A DNA stretch of 64,000 bases, taken from Bacillota bacterium (GTDB lineage Bacteria > Bacillota_I > Bacilli_A > RF39 > UBA660). Each line of letters starts with the position of its first letter. Positions within the stretch are counted from its first letter, which is position 1. Made by a program: the position numbers and the translations under genes. This document shows, piece by piece, positions 1 to 64,000 of this stretch. The notes beneath the pieces are model-generated. The model made no database searches. It was given only the letters and a program-made list of their open reading frames with translations, and had not been told where the DNA came from. The stretch lies in contig SVAJ01000001.1 of the NCBI GenBank assembly GCA_015059435.1, positions 156,657-220,656 of the forward strand, written 5' to 3'.

Positions 1-339
1 TTCTAACCGATCTCCTGTACCAATAATAACACATTCTTTTGTTATATTAGCATAGGATATTAGGGGGGAGGTAATATTAATACGGCCCTGTTTATCGAAT
101 TCTGCTACAGTAGCTCCTGATAAAAAGAAACGTGTAAAGGTACGTGCATCTTTTTTAGTGAAAGGCAATGTTTCTAGTTTGTTTACGATTTTTTCCCAGT
201 TATCTTTTGGATATGCAAAAAGGCAATTTTCAATACCACGTGTTATAACAAATTCGTCTCCTAAGTCGTTACGAAATTTTGATGGTATTATCAATCTTCC
301 TTTATCATCAATAGAATGATGATATTCTCCCATAAACAT
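1..339 (-). CDS. mraZ: Transcriptional regulator MraZ, N-terminal 113 codons (3' end lies beyond the left window edge)
   Basis: Missing from the ORF track because it is open at the window edge. Manual minus-strand translation from the ATG at 339 gives [53 protein letters not shown]. This is the canonical MraZ N-terminus (MFxGEYxHxxDxKGRxxxPxKFR). A GGGGGA Shine-Dalgarno lies 5 nt upstream. Confidence 0.88.
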
Positions 340-348
340 AAACATCCC

Positions 349-372
349 CCACTTTTCACCACCAGTTACCAC
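349..372 (-). promoter_or_regulatory. Putative MraZ operator: three GTGG direct repeats at exact 10-bp phasing in the mraZ leader
   Basis: The minus strand reads AGTGG-TAACT-GGTGG-TGAAA-AGTGG-GGGATG, with plus-strand CCAC at 349, 359 and 369. MraZ proteins are known to bind short GTG-containing direct repeats spaced one helical turn apart just upstream of mraZ. Confidence 0.55.
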
Positions 373-450
373 TGATTAATTATATATTACTTTATTAATA
401 AGAAAATGTAAATACAAAAAAATTGCTTTTTTTAAAAATTTACACATATT

Positions 451-480
451 TACAAAAAAATAAGTCAAACTACTTGACTT
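451..480 (-). terminator. Rho-independent terminator of the TPR gene
   Basis: The minus strand has stem AAGTCAA, loop GTAGT, stem TTGACTT, followed by ATTTTTTTG. The stem overlaps the TAA stop at 479-481. Confidence 0.7.
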
Positions 481-2056
481 ATTTTAAATTATATTTTTTA
501 TTAAATTTTTCTATTTGAGATAGTCGTTTAACTTTAGGCTTTTCCTCTATTTTATTCTTATCATCATAAATAGGATACATGTTAATTATTTGTTTAGTAT
601 TTGGTATTACCACAACTTTTAATTTATTAGCTTGTTCTCCTGTCATCGCATATCCAATATTTTCATAATCAAGATAATATATATCAACTAATTCTATTTT
701 TTGCAGTTTATCTGGTGTTAGTTTTTTCTCTACTTCTGTCATTAGTAATTCAATATCAGTACTAGGCATGAAATTAGATACATTTTTACTTTCTTCATTA
801 AATTGTATTTCTTTTATATGCTTAATTGTTTCGTCTCTATCATAGTTTATATATTGTTTTTCTAAATAATTATTATTATCATTATTATCAATTTCTTTAC
901 TTAATCCTTTATTAATAATAATACTAAGTATCTTATATTCTTTACTATATTTAGCTAATAAGTTTTTTTCTACTAACTTGTTTAGATTTTTTTCTGCTTC
1001 TATATAATTATTATTTCTTATTTCGATATATATAGTATTAAGTAAAGCTATCTTTTTATAGAAAACATTCTTTTCTATTTTTTTGAAATATTTTATAGCA
1101 AGATCATATTCTTTAGTTATTAATTTTAACATACCTAAATAATAATTCCCTTTATCTCTTTTATTTATATCTTTATTATCTCTAGCCTTTTTATAGTATT
1201 TTTCTGCATTGTCATAATCGCCTAAGTTCTCATGTGTTTTTCCTGCTAATAAATATATTTCACCATCTAATGTTTGATTATTATTTAGTAATTCTTCACA
1301 TATTTCCAGTGTTCTTTTATAATTCATAAAATGATTTTCTAGTTTACCTTCTTCAAGTTTGGCAGACCAGTATATTTTATTTTTCTTACCTGTTGCTACT
1401 TCATTATAATATTTTAGTGCTTCTTCATAATTATTATTAGCTGCTTCTATTCTACCTTTTTGAAGATTTACTTTTCTTCTAAATGATTCTTTCTCTATAT
1501 TTTTTATTTTCATAATATGGTTAAGTGCTTCCGGAACATGACCTGATGCTAATTCAATTTTAGATAATTGTAATAAAGAATAATCTTTAAATTTATCACT
1601 TACATCTAAAATCAATTTTTTTGCAGTTTTATAATCACATTCTTCTAACGCTATTTCACTTAATTCTATTTTAGAAAAATCTTCTTCATACGGACTTTCT
1701 TCTATAACTTTTTCAAAATATTTTTTAGATAATTCTTTGTTTCCCTCTGCTTTAGCTATACAACCTAATTGATACATGGCGGTATATTGATTTTTTTCTT
1801 CATTATCTATCAATGATTGAAATACTTCTTTTGCCTGATTAAATTCTTTTAAATCTGATAATATAATTCCTTTTAATAATTTACCAAAACAATCATCTGG
1901 ATATTGTTCCATATAATCATTTATTTCAGTTAATGCTTTACTATAGTTAGCTTGATTAACTATTTTCTTAATAGATTTATATCTATCAATTCTCTCATTT
2001 AAATCATTTCTATCTTTTATATCTTGATATTTTTTCTTATTATTTCTATTTCCCAT
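479..2056 (-). CDS. Tetratricopeptide-repeat (TPR) protein with a basic N-terminus and an unassigned ~110-aa C-terminal region
   Basis: 525-aa ORF with recurrent TPR-like helical pairs (YEEALKYYNEV, YDNAEKYYKKA, YDLAIKYFKKI, YSKALTEINDY). I recognised no catalytic or NTPase motif. Confidence 0.7.
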   Translation of the reverse strand: MGNRNNKKKYQDIKDRNDLNERIDRYKSIKKIVNQANYSKALTEINDYMEQYPDDCFGKLLKGIILSDLKEFNQAKEVFQSLIDNEEKNQYTAMYQLGCIAKAEGNKELSKKYFEKVIEESPYEEDFSKIELSEIALEECDYKTAKKLILDVSDKFKDYSLLQLSKIELASGHVPEALNHIMKIKNIEKESFRRKVNLQKGRIEAANNNYEEALKYYNEVATGKKNKIYWSAKLEEGKLENHFMNYKRTLEICEELLNNNQTLDGEIYLLAGKTHENLGDYDNAEKYYKKARDNKDINKRDKGNYYLGMLKLITKEYDLAIKYFKKIEKNVFYKKIALLNTIYIEIRNNNYIEAEKNLNKLVEKNLLAKYSKEYKILSIIINKGLSKEIDNNDNNNYLEKQYINYDRDETIKHIKEIQFNEESKNVSNFMPSTDIELLMTEVEKKLTPDKLQKIELVDIYYLDYENIGYAMTGEQANKLKVVVIPNTKQIINMYPIYDDKNKIEEKPKVKRLSQIEKFNKKYNLK

Positions 2057-2104
2057 AATATTCCCTCTTAGTTCTAGTATTATATCACTATTTTATCAAA
2101 ATAC

Positions 2105-2137
2105 AAAAAAATTTCTAATATTTAATTAGAAATTTTT
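2105..2137 (-). terminator. Rho-independent terminator of thrS
   Basis: Minus strand AAAAAATTTCTAATTAAATATTAGAAATTTTTT forms a long AT-rich hairpin with a T-run, 4 nt after the thrS stop. Confidence 0.65.
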
Positions 2138-2140
2138 TAT

Positions 2141-3901
2141 TTATTTTCTTGTTTTTGTTTTAATTTCTTCTTCTAGTAAATCAACAAAGTCATCAACACT
2201 TAATGTTGTTGTGTCTTTTTCTCCATGTAGACGATAACTTACTTCTTGAGATTCTTTTTCTTTATCTCCTAAGATTAATGTATATGGTACTTTAGATGTT
2301 TGTGCTTCTCTTAGTCTATAACCTAATTTTTCATTACGATCGTCTAATTCAGCTCTAATATTTTTTTCTTTTAGTAGTTCATATACCTGTTTTGCATATT
2401 CTCCTTGGAACTCAGGATTTACAGGTATTACTCTAACTTGTGTTGGAGCAAGCCATGTAGGAAGTGATCCTTTTGTTTCTTCTAAGTAATATGCAATAAA
2501 TCTATCAATAGATCCAAATACTGCTCTATGAAGTACAACTGGAGTTTTCTTGCTTCCATCAGTATCTACATATGTTAAATCAAATTTAGCTGGTAAGCAG
2601 AAATCTAATTGACATGTTGATAATGTAATTTCATTTCCAACAGCAGGTTTTACTTGTACGTCAAGTTTAGGTCCATAGAATGCTGCTTCTCCTATCTTTT
2701 CTACATAATCAATATTTAAGTCATTAAGAACTTGTCTTAACATATTTTCTGCTTTATCCCACATTTCATCATCCTGATGATATTTTACTTTATCTTCTTT
2801 ATCTCTTAAAGATAGTTCGAAACGATAATTTGTAATATTTAATTCTTTATAACATTCTAGAATTAAATCAACTACACCCTTAAATTCTTCTTCTACTTGT
2901 TCTAAAGTACAGAATATATGTGAATCGTTTTGACAGAATGTTCTAACTCTTTCAATACCTTTTAAAGCTCCACTTGCTTCATATCTACAATCTCTTGCGA
3001 TTTCTGCAATTCTTATTGGTAAATCTCTATAAGAATGAATATCATTTCCATAGATAACCATATGATGTGGACAGTTCATTGGACGTAATACAAATTCTTC
3101 TCCTTCTACTTCCATCTTTGGAAACATAGAATCTTGGTAATGTTCCCAGTGTCCACTAGTTTTATATAATTCAATATTTCCTAGTGGTGGAGTTTGAACA
3201 TGTAAGTATCCTCTTTTTAATTCTTTATCTCTAATATATGTTTCTAATAAATTCCAAACAGTAAATCCATTAGGTAAATACATTGGAAGACCTCTACCAA
3301 CTAAGTCACTCATCATATAAATTCCTAATTCTTTACCAATTCTTCTGTGATCTCTTTGTTTAGCTTCTTCTAATTCTTGAAGATGACTTTCTAAGTCTTC
3401 TGGTGTTTCAAAACAAATACCATATATTCTTTGTAGCATTTTGTTTTTAGCATCACCTTTCCAGTATGCACCACTTGTTTTTAATAATTTAAAGTTTTTT
3501 AATTCTTTTACACTATCTAGATGTGGTCCACGGCATAAGTCAGTGAAGTCTCCTTGAGTATAACAACTAATAACATTTTCATTTTCATCCATTCTAGATA
3601 TTAAATCTATCTTATATGGATCATCTTTAAACATTTCTAAAGCTTCTTCTTTAGATATTTCATTTCTTACTATTCTCTTACCATCTTTAGCAATTTTTTT
3701 CATTTCTTTTTCTATTTTTGGTAAATCTTCTTCAGTAATTACATTATCTCCTAGATCAATATCATAGTAGAATCCTTCTTCTATTACTGGTCCTACCCAA
3801 AATTTAGCTTCTGGATATATGTGTTTAATTGCTTGTGCAAGTAAGTGTGCACATGAGTGATTCATTACACTTAATTTTTCATTTTCTTTAATATTTATCA
3901 T
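2141..3901 (-). CDS. thrS: Threonine--tRNA ligase (short form, no N-terminal TGS domain)
   Basis: The 586-aa ORF starts directly at the editing-domain HxxxH motif (MNHSCAHLLAQAIKHIY...VGPVIEEGFYYD). It has a class II core (RPMNCPHH, GLPMYLPNG) and a C-terminal anticodon-binding domain. A Thr-specific T-box leader precedes it. Confidence 0.95.
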   Translation of the reverse strand: MINIKENEKLSVMNHSCAHLLAQAIKHIYPEAKFWVGPVIEEGFYYDIDLGDNVITEEDLPKIEKEMKKIAKDGKRIVRNEISKEEALEMFKDDPYKIDLISRMDENENVISCYTQGDFTDLCRGPHLDSVKELKNFKLLKTSGAYWKGDAKNKMLQRIYGICFETPEDLESHLQELEEAKQRDHRRIGKELGIYMMSDLVGRGLPMYLPNGFTVWNLLETYIRDKELKRGYLHVQTPPLGNIELYKTSGHWEHYQDSMFPKMEVEGEEFVLRPMNCPHHMVIYGNDIHSYRDLPIRIAEIARDCRYEASGALKGIERVRTFCQNDSHIFCTLEQVEEEFKGVVDLILECYKELNITNYRFELSLRDKEDKVKYHQDDEMWDKAENMLRQVLNDLNIDYVEKIGEAAFYGPKLDVQVKPAVGNEITLSTCQLDFCLPAKFDLTYVDTDGSKKTPVVLHRAVFGSIDRFIAYYLEETKGSLPTWLAPTQVRVIPVNPEFQGEYAKQVYELLKEKNIRAELDDRNEKLGYRLREAQTSKVPYTLILGDKEKESQEVSYRLHGEKDTTTLSVDDFVDLLEEEIKTKTRK

Positions 3902-3920
3902 ATTATCTCCTCCTTACAAA

Positions 3921-4119
3921 TAAAAAAAGAACAGTACAGGAGTGCATGAGCACGGTACCATCCTTTGTTTTTCTTACTTAAATAACGACTTACGCCGGAA
4001 TTACTTTTAATAATTCTACTCGAAAGGTAGTAATAAATTAAGCTTTAATTCGTTTTCACCAACCACGAACTCTCTATATAAAGTTATTAACTTATCTTGT
4101 CCTTCGTCAATGTATTTAC
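3921..4119 (-). promoter_or_regulatory. T-box riboswitch leader, threonine specifier (ACU)
   Basis: Features on the minus strand: Stem I AG-bay and distal loop (TATAGAGAGTTCGTGGTTGGTGAAAACGAA); specifier ACU followed by A at 4029-4031, directly above a closing helix AAGG/CCTT; T-box core AAAGGATGGTACCGTG (plus strand 3948-3965); terminator helix ending in TTCTTTTTTTT, 20 nt before the thrS SD. Confidence 0.85.
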
Positions 4120-4125
4120 ATATTT

Positions 4126-4154
4126 ATATTACCACTTTTAATTCATTTTGGCAA
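4126..4154 (-). promoter_or_regulatory. Sigma-A-type promoter of the thrS T-box leader
   Basis: Minus strand: -35 TTGCCA (4154-4149), a 17-nt spacer ending in TGG, and -10 TAATAT (4131-4126). Confidence 0.55.
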
Positions 4155-4160
4155 CATTTT

Positions 4161-4964
4161 CTATCTATTTGTCCATACAGGTGGAACATTCATAACTGAT
4201 TGTAATCCGTAAAAACCTTCAGTTAATCTTCTTCTTCCATAGTTGAAGAAACTTCCTAAGTCATAGCATGAACCATCATTATACATATTACAATCTACTA
4301 ACGCTATATGTAGGTGTACTCCTGTTGAATATCCTGTAGTTCCCATATAACCAAGTGGATCATTAGGACCTACTTCTTTGCCTACATATATATTATCTGC
4401 ATATCTTGATAAATGTACATATTGTGAAGTATAGTATTTTCCATCTATATTATGATTAACTGTAACAATTAGCGCACCTGCATAATCAGTATATATACTT
4501 GAAATTTTACCTCTAGCAATTGGATATATTACTTCATTAGTTCCTCTTGGACTAGTTATATCAAGAGCAAAGTGTGAGTACGTTACCCCTCCACTTATAA
4601 CTCCCATTTCACAAGGTAAATACCATTTTTTTGTATCTTCTTTTTTTGTTTCTTTAGTTTCTTCTTTTTCTTCTATTTTATTTTCTTCTATTACTGGTAA
4701 AACTACTTCTTGTGGTATTTCAGCATTTTTCATTTTGTTGTAATTCTCTATAACTTCACCTATACCAGTTTTTTCTACTTCTTTTTTATATTTTACATTA
4801 GCAGTAGCCATATCTTTTATATTAACATTCTCATAGTTTATGGCATAATCGTAACTATTATCTGGTAGTGTATTTATATACATACCACTTGATACTAGTA
4901 AAATACCTACTACTGATAGTATTACACTTTTTCCTCTCATTATGTAAATATCTGTTTTAGACAT
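4161..4964 (-). CDS. M23 (LytM) family metallopeptidase, membrane-anchored
   Basis: HxxxD (SHFALDI) and HxH (GVHLHIAL) M23 motifs follow an N-terminal TM segment. The start is set at MSKTDIYIMRGK because AAGGGGTG lies 5 nt upstream; the 13 extra codons in the track lack an SD. Confidence 0.85.
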   Translation of the reverse strand: MSKTDIYIMRGKSVILSVVGILLVSSGMYINTLPDNSYDYAINYENVNIKDMATANVKYKKEVEKTGIGEVIENYNKMKNAEIPQEVVLPVIEENKIEEKEETKETKKEDTKKWYLPCEMGVISGGVTYSHFALDITSPRGTNEVIYPIARGKISSIYTDYAGALIVTVNHNIDGKYYTSQYVHLSRYADNIYVGKEVGPNDPLGYMGTTGYSTGVHLHIALVDCNMYNDGSCYDLGSFFNYGRRRLTEGFYGLQSVMNVPPVWTNR

Positions 4965-5005
4965 AAAAACACCCCTTATTGGATAGGGGTTATAATAACA
5001 CACAG

Positions 5006-6955
5006 TTATTGTTTTGTCAAAATTTTTTGTTTTGTATCAGCTAAACTTTTATCTAAATTGTCATCACTTTTTTCTATTGCTTCTTCATCAATATGTTGTT
5101 TTTCTCCAATACGTTGATAATACTTTTCTATTTGTCTTTTATTAAGACTATCTGATAATCTATCTAATCTAGATTCTAAATAGTTTTTAGTATACTCATT
5201 TAATATGTGATGATCAACTAAATAAGTATTTATTAACATTTGATTAATAAGAGCATCTAGTCTTCTGCTAGGAGAAAATAATCTTAAATACAACTCATTT
5301 TCATCACTTACTTTATCATTTCCAATTGTATATATATTAGGTGATTTAATCTTTTTATCATATCTTAAAAAATTCAAATTTATATTATATTTTTCTTCTA
5401 ATGCTTGTATTGTATTTTCATATTCTCCATCGTTATTTTTTTTATATATAATAGGTAAGTTTTTCATATTAGTATACTCTGCTACTCTTCTAGCAGCATG
5501 TCTATTTATTACACAAAGCATATCATCAATACTTGTTTCACTTATTTCAGTACAATATGGATATGCTATATATGGATATGTTAACTCAAACAAATTATTT
5601 ATAGTTTCTTTAGTTTGTTCATTTTCTATTTTTTGCATATTATTATTGAAATCAGCAAATTTTAAATTGTCTTTTACTTCTATAATTGCCCTTTTAAAAT
5701 TAAATGATTCAAATTTAAAATCTTCATCTACTAAAAATTGATATGCTATTACTGGAACTTGTTTTCCTTTTAGTAAATTAGCATGCTTATATCTATATCT
5801 TGTACCAAATATTGTTGTATCTAGACCATCTAATATATTTTTATACTTAGTTTTTTCTTTCATTCTATTTGAACTTATAATATCGCTTACATCAATTGCA
5901 TATATAGTTAGTCTACAATGATTAGCATCTACACTCTCTATTGATATAGCATTTTCTAATAATTTAGCATTATTATTATCAATAGTAATTACATGACGAT
6001 CAGTCATATCTATTCTTTCTTTATCACTATCTTCCGCAATTAAGCTACTAATTTTATCAAATTCTATATTCTTATGATACTCTTCTTCTTTGTTATCTAA
6101 AAAGTCAATATCATTACCTATTTCAAATTGTTTTATTCGTTCATTTAAATCAGCTAATATATATTTCTTTTTCTCATTATCAGTTATTTTATATATTGTT
6201 GTGGTTATAAATGATCTCATTTTTTTATAGAATGACTCTTCAATTATATTTTCTTCATATAAATACAAGTAACTTGAAAACATATCAACTACTTTATCAT
6301 AATATATTTTTTCATAGTAATCATCTTTATTAACTAAATTATTATAATATCTATCTAATATCTTTTCAAAAATTAGTTTTCCATCATAGTCTTTAATTAT
6401 TGTTGCGTTTGGAAAATTATTTAATATAGATTCTAGTATTGCAATATCTTTAACATTAAATACTACATCTTTTATTAAACTAGCTATTTTATCTTCACTG
6501 ATTATATCTATTTTATTAGAAAAACTAAGTTTTTTTTCGAGGTTTGAAATGATACTTTCTATTTGTGAAGACATATTTAGTAAAAAGACTGTATTATTTA
6601 TTTCTTCTTTTGTTGAATTATTATTAATTCTATCTATTGATATTGTTTTAATTTTATTATTAATGCTAGTTAACAATTCTAAAGTATCATAAAGATTTTC
6701 ATCCGTAGTAATGTCTATTTTTCCTAGACTGTAACCAAAATATTTTATTAATTTAGATAAGTATTTATTATTTGAAACATCACTTTCAAAATTGTATTTA
6801 TCTAGTTTATTATGAAAGTAATCAGTTAAAAACTCCATTAAGTCATAATCTGTTTTTAAACCAAAATAATTTTTTAAATATTTAAATGTATGATTCGTTT
6901 TTTGTTTTAATATCTTGTCTAAATTTCTTTCATTTTCAGTTACTTCTTTACTCAT
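5006..6955 (-). CDS. RNB (RNase II/R) fold protein with a degenerate catalytic motif; the N-terminal ~310 aa are unassigned
   Basis: Colinear matches to RNB motifs: HVITIDNNNAKLLENAISIE (versus TIDxxxAxDxDDAxS), CRLTIYAIDVSDII (versus VHIADVSxYV), and YLRLFSPSRRLDALINQ (versus FTSPIRRYxDLxxHR). Three of the four catalytic Asp residues are replaced (A/L/N). Confidence 0.6.
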   Translation of the reverse strand: MSKEVTENERNLDKILKQKTNHTFKYLKNYFGLKTDYDLMEFLTDYFHNKLDKYNFESDVSNNKYLSKLIKYFGYSLGKIDITTDENLYDTLELLTSINNKIKTISIDRINNNSTKEEINNTVFLLNMSSQIESIISNLEKKLSFSNKIDIISEDKIASLIKDVVFNVKDIAILESILNNFPNATIIKDYDGKLIFEKILDRYYNNLVNKDDYYEKIYYDKVVDMFSSYLYLYEENIIEESFYKKMRSFITTTIYKITDNEKKKYILADLNERIKQFEIGNDIDFLDNKEEEYHKNIEFDKISSLIAEDSDKERIDMTDRHVITIDNNNAKLLENAISIESVDANHCRLTIYAIDVSDIISSNRMKEKTKYKNILDGLDTTIFGTRYRYKHANLLKGKQVPVIAYQFLVDEDFKFESFNFKRAIIEVKDNLKFADFNNNMQKIENEQTKETINNLFELTYPYIAYPYCTEISETSIDDMLCVINRHAARRVAEYTNMKNLPIIYKKNNDGEYENTIQALEEKYNINLNFLRYDKKIKSPNIYTIGNDKVSDENELYLRLFSPSRRLDALINQMLINTYLVDHHILNEYTKNYLESRLDRLSDSLNKRQIEKYYQRIGEKQHIDEEAIEKSDDNLDKSLADTKQKILTKQ

Positions 6956-6957
6956 TA

Positions 6958-7863
6958 TTACTTCCTCCTATTTTTACTTATTAATTCCATTGTGGTTGTT
7001 AGTTGTTTTATTCTTTCTATTATTCTTCTAGCTTTTACTTTGTCCACTCCAGAAGAAGTTATAGATAATGAATTTTCTAATTCTTCGATTGTTAAATTAG
7101 ATGTAAAAAATGTTGGAAGATTACTCTCCATACGGTATTGTAATATTGGACCTAGTATTTCATCTCTAGACCAATTACTACAATTTTCAGCTCCAATGTC
7201 ATCAAGTAATAGCAATGGTACTTTTTTTATGTAATTAAATTTTTCTGTATAATCTGTTTGGAAAGATGCTTTTAAACTTCTTAGAAATTCTGGATAATAA
7301 ATAAGTGCACATCTTTCTCCTTTTTTAGCCATTTCATTAAATAGCGCTGCTATTAAATATGTTTTTCCAGAACCAAATGATCCTGTTAGATACAATCCTT
7401 TTGGTTTATCTTCATTTTTATAATTATTCATAAACTCATTAAAATATTTAATAATTGGTAATCTTGATGAATCATCTTTATATAAGTTTTTAAATGAAGC
7501 TTCTTTTATTTCTTTAGGCATATCAAATAAATCTATATTAGATTTATATTCATCATCTATTAATTTTTTGTTCATTTTTTTACATGCAATATAAGAGAAA
7601 GTAATTAAATTACCATCTTTTTCTGGTGTGTATTTATATCCTTTTACTTTATTTTTACATGTTTCTAAATTTTTGCATTCATTACAGTTCTTACATTCTT
7701 CAAAACTATCTATTAGATTTGATGTATACTTCATTAATATTTCATCTTTAATATCAAGACTATCTACATAGTTTTTAAATTCTTTATTACTACAAGCATT
7801 TTGATAATCGTGTATTAGGGCAACCTCATCATATTTATCTAGTACGTTATCTATTTTTTTCAT
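6958..7863 (-). CDS. dnaI: Primosomal helicase-loader DnaI
   Basis: N-terminal Cys-rich Zn module (CKNCNECKNLETCKNK). AAA+ Walker A GSFGSGKTYL and Walker B LLLLDDIGAE. The C-terminal LPTFFTSN...KARRIIERI is colinear with B. subtilis DnaI. Start at MKKIDN with a GGTGGGTGA SD. Confidence 0.88.
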   Translation of the reverse strand: MKKIDNVLDKYDEVALIHDYQNACSNKEFKNYVDSLDIKDEILMKYTSNLIDSFEECKNCNECKNLETCKNKVKGYKYTPEKDGNLITFSYIACKKMNKKLIDDEYKSNIDLFDMPKEIKEASFKNLYKDDSSRLPIIKYFNEFMNNYKNEDKPKGLYLTGSFGSGKTYLIAALFNEMAKKGERCALIYYPEFLRSLKASFQTDYTEKFNYIKKVPLLLLDDIGAENCSNWSRDEILGPILQYRMESNLPTFFTSNLTIEELENSLSITSSGVDKVKARRIIERIKQLTTTMELISKNRRK

Positions 7864-7990
7864 TTTATCACCCACCTACAACAAAGTTTTTATATATTTT
7901 TATTCTACCTAAAATATTTTAAAAAGTCTACCTTAAAGAAACAATTTTACATATTGTTACAAAAGGTTACTTCTAACTTATTTGGAGTAT

Positions 7991-8040
7991 CTTCCATATG
8001 ATTATAATCACCATGTGGTGATTGTCAAAAAGTAAGTCGA
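7991..8040 (-). repeat. Junction module copy A (30-nt core 8011-8040 recurs at 8570-8599)
   Basis: The core TCGACTTACTTTTTGACAATCACCACATGG (minus strand) is 29/30 identical to copy B. Looser similarity continues for about 20 nt further. It lies directly after the terminator at 8054-8082. Confidence 0.8.
7999..8028 (-). promoter_or_regulatory. Consensus sigma-A promoter with a perfect palindromic operator as its spacer (candidate dnaI operon promoter)
   Basis: Minus strand: -35 TTGACA (8028-8023), a 16-nt spacer ATCACCA-CA-TGGTGAT that is a perfect 7+7 inverted repeat (8022-8007), and -10 TATAAT (8006-8001). A second palindrome, TGATTATAATCA (8010-7999), overlaps the -10. Confidence 0.6.
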
Positions 8041-8053
8041 ATAATGTATTCAA

Positions 8054-8082
8054 ATAAAAAAAAGAATGCTTTCACATTCTTC
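8054..8082 (-). terminator. Rho-independent terminator of the 78-aa ORF
   Basis: Minus strand: stem AGAATG, loop TGAAAG, stem CATTCT, followed by TTTTTTTTATTT. It starts 3 nt after the stop codon. Confidence 0.7.
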
Positions 8083-8084
8083 TT

Positions 8085-8321
8085 TTACATATGTCTTCCA
8101 GCTGATTTTTCATTTTGATTAAAGGAATTAGCATCTTGAGTTAATACAGATAAATCGACTCCTGATTCTTGTAATTCTTGTATTTTTTTTCGAGTGCTTT
8201 CAATTAAATCTTTTTCTAAAGGTTCAGCATCTTGAGTTAATACAGATAAATCGACTCCTGATTCTTGTAATTCTTGTATTTTTGTTTTTATTTCTTCATT
8301 ATCTTTATTTCTGATATTCAT
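8085..8321 (-). CDS. Small acidic protein containing an exact internal duplication (KIQELQESGVDLSVLTQDA x2)
   Basis: 78-aa ORF with a strong SD (AAGGAGAAAAGTT-ATG), its own extended -10 promoter, and a terminator. I recognised no family. Confidence 0.6.
   Translation of the reverse strand: MNIRNKDNEEIKTKIQELQESGVDLSVLTQDAEPLEKDLIESTRKKIQELQESGVDLSVLTQDANSFNQNEKSAGRHM
8131..8283 (-). repeat. Two perfect 57-bp direct repeats (8131-8187 and 8227-8283), period 96 bp, inside the 78-aa ORF
   Basis: gcatcttgagttaatacagataaatcgactcctgattcttgtaattcttgtattttt occurs twice without a mismatch. The 96-bp period preserves the reading frame. Confidence 0.95.
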
Positions 8322-8342
8322 AACTTTTCTCCTTATATATTC

Positions 8343-8378
8343 ATTATATCACACTCTGCTACTAAAAAAACAATTAAA
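8343..8378 (-). promoter_or_regulatory. Extended -10 promoter for the 78-aa ORF
   Basis: The minus strand reads GTGTGATATAAT (TGn + TATAAT, -10 at 8348-8343), about 20 nt upstream of the SD. The -35 region is poor (T-rich). Confidence 0.4.
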
Positions 8379-8495
8379 TATATAGTTAAATAAAAGGATT
8401 ATATATAATGGTTTCTGTTATATATTTTAATTCTGTATTTACTGTCTATAAAACTAAAAGTATTACCAAGTTTTTTTATAAATAATTATATTTAT

Positions 8496-8574
8496 CACAA
8501 TTAAAGATTACTTTTTCTACTTTAAAATTATTAACTAGATTAATAACTTCTCCCATATGATCAAAATCTCCATG
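8496..8574 (-). pseudogene. Decayed copy of a comEC internal fragment (metallo-beta-lactamase HGDxDH region)
   Basis: 69/79 nt are identical to comEC 10736-10814. The fragment reads HGDFDHMGEVINLVNNFKVEKVIFNC, then DKYNYL and a stop. It has no start codon, and in-frame stops lie immediately upstream. Confidence 0.75.
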
Positions 8575-8599
8575 TGGTCATTGTCAAAAAGTAAGTCGA
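8547..8599 (-). repeat. Junction module copy B (decayed promoter-like copy fused to the comEC fragment)
   Basis: Minus strand TCGACTTACTTTTTGACAATGACCACATGG (8599-8570) is 29/30 identical to copy A. Here the palindrome and -10 are degraded (ATGACCACATGGAGAT, TTTTGA). It lies directly after the terminator at 8606-8639. Confidence 0.8.
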
Positions 8600-8605
8600 T
8601 TTCAG

Positions 8606-8639
8606 CAAAGAAAAAGAACCATTATTTTTAAATAGTTCT
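8606..8639 (-). terminator. Rho-independent terminator of the dinD/236-aa gene pair
   Basis: Minus strand stem AGAACTAT pairs with ATGGTTCT (one G-U pair), followed by TTTTTCTTTG. It overlaps the TAG stop. Confidence 0.6.
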
Positions 8640-9348
8640 AAATATTTTTGTTATCATCTTTATTATCTGTTAATGATAATACTCTCACTTTTGGTTGTTC
8701 TTCATTACTCATAAAATAATTTATAAAGACGTCATTATCTAAATTGTGCAATAATTTTTTTAAATCATTTTCACTCATTCTATTTAATAAAGTTATCAAC
8801 TCAGTTTTATCTAAAGAATTAAAATAAGAATATTTTATACTATCAACATACTCGTTTTTCATTGATTTAAAAGAAGATACTTGTTCTAAATGAGTATAAT
8901 ATCTTTGAATTAACAAATATAAATATTGCTTTTTTAATTCAATACTTTCAAAAGTCAATTCTAAACCAATATCACTACAATTAATTCCCCTAATACTTTT
9001 ATCAATCCAATTAATAGCAAATTTTAAAGCTAATTCTTTACCATAAAAATTTATGTCCTTAATTACTTCATGATCATCAAGAATAAAATTTATTATATCT
9101 TCTATTTCTTCAAAGCTAATAATATAAGAAGTTGCTAGTCGTTCTGGAACACTTGATTTCACGCAATTATTACCAAACATAAACATTATCTGCGATTCAT
9201 TATTATTAATATTTATTTTAATATCTAGTTCGGGTGACTTTGCACTACCTAGAATTGATAGTCTATCTTCCATATATGGACAATATTTTAAGATTACATT
9301 TCTAATATATGATATTAAATCTTCACCATGCTTTATAACATTACTCAT
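8638..9348 (-). CDS. Hypothetical protein (236 aa), no recognisable family
   Basis: Long ORF with normal composition, 40 nt downstream of dinD on the same strand and followed by a terminator. I found no motif I can name. Confidence 0.55.
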   Translation of the reverse strand: MSNVIKHGEDLISYIRNVILKYCPYMEDRLSILGSAKSPELDIKININNNESQIMFMFGNNCVKSSVPERLATSYIISFEEIEDIINFILDDHEVIKDINFYGKELALKFAINWIDKSIRGINCSDIGLELTFESIELKKQYLYLLIQRYYTHLEQVSSFKSMKNEYVDSIKYSYFNSLDKTELITLLNRMSENDLKKLLHNLDNDVFINYFMSNEEQPKVRVLSLTDNKDDNKNI

Positions 9349-9388
9349 ACTGCCTCCAAAATATATAATTGTTTTCTATTATATCACA

Positions 9389-10228
9389 TTAATAATCTTT
9401 TTGGTTATGAAACTGCTTATTATTTTTCTCTTTTTCTATTTCTTTTAAACTTATTTCTGGAGTTGGTAAATTTTCTGGCATAGTACCTCCTAATCTTTTA
9501 ATGCTATTTCTTACTTCTCTACCTACTTCATAATGAACAGAGTTTGCAGTATATTCATTATCAACATTATCTCTTTTTAATTTTGCATCAGTTTGAGCAA
9601 TTCTAAATATATTATCTGCAAGTTCTTCACTACCCATATTATCTAATATATCTTCTCTATACCTTAGTTTCTTTCGTTTAAATATGTCATCTGCAGTTTC
9701 ACCATTATATAGTCCTTTATAACCAGCATTATGAAATCTAGCTAAGTCTTTTACTCCACTATTAACTGCTGTTTTATTTAAATTATAATTATCTTTTCTA
9801 GCTTGATTTCTTCTGTATAATCTTTTCTCATCTTCAGAAAGTTTATTAAACTCTTTTTCATTTAATTCTTGTTTTCTTGTTTGAATTGCAAAATAAGTCT
9901 GTGCTAATGCTATTGTCTTTTTTCTTGAATCTCCATTCTGAGCAATTAAGTAACAGGCATATCTAGATAATTTATAATCATCTACTTTTCTTTTACCTCC
10001 TTTACCAATGTTTATCATTTTCCCAACTCCGGGAAAATGATCATTAACATTGTATCCACTATTTTTACAAGCAATTTTAGAATTATTTATAGTATTAGAA
10101 AATCTTTCCCACTTACTATATTCAAATAATGGCATTAGTTCCCTTGCATACCAATACTCATTACCATTCTCATCTATATGTTTTATATCTTCAAATACTT
10201 TTTCTGTATATTCTTTTATTTCATTCAT
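9389..10228 (-). CDS. dinD: DNA-damage-inducible protein D (DinD) homologue
   Basis: Colinear along its full length with E. coli DinD as I recall it: ...NSGYNVNDHF, LSRYACYLIAQNGD, AQTYFAIQTRKQEL, EDEKRLYRRN, GGTMPENLPTPE. Start at MNEIKEY (ATG 10228) with a GGAAGGAAG SD, 16 nt after the comEC stop. Confidence 0.8.
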   Translation of the reverse strand: MNEIKEYTEKVFEDIKHIDENGNEYWYARELMPLFEYSKWERFSNTINNSKIACKNSGYNVNDHFPGVGKMINIGKGGKRKVDDYKLSRYACYLIAQNGDSRKKTIALAQTYFAIQTRKQELNEKEFNKLSEDEKRLYRRNQARKDNYNLNKTAVNSGVKDLARFHNAGYKGLYNGETADDIFKRKKLRYREDILDNMGSEELADNIFRIAQTDAKLKRDNVDNEYTANSVHYEVGREVRNSIKRLGGTMPENLPTPEISLKEIEKEKNNKQFHNQKDY

Positions 10229-10244
10229 TTTATCTTCTTCCTTC

Positions 10245-12338
10245 CTACGGACTGCAAGTCTCAATTCTTAACTTATTATTTTTAATTTTGAACATTATAC
10301 TTCCATCTTGGTCTGTTCTGTATATTTTAGAATTACTTAATGTATCTAATACTTCTTTATTAGGATGGCCATATCTATTATTCTTTCCAACACTAATTAC
10401 TGAATATTTAGGATTAATTTCATTAATAAACTCTTTACCACTACTTGTCCTACTTCCATGATGCCCTACTTTTAAAACATCTATATCTGATATATTATAT
10501 TTTTCTAATATATCCTTCTCTTTATCTACTCCAGCATCCCCCATAAACATAAGTTTATATCCATTTAACTCTGCATAAATAACATTTGAGTTATCATTTT
10601 CATTATCATATTCTTTAGTTTGTAAGAAATATAATTTATTTTTATCTATATTTAATTCTTTAATACAGGAGTAATATGGTATTTTCTTTTTATTAAGCAC
10701 TTTAATTAATTCTTTCTCTAAATCATTAAATTCACCACAATTAAATATAACTTTTTCTACTTTAAAATTATTAACTAGATTAATTGCTTCTCCACAATGA
10801 TCCGCATCTCCATGACTAAGTACTAGATAGTGTATTTTTCTTATACCCAGACTCTTAGATAATGGGATTGTGATATTTTTAACTATTGAATTTTCTTTTC
10901 TTTGATATTTCCATTTTTTCTGTTTAAATGATGTTTTTCCGCCTGTATCAATAAGAATATTTTTATTATTAATATTTAATATAATTGAATCTCCTTGACC
11001 TACATCAATACTATATAAATAATTAGTAATGTAATATGAATAGTAATAGTTAAAGACTAATAAAGAAATTAGTGGAATATAATACATTTTTCTATTTCTT
11101 ATTAATCCTCTTAAAAAGAGTACAATAAACAGAATATATAATATATAGATTATTATATTTAACTTAGGAAATATAAAAGTAAGAAATGATATTTCATTTA
11201 ATTTAGATGATGTTAATTCTAGTATATTAGTAAATAAATTATATATGGGTTCTAGCATAGGAATAATATATGTTAATAGTGATAACGGGAAAATTATAAA
11301 ACTAATTAGTGGTACATAGAAAAGATTATATATAATGCTTAAAACATTAATTTGATTAAAATTATATAAGGTTATTGGAATACTAACTATAAAAGAAATA
11401 ATAGATGTTATTAATAGTTTTGTTAGATAACTATTATATTTATTTATGTAATTAGCCATTGTGATTAAAGCTAAACTAATTGAGAATGAATACCAACAAC
11501 CAACATCGTATAAATAAAATGGATTTATTAATAAAGATATTGATAAAGTCACGATAAAAAGATTTATTGGTTTTATGTAGAAATAATATATTTTATTAAT
11601 TGAAAATAAAATAAAGAATAATACTCCTCTTAAGATAGAAGCAGTTATTCCTGTTAATAATAAATATAAAATTAAGATCATACTAGTTACATAATATCTT
11701 TTATTTTCTGGTACTTTTAATTTTTTTAATAATTTTAGAATAAGTCCTGCAAATAGATTAATGTGCATGCCACTGATAGCGAATAAATGGGATATTCCAT
11801 TATTTTGATATGTTTCTTTTATGTTATTATTAATATATCTTTTATCTCCTAATATGAAAGTTAATAGATAAGGATTAATATTAATTCTTTTTAATATAAT
11901 ATTTTTTATATAATAGTAAATGCTTTTATTATTTTCTTTTTTCTCTATAAAGTCTATTTGAAATTTATAGAATATATTTTTTCTTTTTAGATATTTTTTA
12001 TAGTTAAATATATTTTTTGTTTTAGTCTCTTCTAATTCTATTATTTTTCCATATATTGATAACTTATCCCCTAAATTATAATTTTTCTTATAGTAATCTA
12101 GTTCAGAGTATTTATTAAAATATTTAGTACAAATTATTTTTTCTTTTGCCTTAATAGTGAATTCTATTTTATTCCCATCAATATATTTATCAATAACTAT
12201 TCCTTCAATCATTCTTGTTTTTAAATTATACTTACTACTCTTATTTATATTTATTCTTATTATTGAAGTAAACGTTATTATTAAAATTAATATTATAAAT
12301 GTGACATCAGATAGTAATATGGTCCTTAATTTTATCAA
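10245..12338 (-). CDS. comEC: DNA internalisation competence protein ComEC/Rec2
   Basis: 697 aa. It has a polytopic competence domain (GISHLFAISGMHI) and a C-terminal metallo-beta-lactamase domain (LVLSHGDADHCGE, VGHHGS). The apparent TTG start overlaps the end of comEA. Confidence 0.9.
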   Translation of the reverse strand: MIKLRTILLSDVTFIILILIITFTSIIRININKSSKYNLKTRMIEGIVIDKYIDGNKIEFTIKAKEKIICTKYFNKYSELDYYKKNYNLGDKLSIYGKIIELEETKTKNIFNYKKYLKRKNIFYKFQIDFIEKKENNKSIYYYIKNIILKRININPYLLTFILGDKRYINNNIKETYQNNGISHLFAISGMHINLFAGLILKLLKKLKVPENKRYYVTSMILILYLLLTGITASILRGVLFFILFSINKIYYFYIKPINLFIVTLSISLLINPFYLYDVGCWYSFSISLALITMANYINKYNSYLTKLLITSIISFIVSIPITLYNFNQINVLSIIYNLFYVPLISFIIFPLSLLTYIIPMLEPIYNLFTNILELTSSKLNEISFLTFIFPKLNIIIYILYILFIVLFLRGLIRNRKMYYIPLISLLVFNYYYSYYITNYLYSIDVGQGDSIILNINNKNILIDTGGKTSFKQKKWKYQRKENSIVKNITIPLSKSLGIRKIHYLVLSHGDADHCGEAINLVNNFKVEKVIFNCGEFNDLEKELIKVLNKKKIPYYSCIKELNIDKNKLYFLQTKEYDNENDNSNVIYAELNGYKLMFMGDAGVDKEKDILEKYNISDIDVLKVGHHGSRTSSGKEFINEINPKYSVISVGKNNRYGHPNKEVLDTLSNSKIYRTDQDGSIMFKIKNNKLRIETCSP

Positions 12339-12990
12339 ACATTGAGTCTCCTATACCTTTTATATTTTTAATTTCTTCTATATTTTTAAATCCACCATTT
12401 TTATTTCTATAGTCAATAATATCTTCTGCTTTGGCTTCTCCTATACCAGATAATGTCATTAATTCTTCTTTAGTAGCACTGTTTAGTGATATTTTTGAAT
12501 TTATATTTTCTTCTGTATTATTTCCTATACAAGCATCATTTTTTAAGGAATTATTATCTTTTTGATTACATTGTTTTATAATAGATTCTTCTATTTCTTT
12601 CGTTCTTTTAAAGTTTTCTACTTCATAATTACTATATATAATTATGACCATTTCATCAGTTATTTTTTTACTTAAATTAATTACAGAAGTATTAGCTTTT
12701 TCAGTTAATCCACCAGCCATATTAATTACATCTATTACTCTTGAGTTTTCTTCTAATTTATATATTCCTGGATTATATATTTCACCTTTTATATCTACTG
12801 TATATTTTTCTACTGGTTTATTTTTTACTATATCAGATTCTTTTTTGGCAAAAACTATTTCTTTGGTAGTTTTCTTTGTTGTTTTCTTTTTTAATAAATT
12901 AACTGAAATAACACCTATAGTTGTAGCTGTTAATATAAATAATATAATTCCTATGGTTATTTGTTTTCTGTATCGATACTTAAAAGTAAT
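12307..12990 (-). CDS. comEA: Competence protein ComEA (TM anchor + SLBB + helix-hairpin-helix), apparently initiated at a non-canonical ATT
   Basis: The track ORF (from MAGG) holds only the C-terminal HhH part (LNSATKEELMTLSGIGEAKAEDII...IKGIGDSMFDKI). The same frame stays open upstream to a TAG at 13010-13012. That upstream stretch encodes a TM helix (ITIGIILFILTATTIGVISV) and an SLBB motif (YTVDIKGEIYNPGIYKLEENSRVIDVINMAGG). AGGAGG (13003-12998) is followed by TGAT-ATT-ATT, and there is no in-frame ATG, GTG or TTG. Confidence 0.7.
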   Translation of the reverse strand: MTFKYRYRKQITIGIILFILTATTIGVISVNLLKKKTTKKTTKEIVFAKKESDIVKNKPVEKYTVDIKGEIYNPGIYKLEENSRVIDVINMAGGLTEKANTSVINLSKKITDEMVIIIYSNYEVENFKRTKEIEESIIKQCNQKDNNSLKNDACIGNNTEENINSKISLNSATKEELMTLSGIGEAKAEDIIDYRNKNGGFKNIEEIKNIKGIGDSMFDKIKDHITI

Positions 12991-13034
12991 AATATCACCT
13001 CCTAACTATATTATTAGAAAAAAAAAGAAAAGTT

Positions 13035-14129
13035 CTAAACTTTTCTTTCTATTTTCATAATTTTTTCTTTTGGTTTATCTGTATTAATACCCCATTCTAC
13101 TTGTTGAGTTAATTCCTTTTCTAGTTCAAAAATATTCATGTTTTCTATTTTTGTAGCAGCATTTTGAACATTTCCGCCACCTTGAATATGTCTCATTATT
13201 TCTCCAACATCAATTCTTCCTTTACTTCTAGCAGATACACTTATCACATTTGGTGCAGTATATCCTATTACAAAGGCAGCATCTGTTGTTCTAAAATTTA
13301 ACATTTTATCGGCTGCTTGTGCTAATATTACTTTCTTATATATTTGATCAGGATTATTTCTATTCAAAGTAAATGAAACATTATATCCTTTAAAAAGTAA
13401 ACTTTCCTCATCTAAGCTTTCATCACCATATCTATAAAATTTTGTATTATCATTATTATGAATTAAAAGTGATATTTCTTTATCAACATCAAACTCTGAT
13501 GAAAATAAGTCATCTACATATTCTATATTTGCACCTCTATGAATAAGTTTTTTAGCTATATCATAAGTTTTAGCGGTTGTGTTTTTTTTGAATCTTTTGG
13601 TATCAAGTCTTATTCCAGCTAGGAGATAACTGGCTATATCTTGATTATATTTTATTTTACATAAGTTTAGTAATTCAGCAACTATTTCTGAAGCACTGGA
13701 TGATTTTTCATCTATATACATGTCATTTGTTTTAATACTATTTTCACTTTCACCATGGTGATCAATCACTAATATATTTTTAAAGTCATCTAAATAATCC
13801 TTAACTGGAATTATATATTTATTATTAACATCAGTAGTAATAAGTGAAGAGTTTTTGTCTTTTAATAATTCGAATTGTTCTAAAGTAATGATATTTCTTC
13901 GACTAGTCTCTTTATCAATTATTTGTTTAACACCGGGTTCTAAATCAATATCCTTATCATTTATGACAATATAATTTTCTTTTTCTAATAAATTACATAA
14001 TTCACTTATTCCTACCATTGATGCAATTGCATCATAATCAAGTTCGTTATGTCCAACAATAAATATTTTTGATGATTCACTTATTATTCGTTCAAGTGTA
14101 TCTATTATATTCTTCATTGAATTACTCAT
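13035..14129 (-). CDS. Stand-alone DHH/DHHA1 phosphoesterase (GdpP/Pde2-like catalytic module)
   Basis: DHH motifs GHNELDYDAIAS and VIDHHGE, LLAGIRLDTKRF, and DHHA1 GGGNVQNAA (Asn in place of the usual GGGH His). Confidence 0.75.
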   Translation of the reverse strand: MSNSMKNIIDTLERIISESSKIFIVGHNELDYDAIASMVGISELCNLLEKENYIVINDKDIDLEPGVKQIIDKETSRRNIITLEQFELLKDKNSSLITTDVNNKYIIPVKDYLDDFKNILVIDHHGESENSIKTNDMYIDEKSSSASEIVAELLNLCKIKYNQDIASYLLAGIRLDTKRFKKNTTAKTYDIAKKLIHRGANIEYVDDLFSSEFDVDKEISLLIHNNDNTKFYRYGDESLDEESLLFKGYNVSFTLNRNNPDQIYKKVILAQAADKMLNFRTTDAAFVIGYTAPNVISVSARSKGRIDVGEIMRHIQGGGNVQNAATKIENMNIFELEKELTQQVEWGINTDKPKEKIMKIERKV

Positions 14130-14138
14130 ATTAATCTC

Positions 14139-15659
14139 CTATTTTTCATCATATGGTCGTAAATGTTTTGCTCTTACTCTCAATTTACGAAGGGTTCTAC
14201 CTTCTATTTGACGAATACGTTCCCTTGTAACTCCAAAAACTTGTCCTACTTCTTCTAGTGTCATTGAAGAACCTGTTTCTAATCCAAATCGCATTTTAAT
14301 TATTTTTCTTTCTCTCTCATCTAAAGTTGATAATGCCTTTTCTATGTCTCTTGAAAGTTCTTCATTTATTACTAAACTCTCTGCTGTTGGCATAACACTA
14401 GGAACAAAATCTCCGATAGAAGTATCATCCTCATCACCTACTTTTTTGTCTAGTGATACCACTTTTTCCATTTTTATAATTATATTTTCTACTTCATAAG
14501 TTGTCATACCCAACTTACTTGCTACTTCTTCTAGTGTTGCTTCTCTTGCTAATTTATAACTTAATTCATTTTTTGTTTTCATTATTTTATTATACTTATC
14601 TATTGCATAAGCAGGCAATCTTATAGTTCTTGCTTTGTCTTCTACACCTCTTACAATTGATTGTCTTATCCACCAAACTGCATATGTAGAAAACCTAGTT
14701 CCAACATCAACATCATATTTTTCTACTGCTTTTAATAACCCTTCATTACCATCTTGAATTAAATCTAATATCGGAACTTCTGTATATTGATACTTTTTAG
14801 CAACGCTTACAACCAAACGTAAATTAGCTTTATTAAATCTATTTCTAGCTGTCATGTATTTTACATAGTTATCTAAATCTTTTTTTACTTCTTCATAGCT
14901 AACTTTTTGATTAAAATCTTTAAATATATTTAGCTCACTATTCTTATTAGAAAAATATTTGCTTAAATCTTTAGAGTTTGGTACTCTTTTAAGTTCGCTA
15001 TATAATTTTTTATATTCAATTAAATAATATTTTATTATCTTTTGTTCTTTATTTTCACTATCTTTATATGTAAAAACATAATTATATAAAAGATTAATTG
15101 TATCATTCATTTCTTCTTCTGTTTTTATAGATGAAAAAACTGTTTCTAAATCTAACATTATTCCGCTATATCTAGATATTTTTTTATCAGTTATAAACTT
15201 TAACTCATTTTTTAGCTTTAAATCTTTTCCTAATTCTTTTTCTTCTTTTATTGTTAACATTGGGATGCTACAGATTTGCTTAATATATAAAGCTACTGGT
15301 TCAAAGTTTTCAACTGTTTCTGTAGTCTCTTCTATATATTCTATATTTGAATCTTCTATTACTTCTTCTTCAGTTATTTCTATGTCTTCTATATTTAAAT
15401 CTTCTATTAATTCTAATTCTTCTTTTTTAGTTTCTAGTTCCTTTTTATATTTATTTCTATTAATGTATCCATCAAAAACACTTAAAAATTCTTCTCTTTC
15501 GGATTCTTTCAAATTCTTATTTTGCTTTATATTTTTTATGACATATTTTAAAAAATTATCTGTTATTTGTTTTCCAAATTTTTCTGTCATTTTAATATAG
15601 TTTTTATAATCTAATTTCTCAATATCATTAGTATAGTTAACTAAATCTTGATAGTTCAT
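14139..15659 (-). CDS. sigA: Primary RNA polymerase sigma factor (sigma-70/SigA) with a long acidic N-terminal region
   Basis: Region 2 (DLIQDGNEGLLKAVEKYD, TYAVWWIRQSI), region 3, and region 4.2 (TLEEVGQVFGVTRERIRQIE). Confidence 0.92.
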   Translation of the reverse strand: MNYQDLVNYTNDIEKLDYKNYIKMTEKFGKQITDNFLKYVIKNIKQNKNLKESEREEFLSVFDGYINRNKYKKELETKKEELELIEDLNIEDIEITEEEVIEDSNIEYIEETTETVENFEPVALYIKQICSIPMLTIKEEKELGKDLKLKNELKFITDKKISRYSGIMLDLETVFSSIKTEEEMNDTINLLYNYVFTYKDSENKEQKIIKYYLIEYKKLYSELKRVPNSKDLSKYFSNKNSELNIFKDFNQKVSYEEVKKDLDNYVKYMTARNRFNKANLRLVVSVAKKYQYTEVPILDLIQDGNEGLLKAVEKYDVDVGTRFSTYAVWWIRQSIVRGVEDKARTIRLPAYAIDKYNKIMKTKNELSYKLAREATLEEVASKLGMTTYEVENIIIKMEKVVSLDKKVGDEDDTSIGDFVPSVMPTAESLVINEELSRDIEKALSTLDERERKIIKMRFGLETGSSMTLEEVGQVFGVTRERIRQIEGRTLRKLRVRAKHLRPYDEK

Positions 15660-15713
15660 GATGCATTCCCCCTCTATATAATTTGATATTGTAACATATG
15701 TTATAGTCTTTTT

Positions 15714-17276
15714 CTAGTTTTTCGCAATAAATTCTGCTACTTTTATACCATCTATAGCAGATGTTGTAATACCCCCGGCATATCCTGCTCCTTCACCACA
15801 TGGATATATTCCTTCTATATTAGATATTCCATCTTCTGTACGAAACATTTTTACTGGTGATGATGTTCTACTTTCTACACCTAGTAGGATTGCATCATCA
15901 CGATCATATCCTTTTATTTTTTTACCAAAGTTTGGTATAGCTTCTTTTAGAGAATTACTAATATACTCTGGTAATATTTCATTTAAATTGGAAAATGTAT
16001 ATTTTCCTTTTATACATGTATCATATTCTAATTTAGTAGTAATTTTATTATCTTTAAAATCTTTATATAATTGAACTGGAATATTACCATTTCCTTTTTC
16101 ATAAGCAATACTTTCTAGGGTTCTTTGAAAATTTACTCCATCTAGAGGGTTCAACCCAAAATCTTTAGGAGATACTGTTACTACTAAAGCACTATTAGCG
16201 TTTTTACTATCTCTTTTATAGTTACTCATTCCATTAACTACTAATCTATTTTCTTCACTAGAAGCATTTACTACATATCCTCCTGGACACATACAGAATG
16301 AATATACTCCTCTACCATCTTTTGTAGTATAAGTTAATTTATAATTAGCTGGTGGTAGTTTTTTATAGTTTTCTCCATATTGACTCTTACTAATCATTTC
16401 TTGTGGATGTTCTATTCTTACACCTACTGCGAATGGTTTAGCTTTCATATCTAGTCCTTTTTCTAGTAGCATTTCAAATGTGTCTCTAGCACTATGTCCT
16501 ATTGCAAGTACTAAATTATCACAATACATTTTTTCTTTGTCATTAACGATTATGCTTTTTACTTTATTATTCTTTATTTCAATATTAGTAAGTTTACTAT
16601 TAAATCTAAATTCTCCACCCATACTAATAATTTTATTTCTAATATTTACTATTACTTCTCTTAATTTATCTGTTCCTATGTGAGGATGAGAAGAATACAT
16701 TATTTCTTCAGGAGCACCATTTTCTACAAATATCGAAAATACTTTTTTACCAAGATTTCTTTTATCTTTGATTAATGTATTTAATTTACCATCAGAGAAT
16801 GTTCCTGCTCCTCCCTCACCAAATTGAACATTACTATTAATATTTAATTTATTAGTAGTCCAAAATTCTTCTACGGATTTTACTCTTTCTTCTATTTTTT
16901 CACCGCGTTCTATAACGATTGGTTTATATCCGTTTTCAGCAAGTACATAACTGCAGAATAATCCGGCCGGCCCACTTCCCACTATTACTATTTTTTTATC
17001 TAAATTATTGTTCTTTGGAAAAATATATTCACTACTAATACTTTTAAAAATATCTTTAGATTTAATTCTTTTTAAAATCAAGTCTTCATTTTGACATTCT
17101 ACATCTAATTCATATACATATAAAATATTATTTTTATTCCTAGCATCAATTGATTCTTTTACATACTTAATATTTTTAATATTAGATTTATCTACTCTTA
17201 ATAATTTAGATACTTTTAATACTAAATCGTCATATTCTTTATCAATAGATAGTTTAACCTGTCTTAATCTAATCAT
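15714..17276 (-). CDS. FAD-dependent protein of the COG2509 family (NAD(P)/FAD-dependent oxidoreductase)
   Basis: GxGxxG (VIVGSGPAGLF), FCMCPGGYVV, and C-terminal GEGAGYAGGITTSAIDG. Confidence 0.8.
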   Translation of the reverse strand: MIRLRQVKLSIDKEYDDLVLKVSKLLRVDKSNIKNIKYVKESIDARNKNNILYVYELDVECQNEDLILKRIKSKDIFKSISSEYIFPKNNNLDKKIVIVGSGPAGLFCSYVLAENGYKPIVIERGEKIEERVKSVEEFWTTNKLNINSNVQFGEGGAGTFSDGKLNTLIKDKRNLGKKVFSIFVENGAPEEIMYSSHPHIGTDKLREVIVNIRNKIISMGGEFRFNSKLTNIEIKNNKVKSIIVNDKEKMYCDNLVLAIGHSARDTFEMLLEKGLDMKAKPFAVGVRIEHPQEMISKSQYGENYKKLPPANYKLTYTTKDGRGVYSFCMCPGGYVVNASSEENRLVVNGMSNYKRDSKNANSALVVTVSPKDFGLNPLDGVNFQRTLESIAYEKGNGNIPVQLYKDFKDNKITTKLEYDTCIKGKYTFSNLNEILPEYISNSLKEAIPNFGKKIKGYDRDDAILLGVESRTSSPVKMFRTEDGISNIEGIYPCGEGAGYAGGITTSAIDGIKVAEFIAKN

Positions 17277-18495
17277 TATTTATAGATCCTCCTACTAATA
17301 TTCCACTAAGCCATGAGATAGTTAGATTATATCCTCCACAGTCACCTACTATATCAAGTAATTCTCCTGTTATATATAAATTAGATACTAATTTTGATTC
17401 CATTGTGGATAAGTTTATTTCTTCTAAAGATACACCACCACTACATACTTGTGATTCTTCATATGAATTAGTTTCAGTAATATTTAATTCAAATGAAACT
17501 AAATTACTTATTAATTTATCTTGTTCTTTATTAGTTAGTTCTGTATATAATTTATCTTTAGAAATATTAGATTCTTTTATAATAATATTTACTAATTTAT
17601 AGTTTAGTATTCTTTCTAGTAATTTAGATATACTTATATTTAATTTATTTGTTTCAGTAGTTAGCCAATTATTATATTCATTATTTTCTTTATAATCTAA
17701 GAATGGTATAAAGTTAATTTTTATAACTTCTTTTTTATTATTATATAGTCCACGAGCAATATATTCAGATAGATTAAAAGTACAAATACCACTTAGTCCA
17801 TATTTAGTAAATTGAGCTTCTCCTGATTCTTCTCTTATTAATTTATCATCTTCATATAAAGATAATTTAACTTCACTTCTTACTCCTGTCCAATCTTTTA
17901 AATAATTACCACTCGTTTTTACACCTACTAGTGAAGGTAATACTTTTTCTATTTTATGACCAAATTTTTCTAAGAAACTATAACCCATTCCATCACTACC
18001 TGTTTTAGGAGCTGAATATGATCCAGTTGCGATTACTAATTTATCGGCAATTACTTCTTCGTTTTCTGAGTTTATAATAAACTTATTATTTTCTTTTGTT
18101 ATATCTGTTACTAAGAAATTATTTTTAATAATAACTCCACTTTTTATAACTTCATCTACTAAAGTATTTTTAATAGTAGTTGCTTGATTAGAAAATGGGT
18201 AATAATAGCCATCTTTTATTTTAGGGATAATTCCTAATTCATTAAAGAATGTTAGTACTTTGTATATGTTTTTAGTATTAATAAATTCTTTTACTAGTTC
18301 AGGACTATTACTATGATAGTGTTTTATGCTTTGATCACTATTAAAATAGTTACATCTACCATTACCTGTAACTAACAGTTTTTTGCCACAATCATTATTT
18401 CTTTCTAGGATTATAACTTCATTATTTTTATTTTTACTAAACAAGGCACTAACGAGTCCTGAGGCTCCTCCTCCAATAATTACTATTTTTTCCAT
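17269..18495 (-). CDS. HI0933/YhiN-type flavoprotein (aminoacetone oxidase family)
   Basis: IVIIGGGASGL and the signature GNGRCNYFN. Start at MEKIV with a GTGGGTGA SD. It overlaps the downstream FAD gene by 8 nt. Confidence 0.8.
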   Translation of the reverse strand: MEKIVIIGGGASGLVSALFSKNKNNEVIILERNNDCGKKLLVTGNGRCNYFNSDQSIKHYHSNSPELVKEFINTKNIYKVLTFFNELGIIPKIKDGYYYPFSNQATTIKNTLVDEVIKSGVIIKNNFLVTDITKENNKFIINSENEEVIADKLVIATGSYSAPKTGSDGMGYSFLEKFGHKIEKVLPSLVGVKTSGNYLKDWTGVRSEVKLSLYEDDKLIREESGEAQFTKYGLSGICTFNLSEYIARGLYNNKKEVIKINFIPFLDYKENNEYNNWLTTETNKLNISISKLLERILNYKLVNIIIKESNISKDKLYTELTNKEQDKLISNLVSFELNITETNSYEESQVCSGGVSLEEINLSTMESKLVSNLYITGELLDIVGDCGGYNLTISWLSGILVGGSINND

Positions 18496-18538
18496 AATAT
18501 CACCCACTTTTCTTATAGATTATATCATATTTTTATAA

Positions 18539-18566
18539 ATAAAAAAAATAGTCCGAAGACTATTTT
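18539..18566 (-). terminator. Rho-independent terminator of the serpin gene
   Basis: Minus strand: stem ATAGTC, loop TTCG, stem GACTAT, followed by TTTTTTTT. Confidence 0.75.
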
Positions 18567-18567
18567 A

Positions 18568-20289
18568 TTAATTAGTACTTGGTTCGTATACAGTACCAGT
18601 AAACCATACTTCACCAGTTGCTTTATCTCTGATAATGAACATATATGGTTTATCAAATGTTAAATCTATTTCTTCTACAGGGACTTTAAATTTATAATCC
18701 CAACATCCTGCAGCACCTAATCCACCCATTTGTGTTGCAGCTGCTGCTTTAATTCCATCATTAGAGAATTCTATATTAGCTTTATGGTCAGCACTACCAA
18801 TATAAGTACCTTGTGCTTTTGTTAATTTTGATAAGTTTGCTTTCTTATCATTAAATACATCTGTAACTCCTAATTTTTTCAAATCATTCATTAGTTTTAA
18901 TTGATAATCAAATTTAAATAGTGGTATAGATGCTTTAATTTTAGTAACTACACCTTCTTTAAAGTTTTCTGATTTTATTTCTTTTAAACTATTTATCACT
19001 TTATTAATTTCTTTAGCATTTGCATTTTTTACATATTCATTTAAATCTTGTTTTTTTGGCATTATACCTACATATTGTAGAGTTGTTCCATTATATTCTT
19101 TTAAGTCTTTAGCAAATACTTTTACATTCTCATCAACATACATCATATAATCAGTTGAAACATCTACTTGTTTATAATTTGTTTTTAAATCTTCATAGAA
19201 ATAATTAACTATTTCTTCTTTTGTACCACAATCTGCAACATTTGGATTTTCATCTAATGCTTTTTGGTATTCATCGCCTATAGTCTTTTTAATTTTTTCT
19301 TCACCAAGATCTTTAATAATATCATAATTATTTATACTAGAACCAACTTCAACTGATTTAATTCCAGTTTTTCCATTAAATGTCATATCAGGATAATAAT
19401 TATCTCCAAGTATAGCAACATAATCACTATAATCTTCATGTTTATATGAAACACTATAGTGTTTGCATGGGACTTTACTTTGTCCATATGCACATTGGAT
19501 TTGATTATTCCAATTCATATCAATTGCTAGGGCATTAACAATTGCAAAATCTAAATCTGATACACTATCATCAAATAAATCTTTAATTAAACTAAATGTT
19601 TTATCACTTACCCATTTATTTAAGTTATCTGGTGTTTGAAATGTATCATATATTACTTCTGCATTATATTTTTCATTTATTTTTTTAGAGTACTCTTCTT
19701 TTACTTGTTCTTTATATGTATCTTTAATAAACATTGCATTAGCGAATGACATGTTTTCGCTATTTACATATTTTTTAGATTTATAATCTCCAATTATATT
19801 AGTAATTTGTTTATTAGAATCTCCTGCAGTACCATCTCTTAACATAGCTAATGTATATTTAATTGAAAGTGGACTGTAAATCATGTTTTTATTATTGTTT
19901 TCTAATTGCATGAATTTTAAATCAAAATCACTTAATGAATTATCACTAAGTCTATAGTCAGATTCTTTTACCTCACTATTAGTATTTACTTTTGTTGTTG
20001 TTTTTTCACCATTAAATATAAAATAGTATACTACTAGTGCTACTGCAATTAGTAATAGTAATACTATGCATAATACTAATTTTGTTTTTTTCTTTTTTGG
20101 TTCTTTTGGAGTATCATCATTGTTACTATTATCTACTACAATTTCATTAGGTGTTTCAATAATTGATTCCTCTTCTTTTACTTCTTCATTTTCTGTTTGT
20201 TCAGAAGTTTCTTCTACTGGAGTTTCTGCAACTGGTTCAGTTGTTACTTCTTCAGTAGTTTCTTCTAAATTTTCTACTTTTTCTTCCAT
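18568..20289 (-). CDS. Membrane-anchored serpin (serine protease inhibitor family)
   Basis: Serpin core (YSPLSIKYTLAMLRDG), hinge HKANIEFSNDGIKAAAAT, and C-terminal FDKPYMFIIRD...GEVWFTGTVYEP. The N-terminus has an acidic Glu/Thr-rich segment followed by a TM helix (LVLCIVLLLLIAVALVVYYFIF). Start at MEEKV with AGGAGG 8 nt upstream. Confidence 0.85.
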   Translation of the reverse strand: MEEKVENLEETTEEVTTEPVAETPVEETSEQTENEEVKEEESIIETPNEIVVDNSNNDDTPKEPKKKKTKLVLCIVLLLLIAVALVVYYFIFNGEKTTTKVNTNSEVKESDYRLSDNSLSDFDLKFMQLENNNKNMIYSPLSIKYTLAMLRDGTAGDSNKQITNIIGDYKSKKYVNSENMSFANAMFIKDTYKEQVKEEYSKKINEKYNAEVIYDTFQTPDNLNKWVSDKTFSLIKDLFDDSVSDLDFAIVNALAIDMNWNNQIQCAYGQSKVPCKHYSVSYKHEDYSDYVAILGDNYYPDMTFNGKTGIKSVEVGSSINNYDIIKDLGEEKIKKTIGDEYQKALDENPNVADCGTKEEIVNYFYEDLKTNYKQVDVSTDYMMYVDENVKVFAKDLKEYNGTTLQYVGIMPKKQDLNEYVKNANAKEINKVINSLKEIKSENFKEGVVTKIKASIPLFKFDYQLKLMNDLKKLGVTDVFNDKKANLSKLTKAQGTYIGSADHKANIEFSNDGIKAAAATQMGGLGAAGCWDYKFKVPVEEIDLTFDKPYMFIIRDKATGEVWFTGTVYEPSTN

Positions 20290-20368
20290 ATATTTTCCTC
20301 CTATTATATATAGTATTAATATAATATATTTTTTTATTATTAGCAATGTTTTTTAGTAGATTTTTTTA

Positions 20369-20394
20369 TAAAAAAAATAGACTATTATGTCTAT
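20369..20394 (-). terminator. Rho-independent terminator of the SEDS gene
   Basis: Minus strand: stem ATAGAC, loop ATAATA, stem GTCTAT, followed by TTTTTTTT. Confidence 0.7.
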
Positions 20395-21548
20395 TAATTT
20401 CTAGCTTTTTTCTTATTTATAGAATCTTTTCTAAATCCATTTTCTACACTTACTCTTTGGACTAAAGTTAGTGAAGCAATTAAACAAATTGTGAAACTTC
20501 CTCCATAACTCATGAATGGAAGTGGTACTCCTGTCATTGGCATCATTCCAAATAATCCCATTAAGTTTACTGCTATATGTAGGAATATGTAAATAGCAAC
20601 TCCATAACAAATTGCTTTTCCTCTATTGGTTACACTTCTAGTTCCTATTATTAATATTCTATATAATAAGAACATATATAATAAGATTATTCCAATACCA
20701 AATAATACACCTAATTCTTCTACTATTATAGCGAATATAAAGTCTGTATATGGTTCTGGAAGATATAAATATTTTTGAGTTGAATTACCTAGTCCTACAC
20801 CAGTCAATCCACCATTATTAATAGCAATATAACCATTACATACTTGGTTACCAGTAGATAGTAATTTGCTACATGGATTAGCAAAATCGAAACGTTGTTT
20901 TTGTCTTTCTAGTAATAATCCTTTTCCACTAGACATTAGGATAAATCCTGCAAATATAACTAACCCTACAAGACCAGCTACAGTTTTAAATTTTATTTCT
21001 TTATCTATAGGTGATGCTAAGAACATACTACCTACTATTACACTATAAATTATAGTAGTACCAAGATCTGGTTGTAAAAATATTAGTAAAGCAATAATTC
21101 CACAAATTCCAAGTGGGAATAAACTTTTCATATAACCATTTAAATGTTTTATGTTTACCTCATAATATCTAGCTAACCATACTATCGTTATAATCTTGGC
21201 AAACTCACTTGGTTGGATACTAACTGGACCTAAATCATACCAAGATATAGCTTGGTTTTTAGTTTGACCTATTATTAATAAACAAAATAGTGAAGCTATT
21301 ACTATTAGTAATAATCCCCATGAAAACACACCATATGCTTTAGTAGTCATTTTGATCATAATTAGTGAAAAAAATAATCCTACTAAAAGGAATATCCCTT
21401 GTTTTATAAAATAATTATATGGACTTACTGCATGTGACATATAAGCTGTTACATTAGAGGCAGAAAAAACCATTATTAATCCTATTACGAAGAGTAATAC
21501 AGACACTAACAGTAAAGGTTTATCTAAGTTTTTAAATACTTTTTTCAC
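20394..21548 (-). CDS. SEDS-family peptidoglycan glycosyltransferase (FtsW/RodA/SpoVE)
   Basis: 384 aa and polytopic, with SEFAKI, QPDLGT, LPEPYTDFIFA and PLPFMSYGGS motifs. Confidence 0.9.
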   Translation of the reverse strand: MKKVFKNLDKPLLLVSVLLFVIGLIMVFSASNVTAYMSHAVSPYNYFIKQGIFLLVGLFFSLIMIKMTTKAYGVFSWGLLLIVIASLFCLLIIGQTKNQAISWYDLGPVSIQPSEFAKIITIVWLARYYEVNIKHLNGYMKSLFPLGICGIIALLIFLQPDLGTTIIYSVIVGSMFLASPIDKEIKFKTVAGLVGLVIFAGFILMSSGKGLLLERQKQRFDFANPCSKLLSTGNQVCNGYIAINNGGLTGVGLGNSTQKYLYLPEPYTDFIFAIIVEELGVLFGIGIILLYMFLLYRILIIGTRSVTNRGKAICYGVAIYIFLHIAVNLMGLFGMMPMTGVPLPFMSYGGSFTICLIASLTLVQRVSVENGFRKDSINKKKARN

Positions 21549-21684
21549 TATATCACTCCATTCTATTATTAATATATCATAAATTTTATTGTTTTTGTAG
21601 ATTTTGTTTTCTACAAATTCTTTTTATTAACACATTCTGTAAAGTTACATATCTTATAGTAGAATATGTAAAGGAGGCTATTTT

Positions 21685-21843
21685 ATGTATTATTATGGTG
21701 GTGGATGTAACTCTTGCGGAAACAATTCTTATCAAATGCCATACTACACTACTTACTATGGTAATAACAATAATAACTATGCTATTGTCTTAGTATTATT
21801 TATTCTTTTAGTTATTATTGTTGGCAGTCGATTTAACGTGTAG
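21685..21843 (+). CDS. Tiny Gly/Tyr/Asn-rich single-TM protein (YjcZ-like)
   Basis: Below the ORF-track size cut-off. AAGGAGG lies 7 nt before the ATG. Translation: MYYYGGGCNSCGNNSYQMPYYTTYYGNNNNNYAIVLVLFILLVIIVGSRFNV. The FALIVVLFILLIIVG-type tail matches the tiny TM protein family of Bacilli. Confidence 0.55.
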   Translation: MYYYGGGCNSCGNNSYQMPYYTTYYGNNNNNYAIVLVLFILLVIIVGSRFNV

Positions 21844-21931
21844 ATTTTCTATACGTTTTTTTGACTATAAGTATTTTTTGTGATATACTATGCATTGTTT
21901 AAGGGGTTTTCCTTTTATAGAGGTGATGTAT

Positions 21932-22480
21932 ATGTTAAGAACAAAAGATATTTTAGATGAAAAAGATAAAAGATTAAGACTTACTAGTAAAGAAGTTCAG
22001 TTTCCACTTACAAAAGAAGATAAAGACTTAATTGATACTATGCTTACATATTTAAGAGATTCTCAAAATGAAGAATTATCTATTAAATATGATTTAAGAC
22101 CAGGTATGGGAATGGCTGCTATTCAATTAGGTGTTCCTAAAAGATATTTTGTAGTTGTTAATGAAATTGATGAAGGTGAATTTGAAGAGTATGTTCTAAT
22201 TAACCCTAAAATTATTAGTAATTCAGTGGAAAAGATATACGTTGAAATGGGTGAAGGTTGTTTAAGTGTTAATCGTGAAGTAGATGGAATTGTTCCTAGA
22301 TATGCTAGAGTTACAATGGAAGCATATGATATGGAAGGTAGAAAGATTCATGTTAGAGCACGTGAAGAATTAGCTATCGCCTTTCAACATGAACTTGATC
22401 ACTTAAATGGTATTTTATTTACTGATCATATAGATAAAAAAAATCCATTCAAAGATAAAGACCAGATGAGAGCCATCTAG
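21932..22480 (+). CDS. def: Peptide deformylase
   Basis: GMGMAAIQLG, EGCLS and HELDHLNG motifs. Start at MLRTKD with GAGGTGA 5 nt upstream. Confidence 0.93.
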   Translation: MLRTKDILDEKDKRLRLTSKEVQFPLTKEDKDLIDTMLTYLRDSQNEELSIKYDLRPGMGMAAIQLGVPKRYFVVVNEIDEGEFEEYVLINPKIISNSVEKIYVEMGEGCLSVNREVDGIVPRYARVTMEAYDMEGRKIHVRAREELAIAFQHELDHLNGILFTDHIDKKNPFKDKDQMRAI

Positions 22481-22486
22481 TCTTTT

Positions 22487-23485
22487 TTATTCACTTTTTA
22501 TTAATCTTGCATGAACCACTAATCTTCCTGTATTAGTATTATTGCATGTTGATAATGTAATAATATTAGTAGTTCTTGTCATATCAACTTTATAATCATA
22601 ATTTGATTTATTTTTTAATTTAGTTATAAATTCATTATATTCATTATCATCTTTAAACTCATTTTTTAAATATGTACTTTCTATAGATGTTTCATATACA
22701 GAAAATACTTCCCATGTATAAGTTTTATCTAATGTTTTAGTAGTAATCAAATGATTACTATTTTTTTGCCAATCACTAGTAAACATTTTAGAGATTGATC
22801 CAAACATTGAACCATTTATTAAATGATGACCATATAAAATTATATTCTTAGTTTCTAAATTCCAATTATTTCTATAATCTCCGAAGATACTACCACTATT
22901 ATTATAATTTTTATATATGTCATGATCTATATAGTAATCATTATCTGTAGTTTGAACAAATGGATAATTTATACTTGTACCATCTACTCTAACCCATCCC
23001 ATAACATCATTATTAATATTTTTTAATTCATTAATATCTAAATCTTTAGTTTTTGTTTCTTGTAGTTTTTCATAGGTGTCTTTTACTTCCTTTTCTTCTA
23101 TTTTTACTTTTTCTGGAGCTTTTGTGATTTTATTTGGAGATGTTGGTTTAGTAAAATTAGCTATTAAATATACTGTACCAATAATGATAAATAAAATTAC
23201 AAATAATTCTGGATATTTTTTTATTTTATTAAATCTTTTTTCTAGTTTTGGAAATTCTCTTACTCCAAATATATAAGGAATAAAAATAATAAGTTTAAAT
23301 AATATATTTAAGAAAAGATCAATGAAAAAGAGATAGATATTTGCAATTACGTCTAAAAATTTATCAAATATTTTATTTTTAGACTTTTTCTTAGGTTCAT
23401 AAATTTCTAGAATTTCTATTTCTTCTGTTTTATCATCAATATCAAGAATTTCTATTTCTTCTAGAAATTTATTATCCCTTTGCAT
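22487..23485 (-). CDS. srtB: Class B sortase with an N-terminal acidic and TM extension
   Basis: GWVRVDGTSINYPFVQTTDNDYY, LYGHH, catalytic TLSTC, and C-terminal RLVVHARL. Confidence 0.8.
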   Translation of the reverse strand: MQRDNKFLEEIEILDIDDKTEEIEILEIYEPKKKSKNKIFDKFLDVIANIYLFFIDLFLNILFKLIIFIPYIFGVREFPKLEKRFNKIKKYPELFVILFIIIGTVYLIANFTKPTSPNKITKAPEKVKIEEKEVKDTYEKLQETKTKDLDINELKNINNDVMGWVRVDGTSINYPFVQTTDNDYYIDHDIYKNYNNSGSIFGDYRNNWNLETKNIILYGHHLINGSMFGSISKMFTSDWQKNSNHLITTKTLDKTYTWEVFSVYETSIESTYLKNEFKDDNEYNEFITKLKNKSNYDYKVDMTRTTNIITLSTCNNTNTGRLVVHARLIKSE

Positions 23486-23506
23486 ATTCTATCTCCTATT
23501 ATTTTA

Positions 23507-24982
23507 TTAATTTAATTCTTTCTTTTTACTTTTAATTACTACCATTGCGATTAAAGCTGTTCCTAAGAATAATGTATACATTATTAATCTACTTAATATA
23601 AAATCTTTTGTATTAGGATTTACTATGGCTTTTTCATTATTTTCTTCAGCTAAAGCTAATTCATATGGACTATCTTCAGTACCATTACCTTTAACGATTA
23701 CAGTTTTGTTATTTAATACGATTGATGGTCTAAATTTTTGATATGAACTAACAGTACCTTCTTTTATACCTATACTTGTTACAACGAATGGTATATTTAG
23801 AAAATCTGGAAGGAAAGCTCCTTCTGGTTTTTTCCATGCTGCAGAGTTCATTGTCCACCAATATTTACCAGGAACATCTAAATAATTATCTTCAAAAGTT
23901 CCATCACTTGTATATCCTGCATACATAACTTCGTCACTAGTCAATAATCCAACTGTGCTTGTTATTATATTTTCTTTTTGACAAGCTAAACTTGGAGTTC
24001 CGTTATTAACTCTAGTAGATGAGTTATATGTTATATCTAATAAAGCATTACCATCTTTATCTAACCCTGCTAAAGAAGTTGTAGTACTATCGTCACACCA
24101 AGCTTCATTTTCTATGAAACTTGCATACTTAGTCATGTTTTCATTGTACCAATTATCTACTTCTTCTTTTAGTGAAGAATCATTTTTTTGTTCTTTTAAT
24201 TGATTAATAATATCATCAAGTGTTTGTCCATTACTTAATTTTAAATATTCATAAATAACTTGCCCACGCATTGATTTTCTTGAATATATATAATAAACTT
24301 CTTGACAATTATCTTCTGTTGATAAGCAAGTATAATGATGCCCACTTGTAATATTTTCTAATTCAGCAGAAATGTCTACTTCTGATTGATATGTATCTTT
24401 TAATGTATATTTACCATTACCATATTCTACATCATTACCGTAAATATATCCTACATTATCCGTTGCACCTGAACCTGTAGTAATTTTACCAGCACTAACT
24501 TCTGTATTTACCATATATCCGGAGAATGGTAAAGTTCCATAGTTGTAGTTTGTAGTACTTCCTAGTACTTTATCTTCTGAAGCAATATTACTGCATTTAC
24601 CATCTTTAGCTGGTCCATTAAATACTAGTTTAGTTCCTCCTGTTTGTGTTGTTCTAACTATTTTCCAACATGAGTCACCAAATAAAACATTATTATCAGT
24701 TACATCTCCACGATAATAATTAATTGGGTATGTACTATTTTTTGTACTAGCTATAGTATATACACCTTTTCCATTTGTAGTAGATGCTGGTAAAGCAAAA
24801 TTGATTCCTGTGCTACTAGTTACAAATTTGCTTGCTTTATTATCAAGCACCGACTTTGACTTTATACTATCATATAATGATACTTTGTTTTCAGCATTTA
24901 CATTATCTGTTAATACATTAAATCCTATTACACTTACTAATGCCATAACAAGTATTTTTATTTTATTATTCATTATTCTCAC
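23507..24982 (-). CDS. Secreted surface protein with a sortase-B-type C-terminal sorting signal (NPNTK)
   Basis: Signal peptide (...NVLTDNVNA/EN). The C-terminus has VNPNTKD, a hydrophobic stretch (LIMYTLFLGTALIAMVVI), and a KSKKK tail. It lies immediately upstream of srtB. Confidence 0.65.
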   Translation of the reverse strand: MRIMNNKIKILVMALVSVIGFNVLTDNVNAENKVSLYDSIKSKSVLDNKASKFVTSSTGINFALPASTTNGKGVYTIASTKNSTYPINYYRGDVTDNNVLFGDSCWKIVRTTQTGGTKLVFNGPAKDGKCSNIASEDKVLGSTTNYNYGTLPFSGYMVNTEVSAGKITTGSGATDNVGYIYGNDVEYGNGKYTLKDTYQSEVDISAELENITSGHHYTCLSTEDNCQEVYYIYSRKSMRGQVIYEYLKLSNGQTLDDIINQLKEQKNDSSLKEEVDNWYNENMTKYASFIENEAWCDDSTTTSLAGLDKDGNALLDITYNSSTRVNNGTPSLACQKENIITSTVGLLTSDEVMYAGYTSDGTFEDNYLDVPGKYWWTMNSAAWKKPEGAFLPDFLNIPFVVTSIGIKEGTVSSYQKFRPSIVLNNKTVIVKGNGTEDSPYELALAEENNEKAIVNPNTKDFILSRLIMYTLFLGTALIAMVVIKSKKKELN

Positions 24983-25080
24983 TCCTATTTTATCTTTATA
25001 TTATATTTATATCATACTCAGTTTTTTAATATCAATACTTGGTAGTAGTTTTATCTTTATGTACTGTCTAAATTTGTAAA

Positions 25081-25110
25081 CAAAAAAGAAGACTTATAGA
25101 TAGTCTTCTT
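25081..25110 (-). terminator. Rho-independent terminator of smc (overlaps the last codons)
   Basis: Minus strand: stem AAGAAGACT, loop ATCTATA, stem AGTCTTCTT, followed by TTTTGTTT. Confidence 0.7.
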
Positions 25111-28048
25111 TTTGATTTAATTTAACACTAACTAGTTTAGATACACCTGATTCTTGCATTGTGATACCATATAGAGTGTTTGCATATTCCATAGTCTTTT
25201 TCTTATGAGTAATTATTAAGAATTGTGTCTTATTCTTATAATTATCTAAGTATTCTCCAAATTTAGCAACATTAGCTTCATCTAGAGCTGCTTCTACTTC
25301 ATCGAATAAGCAGAATGGTGTTTGTCTAACATTTAATATTGCGAATAATAAACTTATTGCAGTTAATGTTTTTTCTCCTCCTGATAAAAGAGAAATTGTA
25401 GTTAGTTTTTTACCTGGAGGAGAAGCTACTATTTCTACTCCTGTTGTTAATAAGTCATCTGGATTAGTTAATCTTAAATCAGAATTTCCTCCACCGAATA
25501 ATGATTTAAACACATCTTTAAATTCTCTTTGAATTGCGATGAATGTTTTTTCAAATTCTTCTTTCATTACATCATCCATTTCATTCATTATTTCAAGTAG
25601 TGTATCTTCTGCTTTTAATAAATCTTCTTTTTGATTAGTTAAAAATTCATATCTTGTATTTACTTTTTCATATTCTTCTATTGCATCAATATTTACCATA
25701 CCAATACGTTTAATATTGGCTCTATATGTATTAACTTTTACTCTAGCTTCTTCTGGGTCTATATCTAATTTGTAATTATCTTTAGCTTTTTCAAAAGTCA
25801 TTTCATACTCTTCATTTAAAGTATTTAACATATTATCAATTTTTACATCTAATCTATTTATAGTAATTTCTTTTTCACGAGAAGTTTTTTCTAAATTACG
25901 AAGTTTAGAATTTTCCAATTTCATAGATGCTGTTTCTTCTTCTATTTTTTGTTTTAGTTTATCTATTGCTTCTTCTAAATCTTCTATCTTTTTAACAATT
26001 GAAGTTTTTAATGTATTCTTTTCGTGATATTCTTCTATTAATTTTTGTTCTTTTTCGTCAATCGAATTATTACTTAAGGCTTTTAAGCTTTCTAAGTCTT
26101 TTTCTAGTCTTTCTAATAATTCTTCTTGTTGTTTTAACATAGAATTTTTACTATCATATTTTTCCTTTAATGTAACTTTATTTCTTGATACTTCAAAAGT
26201 TTTTTCTTCTAACTTTGATACTTCTTCTCTAATTTCTTGTAGTTCATTTTCTATTTCTTCTTTTTCTTTTTCTAGTAAGTTTACTCTATCTTTCTTATGA
26301 GATAGTTCTTGTTTTAGAATAATAGCACTTTTTGTTTTTAATGTAGATCCTCCTGACATAGAACCACCTACATTAACCACATCTCCGTCTAATGTCACTA
26401 TCTTATAACGATTTTTTATTATTTTAGATAAGCGTGTTGCGCTATCTATATCTGGTGATACTAATATAGTACCAAGTTGATTTTTTATTATATTTTCATA
26501 TTTTTTATCAAATGTAGTTAAGTTACTTAATACATCTATAAAGTCATCATTATTTGATATTAAGTTTAATGTATCATTATCAATAAATCTTTCTTTGATA
26601 ATGTTTATTGGAAAGAATGTTGCTCTTCCTAAATGATTATCTTTTAGGTAGTTAATACCTTTCTTTGCAGATTCTTCATCTGTAGTAATAATAAAGTTTT
26701 TACTAGCTGATATGGCAATATTTAGTGCTTTTGTATATTTTTCATCAATTGATAAAACATTTCCTATAGTATTATGAATACCAGTTAGAGAAGTTTCTTT
26801 TAATATATTTCTTACACTAGTTGGTAAATCTAAGTTTTCTTCTATTTCCCTTCTTAGAGAATCTATTTTATGATTAGTAGAAATAATTTCTTTTTCATGA
26901 GAAGAAAATTCATTAGCGAGCATACTTCTTTTTGTTTTTAATTTTTCTACTTCATTATGTAATGTTTTAGAGTCTTCTTCTTCTATTTTTGCTTTTTCTA
27001 CTACTCTAGCAAGTTCTTCTTTAAGTAGTGATATTTTTCCATCTAGAGAATTCTTTTCTTCTAATAGTTTTCTTATTTCTTCATTAACTTCACTAGTTTC
27101 TTTATTATTCTTACTACGTTCTTTTAATAGATTTTTTTCTCCATTAAGTTTTTCTACTTCTTTTGTTATCTCTAAAAGTTCTCTGTTTAAATCTCTTTTT
27201 TCTAATTCTAATTTTTCTAATTTATTACTATCTTCTATTACTTTAGCATCTACTGTAGATGAAGATGTAGTTATATTTAGAATTTCTTTATCTAACTTTT
27301 CTTTTTCTATTTTATTATTTTCTAGTTCCCCGTTTAAATTTTCTATATCATATGCAAGAAGTGCTACTTCATATTTATCTAGTCCTTCTTTGTTTTCTAA
27401 ATATATTTTAGCTTTTTCACTTTGTTCTTTTAAAGGACCTACTTGTAATTCTAACTCTGTAATAATATCATTTACTCTATCTATATTATTATGAGTTCTA
27501 TCTAGTTTTCTTAAAGCCTCTTCTTTTCTCTTTTTATATTTTAAAATTCCTGATGCTTCTTCAAAAATAACACGTCTATCAACTGGGGAATTACTAAGTA
27601 TTTTTTCTACTTCACCTTGCGATATAATATTGAATGATTCTTTTCCCATACCAGAATCAATAAGCAGATTAGTTAAATCTTTTAATCTACATTTTTCATT
27701 ATTTAAATAATATTCATTTTCTCCACTACGATATATTTTTCTTTTAATAGAAATTTCAGTATATGGAACATTTAAGAAATGATCACTATTATCAAAGATT
27801 AATTCTACAGAGGCAACGTTTAGTGGATTACGAGATTTACTACCAGAGAAAATAACATCACTCATTGATCCTTCACCACGAAGAGATTTAACTGATTGTT
27901 CTCCTAATACCCATCTTACGGCATCTACTACATTACTTTTACCTGAACCATTAGGTCCAACAATACAAGTAATCTTATCATCTAATTTAATATCTAATTT
28001 GTCTGCAAACGATTTAAATCCACTCGTTACTATTTCTTTTAAGTACAT
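25094..28048 (-). CDS. smc: Chromosome condensation/segregation ATPase SMC (short, ~984 aa)
   Basis: Walker A GPNGSGKSN, hinge (GRATFFPIN), long coiled coils, signature LSGGEKTLTAISLLFA, and Walker B LFDEVEAALD. Start at MYLKEI with a GGGTGA SD. Confidence 0.92.
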   Translation of the reverse strand: MYLKEIVTSGFKSFADKLDIKLDDKITCIVGPNGSGKSNVVDAVRWVLGEQSVKSLRGEGSMSDVIFSGSKSRNPLNVASVELIFDNSDHFLNVPYTEISIKRKIYRSGENEYYLNNEKCRLKDLTNLLIDSGMGKESFNIISQGEVEKILSNSPVDRRVIFEEASGILKYKKRKEEALRKLDRTHNNIDRVNDIITELELQVGPLKEQSEKAKIYLENKEGLDKYEVALLAYDIENLNGELENNKIEKEKLDKEILNITTSSSTVDAKVIEDSNKLEKLELEKRDLNRELLEITKEVEKLNGEKNLLKERSKNNKETSEVNEEIRKLLEEKNSLDGKISLLKEELARVVEKAKIEEEDSKTLHNEVEKLKTKRSMLANEFSSHEKEIISTNHKIDSLRREIEENLDLPTSVRNILKETSLTGIHNTIGNVLSIDEKYTKALNIAISASKNFIITTDEESAKKGINYLKDNHLGRATFFPINIIKERFIDNDTLNLISNNDDFIDVLSNLTTFDKKYENIIKNQLGTILVSPDIDSATRLSKIIKNRYKIVTLDGDVVNVGGSMSGGSTLKTKSAIILKQELSHKKDRVNLLEKEKEEIENELQEIREEVSKLEEKTFEVSRNKVTLKEKYDSKNSMLKQQEELLERLEKDLESLKALSNNSIDEKEQKLIEEYHEKNTLKTSIVKKIEDLEEAIDKLKQKIEEETASMKLENSKLRNLEKTSREKEITINRLDVKIDNMLNTLNEEYEMTFEKAKDNYKLDIDPEEARVKVNTYRANIKRIGMVNIDAIEEYEKVNTRYEFLTNQKEDLLKAEDTLLEIMNEMDDVMKEEFEKTFIAIQREFKDVFKSLFGGGNSDLRLTNPDDLLTTGVEIVASPPGKKLTTISLLSGGEKTLTAISLLFAILNVRQTPFCLFDEVEAALDEANVAKFGEYLDNYKNKTQFLIITHKKKTMEYANTLYGITMQESGVSKLVSVKLNQKEDYL

Positions 28049-28154
28049 ATTATTCACCCTATAGTTAATTATACTATAATTAGACACTTTTCGTAAAGTT
28101 TTTTCTTATTTTTCAACGGTTTTAGCAAAAATAAAAAGATATTTTTCAATATCT

Positions 28155-29135
28155 TTAATTTCTGTTTAATGATAAAATTAATTTTTTTGCCATATCTACA
28201 TTTTTTGGAGATATATTTTTTATATATTTGCTAAACATTTCTATATATTTCTTATCATTACTTTCTAATACAACTTTAGCATGACTATCTATATCTGCTC
28301 CTTCTATGTGATTAGCAAATCTAAAACTATACTCTGGATTCTTACTTTCTAATATTACTTGTTCATGTTCTTTTAATTTTTCTGTAGTTAAAATATATTT
28401 TCCTCTAAGAATATAGTACACAAAGTTATAATTATATTCTGCATTCTTACTTTCTAATATTATCTTTTCATGAGCTTCTAAATCTGAATCATATATATTC
28501 TTAGCAAAATTAAAATTACTTACCAAATCTTTACTATCTAATACTATTTGTTCATGTTTTTTTACATCAGCATTTTTTATTTGTCTTGCAAACTCATAGT
28601 TATATTTAGGGTCTTTACTCTTTAATATAATTTGCTCGTGTTCTTTTATATCTATACCTTTAATATCTCTAGCAAAACTAAGATTATATTCTAAATCTTC
28701 ACTATCTAATATTACCTTTTGATGTGCTTTTACATCAGTATTTTCAAGTTTGGCAAATCTATAATTATATTCTAAATTTTTACTATCTATAACTTTTTTT
28801 GCGTGTGCTTTAATATTAGTATTATCTATTTCTGTTACAAATAAGTAATTATATCTAGTACTATTACTTTCTAATATCACTTGTTCATGTTCTTTAGTAT
28901 TAGCACCTTTTATATTCTTAGCAAATAAAAAACAATATTCTGGATCTTTATTATCTAATATTATACGTTCATGAGCAGTTTTATTAGCACCTTCTATTAA
29001 TTCAGTAAAAGTATATGATAATTCACTGTTTTTAGCAGCTAATACATGTTGTTCTAATTTATCTATAACATACTTAGAACCATATTCCTTTTTTATTTTA
29101 ATAATTAATTCTATTATATTAAATATACTATCCAT
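28155..29135 (-). CDS. Tandem-repeat protein: about 10 copies of a 33-aa unit (H-E/A-x-I/V-I-L-x-S-K-x-x-E-Y-N-Y-x-F-A-x-x-I-x-x-A-D-h-K)
   Basis: 326 aa. The repeats can be read directly, e.g. EHEQVILESNSTRYNYLFV, AHQKVILDSEDLEYNLSFARDIKGIDIK, EHEQIILKSKDPKYNYEFARQIKNADVK and EHEQVILESKNPEYSFRFANHIEGADID. There is no signal peptide. Confidence 0.6.
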   Translation of the reverse strand: MDSIFNIIELIIKIKKEYGSKYVIDKLEQHVLAAKNSELSYTFTELIEGANKTAHERIILDNKDPEYCFLFAKNIKGANTKEHEQVILESNSTRYNYLFVTEIDNTNIKAHAKKVIDSKNLEYNYRFAKLENTDVKAHQKVILDSEDLEYNLSFARDIKGIDIKEHEQIILKSKDPKYNYEFARQIKNADVKKHEQIVLDSKDLVSNFNFAKNIYDSDLEAHEKIILESKNAEYNYNFVYYILRGKYILTTEKLKEHEQVILESKNPEYSFRFANHIEGADIDSHAKVVLESNDKKYIEMFSKYIKNISPKNVDMAKKLILSLNRN

Positions 29136-29192
29136 TTCCAGTTCCTCTTCCCCTAATTCATATTATATATGTACTCTTTACTTTTTTTCAAG

Positions 29193-30059
29193 TTATTTTT
29201 CATAATCTTCGCTAAGTAGTTCTTCTAATGTTTTAAATGTATAGCCACGAGATAAAATATAATCTATTACTGTGGGTAGTTCTATTTCGGTGGATGATGA
29301 GATTGGTATGGATATAATAGATGCATTTTCTAGGCGTTCTTTTATTTCTTTATATGGATAATTTCCTACTTTGATAGTTGGTAGTATAGTATGTAGTTTT
29401 AATTTAGTACATAATTCTATTACTTCTTTACTATCATAATCTAAGTAACAATATTTAGATTTTTTACCAGTAATATTACTTAAATAATTTATTGATGAAG
29501 TAAAATATATTTCTTTGTATGAATTATCATAATTTAGTATTTCTAATTCACTATTATTTAGTTTTTTTATAGTTTCTAAATTATTTTCTAAGACTAATCC
29601 ATCTATAAAGAATGTTGCTTTTATCTTCTTATCTTTTAGAATATTATTAATATTATTTAAAGTATTTATGTCAGTACTTTTTTCTATTTTAAATACTAAG
29701 GCAACTTCTTTTTTTTCCTCATTTCCACTATTTATATATTTATCATATGTATCTTCTATTGATATAGTTGGTTTTATTTCTTTAAAAACTGTTAAGCTTT
29801 CATTATAGGCACCATATTTTTTCATTTTTTTATAACTTTCTTTATAATCAATATCTTTTCCTTTTAAACCTGGCGTTATTTTATTATCTTCTATTTTGGC
29901 ATTTTTAGCTTCTATTTTATATTTATTAGAAGAGTTTTTTATTTGTTTCATTATAGGATCTGTCTCTCTAATTATATCAATTGATTTATTAGTATAGTAA
30001 AAACTAAATAATAGTAGAAATAGTACTGATAGTACTTGGTATATTTTGTTTTTAGTCAT
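29193..30059 (-). CDS. Membrane-anchored polysaccharide-deacetylase-like protein (YlxY-like position next to pnp)
   Basis: N-terminal TM segment. VALVFKIEKS...KIKATFFIDG resembles the NodB-domain start. Its position downstream of pnp matches B. subtilis ylxY. The metal ligands are not clearly conserved. Confidence 0.45.
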   Translation of the reverse strand: MTKNKIYQVLSVLFLLLFSFYYTNKSIDIIRETDPIMKQIKNSSNKYKIEAKNAKIEDNKITPGLKGKDIDYKESYKKMKKYGAYNESLTVFKEIKPTISIEDTYDKYINSGNEEKKEVALVFKIEKSTDINTLNNINNILKDKKIKATFFIDGLVLENNLETIKKLNNSELEILNYDNSYKEIYFTSSINYLSNITGKKSKYCYLDYDSKEVIELCTKLKLHTILPTIKVGNYPYKEIKERLENASIISIPISSSTEIELPTVIDYILSRGYTFKTLEELLSEDYEK

Positions 30060-30107
30060 TAGATCACCTATAAGAGTATATGAAAAAGAAGTTCTATTTA
30101 AGAACTT

Positions 30108-32282
30108 CTATTTTTCTGTTTTTTCTTCTTTTTTTGTTGTTTTTGGTTTTGGAAGAGCTTCTTTTCTTGAGAAGTTTTGACGTCCTTTCTTATCTGGACC
30201 TAAAGCTTTAACGATTATTTCGTCTCCTACTTTAACTACATCTTCTGTTTTATTAACTCTTTCATGAGCAAGTTGAGATATATGTACTAATCCTTCACAT
30301 CCTGGCCAAATTTCTACGAAACATCCAAAGTCTTCTACTTTAACTACTTTAGCATCATAGATTTTTCCTACTTCTACTTCTTTAACTACATCTTCGATCA
30401 TAGCTCTTGTTTTAGCAATTATATCTTTATCTGTATGATAAATAATTACTCTACCATCATCTTCTAGGTCAACTTTAACGGCATTAATATTAGTTACTTC
30501 TGTAACATTAGATGCTTCACAAATAATCTTAGTAATCATTTCTCCACCACGACCAATTACGTCTTTAATCTTAGCTGGGTCAATTGTGAATGTTTCCATC
30601 TTAGGAGCATATTTAGATACTTCTTTTCTTGGTTCCTTAATTTGTTTAGCAATTACTTTTAAGATTTCTAAACGAGCTTTTTTAGCTTGAGCTAAAGCTT
30701 CTCTTAAAATATCTTCTGTTATACCACTAATTTTAATATCCATTTGAAGTGCAGTAATACCATCCTTAGTACCAGCAACTTTAAAGTCCATATCTCCTAA
30801 GTGATCTTCCATACCTTGGATATCTGTTAAAATTGTATAATCATCTTCATGTGTAATTAATCCCATTGCGATACCAGCAACTGGAGCTTTAATTGGAACA
30901 CCTGCAGCCATTAATGACATACATCCAGCACAAATTGATGCTTGTGATGATGATCCATTTGATTCTAGAATTTCAGATACTACACGAATTGTATATGGGA
31001 ATTCTTCTTCACTTGGAATTACTTGAAGTAGTGCTTTTTCTCCTAAGGCACCATGTCCAATTTCTCTTCTTCCTGGAGCACCATATCTTCCTGTTTCTCC
31101 TACTGAGAATTGTGGGAAGTTATAATGTAACATAAATCTCTTTTGATCTTCTAATCCAAGACCATCTAGAATTTGATGTTCTCCTAAGGCACCTAGTGTT
31201 GTAGTTGAAAGAGCTTGTGTTTCACCACGAGTAAATAGTGCAGAACCATGTGTACGTGGTAATAAGTCTATATCTGTAGATAATTTTCTTATTTCATCCA
31301 TCTTACGTCCATCAGCACGTTTCTTTTCTTTAACTACGATACTTCTGAATAATTCATACTCAATATCAGATAGAACCATATTTACTTTTACTAGTAATTC
31401 TTTTAGTTCCATATCTTTTAATTTATCTTCGTTTTCCTCAGTATATAAATTAATTACTTCTTCTTTTACTTCATCAATAGCAGCATATTTTTTTAGTTTA
31501 TCTTTAATACGAAGTGCTTTATCCATTTTCTTAGTAGCAAGTTCTTTAATTCTTTCTACCATTTCTTCTTCTGGAACTAAAGTTTCGTATTCCATTTTTT
31601 CTTCACCAATATCTTTGATGATTTTTTCTTCAAACTTAACTAATTCTTTAATTGCTTTATGTCCAAACATTAATGCTTCTAACATAACATCTTCAGCTAC
31701 TTCTTTAGCACTTGATTCTACCATGTTAATTGCATCTTTTGTACCAGCAACTGTTAACTCTAATTCACTCTTTTCTAATTGTTCTGGTGTTGGGTTAATT
31801 ACAAATTTACCATCTACACGTCCTACTTTAACACCAGCGATTGGTCCATTAAATGGAATCTTAGAAATTGATGTTGCAAGGCTTGATGCAAACATTGCAG
31901 TTAATTCTGGAGAACAATCTTGATCAACTGATAAAACAGTAGAAATGATTTGTACTTCATTTTTAAATCCTTCTGGGAATAATGGTCTCATTGGACGGTC
32001 AATCATACGAGCTGCAAGTGTTGCTGCTTCACTTGGACGACTTTCACGTTTTATAAATCCACCAGGAATTTTACCTACTGAATATAGTTTTTCTTGATAA
32101 TTTACTGTTAGTGGAAAGAAATCTGATAAAAGGTTAACATTTTTAGATACAACTGCTGCAGTTAATACTACAGTATCATTATATCTAACAAGTACTGCTC
32201 CATCAGCTTGTTTAGCTAACTCTCCTACTTCTACCACTAAATTTCTTCCATGAAATTTTAATTCATATGTTTTTTTCTTCAT
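30108..32282 (-). CDS. pnp: Polyribonucleotide nucleotidyltransferase (PNPase)
   Basis: Two RNase PH domains ([26 protein letters not shown]), a KH domain (IGRGGEMI) and an S1 domain (FGCFVEI). Start at MKKKTYE with a GAGAGG SD. Confidence 0.95.
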
Positions 32283-32300
32283 ACTATACCTCTCTTTTTC

Positions 32301-32331
32301 AAAAAAAATAGACACCAAAAATAAGTGTCTA
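32301..32331 (-). terminator. rpsO terminator/attenuator immediately upstream of pnp
   Basis: Minus strand stem TAGACAC pairs with GTGTCTA, followed by TTTTTTTT. The stem includes the rpsO TAG stop. Only about 20 nt separate the T-run from the pnp start, so pnp must be expressed by read-through. Confidence 0.7.
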
Positions 32332-32598
32332 CTTTCTTAATCCTAATTTTTTAATTACTTCACGATATCTTTGAATATCTTTCTTAGCTAAGTATTGTAA
32401 CATATTTCTACGTTGACCAACTTTTTTAAGAAGACCTCTACGTGAATGATAATCATGAATATGTACTTTTAAATGTTCAGTTAAATCGTTAATTTCTTTT
32501 GTTAAAATAGCGATTTGTACTTCTGCTGAACCAGTATCATTTTTGCTTCTAGCAAATTCTTTAACAATTTTTGATTTTTCATCTTTTGTTAATGCCAT
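32329..32598 (-). CDS. rpsO: 30S ribosomal protein S15
   Basis: 89 aa: [33 protein letters not shown]. Confidence 0.95.
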
Positions 32599-32684
32599 AT
32601 TATCTTACTTCCTTTCTTTATATATTCACCAATTCTAAGTAAAGAGTCGGAAATTCTCTTAACCTGGAGTTGGTAAGCACTAAT

Positions 32685-32713
32685 AATATATCATAATTTA
32701 TATACTAAGTCAA
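32685..32713 (-). promoter_or_regulatory. Promoter of rpsO
   Basis: Minus strand: -35 TTGACT (32713-32708), a 17-nt spacer ending in TGA, and -10 TATATT (32690-32685). An ~80-nt leader follows that may be the S15 autoregulatory structure (not verified). Confidence 0.5.
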
Positions 32714-33010
32714 TTATTTATTCTTTATTGTTATAGATTTAATTTCACTTATTCTTTTATATGTAGTTTCAATACTCTTATTTTTTTTAACTGTTTCTAT
32801 TTCAAACCATTTTTCATCAAACGAGATTAATTTTCCTTCTAGTACTATACTAAAATCTTCATCAAATTCTATTACAACATTTTTACCAACTAACTCTTTC
32901 AAATTATATTTTGTTTTTGAATCAGTTTCTAATTTTTTATTTATTAGCTTCAATTTAGAAGATATATCACTAAAACCGATGATTAGAATTATAAATATTA
33001 TATATTCCAT
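32714..33010 (-). CDS. Small N-terminally membrane-anchored protein whose soluble domain is paralogous to the C-terminal domain of the upstream XRE regulator
   Basis: 98 aa, with TM segment MEYIIFIILIIGF. LKELVGKNVVIEFDEDFSIVLEGKLISFDEKWFEIET...ISEIKSITIK aligns with residues ~80-145 of the XRE protein. Its start overlaps the XRE stop (ATGA-type coupling at 33010). Confidence 0.6.
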   Translation of the reverse strand: MEYIIFIILIIGFSDISSKLKLINKKLETDSKTKYNLKELVGKNVVIEFDEDFSIVLEGKLISFDEKWFEIETVKKNKSIETTYKRISEIKSITIKNK

Positions 33011-33447
33011 TACTTATCCTCCTCAATTACTTTGATTGAATTAATTAAATTTAAATCTATTAATTTGGTTAGTTTTTCTTTACTTTTATTTATTTCTATT
33101 TTGATAAAATTATCATCAATTGATAGTACTTTTACTTTTTGTTGATATCCAATGTTTATATCATAATTGTCATAACTAAAATCAAGTATTACATCTTTAT
33201 TTACTATTTTGTTTAAAATACTACTAGAATTATCTTTCACATCTATTTCTAGATTAGTATCAATTAAATCATTTATATTAATTTTTAATTCTTTACATAA
33301 CAGGCTAGCTTGATTTAGATCAGGGCTAGTTATATTACTTTCCCAGTTAGATAGTGTTTGTCTTGTTACTCCAATTTTTTCTGCAAGAGCTTCTTGGGTA
33401 TAATTATATTTCTTTCTTAACTCAGTTATTTTTTCTCCAATAACCAT
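33010..33447 (-). CDS. XRE-family HTH transcriptional regulator with an unassigned ~65-aa C-terminal domain
   Basis: HTH_3 signature (IGEKITELRKKYNYTQEALAEKIGVTRQTLSNWE). Start at MVIGEK with a GAGGTGAG SD. Confidence 0.8.
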   Translation of the reverse strand: MVIGEKITELRKKYNYTQEALAEKIGVTRQTLSNWESNITSPDLNQASLLCKELKININDLIDTNLEIDVKDNSSSILNKIVNKDVILDFSYDNYDINIGYQQKVKVLSIDDNFIKIEINKSKEKLTKLIDLNLINSIKVIEEDK

Positions 33448-33494
33448 TTTTCTCACCTCACAAAAATAGTATTATATATATAACTTTTTTTAAA

Positions 33495-33532
33495 TAAAAT
33501 TTAATTAACATTATGTAAAATTTTATTAACAT
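33495..33532 (-). promoter_or_regulatory. Two 17-nt direct repeats (16/17 identical, 21-bp period) in the XRE operon promoter region: candidate operator
   Basis: Plus strand: taaaatttaattaacat (33495-33511) and taaaattttattaacat (33516-33532). They lie 50-85 nt upstream of the XRE start. Confidence 0.4.
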
Positions 33533-33547
33533 GTATTATTATATCAC

Positions 33548-33570
33548 AAAAAAACAGATAGTTTCATCTG
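33548..33570 (-). terminator. Probable terminator of the 68-aa gene
   Basis: Minus strand: stem GCAGAT, loop GAAACT, stem ATCTGT, followed by TTTTTTT. The stem is short (5-6 bp). Confidence 0.45.
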
Positions 33571-33590
33571 CTTAATTGTTTATTATATTA

Positions 33591-33797
33591 TTATTTGTTT
33601 TTCTTGTTTTTATCGTCTTCTTTTGCTTTTGTAAAGAATGCACAAGATAAGCATAAGAATGAAGATCCAAGTGCTAAATTGATAACTCCAGTTGATGTTT
33701 CCTTATCTAAAATATTCATGATTGCTACTATGAAGAAACATACTGATGCAATAATATAACATATTGCTGCTACTTTATTATAATCTTTTTCTTTCAT
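33591..33797 (-). CDS. Small two-TM membrane protein (68 aa)
   Basis: Two hydrophobic helices and a basic tail (KEDDKNKKNK). It has its own promoter (TTGTCA, 17 nt, TGATATACT at 33858-33830) and a terminator. Confidence 0.55.
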   Translation of the reverse strand: MKEKDYNKVAAICYIIASVCFFIVAIMNILDKETSTGVINLALGSSFLCLSCAFFTKAKEDDKNKKNK

Positions 33798-33861
33798 TTT
33801 TATCTTTCCTTTCTACTTCATACTTCTTAAGTATATCATTTCACCTTGTTTTTGACAATTA

Positions 33862-33883
33862 AAACTCAGATTACGCTGAGTTT
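33862..33883 (-). terminator. Terminator hairpin of the beta-helix gene (near-identical copy at 35657-35678)
   Basis: Stem AAACTCAG, loop of 6 nt, stem CTGAGTTT, followed on the minus strand by TTAATTGTC. It is 21/22 identical to the htrA terminator. Confidence 0.6.
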
Positions 33884-33892
33884 AATTATTTA

Positions 33893-35227
33893 TTATTTTT
33901 TGAATTCAACACCATTAACATATAGTTTATAACCATTTAGGTTAATATTACTATTGGTTGAATCTGCATTTGTAAGTGATTTAACATAAGTATTACCTGT
34001 TAGAGTAATAGAACTTGTTTTATCAAGTGTTAATGATACTTCTCCAGAGTTACTATTATTAATAGTACCTTTATAAGAAGAATTCTTTTTCAAATTCATT
34101 GTTAATTTAGATATTGAGTCTACAACTATATTTCCTGTTGTTTTTTGATTAGTTAAGTTTAATGTAACATCTCCACCATTACTTCCAGAATTACCCCAAG
34201 AATCTTTTTGAACTCTTAAGAAGTTTCCTGTTGAATCATTGTTTACTATTTTATTATTTTCTAGGTTGATAGTAGCAGTTGTATTTGTTACATAGAAACT
34301 ATCACCTTTATTTGTTGTAATTGTTGAATTTTTAGAGGTAAATACTGCTTTACCACTTGCAGCGTCTCCACTCATAGATTGATATAGGAATATATTCTTA
34401 TATGTAGTTGATTGTCCATTTAATGTATTATTAGTATCTGTTAATTCTACATTTTCTAGTGTGACACTATTTTTTCCTTCTATGACTACTCCTTCTGATG
34501 CAGTTGATATTAATGTTGCGTTTTTTACAGTAATATCAGCTGTTGAATAAATAGTTGGAGAACCTTTACCTGTAGTTTTATAAGTACCTTTATTAACTGT
34601 TACTGTTCCACCTCCTCTATCAGATCTAATAGCAGCAGATGAAGTTCCTGCTGTAGTAATAGTTAAGTTAGTGGCATTCATAATCCCACCACCTGTAGTC
34701 ATAATTCCTCCGGAGTTATCTTTAGTAGTAGTGATTTTTGAATCACTAATATTTATTGTAGTATTATCTGATGAAGAGTTATTTGTAGTAGCAGAACCTC
34801 CATAGCTAAATACTCCATTAGCACCTGTTGCGTCTGTTTTTATATTTGCATTTTTTATAGTTAAGTTTGCTCCAGCTTTAGCTATTATTGCGGAATTAGT
34901 TCCATAAAAACTAGTATTATCTCCACCATCAGAGTCTCCTGTTTTATTTACAGTAATATTTGATAAAGTAGATTTAATTTTTCCTGATACTGATATTACA
35001 TTTTCATCAGCTTTAGTAGATTTGTATTCTCCTGATGTAATATCTTCATCTTTAGTTATTTCTTTTACTGCAGAATATGATGCAGTAGAATTATTATTTC
35101 CACCAGGCATATTATTTTCTTTATTATTAGTTTTATTACTATTAATAATTAAAAACCATAGTACTCCAAGAATTATAACTAATACAATAATTGTAATTAT
35201 ATATAATAAATTAGTTTTATTTTTCAT
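33893..35227 (-). CDS. Membrane-anchored right-handed beta-helix protein (Cthe_2159-like carbohydrate-binding domain family)
   Basis: N-terminal TM segment. Long Thr/Asn/Gly/Ser-rich imperfect ~22-25-aa rungs (ANLTIKNANIKT, GTVTVNKGTYKT, ADITVKNATLIS, NSVTLENVELTD). C-terminal ...NINLNGYKLYVNGVEFKK is typical of that family as I recall it. Confidence 0.55.
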   Translation of the reverse strand: MKNKTNLLYIITIIVLVIILGVLWFLIINSNKTNNKENNMPGGNNNSTASYSAVKEITKDEDITSGEYKSTKADENVISVSGKIKSTLSNITVNKTGDSDGGDNTSFYGTNSAIIAKAGANLTIKNANIKTDATGANGVFSYGGSATTNNSSSDNTTINISDSKITTTKDNSGGIMTTGGGIMNATNLTITTAGTSSAAIRSDRGGGTVTVNKGTYKTTGKGSPTIYSTADITVKNATLISTASEGVVIEGKNSVTLENVELTDTNNTLNGQSTTYKNIFLYQSMSGDAASGKAVFTSKNSTITTNKGDSFYVTNTTATINLENNKIVNNDSTGNFLRVQKDSWGNSGSNGGDVTLNLTNQKTTGNIVVDSISKLTMNLKKNSSYKGTINNSNSGEVSLTLDKTSSITLTGNTYVKSLTNADSTNSNINLNGYKLYVNGVEFKK

Positions 35228-35249
35228 ATTTAAATCCTTTCTACTTTAA

Positions 35250-35465
35250 TTAATTACTTTCTTGTGTAGTACTGTTGTTATTATTATTTGACATATCTGG
35301 TGGTGTTTGTCCATTAGGCATACTTGGTGGTGTACCACCATTCATTTGAGTATTTTGATTAGTATTATTACAAGAACTAGAAATATTATATACATAAAAT
35401 GCTCCTGTAGATATTACTGCTCCAATTAGTACTCCAATAACAAATAGAATTAATTTTTCTTTCAT
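35250..35465 (-). CDS. Small TM protein with a Pro-rich tail (GGTPPSMPNGQTPPDM)
   Basis: 71 aa with an AAGGAGA SD, 22 nt upstream of the beta-helix gene on the same strand. Confidence 0.55.
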   Translation of the reverse strand: MKEKLILFVIGVLIGAVISTGAFYVYNISSSCNNTNQNTQMNGGTPPSMPNGQTPPDMSNNNNNSTTQESN

Positions 35466-35621
35466 ATAAATATCTCCTTTCTATTAGTATGTTATTATAT
35501 TTTTATTATACATTATTTTTCTTATATATTACCTCCTTTATTTATTATAAATGTAAATAATTGCTAGCATATTGTGAAATAGAAATATATTTTTCCTTTC
35601 ACTAAATACATAATAAATGAT

Positions 35622-35642
35622 GAAACTTAAATAAGACTGAAT
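35622..35642 (-). promoter_or_regulatory. Response-regulator box copy a (upstream of the 71-aa/beta-helix operon)
   Basis: Plus strand GAAACTTAAATAAGACTGAAT is two AACTxAAA-type half-sites 11 bp apart. On the minus strand it is followed by ATCATT-TATTAT and lies just downstream of the htrA terminator. Confidence 0.5.
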
Positions 35643-35656
35643 TTTTATAAAAATAA

Positions 35657-35678
35657 AAACTCAGATTACTCTGAGTTT
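35657..35678 (-). terminator. Terminator of the HtrA-like gene
   Basis: Stem AAACTCAG, loop of 6 nt, stem CTGAGTTT, followed on the minus strand by TTTTATTTTTAT. Confidence 0.7.
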
Positions 35679-35745
35679 GATTACTTTTTATGTTTTGTTT
35701 TTATTTATTCATATATCATCTCCTTATGTTATCATTCTAACTTAT

Positions 35746-35766
35746 TAATCTTAAATAAAACTGAAA
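35746..35766 (-). promoter_or_regulatory. Response-regulator box copy b (between the htrA stop and its terminator; function doubtful)
   Basis: Plus strand TAATCTTAAATAAAACTGAAA matches the motif in both half-sites. No gene starts downstream of it before the terminator. Confidence 0.3.
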
Positions 35767-35772
35767 ATAGTT

Positions 35773-36948
35773 TTATTTTAGAGAAATAGTTATTTCTTTT
35801 TCTTTATATGTATTTCTACTTGCATATTTTATTTTTAAAGTTACTTTATCACCTTTGTTCTTTTTATTTAGTACTTTTCTTAAAGTGTCTATGGATGTTA
35901 CTTTATTATTATCTATTTCTGTTATTATATTTCCTATTTCTAATTCTGATTTAGATGCATTACTATTAGAAGAGATTGCTGAAATATAGAATCCTTCTGG
36001 TAAGTTATAATTTGAATCAGTCATATATCCTTCTATTCCTAAACTTACTCCGCTTTCATCATTTTTTCCTTTTATTAAGTTTTTAATTATTTCTTCTACA
36101 TCCGATATTGGTATAGCAAAACCCATACCTTCAATACTAGCAGAAGAGTTTGTTGAGTTAGATGAATACTTTACTGAATTTATTCCTACTACTTCCCCTT
36201 TACTATTTAATAGAGCTCCACCACTATTACCACCATTAATAGCAGCATCTATTTGAATCATATCTTGAACATATTCATCTGTTGAAACTTCTCTATTTAG
36301 AGCACTAACTACTCCTGTTGTTACTGATTGACCATAACCTAGGGCATTACCAATAGCAATAATTCCATTACCAACTTTTAAATCATTACTATTTCCTAAA
36401 GTAGCTATTTTTATTTGTTTTAAAGTATCACTTTCAATACTCTTTTTACTTACTGATACTACAGCTATATCTTTTCTTTCTGAAATGCCTTTTACTTTAG
36501 CATCATAACTTTTATCATCAATAAACTTTACTGATAATTCAGTGGAATCTTCTACCACGTGATAATTAGTTAAGATAAATATTTCATCATCATTTTCAGA
36601 TATTATCACTCCTGATCCTGCTCCTTCAGTAGTATAACTCTCATTATAAAAACTTGGTCCAAATCTTCCTGAAGAAATGACTGTTTTACTTGTTATTGAT
36701 ACGATTGATGGCATTACTTCATCTACAACTTCTGATACATCCGTTATATAAACACCATCTGATTTTACTGTTGTTTCTTTTGTATGTTTTAAAACTACAT
36801 TTTCTTTGTTGTCTGATAATATATTTATTTTACCAGATTGTAATAACCAAATTGTACTACCACTAATGATAGATAGTAACACAGTACAAGTTATTGTGAT
36901 AATTATTATTTTTTTATCACTTATTTTATTTTTGTGTTCTTTTTTCAT
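35773..36948 (-). CDS. HtrA/DegP-family serine protease with an N-terminal TM anchor and a C-terminal PDZ domain
   Basis: Catalytic triad context (TNYHVV, DIAVV, GNSGGAL) and a PDZ-like tail (GDKVTLKIK). Confidence 0.88.
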   Translation of the reverse strand: MKKEHKNKISDKKIIIITITCTVLLSIISGSTIWLLQSGKINILSDNKENVVLKHTKETTVKSDGVYITDVSEVVDEVMPSIVSITSKTVISSGRFGPSFYNESYTTEGAGSGVIISENDDEIFILTNYHVVEDSTELSVKFIDDKSYDAKVKGISERKDIAVVSVSKKSIESDTLKQIKIATLGNSNDLKVGNGIIAIGNALGYGQSVTTGVVSALNREVSTDEYVQDMIQIDAAINGGNSGGALLNSKGEVVGINSVKYSSNSTNSSASIEGMGFAIPISDVEEIIKNLIKGKNDESGVSLGIEGYMTDSNYNLPEGFYISAISSNSNASKSELEIGNIITEIDNNKVTSIDTLRKVLNKKNKGDKVTLKIKYASRNTYKEKEITISLK

Positions 36949-36979
36949 ATTCTCATCTCCTAGTATTAATTTAATATGT

Positions 36980-37000
36980 GAAACTTAAATATAACTGAAA
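36980..37000 (-). promoter_or_regulatory. Response-regulator box copy c (upstream of htrA)
   Basis: Plus strand GAAACTTAAATATAACTGAAA. On the minus strand it is followed by ACA-TATTAA and then the htrA SD. It abuts the ABC ATPase terminator. Confidence 0.5.
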
Positions 37001-37025
37001 AATAGTAGATATTTTATCTACTATT
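36996..37025 (-). terminator. Terminator of the ABC exporter operon
   Basis: Minus strand: stem AATAGTAGAT, loop AAAAT, stem ATCTACTATT, followed by TTTTCAG. Confidence 0.65.
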
Positions 37026-37062
37026 TTGTAAGGAGTATTTTATATATTATATTATATTATGA

Positions 37063-37755
37063 TTATTTTACTTTCTTTAGATCATATACTTGATCTACCA
37101 TATTACATACATTAGGAGAATGAGTAACTATAATTACACATTTTCCATCTTCATGAGCTAGTTTTTTAAATATTTCTAATATTTCTTTTTCTGTTTGTTT
37201 GTCTAAGTTTCCAGTTGGTTCATCAGCAACTATCATTTTAGGATTATATGAAAGACTTCTTGCAATTGCAACACGCTGTTGTTCTCCTCCTGAAATTCTT
37301 AATACTTTACGATTGGCATACTTTTCTTTTAATCCTACACTTTTCATAAGCTTTAATGCTTCTTCTTTTTTATTAGGTATTTTTACTCCACTAGCATCCA
37401 TTGATAAAATTATATTTTCACTGGCAGTCATAAATGGAAGTAAATTGTAGCTTTGAAAAACAATTCCTATTTCATGACTACGATAATAATCTAGATTTAT
37501 ATCTTTTAAGTCTTTTCCATCAAATATAATTTTTCCTTCAGTACATCTTTCTAAACCACTTATTAAAGATAATAATGTAGTTTTTCCTGTACCACTTCTT
37601 CCACGTATTGCATATATTTTTCCTTTTTCAAAATCATAGTTAACATCTTTTAATGCGTACTCATCTTCTTCAGCATCACTATATCTATAACTAGCATTTT
37701 GAATAGAAAGTATTATATTTTTATTTTTTATCTCTTTATTATTTATTTTTTTCAT
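37063..37755 (-). CDS. ABC transporter ATP-binding protein (MacB/FtsE-LolD type)
   Basis: Walker A GRSGTGKTT, signature ISGGEQQRVAIARS, Walker B IVADEPTGNLD. Confidence 0.9.
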   Translation of the reverse strand: MKKINNKEIKNKNIILSIQNASYRYSDAEEDEYALKDVNYDFEKGKIYAIRGRSGTGKTTLLSLISGLERCTEGKIIFDGKDLKDINLDYYRSHEIGIVFQSYNLLPFMTASENIILSMDASGVKIPNKKEEALKLMKSVGLKEKYANRKVLRISGGEQQRVAIARSLSYNPKMIVADEPTGNLDKQTEKEILEIFKKLAHEDGKCVIIVTHSPNVCNMVDQVYDLKKVK

Positions 37756-37756
37756 A

Positions 37757-39226
37757 TTACGACCTCTCTTTCAATATAGTAAGTGGTGTAAATCTTTGAA
37801 TACTAATCATAGATGATAGACTACTAACTACAATTAATGTTAATCCAACACCTAACAATTCTACCAAAACAATTGGGCTTACTACAGCATTTATTGAATC
37901 ATATGCTTGTACGTTTGGAGTACCTTTGTTCTTAAAGTTCATTGAAGGCTCTCCTTGTTTAGAGTCGAAATTACCACTAGGTCCACCAAAATTATTTTTT
38001 AACTCTTCTTGTTCTTTCTCGGAACTTTTTATTTCACTTGATAGTAGCGAATTACTTACACCTTTTGACATCGTAGCTCCTACTCCAGCTCCAAGCATTA
38101 AGGCTACAAAACCTACTATTAATAGTTCAGCAACAAATTGCATAGTTAATTTAATTTTACTTATACCAATAGTTCTTAAAACACCAATTTCATATTTTCT
38201 TTCACGAATATTAATCATATTAATTACAAATAGAACAATACCACCTATTACTAATGTAATAATTAAGAAAGTATTAGCAAATGATTTAACATTTTTAATT
38301 GAGGTTAATCCTGCTGTTGCTTGTTCTTCATTTGTTTCTACTGTATAATTCTCATCTAATCCTTTTTTATGAAATTCTTTTTCTATTTTATCTGCATTTT
38401 TATAATCATCAATTATAAATGTTGGTTTAATAGAACTTTTAATATTTGTATTTTCTTTTGTTATATTAACAAGACTATTAGAGTTTGTAATAAGTGTATT
38501 TGCTGAGTTAGAAAACATACTCATAGGTCCTGATGATTCTTCTTCATTTTCTTTATAAATACCTATTATTTCAAATTCATATGTTCTTTCATTGTCATCT
38601 ACAAGTGTAATCTTGTCATGAAGTTTTAGATTATTGTATGATGCTAGTTCTTCATTAATAAATACATAGTTTCCATCAAAAGCAATATCCCAAGCATTAT
38701 CAGCAATTTCTTTCATTTCATATTTACCTTCTATGAATTCACTCATTGCATCAACTGAACTATATCCATTTAATGTAAAATCATACGATGATTCTTCATT
38801 CTCTTTTCCTGGAAAATTTGGTCTATCTCCTTTCTCATTATTAGAATCACTTTCAGCTTTTTCAATTGATTTTCCATTTAATGAAATATTATACGTATAG
38901 TAATAACTTTTTATATGACTACTTTTAGCAAAATTTTCTACATCACTTATTGTGTATGAACTAATACTACTAATTTTTTCTTTCATAGACTCTCTATTAT
39001 CTTTATTACTAAAGTCCATATCTTTCATCATGTTCTTTCTATCAAATGAAATTGTAAGTTCTTTATCATATGCACTTTGATAGGAATTAATTAGATCACT
39101 GGCTGTATTATTAATTGCTAAAGTTATGGTTGAAGCACAAGCAATAACTAAAATAATAGCACCAATCAAAATATTTCTACCTTTATTTCTTGTTATTGAA
39201 ATAAGAGCATTTTTAAATATAAACAT
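37757..39226 (-). CDS. ABC transporter permease, single FtsX domain with a large extracytoplasmic loop (MacB-type)
   Basis: TM1, then an ~300-aa loop, then three C-terminal TM helices (FtsX-like RERKYEIGVLRTIG). It is adjacent to the ATPase with a 1-nt gap. Confidence 0.85.
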   Translation of the reverse strand: MFIFKNALISITRNKGRNILIGAIILVIACASTITLAINNTASDLINSYQSAYDKELTISFDRKNMMKDMDFSNKDNRESMKEKISSISSYTISDVENFAKSSHIKSYYYTYNISLNGKSIEKAESDSNNEKGDRPNFPGKENEESSYDFTLNGYSSVDAMSEFIEGKYEMKEIADNAWDIAFDGNYVFINEELASYNNLKLHDKITLVDDNERTYEFEIIGIYKENEEESSGPMSMFSNSANTLITNSNSLVNITKENTNIKSSIKPTFIIDDYKNADKIEKEFHKKGLDENYTVETNEEQATAGLTSIKNVKSFANTFLIITLVIGGIVLFVINMINIRERKYEIGVLRTIGISKIKLTMQFVAELLIVGFVALMLGAGVGATMSKGVSNSLLSSEIKSSEKEQEELKNNFGGPSGNFDSKQGEPSMNFKNKGTPNVQAYDSINAVVSPIVLVELLGVGLTLIVVSSLSSMISIQRFTPLTILKERS

Positions 39227-39271
39227 TTATTTTTCTCCTTTCTTTTTGTTTACAATAGGAGTTTAACAACT

Positions 39272-39292
39272 ATAACTGAAATAAAACTGAAA
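39272..39292 (-). promoter_or_regulatory. Response-regulator box copy d (upstream of the ABC exporter operon)
   Basis: Plus strand ATAACTGAAATAAAACTGAAA. On the minus strand this is TTTCAGTTTTA-TTTCAGTTAT, an exact 8-nt half-site repeated at 11 bp. It lies between the HK terminator and the permease SD. Confidence 0.5.
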
Positions 39293-39322
39293 ATAAAAAG
39301 AATCAAAATTTATTTTTGATTC
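39291..39322 (-). terminator. Terminator of the RR-HK operon (stop codon in the loop)
   Basis: Minus strand: stem GAATCAAAA, loop ATAAA, stem TTTTGATTC, followed by TTTTTATTT. Confidence 0.6.
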
Positions 39323-40527
39323 CATGTTACTTTAAATGTAGTATATCCATCATTAGAATATGCTTTTATTTCTCCATTATGTCTTTCTACAATATTCTTA
39401 GCAATAGCAAGTCCTAATCCATAATTATTAGAATTTCTATTTCTTGATGTGTCTACTTTATAAAATCTTTCAAATATTTTTTCTTCATCTTCTTTTTTGA
39501 TAGGTAAACCTTTATTTTTAACTTCTAGAATTATTTGTTTATTCTTTTGATATAGATTAACAAATACTTTTCCTTTTTCTTCACAATGCTTAATAGCATT
39601 ATCAGTTAAAATACTTATTAATTCTATTATTAAATTTTCATTACATATCATTTTAATATCTGGAGTTATATCATATTTTAATTTAATTTTATTATCATAA
39701 AATAGACTTTCAAAAGTTAAAATAGAACTTTCTATAATATCAGATATATTCTTTTCTTCCATAATTATTTCTTGTTCTTGTTCAGTTTTAGCTAGATCTA
39801 ATAATTCTGTTACTAATTTAGTCATTCTTTCTGCTTCATTTTTTATGTTTTTTACCCATTTATCATTTTTATCATTAAAGTAAGCATCGCTACTTGCAAT
39901 CATAACAGATAATGGAGTCTTTAATTCATGAGATGCATCTGCTACAAAAGTTTTTTGTTTTTCGAAAGAATTTTTTACTGGTGTAATTATCCAGTTAGTT
40001 ATTAAATTTGTAATTATAAGTATTATTATTTCACAAATTATAAATAATAATATAGTTGATATTAAATTACTTACTAAAATACTATTTAATTCAGTATTAT
40101 CAATAATAATAAGAGTATTGTATGAAGTAAAACTATATGAATATTTATCGGTGTATAAATTACCAATATAAAATTTTTCTTTATGATTATTAATTATTTT
40201 ATTTGCAATACTTTTTACATATTCTTCATTAAAATTATCATTATTAGTATGATTAATTACTCCCTCATAATTACCATTATCATCTAATAATACCGTATAT
40301 ATTTTTGAATCTAAAAATATTCTTCTTGAATCATCATTTTGTTCAGGCCTTGAAGGAATATGCCTAGATATATCTTCAAATGTTCTAGGTATTTTTGTAA
40401 GTCTTTCTGAAATAGAATTTCTTCTTTCAATATATGTTCTGGTAATTGAAGTGGTAAAGATAATAAAAGTAAATACTGTTAATAGTGAAAATATTACCCA
40501 AAAAACTTTATTCTTTAGTTTTTTCAT
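39310..40527 (-). CDS. Sensor histidine kinase (two TM helices, ~130-aa extracytoplasmic loop, HisKA + HATPase_c)
   Basis: H-box FVADASHELKTPL, N-box LTDNAIKH, G-boxes NNYGLGLAIAK. It overlaps the RR gene by 20 nt. Confidence 0.9.
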   Translation of the reverse strand: MKKLKNKVFWVIFSLLTVFTFIIFTTSITRTYIERRNSISERLTKIPRTFEDISRHIPSRPEQNDDSRRIFLDSKIYTVLLDDNGNYEGVINHTNNDNFNEEYVKSIANKIINNHKEKFYIGNLYTDKYSYSFTSYNTLIIIDNTELNSILVSNLISTILLFIICEIIILIITNLITNWIITPVKNSFEKQKTFVADASHELKTPLSVMIASSDAYFNDKNDKWVKNIKNEAERMTKLVTELLDLAKTEQEQEIIMEEKNISDIIESSILTFESLFYDNKIKLKYDITPDIKMICNENLIIELISILTDNAIKHCEEKGKVFVNLYQKNKQIILEVKNKGLPIKKEDEEKIFERFYKVDTSRNRNSNNYGLGLAIAKNIVERHNGEIKAYSNDGYTTFKVTWNQK

Positions 40528-41203
40528 CTTCTACCTCCAATATATATCCCATATTACGAATTGCTTTTAATTTGATGTTTGATTTAACTAGTTTTAATTT
40601 TTTTCTAATAAATGAAATATATGCTTCTAATGTATTTATATCACATTCACTGTCATATCCCCAAATTTTAATAAATAGTTGCTCTTTTTCCATAATTTGA
40701 TTTGCATTATTCATTAATAATTCTAAAAGATGAAATTCTTTTCCTATTATTTTTACTTTATGATTTTCATTTTTATTTGATAGTTCCATGCTTTTTATAT
40801 TAAGAGTAATATCACCTAACTCCATAATATCATTAGAGATATTTTTGTTTTTTCTTAGTTGAACATTTACTCTGGCAATTAATTCTTCCATATGAAACGG
40901 TTTAGTTAAATAGTCATCAGCTCCACTATTGAATCCTATCATTTTATCATCTATAGTATTTTTAGCTGTTAACATTAAAATTTTTGACTTAATGTTTTCC
41001 TCTTTTAGTTCTTTTAAAATTTCAAAACCATTTTTATGAGGTAACATTACATCTAATATTATTAGATCATAAATATCTGTTAATGCCTCATTTAATCCAG
41101 TTAGTCCATCTGTTTTAATTTCAACACTATACTTTTTTGATTTTAACATACTAGCAATAGCATCAGCTAAATTATATTCATCTTCTATTATTAATATTTT
41201 CAT
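40508..41203 (-). CDS. OmpR/PhoB-family response regulator
   Basis: Receiver domain (ILIIEDE...DLIILDVMLP...LTAK) and a winged-helix output domain (LEAYISFIRKKL). Start at MKILII with an AGGTGGTGA SD. Confidence 0.9.
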   Translation of the reverse strand: MKILIIEDEYNLADAIASMLKSKKYSVEIKTDGLTGLNEALTDIYDLIILDVMLPHKNGFEILKELKEENIKSKILMLTAKNTIDDKMIGFNSGADDYLTKPFHMEELIARVNVQLRKNKNISNDIMELGDITLNIKSMELSNKNENHKVKIIGKEFHLLELLMNNANQIMEKEQLFIKIWGYDSECDINTLEAYISFIRKKLKLVKSNIKLKAIRNMGYILEVEDEKTKE

Positions 41204-41234
41204 ACATTTCACCACCTAATTAATTATAGAGTTT

Positions 41235-41255
41235 GAAACTTAAGTAAAACTGAAA
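41235..41255 (-). promoter_or_regulatory. Response-regulator box copy e (autoregulatory, upstream of RR-HK)
   Basis: Plus strand GAAACTTAAGTAAAACTGAAA. On the minus strand it is followed by AAACTC and a perfect -10 TATAAT (41228-41223). No good -35 is present, as expected for an activator-dependent promoter. Confidence 0.55.
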
Positions 41256-41262
41256 TAATATA

Positions 41263-42657
41263 TTAATTAAAATTCTTCCAAGTTTTTAACATATCTTCAT
41301 CTTTTTCATATATTCCTAGAATAGTATTATTATATTTAAAGATTACTTTATCTTCTATGTTGTATGTGTTTTTTATTTTTACTCCATTAGATATTTTTTT
41401 ATATAAGTTATCTTCTATTTCTACTATAGGATAGTCTAGAGCATTGTCTATAGAGTATAGTTTATAATTATTATTTTTTATATCATCTAAAGTATTAGAG
41501 TTTTCTAATGTAAATTTACCTAGTTTAGTTCTAGTTAATTTAGTCATAGTTGCGTATGTATTTAGACTTTCTCCTATATCATTAATTAAACTTCTTATAT
41601 AACAACCTTTAGATACAAGGGACTTAAACATAAATTCATTTTTATCTTTACTTAATAGTTCTATTTCTTTAATAGTTACTTCTTTTTTAGGTAGTTCTAC
41701 GGATTCATTATTTCTAGCATATTCATATAGTTTTTTACCATTTACTTTTACTGCAGAATAGATTGGGACTTCTTGAAGATATGTTTTTTTATAACTAGAG
41801 ATTGTTTTTTCTAAGTCTAAGTTATCTGGTACTTCTTTAGAATCTATTACTTTACCTTCTATATCATAAGTATCTGTTTTTATACCTAGTTGTACTCCTG
41901 CAATATATTCTTTATATTTAGCTGTTAAAAGTTCTGCTATTTTTGTAGCTTTACCTATAGTTACAACTAATACTCCTTCTGCTAGAGGATCTAATGTTCC
42001 TGTGTGTCCTACTCTTTTAATTCCAAAGATATGACTAATATCATTTACTACATCAAAGGATGTTACTCCTTTTTTCTTATTTATTACTAATACTCCACTA
42101 AATTTAGTTAAGTATTCCTCTAATGTCCAATTATTTTCATATATAATTTTGGCAACTACTTTCCCAACATATCTAATATGCCATGGTTCATAACTATATC
42201 CAGTAATATCTTCTTTGCCTTCTTGATATCTTAAGATAAAACCAAATTTATGGAAATACTTTTCTATTTGTTGATATGGTTTAATATTTTTTAATACTTT
42301 TTTATCTTCTACTATGAATTTACCATTTTCTTTAATTCTAATATCTAGAGCAAGGCCTGTATGATGTTCACTTGCGCGTATAGGCGCAACATATTTCTTT
42401 TCAAAGTCTTCTCCATACTTTTTAGTATACTCATTAATTATTTCTTGTTGATCTTGTAGTGTTCTATATGCACTTGATATACCTATTTCAATATTTTCTT
42501 CTTCTAAGAACTTTTTTAATTCTAAGTATGATTCTAGTGTTTGTTTTTCAACTAGTATTTTATTATCTAATATATCAAAGTATTCTACTAGATCTATTTT
42601 ATCTAAATATTTATCTTTAACTAAGTTATCTTTGTTTACTAATACTTTATAGTTCAT
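41263..42657 (-). CDS. truB: Fusion protein: N-terminal VanY-type (M15B) D-Ala-D-Ala carboxypeptidase domain + tRNA pseudouridine-55 synthase TruB
   Basis: Residues ~55-180 carry SSAYRTLQDQQ, SEHHTGLALDI and EPWHIRYVG (the VanY zinc-peptidase signature). From ~190 come GVLVINKKKGVTSFDVV and GHTGTLDPLAEGVLVV (TruB catalytic Asp motif). It is a single uninterrupted 464-aa ORF with no signal peptide. Confidence 0.8.
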   Translation of the reverse strand: MNYKVLVNKDNLVKDKYLDKIDLVEYFDILDNKILVEKQTLESYLELKKFLEEENIEIGISSAYRTLQDQQEIINEYTKKYGEDFEKKYVAPIRASEHHTGLALDIRIKENGKFIVEDKKVLKNIKPYQQIEKYFHKFGFILRYQEGKEDITGYSYEPWHIRYVGKVVAKIIYENNWTLEEYLTKFSGVLVINKKKGVTSFDVVNDISHIFGIKRVGHTGTLDPLAEGVLVVTIGKATKIAELLTAKYKEYIAGVQLGIKTDTYDIEGKVIDSKEVPDNLDLEKTISSYKKTYLQEVPIYSAVKVNGKKLYEYARNNESVELPKKEVTIKEIELLSKDKNEFMFKSLVSKGCYIRSLINDIGESLNTYATMTKLTRTKLGKFTLENSNTLDDIKNNNYKLYSIDNALDYPIVEIEDNLYKKISNGVKIKNTYNIEDKVIFKYNNTILGIYEKDEDMLKTWKNFN

Positions 42658-42691
42658 GTAATCACCTGTATAAATTATATCATAATAATTA

Positions 42692-42726
42692 AAAAATTCT
42701 ACTAACTTATATTTTAGTAGAATTTA
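42692..42726 (-). terminator. Terminator of ldh
   Basis: Minus strand stem AATTCTACTAA pairs with TTAGTAGAATT (11 bp), followed by TTTTTAATT. Confidence 0.75.
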
Positions 42727-42730
42727 TTTT

Positions 42731-43645
42731 TTATAAATCAACACTATTAATAGCTTCTTTTAATATATCTATTGAGTTTTGTAGTTTTTGTTCTTCTTCA
42801 GTAGTTAAGTTAAAATGTATTTTTCTATCTATTCCATTTTTATTTAATACTGCAGGTAATCCTACATATACATCATTATCTTTATCATAATTAGATACAA
42901 CTATTACAGTGTGTTCATCTCCAAGAATTGCATTAGTTATTTTTACTAGACACATTCCAATACCATAGTAAGTGGCACCTTTTTTATTAATGATTTCATA
43001 AGCAGCATTTTTTACTTCTTCTCCGATTTTGTTTTTATCTTCATCTGTTATAAAGTCATTTATATTTTGAAGTCCTACATTTACATTACTCCATGGAATA
43101 AATTCAGAGTCTCCATGTTCTCCTATTACATAACCATGAACACTATTAGCAGCAATATCTAATTTTTCTCCTATTAAGTATCTAAGTCTTGCACTATCTA
43201 GGCATGTTCCACTACCTATTACTCTATGATGTGGAAAGTTAGAATATTTTTGTGTTATATATGTCATTACATCTACTGGATTAGTTGCAACTAAGAATAT
43301 TCCATCAAATCCACTTTCTATTACATTATCTATAATCCCTTTAAATATTTTACTGTTTTTATTTAATAAATCTAATCTAGTTTCTCCTTCTTTTTGATTA
43401 GCACCAGCCGCAATCATTACGATTGATGCGTCTTTACAATCATTGTAGTTTCCTGATTTTATTTTCATGTTTGATGGAGAAAATGCTAGACAGTGATTTA
43501 AGTCCATTGCTTCTCCAATAGTTCTTTCTTCATTTAAATCTATTAATACTAATTCATTTACATATGTTTTTTGATTTAGTAATGCATACGCATATGACAT
43601 TCCTACATTACCACAACCAATTATTACTACTTTTTTATTTTTCAT
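42731..43645 (-). CDS. ldh: L-lactate dehydrogenase
   Basis: VVIIGCGNVGMSYAY, catalytic-loop GANQKEGETRLDL, GEHGDSE. Confidence 0.9.
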   Translation of the reverse strand: MKNKKVVIIGCGNVGMSYAYALLNQKTYVNELVLIDLNEERTIGEAMDLNHCLAFSPSNMKIKSGNYNDCKDASIVMIAAGANQKEGETRLDLLNKNSKIFKGIIDNVIESGFDGIFLVATNPVDVMTYITQKYSNFPHHRVIGSGTCLDSARLRYLIGEKLDIAANSVHGYVIGEHGDSEFIPWSNVNVGLQNINDFITDEDKNKIGEEVKNAAYEIINKKGATYYGIGMCLVKITNAILGDEHTVIVVSNYDKDNDVYVGLPAVLNKNGIDRKIHFNLTTEEEQKLQNSIDILKEAINSVDL

Positions 43646-43679
43646 ATATATTCTCCTTTATTCTTAATAATTATAACAA

Positions 43680-43715
43680 TAAAAAAAGTAATAAACAATT
43701 TATTTGTCTATTACT
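43680..43715 (-). terminator. Terminator of polC
   Basis: Minus strand stem AGTAATAGACA pairs with TGTTTATTACT (one mismatch), followed by TTTTTTTATTG. Confidence 0.65.
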
Positions 43716-43721
43716 TTACAG

Positions 43722-46700
43722 TTAAAATAGTGACAATTGATTAGAATCTGGTAATCCTTCAAGTATTCCCATTTCTTTCATTCTATCAATTAGAGTTTGT
43801 GAAACTTTACCACGTTTTTGTACATCTTCGATACTTAAGAATGGTTTTATTTCACGTTCTCTTACTATGTTTTTAGCAACTGTATCTCCAAGTCCTTCAA
43901 TTGAATTGAATGGTGGATATATTTCAGTATCATTTTTAGCCACCCAAACTGTTGCGTCACTATGATATAAGTCAACATTCAAGAATTTAATACCACGAGC
44001 TGTTGCTTCTAGAGCAACCTTCAAACTTTCAGCTTGTCCATTTTCTTTATTAGTTGCTTCATAACCTTTTGCTTCTATATCTTCAAGTCTGGCTTTTATT
44101 GAGTCATATCCTTTAATCATATTTATAACGTCTACATCTGTTGCTTTTGATGAATACCAAGAACTATAGAAGTATACTGGCATATGTACTTTATACCAAG
44201 CAATTCTAAAAGCAGATATAACGTAAGCTGCAGCATGGGCTTTTGGGAACATGTATTTGATTTTAGCACAACTTCCAATAAACCAATCCGGAATGTTACT
44301 TTCTTTCATTAGTTTTTCATATTCTAACCATTGATCATGATCTTTTGGTTTAGAAGCACGACCTTTACGAACAAACTCCATAATCTTAAATGCTTTAATT
44401 GGTTCAAGTCCACGATACATTAAGTAAACCATGATATCATCACGACAGCCAATTGTTTCACTGAATGGAACAACATTATTTTGAATTAATTCTTGGGCAT
44501 TACCTAACCATACATCAGTACCATGTGATAGACCTGATATTTTAATAAGTTCACCGAACGTTGTTGGCTTTGTATCTTCAACTAATTTTATGGTAAACGG
44601 TGTACCAAATTCTGGAATACCAAGTGTTCCTGTATTACATCTTATTTGTTCTGTTGTAACTCCTAGAGCTTTAGTTGATGTAAATATTGACATTGTGTCT
44701 TTATCATCTAGAGGTACTTTTAAGATATCTGTACCTGATTGCATTTGTATAAGTCTTAATTGAGTTGGATCTGAATGTCCTAAGATATCAAGTTTTAATA
44801 AACATTGATCGATTGAGTGGTAATCAAAGTGTGTTGTTCTCCACTCTGCTGTTGCATCATCTGCTGGAAATTGGAATGGTGTAAAATCTGATACTTCCAT
44901 GTAGTCTGGTACAACAACTATTCCTCCTGGATGTTGTCCTGTAGTTCTTTTAACACCAGTACATCCCATAGCTAAACGTTCTACTTCTGCAGTACGCATA
45001 TCATTAATTTCATGTTCTTCACAATAACCTTTTACAAATCCAAAGGCTGTTTTATCTGCTACTGTACCAATAGTTCCGGCACGATATACGTTATCTTCAC
45101 CAAATAATACTTTTGTATACGCATGGGCACTTGCTTGATTTAAATCTGAAAAGTTAAGATCGATATCTGGTACTTTATCAGCATTAAATCCTAAGAATGT
45201 TGCGAATGGCATATCTTGTCCATCTTTAATCATTGGTATATGACAATTAGGACATTCTTTATCTGGTAAGTCAAATCCTGATGAGTATGTTGCTCCTAGA
45301 GAATTACCTTCATCATCATCAAAAATACTTAGTTTACATTTATCACACCTATAATGTGCTGCAAGTGGATTAACTTCTGTTATACCCATCATTGTTGCAA
45401 CGAAACTTGATCCAACAGATCCACGAGAACCAACTAAATATCCTTCATCATTAGAATGCTTAACTAGACGTTGTGAAATTAAGTAAATTGGATCGAATCC
45501 TCCACCAATTACTCCTCCTAAAGCTTTCTTAGTTGCTTTTTCTAATTCTTTTTCATCTAGTTTTTCTTCACTAGTTTCTTGTACATAATCTGATACAAAT
45601 TCTTTTACTTTAATAGATCCTGAAAGAATTAGATCATGTAATTCTTTATGAGATTTAACATTAAAGTCTTCTTCACTTAAATTTTCTTTTTCTAATCGTT
45701 CTTTTATTATTTTATATACAATATCTCCATATAACTCAGTTGCGATACGTTCTTCGATCATATATGGAAGTGGCGCTCCATACCATTCTTTAGCTTTTGT
45801 ATAAACTAAGTCTGTTACTACTACTGGACAATCTAGATATTCTTTTCCATCATCTGATTTTACTCTTGGAGAGAAAGGTATTCCACCTGTATCAATAATT
45901 ACTTCTACTATTTCAGTCATATCAGCTAATTTATTTGTATTTTCTACAACTAATTGATATGCTCTTTCTTCTCCTAGGAATTTAAAGTTATCCAACATTT
46001 CTTCTGTTGTTCTAAAATGATTTGATGGTATCTCTTTTATACCTTTACGTGCTAGTGGATGTCTTCCTCCACCTGGAACTTTTTGATTTACTATAATCTC
46101 ACGATATATTCTGTCATCTTTAGCAATGTGATGAACATCTCCTGTAGCCACTATAACTTTTCCTGCTTCTTCTGTTACTCTAACTATTTTTTCTATATGA
46201 GCAGCAAGTTCTACTTCTGTTGCAAATTCACCTGATTGAATTAAGTGATTATAACATTCTAATGGTTGTACTTCTACATAGTCATAGAATCTAATTATAT
46301 TTGAAAGTTCATCTTCACTTTTTGATTTAGCTAATGTAAAAACTTCACTTTCATAGCAACCACTACCTATTAAAATTCCTTCTCTATGTTCTTCTATTAC
46401 ACTTCTAAGTATTCTAGGTGTTTTATATAAATATTTAGTATTAGCAAGTGATACTATTTTAAATAAGTTCTTTAGACCTGTTTTATTCTGAACTAGTAAG
46501 TTAACATGATAACTTCTACCATATTTATGTATTTCGTCTTTACTAACTAAACTATCTAATTGATCCATATTATCTATATTTCTGTTAGATAATTTTTTTA
46601 ACATTTTATGGAATACTAATGCAGTTCCTTCCGCATCGTAATCTCCTCTATGGTGAGCAGTTTCATCCCAAGGTACATCATATCTTTTAACAAGAGCAGA

Positions 46701-48344
46701 TAATGAATGTCTAGCATAATTAGTGTCCATAGTACGAGATAATTCTAATGTATCAATTACAGGATTAGTAAATTTTCCTAAATCATATTTTTTATAAGCC
46801 ATTTCTAAGAAAGAAACATCAAACTTAGCATTATGAGCAACCATTGGTAAATCTTTAAACCATTCAATAAATCTCTTAACAGCATTTTCTTCTGTATCTT
46901 TATCTTTTAGCATTTCATCTGTTATTTGGGTAAGATCTACTATCTTTTGTGGTAATTTCCTACCTGGATTAATTAATTCATCATATCTATCTATAATTTC
47001 TCCATTATGAATTTTAACAGCACCAATTTCAATAATAGAATCAGCACCACCGGCATTAAATCCTGTAGTTTCAAAGTCGAATACTACATAAGTTTGATCT
47101 AACATATTTTTATCATTTGGTCTTAATACTATATTAACTGTATCATCTATTAAAGTTAGTTCTGTTCCATAAATAGCTTTAAACTTATCTTGTTCTTCTT
47201 TTCCTTTGTTATATCCTGTTACATAGTTAAATACATGCGGAAATGCTTGTACTCCATTATGGTCAGTAATGGCAATTGCTTTATGTCCCCAAGCTATAGC
47301 TTGTTTTACTAAATCGACTTCATCAGCTATACCATCCATTTGACTCATTTTAGTATGAGTATGTAGTTCTACTCTTTTTACTTCTGCATTATCAGTAATT
47401 TTACCTTCATCTTTTTCTATTTTAACTATGTCTCTAGCATTTAATACTAATTCACGGGAAAATTGATCATTTTTTGTATAACCCCTTATTTTAAACCAAG
47501 AACCTATACTTAGTTCTCCACATAATCTTTTATATTCTTCATCATCTCTAACAAATACTTTACAATAAATACTATCTGAATAGTCAGTTATTTTTAAAGT
47601 TATAATTTTAAAATCAGTTTTTGATGACTCAAAGTAATCAGTTCCAAATACTTTAGCTTCTACTACTACATTATTATCTTCTCCAAGTAGTGTTTTTATT
47701 TTTATCGGAGTTTCTTTTATAGCTCTGCCTATTACACTATTTGGATCTTTCTTTTCTCTTCTAAAACTATTAGTACTTTTTGTTTCTTGTTTTTCTTCTT
47801 TTGATGTTTCTTTTATTTTAACTGTATTTACATCTACTTCTAAATCTTTTTTTATTTCATTTAGAATACTATCTTCATGTCTTAAAGTTACATCTATATT
47901 AAATTTGTATCCTAGTGATTTATATATTTTATTTATCTTTTCTAAGTTTGCACTTAATTTATTTTTTCCTACTTCAGTTGATGCAACTAATAAAAGATAA
48001 TCATCTTCTACTTTCATTGCTTCTTCATAAATTTCTGTAACACGTAAATCATCTTTTAATTTTTTTAATACATATTTGTAGTAACTTAGATAAATATCTA
48101 TATCAATATTTTCTATGTCATATACAAAAGTAATAGATGAGATGTTCTCATCTAAGTTATTCTTTTTTTCATCTAATTCTTCTATTACTTCTAGTGGAAA
48201 GGGATTTTCATTTTTGATAAAAATATTCCAACTATTATTCTTAGAATTAACTTTTATCTTAGTTAATTTGGCATGTTCAAAATATTTATAATTATCATTA
48301 TCAATGCCTATTTTATCTAGTAATATCTTTATTTTGTCATCCAT
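43722..48344 (-). CDS. polC: DNA polymerase III alpha subunit, Gram-positive PolC type (1540 aa)
   Basis: PHP domain (VELHTHTKMSQMDG), DEDD exonuclease (VVFDFETTGF, HNAKFDVSFL), Zn finger (CDKC...CPNC), and polymerase core (GSRGSVGSS, DIDLNF). Confidence 0.97.
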   Translation of the reverse strand: MDDKIKILLDKIGIDNDNYKYFEHAKLTKIKVNSKNNSWNIFIKNENPFPLEVIEELDEKKNNLDENISSITFVYDIENIDIDIYLSYYKYVLKKLKDDLRVTEIYEEAMKVEDDYLLLVASTEVGKNKLSANLEKINKIYKSLGYKFNIDVTLRHEDSILNEIKKDLEVDVNTVKIKETSKEEKQETKSTNSFRREKKDPNSVIGRAIKETPIKIKTLLGEDNNVVVEAKVFGTDYFESSKTDFKIITLKITDYSDSIYCKVFVRDDEEYKRLCGELSIGSWFKIRGYTKNDQFSRELVLNARDIVKIEKDEGKITDNAEVKRVELHTHTKMSQMDGIADEVDLVKQAIAWGHKAIAITDHNGVQAFPHVFNYVTGYNKGKEEQDKFKAIYGTELTLIDDTVNIVLRPNDKNMLDQTYVVFDFETTGFNAGGADSIIEIGAVKIHNGEIIDRYDELINPGRKLPQKIVDLTQITDEMLKDKDTEENAVKRFIEWFKDLPMVAHNAKFDVSFLEMAYKKYDLGKFTNPVIDTLELSRTMDTNYARHSLSALVKRYDVPWDETAHHRGDYDAEGTALVFHKMLKKLSNRNIDNMDQLDSLVSKDEIHKYGRSYHVNLLVQNKTGLKNLFKIVSLANTKYLYKTPRILRSVIEEHREGILIGSGCYESEVFTLAKSKSEDELSNIIRFYDYVEVQPLECYNHLIQSGEFATEVELAAHIEKIVRVTEEAGKVIVATGDVHHIAKDDRIYREIIVNQKVPGGGRHPLARKGIKEIPSNHFRTTEEMLDNFKFLGEERAYQLVVENTNKLADMTEIVEVIIDTGGIPFSPRVKSDDGKEYLDCPVVVTDLVYTKAKEWYGAPLPYMIEERIATELYGDIVYKIIKERLEKENLSEEDFNVKSHKELHDLILSGSIKVKEFVSDYVQETSEEKLDEKELEKATKKALGGVIGGGFDPIYLISQRLVKHSNDEGYLVGSRGSVGSSFVATMMGITEVNPLAAHYRCDKCKLSIFDDDEGNSLGATYSSGFDLPDKECPNCHIPMIKDGQDMPFATFLGFNADKVPDIDLNFSDLNQASAHAYTKVLFGEDNVYRAGTIGTVADKTAFGFVKGYCEEHEINDMRTAEVERLAMGCTGVKRTTGQHPGGIVVVPDYMEVSDFTPFQFPADDATAEWRTTHFDYHSIDQCLLKLDILGHSDPTQLRLIQMQSGTDILKVPLDDKDTMSIFTSTKALGVTTEQIRCNTGTLGIPEFGTPFTIKLVEDTKPTTFGELIKISGLSHGTDVWLGNAQELIQNNVVPFSETIGCRDDIMVYLMYRGLEPIKAFKIMEFVRKGRASKPKDHDQWLEYEKLMKESNIPDWFIGSCAKIKYMFPKAHAAAYVISAFRIAWYKVHMPVYFYSSWYSSKATDVDVINMIKGYDSIKARLEDIEAKGYEATNKENGQAESLKVALEATARGIKFLNVDLYHSDATVWVAKNDTEIYPPFNSIEGLGDTVAKNIVREREIKPFLSIEDVQKRGKVSQTLIDRMKEMGILEGLPDSNQLSLF

Positions 48345-48366
48345 TATGAATCCCCCTGTTCATGGT

Positions 48367-49206
48367 CTATATTATTTCTATTTCTTTGATTTTTATAATA
48401 TGTTTTTGATTTCTAATACAAAAATCTATAAATTCTTTTAAGTCAACATTTTTTAGTTGTCTTTCAAATGTATATTTATCTATTTCAAATGCAATTTTAT
48501 CTCTCATCATATAGTCTAACATTTCTTCTTTAGCTGATCCTAAATACATTAACCAATATGGATATATTTGTCTTTTTAGATAATCTAGTGTTGCTTCTCC
48601 TGTTAGATATGCACTTCTATCATTAAGTCTTGTTGATAATTCATTTAGTATCGCAAGTTCTAATACTGATTGAACGATTTCTTTATACTTTGGATTATAA
48701 TCCTTCATTTCTCTTTTTACTATTTCAAATATCAAATCTACTATTATTTTATTTCTATCTTCTGTATCGATTCTTTTACCAAAGATTAGAGTTGATTGTT
48801 TATTATCTTTTATTAAAGTTGAATCAACTACATTAAGTGAATCATTTACTACAAAAATATTATATGAATCTATATCAAATCTTAATATATCTTTTAATTC
48901 CTTATTAATTTGTTTTTTATTATCATCCCAAATTTTTAATATTTCATTACGATATTTATCTGTTGACTTTTTGATTTTTTCATACTCTTTTGTTTCCATT
49001 ACTATATTATAAATAGTATCATCATTTGGAATATAGTTTTTTGGATCTTTTAATATTAAATTTTTATCTTTATATGTACAATTATATTCTTCTTTATAAT
49101 TAAGCCATAATTTCTGTTTTAATTTATGAATATTTTCTGATATTGATGCTTGGAATAATAAATTCCAAATTAATACATAATCATTTACTACAAATTTTAA
49201 ATTCAC
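48367..49206 (-). CDS. Hypothetical protein (279 aa) directly upstream of polC
   Basis: Long ORF ending 22 nt before the polC start. I recognised no family motif. Confidence 0.5.
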   Translation of the reverse strand: MNLKFVVNDYVLIWNLLFQASISENIHKLKQKLWLNYKEEYNCTYKDKNLILKDPKNYIPNDDTIYNIVMETKEYEKIKKSTDKYRNEILKIWDDNKKQINKELKDILRFDIDSYNIFVVNDSLNVVDSTLIKDNKQSTLIFGKRIDTEDRNKIIVDLIFEIVKREMKDYNPKYKEIVQSVLELAILNELSTRLNDRSAYLTGEATLDYLKRQIYPYWLMYLGSAKEEMLDYMMRDKIAFEIDKYTFERQLKNVDLKEFIDFCIRNQKHIIKIKEIEII

Positions 49207-49264
49207 GGATACTACCTCCTACATCTTCTATAAATAATAATATCATAAAGTTTTATTTTATAAA

Positions 49265-49290
49265 AGAAAAAAACGGGAATATTACCGTTT
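49265..49290 (-). terminator. Terminator of the permease/TIGR03943 pair
   Basis: Minus strand stem AACGG pairs with CCGTT, followed by TTTTTTCTTTT. Confidence 0.55.
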
Positions 49291-50081
49291 TAATAGTCTA
49301 AATCATATTTTTGTAAAAGAGGACAAGTACCATCACCATAATTAAAGCATGGATAGATGTATTGTTCTTCTTTTTTGCCATCTACTTCTGTAATTTTGGT
49401 TGGGATGATTGTTAGTGATTCATTATACTTTCCTTTAGTATTTTCTAATACACCTTCTACTTCATACCATTTATCATATTCTAGTTTTGTATCAGAGTTA
49501 TTTTTTACGTAGAAGCCTACAAAACTAGCATCAGCTATACAACAACTAACCCCATATTTTCCTATAGCATAATAATCTTTAGGTAAACCACTTTCGTATT
49601 CAGCAATAAAACCTTTAACCTTGATTGTTTTTCCTTCATACTTTTTAGCATTTTCTTCAAATGTTAAGTAGTTAGCAAGTTCACTATATATTTCATCTTT
49701 TACATCAAAATATATTTCATCTGTATTAATTGGTTCTTTAGCTACTTTAGCGTTTTTCTTCTTTTGGTGTTTTTCTTTGATAGTTGTTTTAGATGGATTT
49801 ATAGTTCTATTAGCTGCTAATTTGGTTGTTAATCTTCCATCAGATGATAGTATGATCATTACAATTGGTAATAATAGTATTAAATCAGTTAATTTAAATT
49901 TATAATGTGAGTGTTTTTCTTTAAGTATAACTACTCCTATTATTAGTAAAGGTAGTATTGATGCAATGATATATTTTTGCATAGTTGGGGCTAAGTAATT
50001 TTTTAGATTACCTGTTATAAATACGTAAGTTATTAATAGTGAATATGTTATTGATATTATTCCTAGAAATTTATTTTTCAT
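49290..50081 (-). CDS. TIGR03943 (DUF1980)-family membrane protein, partner subunit of the upstream permease
   Basis: N-terminal TM helices and a C-terminal soluble domain with the GVSCCIADA motif. A 4-nt overlap with the permease gene is the usual arrangement for this two-gene module. Confidence 0.65.
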   Translation of the reverse strand: MKNKFLGIISITYSLLITYVFITGNLKNYLAPTMQKYIIASILPLLIIGVVILKEKHSHYKFKLTDLILLLPIVMIILSSDGRLTTKLAANRTINPSKTTIKEKHQKKKNAKVAKEPINTDEIYFDVKDEIYSELANYLTFEENAKKYEGKTIKVKGFIAEYESGLPKDYYAIGKYGVSCCIADASFVGFYVKNNSDTKLEYDKWYEVEGVLENTKGKYNESLTIIPTKITEVDGKKEEQYIYPCFNYGDGTCPLLQKYDLDY

Positions 50082-50968
50082 GATAACATCACCACCCCTA
50101 CACTAGCTATAAATATTGTTATAAATATTAGTGTTATTAGAGTATAGACAAACTTTTTCTTGTAGTTTCCTAATAATACAAATGTGTTTTTTATATCGAT
50201 CATAGGTCCTAGTAATAAGTATGCAAGAATCGACGATGATGTAAAACTTGATAATAGTGATTTACCTACGAATGAGTCTGATGTTGAGCATAGTGAGATT
50301 AAGTATGCAAATAACATTAATACTATTATTGATAATATTTCATTATTATTAAATATTAGTAATATGTTTCTAGGTAATAATACTTGAACTAGACTAGCTA
50401 TTAAAGCACCAAACATTAAGTATTTAACTACTTCAAATAAATCTATTGCGGTATGATTTATTATTGATGTAAATTTATTGTTTTTATGATCATGATGACA
50501 AGAGCATGTCTCTTCTTCTAATAAACCATTTTTTATTACTTCTTTGTTGTTAAATATAATTCCTATTATGATTCCTACTACTAGTGAAATAAGTATTCCA
50601 AATATTAATCTATACCAGAATATATTTGGATTAGTTCTATAGAATGCATAATATGTAGAAAGTAGAACTACTGGATTTATTATTGGAGATGCCAACATAA
50701 AAGTAATTGCTACATTAATTGGTACTTTTTTCTTTAGTAGTCTTTTTGATACCGGTATTACAGCACAGTCACATGCAGGTATAAAAAATCCTAGAAATAC
50801 TCCTACAATTGAAGCTAATACTCTATTTTTAGGAATCATTTTAGCTATTTTTTCATTAGAAATATATGTTTCAATAGTAGCAGAAATAATTGATCCTAAT
50901 AATAAGAATGGTAGACTTTCAAAAAATATTGATATAAATATAATTGATATATTTTTAATTATGTCCAT
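50078..50968 (-). CDS. Permease of the YraQ/ArsP (COG0701) family
   Basis: Polytopic protein with conserved PACDCAVIPV and a His/Cys-rich loop (CSCHHDHKN). Confidence 0.7.
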   Translation of the reverse strand: MDIIKNISIIFISIFFESLPFLLLGSIISATIETYISNEKIAKMIPKNRVLASIVGVFLGFFIPACDCAVIPVSKRLLKKKVPINVAITFMLASPIINPVVLLSTYYAFYRTNPNIFWYRLIFGILISLVVGIIIGIIFNNKEVIKNGLLEEETCSCHHDHKNNKFTSIINHTAIDLFEVVKYLMFGALIASLVQVLLPRNILLIFNNNEILSIIVLMLFAYLISLCSTSDSFVGKSLLSSFTSSSILAYLLLGPMIDIKNTFVLLGNYKKKFVYTLITLIFITIFIASVGVVMLS

Positions 50969-51070
50969 AATTCCTCCTAGTTTGTATATTTTACTATCCT
51001 TTTCAATTATACTAATTATACTTCTTTTTTACAACAAAAAAGCATTGGTATTCACTATTGAGTATATAAA

Positions 51071-51096
51071 CAAAAAAAGAACTTTTTCAAGTCCTT
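51071..51096 (-). terminator. Terminator after tRNA-Ala
   Basis: Minus strand: stem AGGACTT, loop GAAAA, stem AGTTCTT, followed by TTTTTTG. Confidence 0.6.
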
Positions 51097-51108
51097 TTGA
51101 TTTACTAA

Positions 51109-51184
51109 TGGTGGAGCATAGCGGGATCGAACCGCTGACCTCCACGGTGCAAACGTGGCGCTCTCCCAGCTGAGCTAATGCCCC
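51109..51184 (-). tRNA. tRNA-Ala (anticodon UGC), CCA encoded
   Basis: Minus strand: GGGGCATTAGCTCAGCTGGGAGAGCGCCACGTTTGCACCGTGGAGGTCAGCGGTTCGATCCCGCTATGCTCCACCA. It folds as a cloverleaf with the G3:U70 Ala identity pair, anticodon loop TTTGCAC, and T-loop GGTTCGATCC. Confidence 0.95.
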
Positions 51185-51216
51185 AAAAGTATGTCTTCTT
51201 TCAAGTCGACAAATAG

Positions 51217-51246
51217 ATTATAGCACAAGAAAAAATTAAAAGTCAA
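51217..51246 (-). promoter_or_regulatory. Dedicated promoter for tRNA-Ala
   Basis: Minus strand: -35 TTGACT (51246-51241, overlapping the M50 gene stop), an 18-nt spacer, and an extended -10 TGCTATAAT (-10 at 51222-51217). Confidence 0.6.
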
Positions 51247-51938
51247 CATTTTTTATACTTTTTTTCTAATATTTCCTTTTCATAATAATATTTTCCATCT
51301 ATTTTAATTAAATGTCTCTTTCCTCTTCTTAATTTATTAATATTATTTACGATAATTCCTTTTTTAAAATTATAATTTTTTAAATATCTTTCTAATAGAA
51401 ACTTTTCATAAATATAGTTTATTTGTTTATACTCAATTATTATTTTGTATATTAAAAATATAAATATTATTATATTTGATCTTATATCATTTATTAATCC
51501 ATATACTAATATTAATATCGTAATTATCATGCTTATACTAATACTTAATATTAAACTTTTTTTATAAGATGTAAAAAGTGATAAAAATAGATTTAGTAAC
51601 TTTCCTCCATCTAATGGATATATTGGCAGTAGATTAAAAAGTAAAATGCTATAGTGATAGATTGTGATTAGTTTAATAGTGTTTTTCATAATCTTTATTA
51701 GTATTAGGTATGCTATAAATTGAAATATAGGTCCTGATATTAATACTAAGAATTCTTTAAACATACTAATATTTAAATCAAATCTAAACTTAGATATTCC
51801 TCCTAATGGATAGATATATATTTTTAGTATTTTTCCACCTAATAAATAAGCCATTATAAGATGTCCTAATTCATGAATAATTACTAATACTGTGATAATA
51901 AAAAAAGGTATAAAAGAGGCTGTAAAAACAGATATCAA
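51243..51938 (-). CDS. Site-2 (M50) intramembrane metalloprotease, SpoIVFB-like, without a CBS domain
   Basis: HExxH in a TM helix (IHELGHLIMAY) and NLLPIYPLDGG. Confidence 0.8.
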   Translation of the reverse strand: MISVFTASFIPFFIITVLVIIHELGHLIMAYLLGGKILKIYIYPLGGISKFRFDLNISMFKEFLVLISGPIFQFIAYLILIKIMKNTIKLITIYHYSILLFNLLPIYPLDGGKLLNLFLSLFTSYKKSLILSISISMIITILILVYGLINDIRSNIIIFIFLIYKIIIEYKQINYIYEKFLLERYLKNYNFKKGIIVNNINKLRRGKRHLIKIDGKYYYEKEILEKKYKKC

Positions 51939-51975
51939 TCCAAATAAATATACTAATGGATTTATTTCTATATAA

Positions 51976-52551
51976 TTAGATATATTTTTTATAGTCTATA
52001 AATTTCCCATCTTTTTCAAATAATAAATATAGTTTATTTGTTTTTACTTCTCCAAGTAATTTTCCTTTTTCTATATAATCATATAATTTTATATTAGAAG
52101 TATTAATATTAGAATAATATGTATTTATACCATTTATTTGTTCTATTATGATAGTTGAACCATAACCCTTCTTATCACCCATATATACAACTATTCCACT
52201 TTCTATTACTGGTACCATGTAGTTATCTTCTACGGTTAAAACAACTCCGTCTTTATATGTATTTTCTTTTTTATAATTTAGTTTTTCACTAAAGACACTT
52301 TTTTCTTCAGTAATTATTTTATCTACTGATAATATATTACCAAAATATTTTTCATAGATGTTTTTAAATTTAGTAAATTTAAAACTTTTTTCATAAACGT
52401 TTTCTATTATTAGATTTTTATAATTACCATCTTTTTTTACTAAAATCATTCCTAGTATGAATATTAATATTGTGATAAGTATTTTATTAATAAATGTTTT
52501 TATTTCTTTTCTTAAGACTAATTTCTTTTTTACTGTAGTGTTCTTTTCCAT
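51976..52551 (-). CDS. Membrane-anchored degenerate LytM (M23-like) domain protein, SpoIVFA-like position
   Basis: TM anchor plus GIVVYMGDKKGYGSTIIIEQ...YIEKGKLLGE (LytM fold signature). It lacks the HxxxD and HxH metal ligands. It lies directly upstream of the M50 protease and downstream of mreD, as in B. subtilis spoIVFA-spoIVFB. Confidence 0.55.
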   Translation of the reverse strand: MEKNTTVKKKLVLRKEIKTFINKILITILIFILGMILVKKDGNYKNLIIENVYEKSFKFTKFKNIYEKYFGNILSVDKIITEEKSVFSEKLNYKKENTYKDGVVLTVEDNYMVPVIESGIVVYMGDKKGYGSTIIIEQINGINTYYSNINTSNIKLYDYIEKGKLLGEVKTNKLYLLFEKDGKFIDYKKYI

Positions 52552-52595
52552 ATATTTCTCCTTAATTAAATATATGAAAAAAAAAGATAAGTATG

Positions 52596-53105
52596 CTAAT
52601 TTATACTTATGCTTTTATATTTTTTTGGTAAGTGGCTAATTATTAAATATAATAATTCTCCATAGATTATATTACTTATTAAACTATGTGATATTTTATA
52701 TATTAATTTTGAAGTAGTCACTGGTACTAAATTAAGTGATAATATTACTAGAGCTGTGGTAGTTTCATAGATTATTATTATTAATACTATTTCTATAGCT
52801 ATATTTAGAATATTAAATTCAAAGTATTTATATAATAAGTGAATTAAGTAGGCAATTAATATGAATAATATTCCATTAAAAAATAATAGATTTGTGAAAA
52901 GTAAATCATATATAATTCCCATAATAAATGCAATTATAAAATATCTTTTTATATTTTTCTTTAATAAGGGATATATTATTAATAAACTTATTAGAGTAAA
53001 CATAGGAGTGAATAGTGATAAATCTCCTATCATATAGGGTAAAAAATTATTTAGAATTATCTCTAATACAAAAGATACTATTATTATAATAATACTTAAT
53101 GTCAT
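52596..53105 (-). CDS. mreD: Rod shape-determining protein MreD
   Basis: 169-aa polytopic protein overlapping the mreC stop by 1 nt. The assignment rests on position and hydropathy. Confidence 0.7.
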   Translation of the reverse strand: MTLSIIIIIVSFVLEIILNNFLPYMIGDLSLFTPMFTLISLLIIYPLLKKNIKRYFIIAFIMGIIYDLLFTNLLFFNGILFILIAYLIHLLYKYFEFNILNIAIEIVLIIIIYETTTALVILSLNLVPVTTSKLIYKISHSLISNIIYGELLYLIISHLPKKYKSISIN

Positions 53106-53917
53106 TATTTCTTTTCTCCTAAAACAGTTACATAGTGAATATTATTAAAATCTTGTTTGGTTTTTATATATAATGTTTTACTTAATTCATACTTATCAGT
53201 TTCTTGTTTAACTACTTCTCCTACATATATACCAGTTGGGAATACTCCACCAAGACCACTTGTTACTATTTTGGTATTTTCTTTAACATCACTATTTTTT
53301 TCTACTCCTACTACTTTTAGGCAATTAGTCTTTTTATCATATCCATTTAAGATAGCATATGTATCACCACTATCAGTTTTTATAGCTACACTAACTTTAT
53401 AATTAACATCATCTGAAGTAATTAGTTTTATCTCACTAGAGTATTTGTATACTTTTGATATTTTTCCAATAAGTCCAGCATTAGTTACTACTGCCATATC
53501 TTTTTTTATACCTGAAGATTTTCCTTTATCTATTGTAATTGTATTGAACCAATAACTTTTATTTCTAGATAATATAGTAGCGTTTATTGGAGTATACTCA
53601 GTAAGAGTTTTATTTAATTTTAATGTATCTTTTAACTCTTGTATTTCTTTTTCTAAAGATGAATTAACATTCTTTTGAATAACATAACTTTCTGTTTGTT
53701 TTCCTTTTTCTTTGTTTAAGGCTGTAAAAGGAAACATGACAATTTTATTTATAAATACTGTTGTATCTTTAAATATAGATTCCCCAGCAAATGTATTTCT
53801 ATTTAATTTTAATGATATAAATAATGAAATAAATATAATTATTATTGCGGCTGGTATTAGTATTTTTTTATTCATATATTTACTATTCTTATTTGTCTTT
53901 TTATACATTTTTATCAT
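53105..53917 (-). CDS. mreC: Rod shape-determining protein MreC
   Basis: TM anchor, coiled coil (LEKEIQELKDTL), and beta-barrel motifs (MAVVTNAGLIGKI, IVTSGLGGVFPTGIYVGEV). The start is ambiguous (53917, 53908 or 53875); the track's 53959 start lacks an SD. Confidence 0.85.
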   Translation of the reverse strand: MIKMYKKTNKNSKYMNKKILIPAAIIIIFISLFISLKLNRNTFAGESIFKDTTVFINKIVMFPFTALNKEKGKQTESYVIQKNVNSSLEKEIQELKDTLKLNKTLTEYTPINATILSRNKSYWFNTITIDKGKSSGIKKDMAVVTNAGLIGKISKVYKYSSEIKLITSDDVNYKVSVAIKTDSGDTYAILNGYDKKTNCLKVVGVEKNSDVKENTKIVTSGLGGVFPTGIYVGEVVKQETDKYELSKTLYIKTKQDFNNIHYVTVLGEKK

Positions 53918-53959
53918 CTCACTCTTATTTATTATAATATAAAAAAAAATTAGATACAA

Positions 53960-54649
53960 CTAGGGATTTAAAATATTATTATCATAGAAACTAAAGAACA
54001 CATCATCTCCTACTATTATGTGATCGAGTATAGGAATTCCTTGTATTTTACCTATTTCTACTAAATTTTCTGTAAATCTAATATCTTCTCTACTTGGTCT
54101 TATATCATTAGATGGATGGTTATGCATACATACTATTGATGATGCACTTAATTTGTATGCTTCTTTAAATATTTCTCTTGGATGAGTAATACTACTATTT
54201 ATTGTTCCCATAAACAATAACTTCCTTTCTATTAATTCTTGTTTATTATTAAAATATAAACAATAAAAATATTCTTGTTTTAATCCATTAAATAGGTATT
54301 TTGAATCTTCCCATATAGACTCGGCATTTACTAATCTTTTTTTATTATTATTCTTTTTTAGAAATATTCTCTTACCTAATTCAATAGATGCAATTAATTC
54401 TATTGCTTTTACTTCTCCCATTCCTTTAATATTAATCAACTTATTAATAGTTATATCTTTTAACTCATCAATACTATATTCCTTTAAAATATCTAATGAT
54501 AAGTCATTTACTGATTTATTTTTAGTACCTGTTTTTAATATAATTGCAAGTAATTCTTTATCACTTAAATTAGATACTCCTACTTCTTTTAATCTTTCTC
54601 TTGGACGTTCTAGTTTTGGTATTTCTTTTATTGTATAACTCATATTCAC
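53960..54649 (-). CDS. radC: RadC-family JAMM protein
   Basis: N-terminal HhH (RPRERL...LSDKELLAIIL.TG) and the JAMM motif HNHPSNDIRPSREDI. Confidence 0.88.
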   Translation of the reverse strand: MNMSYTIKEIPKLERPRERLKEVGVSNLSDKELLAIILKTGTKNKSVNDLSLDILKEYSIDELKDITINKLINIKGMGEVKAIELIASIELGKRIFLKKNNNKKRLVNAESIWEDSKYLFNGLKQEYFYCLYFNNKQELIERKLLFMGTINSSITHPREIFKEAYKLSASSIVCMHNHPSNDIRPSREDIRFTENLVEIGKIQGIPILDHIIVGDDVFFSFYDNNILNP

Positions 54650-54684
54650 CTCTATTATATTATTAGCAATTAACTTATCTTTTA

Positions 54685-55131
54685 CTAATTTTTTTCATAT
54701 ATTTCTTCATAATTAGATAAAATAACTTCTTCTATTTTTAAAATATCTTCGTTACTATTACTACTTCTAATTAGTAAATCAAATTGTTCTAAATTGTTAG
54801 AAAACTCTTCATTATCAACACTAATTTCTTTAATAAATGTTTGATATCCTATTCTTTCATAAATATTACGGATTTTTTTAGCAATTTCTAAATCTTTACT
54901 AATTCCAACATATACATAGTATTTGTCATTTTTATGAATGATGGCTTTATTTTTTATTTCTTTTATATTTTCATTCATAATATCTTTAGAAGAATATACT
55001 CCTTCTTGAACAAAATAGTATATGTTTTTTTCTTTAAAAATACTTTTTACTTTTGGATTATGTTCTAAGTAGTTTCCTATTACTATACCAAGTACAATAA
55101 ATGTTATTGCATAAACAAATGTTTTTTTCAT
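54685..55131 (-). CDS. Membrane-anchored SPOR-like domain protein
   Basis: TM anchor plus YYFVQEGVYSSKDIMNENIKEI...YYVYVGISKDLEIAKKI, which resembles a SPOR repeat. This is a weak assignment. Confidence 0.35.
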   Translation of the reverse strand: MKKTFVYAITFIVLGIVIGNYLEHNPKVKSIFKEKNIYYFVQEGVYSSKDIMNENIKEIKNKAIIHKNDKYYVYVGISKDLEIAKKIRNIYERIGYQTFIKEISVDNEEFSNNLEQFDLLIRSSNSNEDILKIEEVILSNYEEIYEKN

Positions 55132-55219
55132 CTTATCACCAAATACATAGTAACAATAATTTAGTGCTTTTTTTGTCGAAAAAAAAAGACTGTAAAATTT
55201 ATTTACAAATCTTTAGTTA

Positions 55220-55399
55220 TTATTCAGCTACGTCAACTACTATTACGTTTGCTTGTTTTACAGGTTCTTTTCCTGGATATGTCTTTTCAACTTCATAATA
55301 TACATAATAGTATCTATTTTTAGTGGCATCTAATGTATTACGTACAGCAGTACAAGAAAAAAAAGAAAAAAGTATATTATATAATATACTTTCTGGTTT
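55220..55399 (-). pseudogene. Start-less remnant of a small lipoprotein gene
   Basis: The minus-strand frame is open for 59 codons after a TGA at 55400-55402: KPESILYNILFSFFSCTAVRNTLDATKNRYYYVYYEVEKTYPGKEPVKQANVIVVDVAE*. It has a lipobox-like FFSC but no ATG, GTG or TTG and no basic n-region. Its 5' part overlaps the end of the phosphoesterase gene. Confidence 0.3.
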
Positions 55400-56222
55400 T
55401 CACCTTACTTATTTCATTATCTGAGATGTTATAACAATCAAATGAAAGTTCAACATCTTTTTTTTGTTTTTTGGAACTCATTATTACAAATCCAGCATTG
55501 GCATTTGTACTATCCATGAAACAGTCACATAATGGAGCTAATTTCATTTTTTGATTTCTAAAATAGAGATTATGAGCATGACCTAGAATTGTAAAATCTA
55601 TATCTAAGAATTCACTTTTATTCATAAGTGAATTATGTTCAAATGAAATAAGTTTATCAAATAATTTAAAATAAGCTTGATAGTATCCAATATTTTCTAT
55701 ATTTTTCTTTTCTTCTAATAGTTTTAATATATCCATATTTTTATCTTTATATCTTCTATCATGATTACCACCTAATAAATATTGTTTACAATGTTCAAAC
55801 TCTGGATATATATCTAATATATGAGAAACTTGTCTTTCATGAGTAGAATATTTTTTACTACACTCAACCATTCCATCTCCTATATCTCCACCATGTAATA
55901 AATATTTTATATTGTTGTCATCTATAAATTGTTTTGTTTTCTCTATGTAATCTAAATTTTCATAAATACTCGCTAAATGAGTATCAGAAATGATTATAGT
56001 TTTTTTACCACCAAAATTGGCAAAACTAAGATTATTTAAATATTCTTGTGTTAAATTAAATTTTATATGATATGGAAGTTTTAAATCCGTAGTAATTAAT
56101 TTATTTAGTGCTAGTAGAAGTTCACTTTTTGAATAATCACTTTCTCTAACTATTTCTTGGAAGTTATAGCCATCTTCTGCCATATCAATTATTTGGCTAT
56201 ACTTTTCGATTGGACTTCGCAT
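55377..56222 (-). CDS. Calcineurin-like metallophosphoesterase with an ~65-aa N-terminal helical extension
   Basis: Motifs ISDTHL, GGDIGDG, GGNHD and GHAH. Start at MRSPIEK with an AGGGGTGAGG SD. Confidence 0.8.
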   Translation of the reverse strand: MRSPIEKYSQIIDMAEDGYNFQEIVRESDYSKSELLLALNKLITTDLKLPYHIKFNLTQEYLNNLSFANFGGKKTIIISDTHLASIYENLDYIEKTKQFIDDNNIKYLLHGGDIGDGMVECSKKYSTHERQVSHILDIYPEFEHCKQYLLGGNHDRRYKDKNMDILKLLEEKKNIENIGYYQAYFKLFDKLISFEHNSLMNKSEFLDIDFTILGHAHNLYFRNQKMKLAPLCDCFMDSTNANAGFVIMSSKKQKKDVELSFDCYNISDNEISKVKTRKYII

Positions 56223-56276
56223 AACCTCACCCCTTAAACTTGCGCTTATTATAACATAAAAGTCGTTTTTTTTCAA

Positions 56277-56301
56277 CAAAAAAAGAAGTATACCTACTTC
56301 T
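56277..56301 (-). terminator. Terminator of the ABC-2 transporter operon
   Basis: Minus strand: stem AGAAGTA, loop GGTA, stem TACTTCT, followed by TTTTTTGTT. Confidence 0.7.
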
Positions 56302-56315
56302 TTCATTTGTATTTT

Positions 56316-57110
56316 TTATATTCTAGCAATCATTAAATTACTAGATGAATATCTTTTAAGTCCTTTAAAGAATACTATAAATGCAAACGTAATAAATAAT
56401 ATAGTTATTAATAATAGTAATAGTAGTAATGATAATTTAAATTTTAACATTACTTTTAGTGGTAAATAAATTACAAATCCTACTGGTACTAATGTATATA
56501 GAAGTATTTTAACTAATCCTTTAAAAATACCATCTGGATATGTAGAAAAGTTAATCATTAAACTATTACCAGTATCTGCAATTAAATCAGATTTTTGAAA
56601 CCAAAAACTTAAACTTGATAAAATAACTGAAATACTAGTTACTATAATTCCTCCTAAAGCAACAAATAAAGTGAATAGTATGAATCTAGGTATTGTAAAT
56701 CCATATACAAATAATATTATGTATGCATATAGTAAATCTCCTAAGGCAGATGCTTCTACATCTGTTGTGATAGCAGATAATAATACATTTTTAGGTTGTA
56801 CTAAATATGAATCAAGTTTTCCGTTATTTATGGTATCAGATAGACTAAATGCTTTTTTGAAGAAAAATCTAGAAAAACCATAAACACCTGAAGTTAATCC
56901 CCATAATAGTAAAACTTGTTTTAGGCCATATCCACCAATATTTTTTTTCAATGAGAAAAAGATAATCCATTGAATAATGAAACTGGCATTATTTAAAATC
57001 ATGAATAAAACATTAGTTGTGAATGTTACTTTATTTAACATTTCTCTCATTATGGCATATTTAATTGATAAAAATGATATTTTAAATTGATTTTTAACCT
57101 CCGTTAACAT
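56316..57110 (-). CDS. ABC-2 family transporter permease
   Basis: 264 aa with six predicted TM helices. It overlaps the preceding permease gene by 17 nt. Confidence 0.7.
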   Translation of the reverse strand: MLTEVKNQFKISFLSIKYAIMREMLNKVTFTTNVLFMILNNASFIIQWIIFFSLKKNIGGYGLKQVLLLWGLTSGVYGFSRFFFKKAFSLSDTINNGKLDSYLVQPKNVLLSAITTDVEASALGDLLYAYIILFVYGFTIPRFILFTLFVALGGIIVTSISVILSSLSFWFQKSDLIADTGNSLMINFSTYPDGIFKGLVKILLYTLVPVGFVIYLPLKVMLKFKLSLLLLLLLITILFITFAFIVFFKGLKRYSSSNLMIARI

Positions 57111-57912
57111 TTAATCTCTTCACCCCTTTCTTATATAACATACTACATAATCCATAACCAATTATTATGTATATAACTTGAGCTATAAATAATTTAATAA
57201 ATAAATCCCATGTAAAACTTGTGAATAGTTTTGCCGGTCCATAAGATACAGCATATATTGGACTATAATTTAAAAATGGTTGCATTACCTTTGGGAAGTA
57301 TTCTATTGGGAATAATGTTCCAAGTACTAGTATAAATTTACTATATACCCAGAAAAATGGATTTGAATCTTCCACATAAAATGAGAATAGTCCTATAAAT
57401 GTAATAAGTAATGTACTTATAACAGTAGCTAATATTCCTGTAATTATAATTATTACTGCTTCTATTATTGTTATAGATGGTATTGTACCTAAGAACATTA
57501 ATCCTACTAGAATTCCTAATACTGTATAAATTAAGGCTTTGATAGCTACACTACCTAGATGATTAGCTAATGAGTATCCTATATAGTTATATGGTTTATT
57601 AATGTTATATGCAATATTACCACTTCGTACATCTTCACTTATCTTTCTACATAATTTTCTACCATTAGCTACACTCCATAATATTTCAGTAACAATTACA
57701 TACCAAATCATTTGGTTCATAGTATATCCATTTATAATTTGACTTTTATCACTATAGATATATTGCCATACATTTAAAAAGATAAAAATATGAATAAAAT
57801 ATCCTATAAAACCTGTAAATGTATTAAATACATACTGCAAATTACTCATTAATTCTGATTTAAATATAAATATATATTTTCTCATATTAATCCTCTTCCT
57901 TATAAATATCAC
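57094..57912 (-). CDS. ABC-2 family transporter permease
   Basis: 272-aa polytopic protein that overlaps the ATPase gene by 26 nt. Confidence 0.7.
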   Translation of the reverse strand: MIFIRKRINMRKYIFIFKSELMSNLQYVFNTFTGFIGYFIHIFIFLNVWQYIYSDKSQIINGYTMNQMIWYVIVTEILWSVANGRKLCRKISEDVRSGNIAYNINKPYNYIGYSLANHLGSVAIKALIYTVLGILVGLMFLGTIPSITIIEAVIIIITGILATVISTLLITFIGLFSFYVEDSNPFFWVYSKFILVLGTLFPIEYFPKVMQPFLNYSPIYAVSYGPAKLFTSFTWDLFIKLFIAQVIYIIIGYGLCSMLYKKGVKRLNVNGG

Positions 57913-58864
57913 TTATAATTGTTTCAAGTGGAATATTAGAAATATTTATATCTATTATGTTATCAGGATTTAAAAGTTTTATAGCATCTGTTACATTCTT
58001 TTTAGTTGTATCTATTTCTAATTTTAAGTTATAACCTTTATCTTTTAGAATAGTTATACCATCTTCATCTTCTAAATTTACTTTTTCTTTCATTTTTACT
58101 TCAACTATTTTTTTATTTAAATAATGATATTTTAAGTTTTCCATAGAATCATCTAATACTATTTGACCTTTATTTACGATAATAACTCTTTTACATAATT
58201 TTTCAATATCACCTACATCGTGACTTGTTAAAAAGATAGTTGTTTTATATTCTTTATTCATTCGTTTTATTAAAGTTCTAATATTTTCTTTAACGACTGG
58301 ATCAAGTCCTATAGTTGGTTCATCTAGAAATAAAACTTTTGGTTCATGAATAAGGGAAGCAACTATTTCACAACGTATTCTTTGACCTAAACTTAGATTA
58401 CGTACTGGAGTATCTATAAACTCATCTAACTCAAATAATTCTCTTAATTCTTGGATTTTCTTTTCTACTCGTGAATCAGGTATATCATAAATAGCTCCAA
58501 AAAATTTAAAATTGTCATATGGAGTTAAGTGTGTCCATAACTGTTCCTTTTGTCCAAAAACAGTACCTATTTGATATGCAAGTTGTTTTCTATTCTTTGT
58601 TGGATCAATATCTAATACTCTTATATCTCCTTTATCTGGATATAAAATACCTGTAAGCATTTTTATTGTTGTACTTTTACCTGCTCCATTAGGACCAATA
58701 AAGGCTATCATTTCTCCTTTTTCAACTTTAAAATTAATATTCTTAACTGCTTTTACTTTTTTATATTTAGGTTTTACTATTGATTTTAAGCTTCCTTTAA
58801 AACCTTTTTCTTTTATTTTTACTTTAAACTCTTTTGATAAATGTTTAACTTCTATTATAGACAT
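57887..58864 (-). CDS. ABC transporter ATP-binding protein (ABC-2 subfamily, with a C-terminal accessory domain)
   Basis: Walker A GPNGAGKST, signature LSLGQRIRCEI, Walker B LFLDEPTIGLD. Confidence 0.9.
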   Translation of the reverse strand: MSIIEVKHLSKEFKVKIKEKGFKGSLKSIVKPKYKKVKAVKNINFKVEKGEMIAFIGPNGAGKSTTIKMLTGILYPDKGDIRVLDIDPTKNRKQLAYQIGTVFGQKEQLWTHLTPYDNFKFFGAIYDIPDSRVEKKIQELRELFELDEFIDTPVRNLSLGQRIRCEIVASLIHEPKVLFLDEPTIGLDPVVKENIRTLIKRMNKEYKTTIFLTSHDVGDIEKLCKRVIIVNKGQIVLDDSMENLKYHYLNKKIVEVKMKEKVNLEDEDGITILKDKGYNLKLEIDTTKKNVTDAIKLLNPDNIIDINISNIPLETIISDIYKEED

Positions 58865-58916
58865 AAATTTCTCTCCTTTCTTATTTCTTTTTATTATTTA
58901 TACGTGTAAAAAAATA

Positions 58917-59016
58917 CAAAAAAAGCCACGAATAAATTTCGTGACTCCAATTACTAAAATTGTGTAGGCATAAAACCCGAGATAGCTCACACTAGGTGCT
59001 TATATCCCCTCACTTG
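58917..59016 (-). promoter_or_regulatory. Unclassified ~100-nt structured leader or small RNA ending in a strong intrinsic terminator, upstream of the ABC-2 operon
   Basis: The predicted transcript reads GCACAAGTGAGGGGATATAAGCACCTAGTGTGAGCTATCTCGGGTTTTATGCCTACACAATTTTAGTAATTGGAGTCACGAAATTTATTCGTGGCTTTTTTTG. Visible helices are GTGTGAGC/GCCTACAC, CAATT/AATTG, and the terminator AGTCACGAA/TTCGTGGCT followed by a U-run. It matches no riboswitch class that I can recognise. Confidence 0.45.
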
Positions 59017-59022
59017 TGCAAA

Positions 59023-59050
59023 ATTATATCACATTTTTATTATTTGTCAA
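59023..59050 (-). promoter_or_regulatory. Near-consensus sigma-A promoter immediately after the valS stop
   Basis: Minus strand: -35 TTGACA (59050-59045), a 16-nt spacer, and an extended -10 TGATATAAT (-10 at 59028-59023). Confidence 0.65.
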
Positions 59051-59057
59051 ATTTTTA

Positions 59058-61592
59058 TCACTTTTCTAATAGATTATTTAATCTTTCTTCCTCTTCTTGA
59101 AGACGTTTTCTATCAGCTTCTACTATGTTAGCAGGAGCTTTATTTACATAGTTTTCATTAGCTAATAATTTCTTTCTTCTAGCAATTGATTCTTGTAGTG
59201 CAATTATCTCTTTTTCTTTTAATGATTCATCTACTTCATCTGCTTTATGGAAATATGTAATATCAATAGTTGATGATTTATAATTAGATGTAGTTAATCC
59301 TTCTACATTTTCTGTAGTAATATTTTCATCATTAATTTTTAATTGTGATGCATATATTGTATAAAGTTCTGGAAGACATGTTATTTTTACTAATGCATCT
59401 TTCTTAATATTATTATTTAATTTTAATGTTCTGATAGATACAATATCTTGTAATACTTTTTCTAATTTTTCTGTTTCTTTTTCGAACACTTCATTCTTAT
59501 TATATTTTGGATATGTTGAAATCATTATAGATTCATGTTCTTTTATTGGTAACATACTATAAATTTCTTCAGTAACATATGGCATAAATGGATGAAGTAA
59601 TTTTAATATTGTAGTAAGTACATCTAATAGAACTGCTTTTGTATTAGTATTCATATTAGCTTTAGAAAGTTCAATATACCAGTCACAGAATTTATTCCAT
59701 GTGAAGTCATATACTAAGTTTCCAACGTTATGGAAATTATAATTATTCATGTTTCTAATTACTGTTTTAATTAGATTATTCTTTTCTGTTAAAATCCATT
59801 TATCACTTAATGTTAATTCATCAATGTTATATTTTTCTACTGATAAATCTTCTATATTCATTAATACATAACGTGATGCATTCCATAGTTTATTTATGAA
59901 ATTCCATGTTGATTTTACTTTATCTTCATCATATCTTAAATCCATTCCTGGAGCACTATTAGTTGATAAGAAGAAACGAAGTGAATCTGCTCCATACTCA
60001 TCAATTACATCCATTGGATCTACTCCATTACCAAGTGACTTAGACATTTTTCTTCCTTGTTTATCACGAATTAATCCATGGATAAAGCAGTCTTCAAATG
60101 GTCTTTTATCTAGGAAATGTAATCCTTGGAAAGTCATTCTATTTACCCAGAATGGTATAATGTCATATCCTGTAACCATTACATCATTTGGATAATATCT
60201 TTTTAATAAATCAGTTGATTCTGGCCAACCTAGAGTTGCGAAAGGCCATAGTGCACTTGAGAACCATGTATCAAGTACGTCATTATCTTGTATCCAACCT
60301 TCTTCAGTAGGAGCTTCCATTCCTACATAAACTTCTTCTCCTTTATACCATGCAGGTATTCTATGTCCCCACCAAAGTTGACGAGAAATACACCAATCAT
60401 ATGTAATTTCCATCCAGTGATTCATAGTCTTTTCATATCTTGGTGGTACAAAGTTAACCTTATTATCTTTATCTTTTTGATTATCTAAAACTCTATCAGC
60501 TAAACCTCTCATCTTAACAAACCATTGTTTAGATAAATATGGTTCTACTACTGCATCTGTTCTTTCACTATGTCCAACTGAGTGAGTCATTTCTTCTATA
60601 CTAAGAAGTAATCCTTCATCTTTTAAATCTTTAAGTAATTCTTCTCTACATTTCTCACGAGAAAGTCCTTTATATTTACCAGCATTTTCATTCATTGTAG
60701 CATCTGGATTCATTACAACAACGCGTTCTAGATTATGACGATTACCTACTTCAAAGTCGTTAGGATCATGAGCAGGAGTAATTTTAACACAACCTGTTCC
60801 AAATTCTGGATCAGCATGTTCGTCTCCTACTATAGGTATCTTTTTACCAATTACAGGTAATATTACATTTTTACCAATTAAATGTTTATATCTTTCATCT
60901 TCTGGATTAACTGCTACTGCTGTATCACCAAATAATGTTTCTGGACGTGTAGTTGCTACATCTAGATACTCATCTGTACCATCTATTATATATTTTAAAT
61001 GATAGAATGCTCCTGGATCATCCTTATAAATAACTTCTTCTGTTGATAGAGCTGTTTGAGCAACTGGATCCCAGTTTATAATTCTTTCTCCTCTATAGAT
61101 TAATCCTTCATTATATAAATCAACAAATACTTTTTTTACTGCTTCTGTTAACCCTTCATCTAGAGTAAATCTTTCTTTTGTGTAATCTAGAGACAATCCT
61201 AATTTACCCCATTGTTTACGAATTATTGATTTATGTTCATTAGTCCAATCCCAGCATGCTTCTAAGAATTTTTCTCTTCCTACTGCATTTTTATCTTTAC
61301 CTTCACCACGTAATTTTGCTGCTACTTTAGCTTCTGTTGCGATAGCGGCATGATCCATACCTGGTAACCATAATGCATCATACCCTTGCATTCTTTTATA
61401 ACGAATTATAATATCTTGTAATGTCATATCCCATGCATGACCAATATGTAGTTTTCCTGTTACGTTTGGTGGTGGACAAACTATACAAAATGGTTTCTTA
61501 TCTGTATTTCCACTTTCAAAATATCCTTTTTCCATCCACTTATTATATTTATCTTTTTCTACATCTATATGATTATATTTTTTTTCTAACAT
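59058..61592 (-). CDS. valS: Valine--tRNA ligase
   Basis: HIGH ([12 protein letters not shown]), KMSKS, a CP1 editing domain and a C-terminal coiled coil. It ends in TGA. Confidence 0.96.
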
Positions 61593-62370
61593 CTATATCA
61601 TTCCCTTCATCTATTGTTTTTTTATTTATGTATTCGTTGATAACACTTTCTATTTCAGTTAATTGATTTATAAACTCTTTATTTTCACTACTGTTTTTAT
61701 ACAAATTAATTTCTTTAGTGAGATAGTTTTTTTCTTTTAGAATTTCAAAACTTTTTTTGTAATTAAAATCAAAAGCAAATCCTAATGATATAGCAACTCT
61801 ATCTGCATTATTTTTAATATCTATTTTTTTAATTCCTTCTTTATTAATTAAACTTTGATAAATATTATTTGTCATTTTATCCATTCCTGGATTTATACTA
61901 ATATCACCTCTAGTATATAAATAAAGAATATCTAGTTTATCGGCATCACGAACTATATTTGTAAATAATCTTTCTTGTTCCATTAAAAATTCGGGTACTT
62001 GGTATTTATTATGATATTTAACACTATTTAATATTACTGAATCCCATTCATCATTCTCTATAAATTTTCTTAGTTGTTCACAATTATTATCAATTAGGAT
62101 TTTATATCCCATATCACCATGATCAATACTTTTTAAGTCATTAAATGTCTCATATTGTTTCCATTGTTCAAATCTACCAATATCATGAAGAAGCCCACAA
62201 ACTTTAGCTAAGGCTATTTCTTCTTCAGAAAAATTTAGACTTACTGCTATTTGTTCACATAAGTCCATGACTCGAAGAGTATGTTCTACTTTTAATACAC
62301 ATTTACTACTTAAATTAATATAATCATTTGTGTAATTTTTAAATTGTTCAATTGCTTTTTCTATATTCAT
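61573..62370 (-). CDS. HD-domain metal-dependent phosphohydrolase, first gene of the valS T-box operon
   Basis: H...HD...H...D pattern ([30 protein letters not shown]). The real start is MNIEKAIEQ (ATG 62370, GGAGATGA SD). The 25 extra codons in the track are the T-box terminator region. It overlaps valS by 20 nt. Confidence 0.75.
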
Positions 62371-62382
62371 ATAATCATCTCC

Positions 62383-62606
62383 AAAAAAAAGATTCATCCC
62401 TATAAGGACGAATCTTTCGTGGTACCACCTTAATTTATTACTCATAGTAATATCTTAATATTTATAACGGGATTAACCGGAATTATTTACTTAGTTTCAA
62501 TAATTATGCTCCTCTGCTACCTTCAATATCATTACTAGTTAATTTTCACCAACCATTAACTCTCTACGTAGTAATTAATATTTACTCCTCAGATTCAATG
62601 CATCTG
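62383..62606 (-). promoter_or_regulatory. T-box riboswitch leader, valine specifier (GUA)
   Basis: Minus strand features: GA/K-turn region TCTGAGGAGTAA; Stem I ATTACTA-CGTAGAGAG-TTAAT-GGTTGGTGAAA-ATTAA-C-TAGTAAT; specifier loop GAAG-GTA-G closed by CAGA/TCTG (GUA at 62518-62520); T-box AAATTAAGGTGGTACCACG; terminator AAGATTCGTCC/GGATGAATCTT followed by TTTTTTTT. Confidence 0.85.
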
Positions 62607-62612
62607 TTTTAA

Positions 62613-62641
62613 ATTATAACTTATTTTTTTGTTTTTTTCAA
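62613..62641 (-). promoter_or_regulatory. Promoter of the Val T-box operon
   Basis: Minus strand: -35 TTGAAA (62641-62636), a 17-nt spacer, and -10 TATAAT (62618-62613). Confidence 0.55.
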
Positions 62642-62649
62642 CTTTTTTA

Positions 62650-63324
62650 TTATGATATCTTTTCTACATCACTATAACTTTTACCTTTTAAATCTACTAA
62701 GGCTTTTTTTAGTGATAAGTTATTTAATAGTTGACCAGTTGATTCATCTAAAACCGTTTCACTTTTTTCTATTTGTTCTACTATATCCATTCCATCTATT
62801 ACTTTTCCAAATGCTGCATATTCTCCATCTAAATAATCTGCTTTATCAAGCATTATAAAGAATTGACTTCCAGCAGAATCATTATCTTGACTTCTTGCCA
62901 TTGATACGATTCCTTTTTCATGTTTTAATTTATTTTCGAACCCATTTGATGAAAATTCTCCTTTAATAGTATATCCAGGTCCACCTGTTCCAGTTCCTGT
63001 TGGATCTCCTCCTTGTAATACAAATCCAGGAACTAATCTATGGAAGGTATTATTGTCATAATAACCTTCTTTTACTAGTGAAATAAAATTATTAACTGTA
63101 TTAGGCGCAATGTCTGGATATAGTTCTATTACAACAGAACCATAATTTTTTATGTATAGCGCTACTACTGGATTTTCTGTTTTATAGTTTGATAATTCCA
63201 CTTCATTTTTATCTGTATTATAATCTATTCCTAAAAGTTTTTCTTCTTTACTATTACTACATCCAGTTAAAATAACAAAACTAGCGATTAAGACTAACAA
63301 AAATACTTTTTTAATTATTTTCAT
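62650..63324 (-). CDS. Cyclophilin-type peptidyl-prolyl cis-trans isomerase, lipoprotein
   Basis: Lipobox ILTGCSN and the cyclophilin core FHRLVPGFVLQGGDPTGTGTGGPGY...SAGSQFFI. Confidence 0.9.
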   Translation of the reverse strand: MKIIKKVFLLVLIASFVILTGCSNSKEEKLLGIDYNTDKNEVELSNYKTENPVVALYIKNYGSVVIELYPDIAPNTVNNFISLVKEGYYDNNTFHRLVPGFVLQGGDPTGTGTGGPGYTIKGEFSSNGFENKLKHEKGIVSMARSQDNDSAGSQFFIMLDKADYLDGEYAAFGKVIDGMDIVEQIEKSETVLDESTGQLLNNLSLKKALVDLKGKSYSDVEKIS

Positions 63325-64000
63325 GTTTTTCTATCCTTTCTAAAATGTCTCTTGCTGCTATTAATCCTGTTGCGGCTGCTGTTACTATGTTTCCTGCTTT
63401 ACCAGCACCGTCTCCAATAAAATATATATTGTCATTATTTAATTTAAACTTATCATCAGTTTCTATTTCATTTGAGAAGAATTTTATTTCAGGGCCATAT
63501 AATAATGTGTCATCATTATTAACTCCTGGTATTATTTCATCTAACTTTTCAAGCCCTTCTAATATATTAGTTATTATTCTATGAGGCATTACTAAAGCTA
63601 AGTCACCTGCTACACAATCTTTTAATGTTGGTTCTACAAAACCTTTTTTGATTCTATGCCATTCACTACGTCTAGCACTTCTCAAATCTTTAAGTGATTG
63701 AATAATAGGTTTTCCATCACCAAGTACATTGGCAATTCTAGCAATACTTTCGCCATATAATCTTGTATTTGTTACTGGTTCTGTTAAGTTTACTTTAGAA
63801 ATAAATGCAAAGTTCGTGTTATTAGACTTTGTATCTTTTAGAGCATGTCCATTTACACATATATATCCATAGTAATTTTCTTTAGCGACAAAACCTCCAG
63901 GATTAGTACAGAAAGTACGTATTTCATCACCATAAGTTTTTGTTTTTATAAATATTGTAGGATCATATATTGTATTAGTAATTTCATCCATTATATCTCT
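63311..64000 (-). CDS. COG2509-family FAD-dependent protein, C-terminal part (5' end beyond the right window edge)
   Basis: FCTNPGGFV and GDGAGKAGNIVTAAATGLIAARD parallel the C-terminal half of the 15714-17276 protein. The frame is still open at position 64000, so the ATG at 63991 is probably internal. Confidence 0.7.
   Translation of the reverse strand, partial: RDIMDEITNTIYDPTIFIKTKTYGDEIRTFCTNPGGFVAKENYYGYICVNGHALKDTKSNNTNFAFISKVNLTEPVTNTRLYGESIARIANVLGDGKPIIQSLKDLRSARRSEWHRIKKGFVEPTLKDCVAGDLALVMPHRIITNILEGLEKLDEIIPGVNNDDTLLYGPEIKFFSNEIETDDKFKLNNDNIYFIGDGAGKAGNIVTAAATGLIAARDILERIEKHENN

Follow-up and report, generated by a model that had tools for sequence, protein, structure and literature searches.

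A probable CiaRH-like two-component regulon built on five direct-repeat boxes in an uncultured gut Bacilli bacterium

Within 5.6 kb of the 64-kb stretch of DNA analysed here (the window), five copies of a 21-nt direct repeat lie among the genes of a two-component system, an ABC exporter, an HtrA-type protease and a pair of membrane proteins, raising the question of whether they are operators of a single regulon and, if so, which regulator binds them and which known system it resembles. The 21-mer was found at all five positions given in the initial annotation (35622, 35746, 36980, 39272 and 41235, with 2, 2, 0, 3 and 1 mismatches, respectively) against 0.18 copies expected, and none of 100 dinucleotide shuffles of the 64-kb window reached five copies. 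On the coding (minus) strand, to which all features described below belong, the sites have the general form TTTCAG-N5-TTTAAG and are all intergenic and on the same strand as the genes; since the hexamer-N5-hexamer layout is common to the five, the 11-bp phasing originally proposed is exact. The first hexamer deviates at 35622 (ATTCAG), the second at 39272 (TTTCAG) and 41235 (CTTAAG), TTTAAG being found at the other three, and G occupies position 6 of both hexamers in 5/5 sites.

Exactly 10 nt separate each box from a downstream TAnnnT hexamer (TATAAT, TAAACT, TAAATT, TAGAAT and TATTAT; 5/5 sites). Because such hexamers are common in AT-rich DNA (72 promoter-like matches in the window vs 69 expected), the -10 assignments lean mainly on this fixed spacing; within the window, the double position-6 G together with a -10-like hexamer 10 nt downstream occurs in these five sites only. 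No TTGACA-like -35 was detected beside the five -10s in the promoter scan of the window, thus suggesting activator dependence. The position weight matrix (PWM) scan proposed earlier, covering the 64 kb of genome in the window, retrieved no other site with a score near those of the five (26–31 bits vs 9.2 bits for the next best), a comparison that is circular as the PWM was made from those same sites.

Box 1 (TTTCAG-TTTTA-CTTAAG; nt 41239–41255) stands in the -35 position of the promoter of the regulator-kinase operon, 10 nt upstream of the -10 hexamer TATAAT (nt 41223–41228), thus implying autoregulation; as previously described, the 41235 copy is followed by AAACTC and TATAAT, with no -35. 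The first gene (nt 40508–41203, ATG at 41203) codes for a 231-aa response regulator (RR) of the OmpR/PhoB family, with receiver (Response_reg) and winged-helix (Trans_reg_C) domains (Pfam E-values 2.5e-26 and 5.1e-18), the conserved Asp visible in LIILDVMLP and the recognition helix TLEAYISFIRKKL; the RR relatives all begin with MKIL. It overlaps by 20 nt the gene of a 405-aa sensor histidine kinase (HK; nt 39310–40527) with HisKA and HATPase_c domains (E-values 1.1e-14 and 2.5e-20), in which hydropathy indicates two transmembrane (TM) segments around a ≈115-aa extracytoplasmic loop, His200 (SHELKTP) following directly after TM2. By domain content, the two proteins constitute an OmpR/PhoB-family two-component system (TCS). 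A terminator hairpin with a U-run behind it (nt 39299–39323; dG -8.3 kcal/mol, z -3.8) lies 3' of the HK gene.

The next unit would be transcribed from box 2 (TTTCAG-TTTTA-TTTCAG; nt 39276–39292; -10 TAAACT at nt 39260–39265) and encodes an FtsX/MacB-type permease of 489 aa (nt 37757–39226) and a 230-aa ABC ATPase (nt 37063–37755; Pfam ABC_tran). According to hydropathy, the permease has TM segments at approximately aa 16–42, 313–342, 358–387 and 444–476, and an extracytoplasmic domain of ≈270 aa separates the first two. Pfam recognises a single FtsX domain in it (E = 1e-13), and the orthologue in locus L167 gave a faint MacB_PCD match. The nearest NCBIfam models of the ATPase (LolD, FtsE and bacteriocin-exporter types) all fell below cut-off. 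When compared with the type VII definition (permease of four TM segments, the first two of them flanking a large extracytoplasmic domain, C-terminal FtsX domain, separate or fused ATPase), these sequence features place the permease and the adjoining ATPase gene among the MacB/FtsX ABC transporters. A terminator hairpin (nt 37001–37025; dG -9.7 kcal/mol, z -6.3) lies 3' of the ATPase gene, directly before box 3 (TTTCAG-TTATA-TTTAAG; nt 36984–37000; -10 TAAATT at nt 36968–36973), the putative promoter of the htrA gene (nt 35773–36948). The encoded HtrA/DegP-family serine protease (391 aa) shows, by Pfam domains and hydropathy, an N-terminal TM anchor, a trypsin-like domain and one PDZ domain.

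Box 4 (TTTCAG-TTTTA-TTTAAG; nt 35750–35766; -10 TAGAAT at nt 35734–35739) begins 6 nt past the stop codon of htrA, ahead of the terminator of that gene. From sequence, fold and an alignment of eight genomes, a transcript of ≈75–80 nt (nt 35650–35727, with a deduced start site) was predicted, carrying a Shine-Dalgarno (SD) sequence GGAG (≈nt 35720–35724), the mini-ORF ATG-AAT-AAA-TAA (nt 35701–35712) and a hairpin (nt 35657–35678; dG -14.3 kcal/mol, z -3.6) with a U-run that also terminates htrA. The same order (box, -10, strong ribosome-binding site, ATG, mini-ORF of 3–8 codons, terminator) was found at the same position in 8/8 close genomes with htrA, window included. The locus had been described as a four-operon module; those four units are indeed boxed, and a fifth has to be added, as site 35746 heads this mini-ORF unit of its own.

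Directly 3' of the htrA/mini-ORF terminator lies box 5 (ATTCAG-TCTTA-TTTAAG; nt 35626–35642; -10 TATTAT at nt 35610–35615), the putative stress promoter of the last unit, coding for a 71-aa protein (nt 35250–35465), which has an N-terminal TM helix and a Pro/Asn-rich tail according to sequence and hydropathy, and for a 444-aa protein (nt 33893–35227). For the latter, the AlphaFold2 model (pLDDT 85.6, pTM 0.82) predicts an N-terminal TM anchor, a disordered linker and an extracytoplasmic right-handed beta-helix. Its top Foldseek matches were all beta-helix proteins, at a weak level (best E-value 3e-3, TM-scores ≤0.42); no Pfam match was obtained for the window 444-aa protein, and longer homologues match PF14262 (Cthe_2159) or PF13229. 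A membrane-anchored beta-helix is therefore supported at the level of the model. All gene calls of the initial annotation (RR, HK, permease, ATPase, HtrA, 71-aa and 444-aa proteins) agree with these domains and hydropathy profiles. Of its statement that four copies lie behind a terminator hairpin, the part on 39272, 36980 and 35622 holds and that on 41235 does not, no convincing hairpin preceding this site (z -1.6).

To verify the conservation of the boxes, 35 related loci of uncultured gut Bacilli, with an HK at least 40% identical to that of the window, were compared, counting perfect-class boxes within 260 nt upstream of a gene. A box precedes the RR gene in 22 of 31 related loci, 32–35 nt before the start codon, the FtsX/MacB permease gene in 8/8, htrA in 8/9 and the homologue of the 71-aa gene in 4/4 (6/6 close genomes when the window, L171 and L173 are included), and none was found before the internal HK gene in 33 related loci. 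The background of 0.14 boxes per kb per strand would give ≈0.04 per upstream region. Some of the nine RR genes lacking a perfect-class box have sites with 11/12 matches. In most of the 46 boxes upstream of these gene families in the relatives, the distance to TAnnnT is again 10 nt. The boxes remain upstream of each family despite changes in gene order: in L081, L083, L168 and L173 the 71-aa/beta-helix pair precedes the RR gene, and in L171 it follows the HK gene at a distance of 3.8 kb. A 70–78-aa protein is encoded upstream of the beta-helix gene in L081, L083, L168, L171 and L173, and is thus a constant partner. Box variants differ from one RR clade to another (TTTMAG, TTTAAT, TTCAAT, TTTCAG-TTTCAG), and close relatives carry a perfect TTTAAG-N5-TTTAAG.

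The latter sequence is the CiaR box of the streptococcal CiaRH system, which lies 10 nt from the -10 and whose final G is essential (PMC3091779). With the definition (N)TTAAG-N5-TTTAAG and G at position 6 as criterion (PMC3091779), the window sites and those of S. pneumoniae and other streptococci are alike in the gene-strand hexamer repeat, the N5 spacer, the 10 nt to the -10 and the position-6 G; the first hexamers of the window sites (TTTCAG or ATTCAG) are variant at position 4. CiaR strongly regulates htrA, which is among its foremost targets (PMC3091779), and in the window, at the level of sequence, both htrA (box at nt 36984–37000) and the RR-HK operon (box at nt 41239–41255) are boxed. 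Further likenesses are an HK with two TM segments and an outside loop, and short box-driven units ending in a terminator, as in the csRNA genes, which consist of a box promoter and a terminator (PMC3091779). The window RR and S. pneumoniae CiaR share 41% identity (185 bits; query sequence confirmed by exact look-up), and 7/13 residues of TLEAYISFIRKKL are identical to the nearly invariant CiaR recognition helix VVEVYVSKVRKKL. Nearly all RRs of the window family score ≈140–199 bits against CiaR, and most bystander OmpR-type RRs of the same loci 87–119; a match of the window proteins to a curated CiaR or CiaH model was not obtained.

There are also differences from CiaRH. In the window most first hexamers read TTTCAG, 6/13 positions of the recognition helix are different, the host (≈25% GC) belongs to uncultured low-GC Bacilli and is not a streptococcus, and a MacB-type exporter and a TM beta-helix pair, uncited for the CiaR regulon in the literature compared, are among the outputs. 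The TTTCAG first hexamer, together with the replacement of the "essential" G by T in the 41–65% RR clade, suggests a box specificity distinct from that of streptococcal CiaR. The box-4 RNA was also considered as a csRNA, defined by a box promoter, a length of 60–250 nt, a terminator and unpaired anti-SD and anti-AUG (CAU) motifs. Promoter, length and terminator do fit, but the small unit carries a sense SD (GGAG) and AUG rather than their complements, and was thus rejected as a member; no Rfam family matched it. Use of a CiaR-type box outside streptococci is known from Bacillus anthracis, where the closest CiaRH homologue is BAS0540/BAS0541: the regulator BAS0540 binds the same box, its own promoter included, and in EMSA the phosphorylated protein bound TTTAAG-N5-TTTAAG before its own gene and an efflux-transporter gene for a membrane fusion protein (MFP), and autoregulation of this homologue has been shown (PMC4938410). 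An MFP, of YknX type, is also found in the relative L172, where it occupies the ABC slot with a MacB-type ABC set. Compared by box and targets, this system departs from the window in that its predicted regulon lacks htrA (PMC4938410).

Judged by sequence, the five repeats very probably serve the adjacent two-component regulator as binding sites. As hexamer, spacer, -10 distance, autoregulation and htrA target match and the RR shows 41% identity to CiaR, the locus is likely to represent a CiaRH-like two-component regulon of an uncultured gut Bacilli bacterium, thus a further system of a familiar kind with a conserved mini-gene added. The conserved boxes and the match to the CiaR box strongly support, in silico, the earlier proposal that the adjacent OmpR-family RR autoregulates and co-controls the exporter, htrA and the 71-aa/444-aa pair, in line with the boxes being kept, as asked of orthologous loci, upstream of the same gene families. 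We infer from these features that the RR binds the boxes and activates rather than represses. The HK would sense that the cell envelope or secreted proteins are disturbed, a signal (envelope or secretion stress) read from the regulon outputs, and phosphorylate the RR, a head-to-tail dimer of which would bind TTT(C/A)AG-N5-TTT(A/C)AG. Bound in the -35 position, 10 nt upstream of the -10, it might recruit RNA polymerase in a class II-type activation at five promoters within 5.6 kb, each separated from the unit before it by a terminator or gene end. These would drive, in order, the RR-HK operon (positive autoregulation), the MacB/FtsX-type exporter, the membrane-anchored HtrA, the ≈75–80-nt unit, which contains nothing but a strong ribosome-binding site and an ORF of 3 codons, and the 71-aa TM protein with the TM-anchored beta-helix protein.

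It is possible, but rather improbable, that the boxes are real operators at which the adjacent RR represses by occluding the -35 region, or to which an unlinked regulator binds. A box overlapping the core promoter is also compatible with repression, and CiaR itself acts as a repressor on a minority of its targets in S. pneumoniae. For CutR of Streptomyces, the position of the site decides between activation and repression of htrA paralogues (PMC12802291). However, the five promoters have no usable -35 and would be expected to be weak without an activator, and 10 nt to the -10 on the gene strand is the criterion that located the strongly CiaR-activated csRNA promoters (PMC3091779). As to an unlinked regulator, the boxed RR gene, the strict linkage of the TCS with boxed genes and the variation of the box among RR clades point instead to the adjacent RR.

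Still less credible, and very unlikely in our estimation, is that the repeat is a promoter module spread by local duplication or an alternative sigma factor element. Five copies do occur within 5.6 kb, and the htrA promoter and the post-htrA unit are alike in the box, the -10 and the GGAGATGA...ATGA type of ribosome-binding site, perhaps a trace of an ancient duplication; but the sequences flanking the five copies are unrelated to one another, and conservation from genome to genome is confined to the two hexamers and the -10, the 5-nt spacer being variable. Moreover, an 11-bp-phased tandem hexamer is typical of OmpR/PhoB dimers and not of sigma -35 elements, and no ECF-type GAAC/CGT motif is present on the coding strand of the sites. 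A chance origin is effectively refuted: in a genome of this composition relaxed hexamer patterns are common (TTYMAG-N5-TTYMAG with one mismatch allowed, 10 matches vs 10.9 expected), but the excess of the 21-mer over expectation and shuffles, the uniform strand, intergenic position and spacing of all five, and an arrangement conserved in dozens of genomes are not explained by it.

In regulons of this kind htrA and autoregulation form the classic core, and LisRK and CssRS, the latter an OmpR-family TCS, can be regarded as functional analogues of the window system. In Bacillus subtilis CssRS, likened by function, secretion stress leads to upregulation of membrane-anchored HtrA and HtrB (PMC4812647), and the Streptomyces CssRS/CutRS motif TAWATAAA is unrelated to the window box (PMC12802291). 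The Listeria monocytogenes LisRK, also likened by function, is an envelope-stress TCS controlling htrA and the small RNAs LhrC1-5 and Rli22 (PMC11236296); a difference lies in its LhrC RNAs, which base-pair with the SD regions of the mRNAs that they target. Bce-type modules (BceRS-BceAB) are similar in that a TCS is genetically linked to, and induces, an FtsX-family ABC transporter. BceS-type kinases are intramembrane sensors that lack a domain outside the membrane, and a BceB permease is ≈650 aa long, with 10 TM segments and a large extracytoplasmic domain. In the window, the HK loop measures ≈115 aa and the permease, of 489 aa, has 4 TM segments and a single FtsX domain, so that a Bce-type module was rejected. 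The output set had not been recognised as a described Bce, Lia or Cpx-type system; this stands for those three, and is to be amended for CiaRH, which the locus resembles by box, htrA and RR similarity.

The 71-aa/444-aa unit may have a second, box-independent promoter: an extended -10 candidate, TGTATAAT (nt 35505–35512), recognised by consensus match only, lies 39 nt before the 71-aa start, with an orphan SD-like AAAGGAGGT farther upstream in the ≈140-nt leader. Similar TGTATAAT or GTGTATAAT sequences and orphan GGAGG elements also occur in other leaders, among them those of L083 and L173.

The 21-mer GAAACTTAAATAnAACTGAAA was found at 35622, 35746, 36980, 39272 and 41235 (2, 2, 0, 3 and 1 mismatches, respectively), thus bearing out the five copies of a direct repeat reported in the initial annotation; 0.18 matches would be expected by chance. 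Since the genes of the cluster region all lie on the minus strand, the boxes are read as the reverse complement, and all five sites then consist of a pair of hexamers at 11 bp spacing, TTTCAG-N5-TTTAAG, with minor variants. A position weight matrix built from the five sites, suggested at that stage as a check and run here on the window, gave 26–31 bits for the sites themselves and 9.2 bits for the next best match. Rule-based scanning of the 64 kb, admitting only G at position 6 in both hexamers and a TAnnnT exactly 10 nt downstream, retrieved the five sites and no other. A looser hexamer pattern was not enriched in the window (10 found vs 10.9 expected), thus indicating that it is the complete architecture, rather than AT-richness, that carries the signal.

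The corresponding −10 elements, all on the minus strand, are TATAAT (41223–41228, box 41239–41255), TAAACT (39260–39265), TAAATT (36968–36973), TAGAAT (35734–35739, box 35750–35766) and TATTAT (35610–35615). No recognisable −35 was found at any of the five promoters, where the box takes its place. Four copies had been described as lying behind a terminator. Folding confirmed a stable hairpin with a U-run directly upstream of three boxes (39299–39323, 37001–37025 and 35657–35678) and gave no convincing fold upstream of box 41239–41255, while box 35750–35766 begins 6 nt past the htrA stop codon.

The gene assignments proposed for the cluster were all borne out. On the minus strand, the window encodes an OmpR-type response regulator (RR, 40508–41203), a HisKA/HATPase sensor histidine kinase (HK, 39310–40527) having two transmembrane (TM) segments that flank an outside loop of about 115 aa, an FtsX/MacB-type permease with 4 TM segments (37757–39226), its ABC ATPase partner (37063–37755), an HtrA anchored by a TM segment and carrying one PDZ domain (35773–36948), and TM proteins of 71 aa (35250–35465) and 444 aa (33893–35227). 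NCBIfam yielded no equivalog at cut-off for the 444-aa protein, the permease, the RR or the HK, the best models for the last two, RppA and PnpS respectively, staying far below it. A single minus-strand ORF of 464 aa (41263–42657) is a fusion of a VanY-type D-Ala-D-Ala carboxypeptidase domain (residues 34–166) and, at residues 209–409, a complete TruB tRNA pseudouridine synthase, an unusual domain combination.

Homologues of the HK number in the thousands, the nearest ones (70–88% identity) all coming from gut or rumen metagenomes or from "Bacilli bacterium" MAGs. Scans of genome and metagenome collections with HK alignments listed matches without the closest relatives (>70%), which were added one by one. 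The loci analysed comprise those at 72–88% HK identity (L081–L086, L167–L173), those at 41–54% (L001–L015, L064, L087–L100) and those at 26–40%, mainly Clostridia. Gene order is variable, the two-component system being followed by permease, ATPase and htrA, by htrA alone or by neither, and the 71-aa/beta-helix pair (the latter being the 444-aa protein) lying upstream of the two-component system or several kb downstream, depending on the genome. In L172 the two-gene permease–ATPase set is replaced in the boxed ABC slot (1401–6085) by a set in which an 83-aa protein and a YknX-type membrane-fusion protein are accompanied by an ABC ATPase, a MacB_PCD/FtsX permease and two more proteins.

For the box counts, the 35 loci at 40% HK identity or more were used, a box being scored as perfect-class TT[TC][AC]A[GT]-N5-same within 260 nt upstream of a gene. 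Conservation of the sites with the gene cluster, which the initial annotation had asked to be checked in orthologous loci, was indeed found: a box precedes the RR gene in 22 of 31 cases, nearly always 32–35 nt before the ATG, the permease gene in 8/8, htrA in 8/9 and the 71-aa gene in 4/4, and none precedes the operon-internal HK gene (0/33). With the true sites counted in, the overall density was 0.14 boxes per kb per strand, and the distance from box to TAnnnT was 10 nt in most cases. The box type varies from one RR clade to another: the close clade has TTT(C/A)AG, the clade of RRs at 50–65% identity TTTAAT and a third one TTCAAT, while many clostridial homologues have TTTCAG-N5-TTTCAG upstream, even at a genome GC of 45–55%. 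Likewise, among the Clostridia and other Firmicutes of L016–L166, whose RRs are 38–57% identical to the window RR and come in part from genomes of 45–55% GC, the RR genes carry TTTCAG-N5-TTTCAG, TTCAAT-N5-TTCAAT or TTTAAG-N5-TTTAAG 30–70 nt before their own start codon, which points to a very broad, putatively autoregulated family with clade-specific box variants.

The window RR shares 41% identity (185 bits) with Streptococcus pneumoniae CiaR (CIAR_STRR6, confirmed by exact look-up). Scored against the RRs of this family, CiaR reaches about 140–199 bits in nearly every case, and 87–119 bits with most other OmpR-type RRs in the same loci. A PDB sequence search with the RR retrieved generic OmpR-family matches only (DrrD, PhoP, RegX3; best DrrD, 150 bits) and no CiaR structure, none of the solved RRs being as similar as CiaR itself. 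In the recognition helix, TLEAYISFIRKKL of the window RR and the nearly invariant streptococcal VVEVYVSKVRKKL have 7 of 13 residues identical. Because of these similarities the system is filed here as CiaRH-like in its predicted mechanism, the RR probably belonging to the same OmpR subfamily as CiaR and being a possible orthologue of it in the strict sense. BAS0540 of Bacillus anthracis, the closest CiaRH homologue there, binds the CiaR box (TTTAAG-N5-TTTAAG) in EMSA, and the sites bound include those ahead of its own gene and of a gene for an efflux adaptor (PMC4938410). LisRK of Listeria, with htrA and the LhrC small RNAs (PMC11236296), and CssRS of B. subtilis, with htrA and htrB (PMC4812647), are functional analogues. 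In the literature searched we found neither a description of a LisR box nor the CssR operator of B. subtilis, a Streptomyces CssRS paper giving an unrelated motif. The system had not been recognised as a described Bce, Lia or Cpx-type one; a Bce-type system is indeed ruled out by the outside domain of the HK and by the permease, which has a single FtsX domain and 4 TM segments, and its CiaRH likeness places it in a familiar kind.

The regulon proposed in the initial annotation is thus supported in silico by promoter architecture and by the conserved boxes of related loci; binding, direction of regulation and signal are inferred. An envelope- or secretion-related signal would reach the outside loop of the kinase; a dimer of the phosphorylated RR would then bind the tandem hexamers on one helix face, in place of a −35, and activate the five promoters, with positive autoregulation and induction of the MacB-type exporter, HtrA, a mini-unit behind htrA and the 71-aa/beta-helix pair. 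Linkage, position and clade-specific box variation are as recognition of the box by the adjacent RR would predict. No one-to-one link between a recognition-helix residue and G/T at hexamer position 6 was evident. Repression at the boxes, or their binding by another regulator, retains a small probability. That the boxes derive from duplication of a promoter module, or are the element of a sigma factor, appears more improbable still, and fortuitous matches, with none of 100 dinucleotide shuffles of the window giving five, deserve hardly any credit. Also rejected were an ECF-sigma promoter, the coding strand being without the GAAC/CGT signature, and a mobile repeat or MITE, the flanks of the copies being unrelated. 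We retain a CiaRH-like envelope-stress regulon of uncultured low-GC Bacilli, supported in silico and somewhat unusual in its output set. If so, the promoter code of the CiaR type, known from streptococci and a single Bacillus, would also hold in uncultured gut Bacilli, which form a large and abundant group, with the variant codes TTTAAT, TTCAAT and TTTCAG-TTTCAG extending to many Clostridia, and the stress regulon of these unculturable organisms could be predicted by a simple sequence rule.

Box 35750–35766 is no spare copy and appears to head a unit of its own (35650–35766, minus strand), with a predicted transcript of about 75–80 nt. The mini-unit also occurs in L081 (10915–11045) and L167 (12793–12930), and right after htrA in L168, L169 and L171–L173, so that all eight close genomes with htrA carry it. 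Its order is htrA stop, a few nt, box, 10 nt, −10, about 8 nt, aGGAGATGaTAtATGA, ORF and an A-rich stretch. aGGAGATGaTAtATGA, a strong SD plus ATG, is nearly invariant across the eight genomes, while the ORFs of 3–8 codons (MNK, MIIYCKT, MNRLNKNN, MNIIKQAK, MIIK, MIKKN, MIIG, MNIDK) are not conserved as peptides, nor is the A-rich sequence conserved, and the downstream genes differ in all eight. What the eight genomes share within the transcribed unit is thereby confined to the SD, the AUG and two or three codons, besides the promoter ahead of it. A terminator hairpin is recognisable in the window, L081, L168, L169, L171 and L173, weaker in L167, and none was noted in L172. Rfam gave no family for the mini-unit, either in a gathering-threshold scan of the window or in a permissive scan of 35450–35800. 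The layout is that of a csRNA gene (cia-dependent small RNA of streptococci); the mini-unit RNA, however, has SD and AUG in sense, whereas csRNAs hold their complements, and thus it fails the csRNA definition. It may have originated as a leftover from duplication of the htrA 5′ end, but selection is favoured by the box, −10, SD and ATG, which are invariant in the eight genomes amid unconserved surroundings. The mini-unit is the only element outside existing descriptions and the part that could prove new. Tentatively, and with the odds rather against it, it might be an undescribed kind of regulon member, a "sense" counterpart to the anti-SD csRNAs and LhrC RNAs, acting as a stress-induced mini-ORF or as a ribosome-binding RNA (5′ stabiliser, decoy or translation-sensing leader).

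The 444-aa protein, without a match in a Pfam search, is 82–90% identical across the clade, above kinase conservation. Its AlphaFold2 model (pLDDT 85.6, pTM 0.82) has an all-beta body, connected by a disordered linker to a TM helix at the N-terminus, and the top Foldseek matches (pertactin, Ag43, tailspikes, polysaccharide lyases) are all right-handed beta-helices but score weakly (best E = 3e-3); the membrane beta-helix protein initially annotated is in this way upheld as a fold. Longer homologues match PF14262 (Cthe_2159, carbohydrate-binding beta-helix) or PF13229. The gene is always preceded by that of a 70–78-aa TM protein with a Pro/Asn-rich tail. If the regulon holds, these two uncharacterised families would gain a regulatory context, co-induced with the MacB-type exporter and HtrA.

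The leader of the 71-aa gene (about 140 nt, 35466–35625, minus strand) contains an orphan SD-like AAAGGAGGT with no ATG nearby, reminiscent of a STAB-SD element, and an extended −10 promoter candidate, TGTATAAT (35505–35512), which together with the box suggests dual promoters, basal and induced. Equivalent leader elements are present in L081, L083, L168, L171 and L173, and the orphan GGAGG of these leaders is comparable to the mini-unit SD; the roles considered for the mini-unit RNA (5′ stabiliser, translation-sensing leader, decoy) are conceivable for these elements as well. Near-identical bidirectional terminator hairpins, AAACTCAGAnTAnnCTGAGTTT, end htrA/mini-unit (35657–35678) and the 444-aa gene (33862–33883).

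Elsewhere in the window, the sole Rfam matches at gathering level were a T-box leader (143 bits, 62401–62607) and a tRNA gene (51112–51184), both on the minus strand. GC content ranges from 21 to 33%. GC skew is negative in all 2-kb bins and every ORF called in and around the cluster (30–48 kb) is on the minus strand, consistent with a single replichore.
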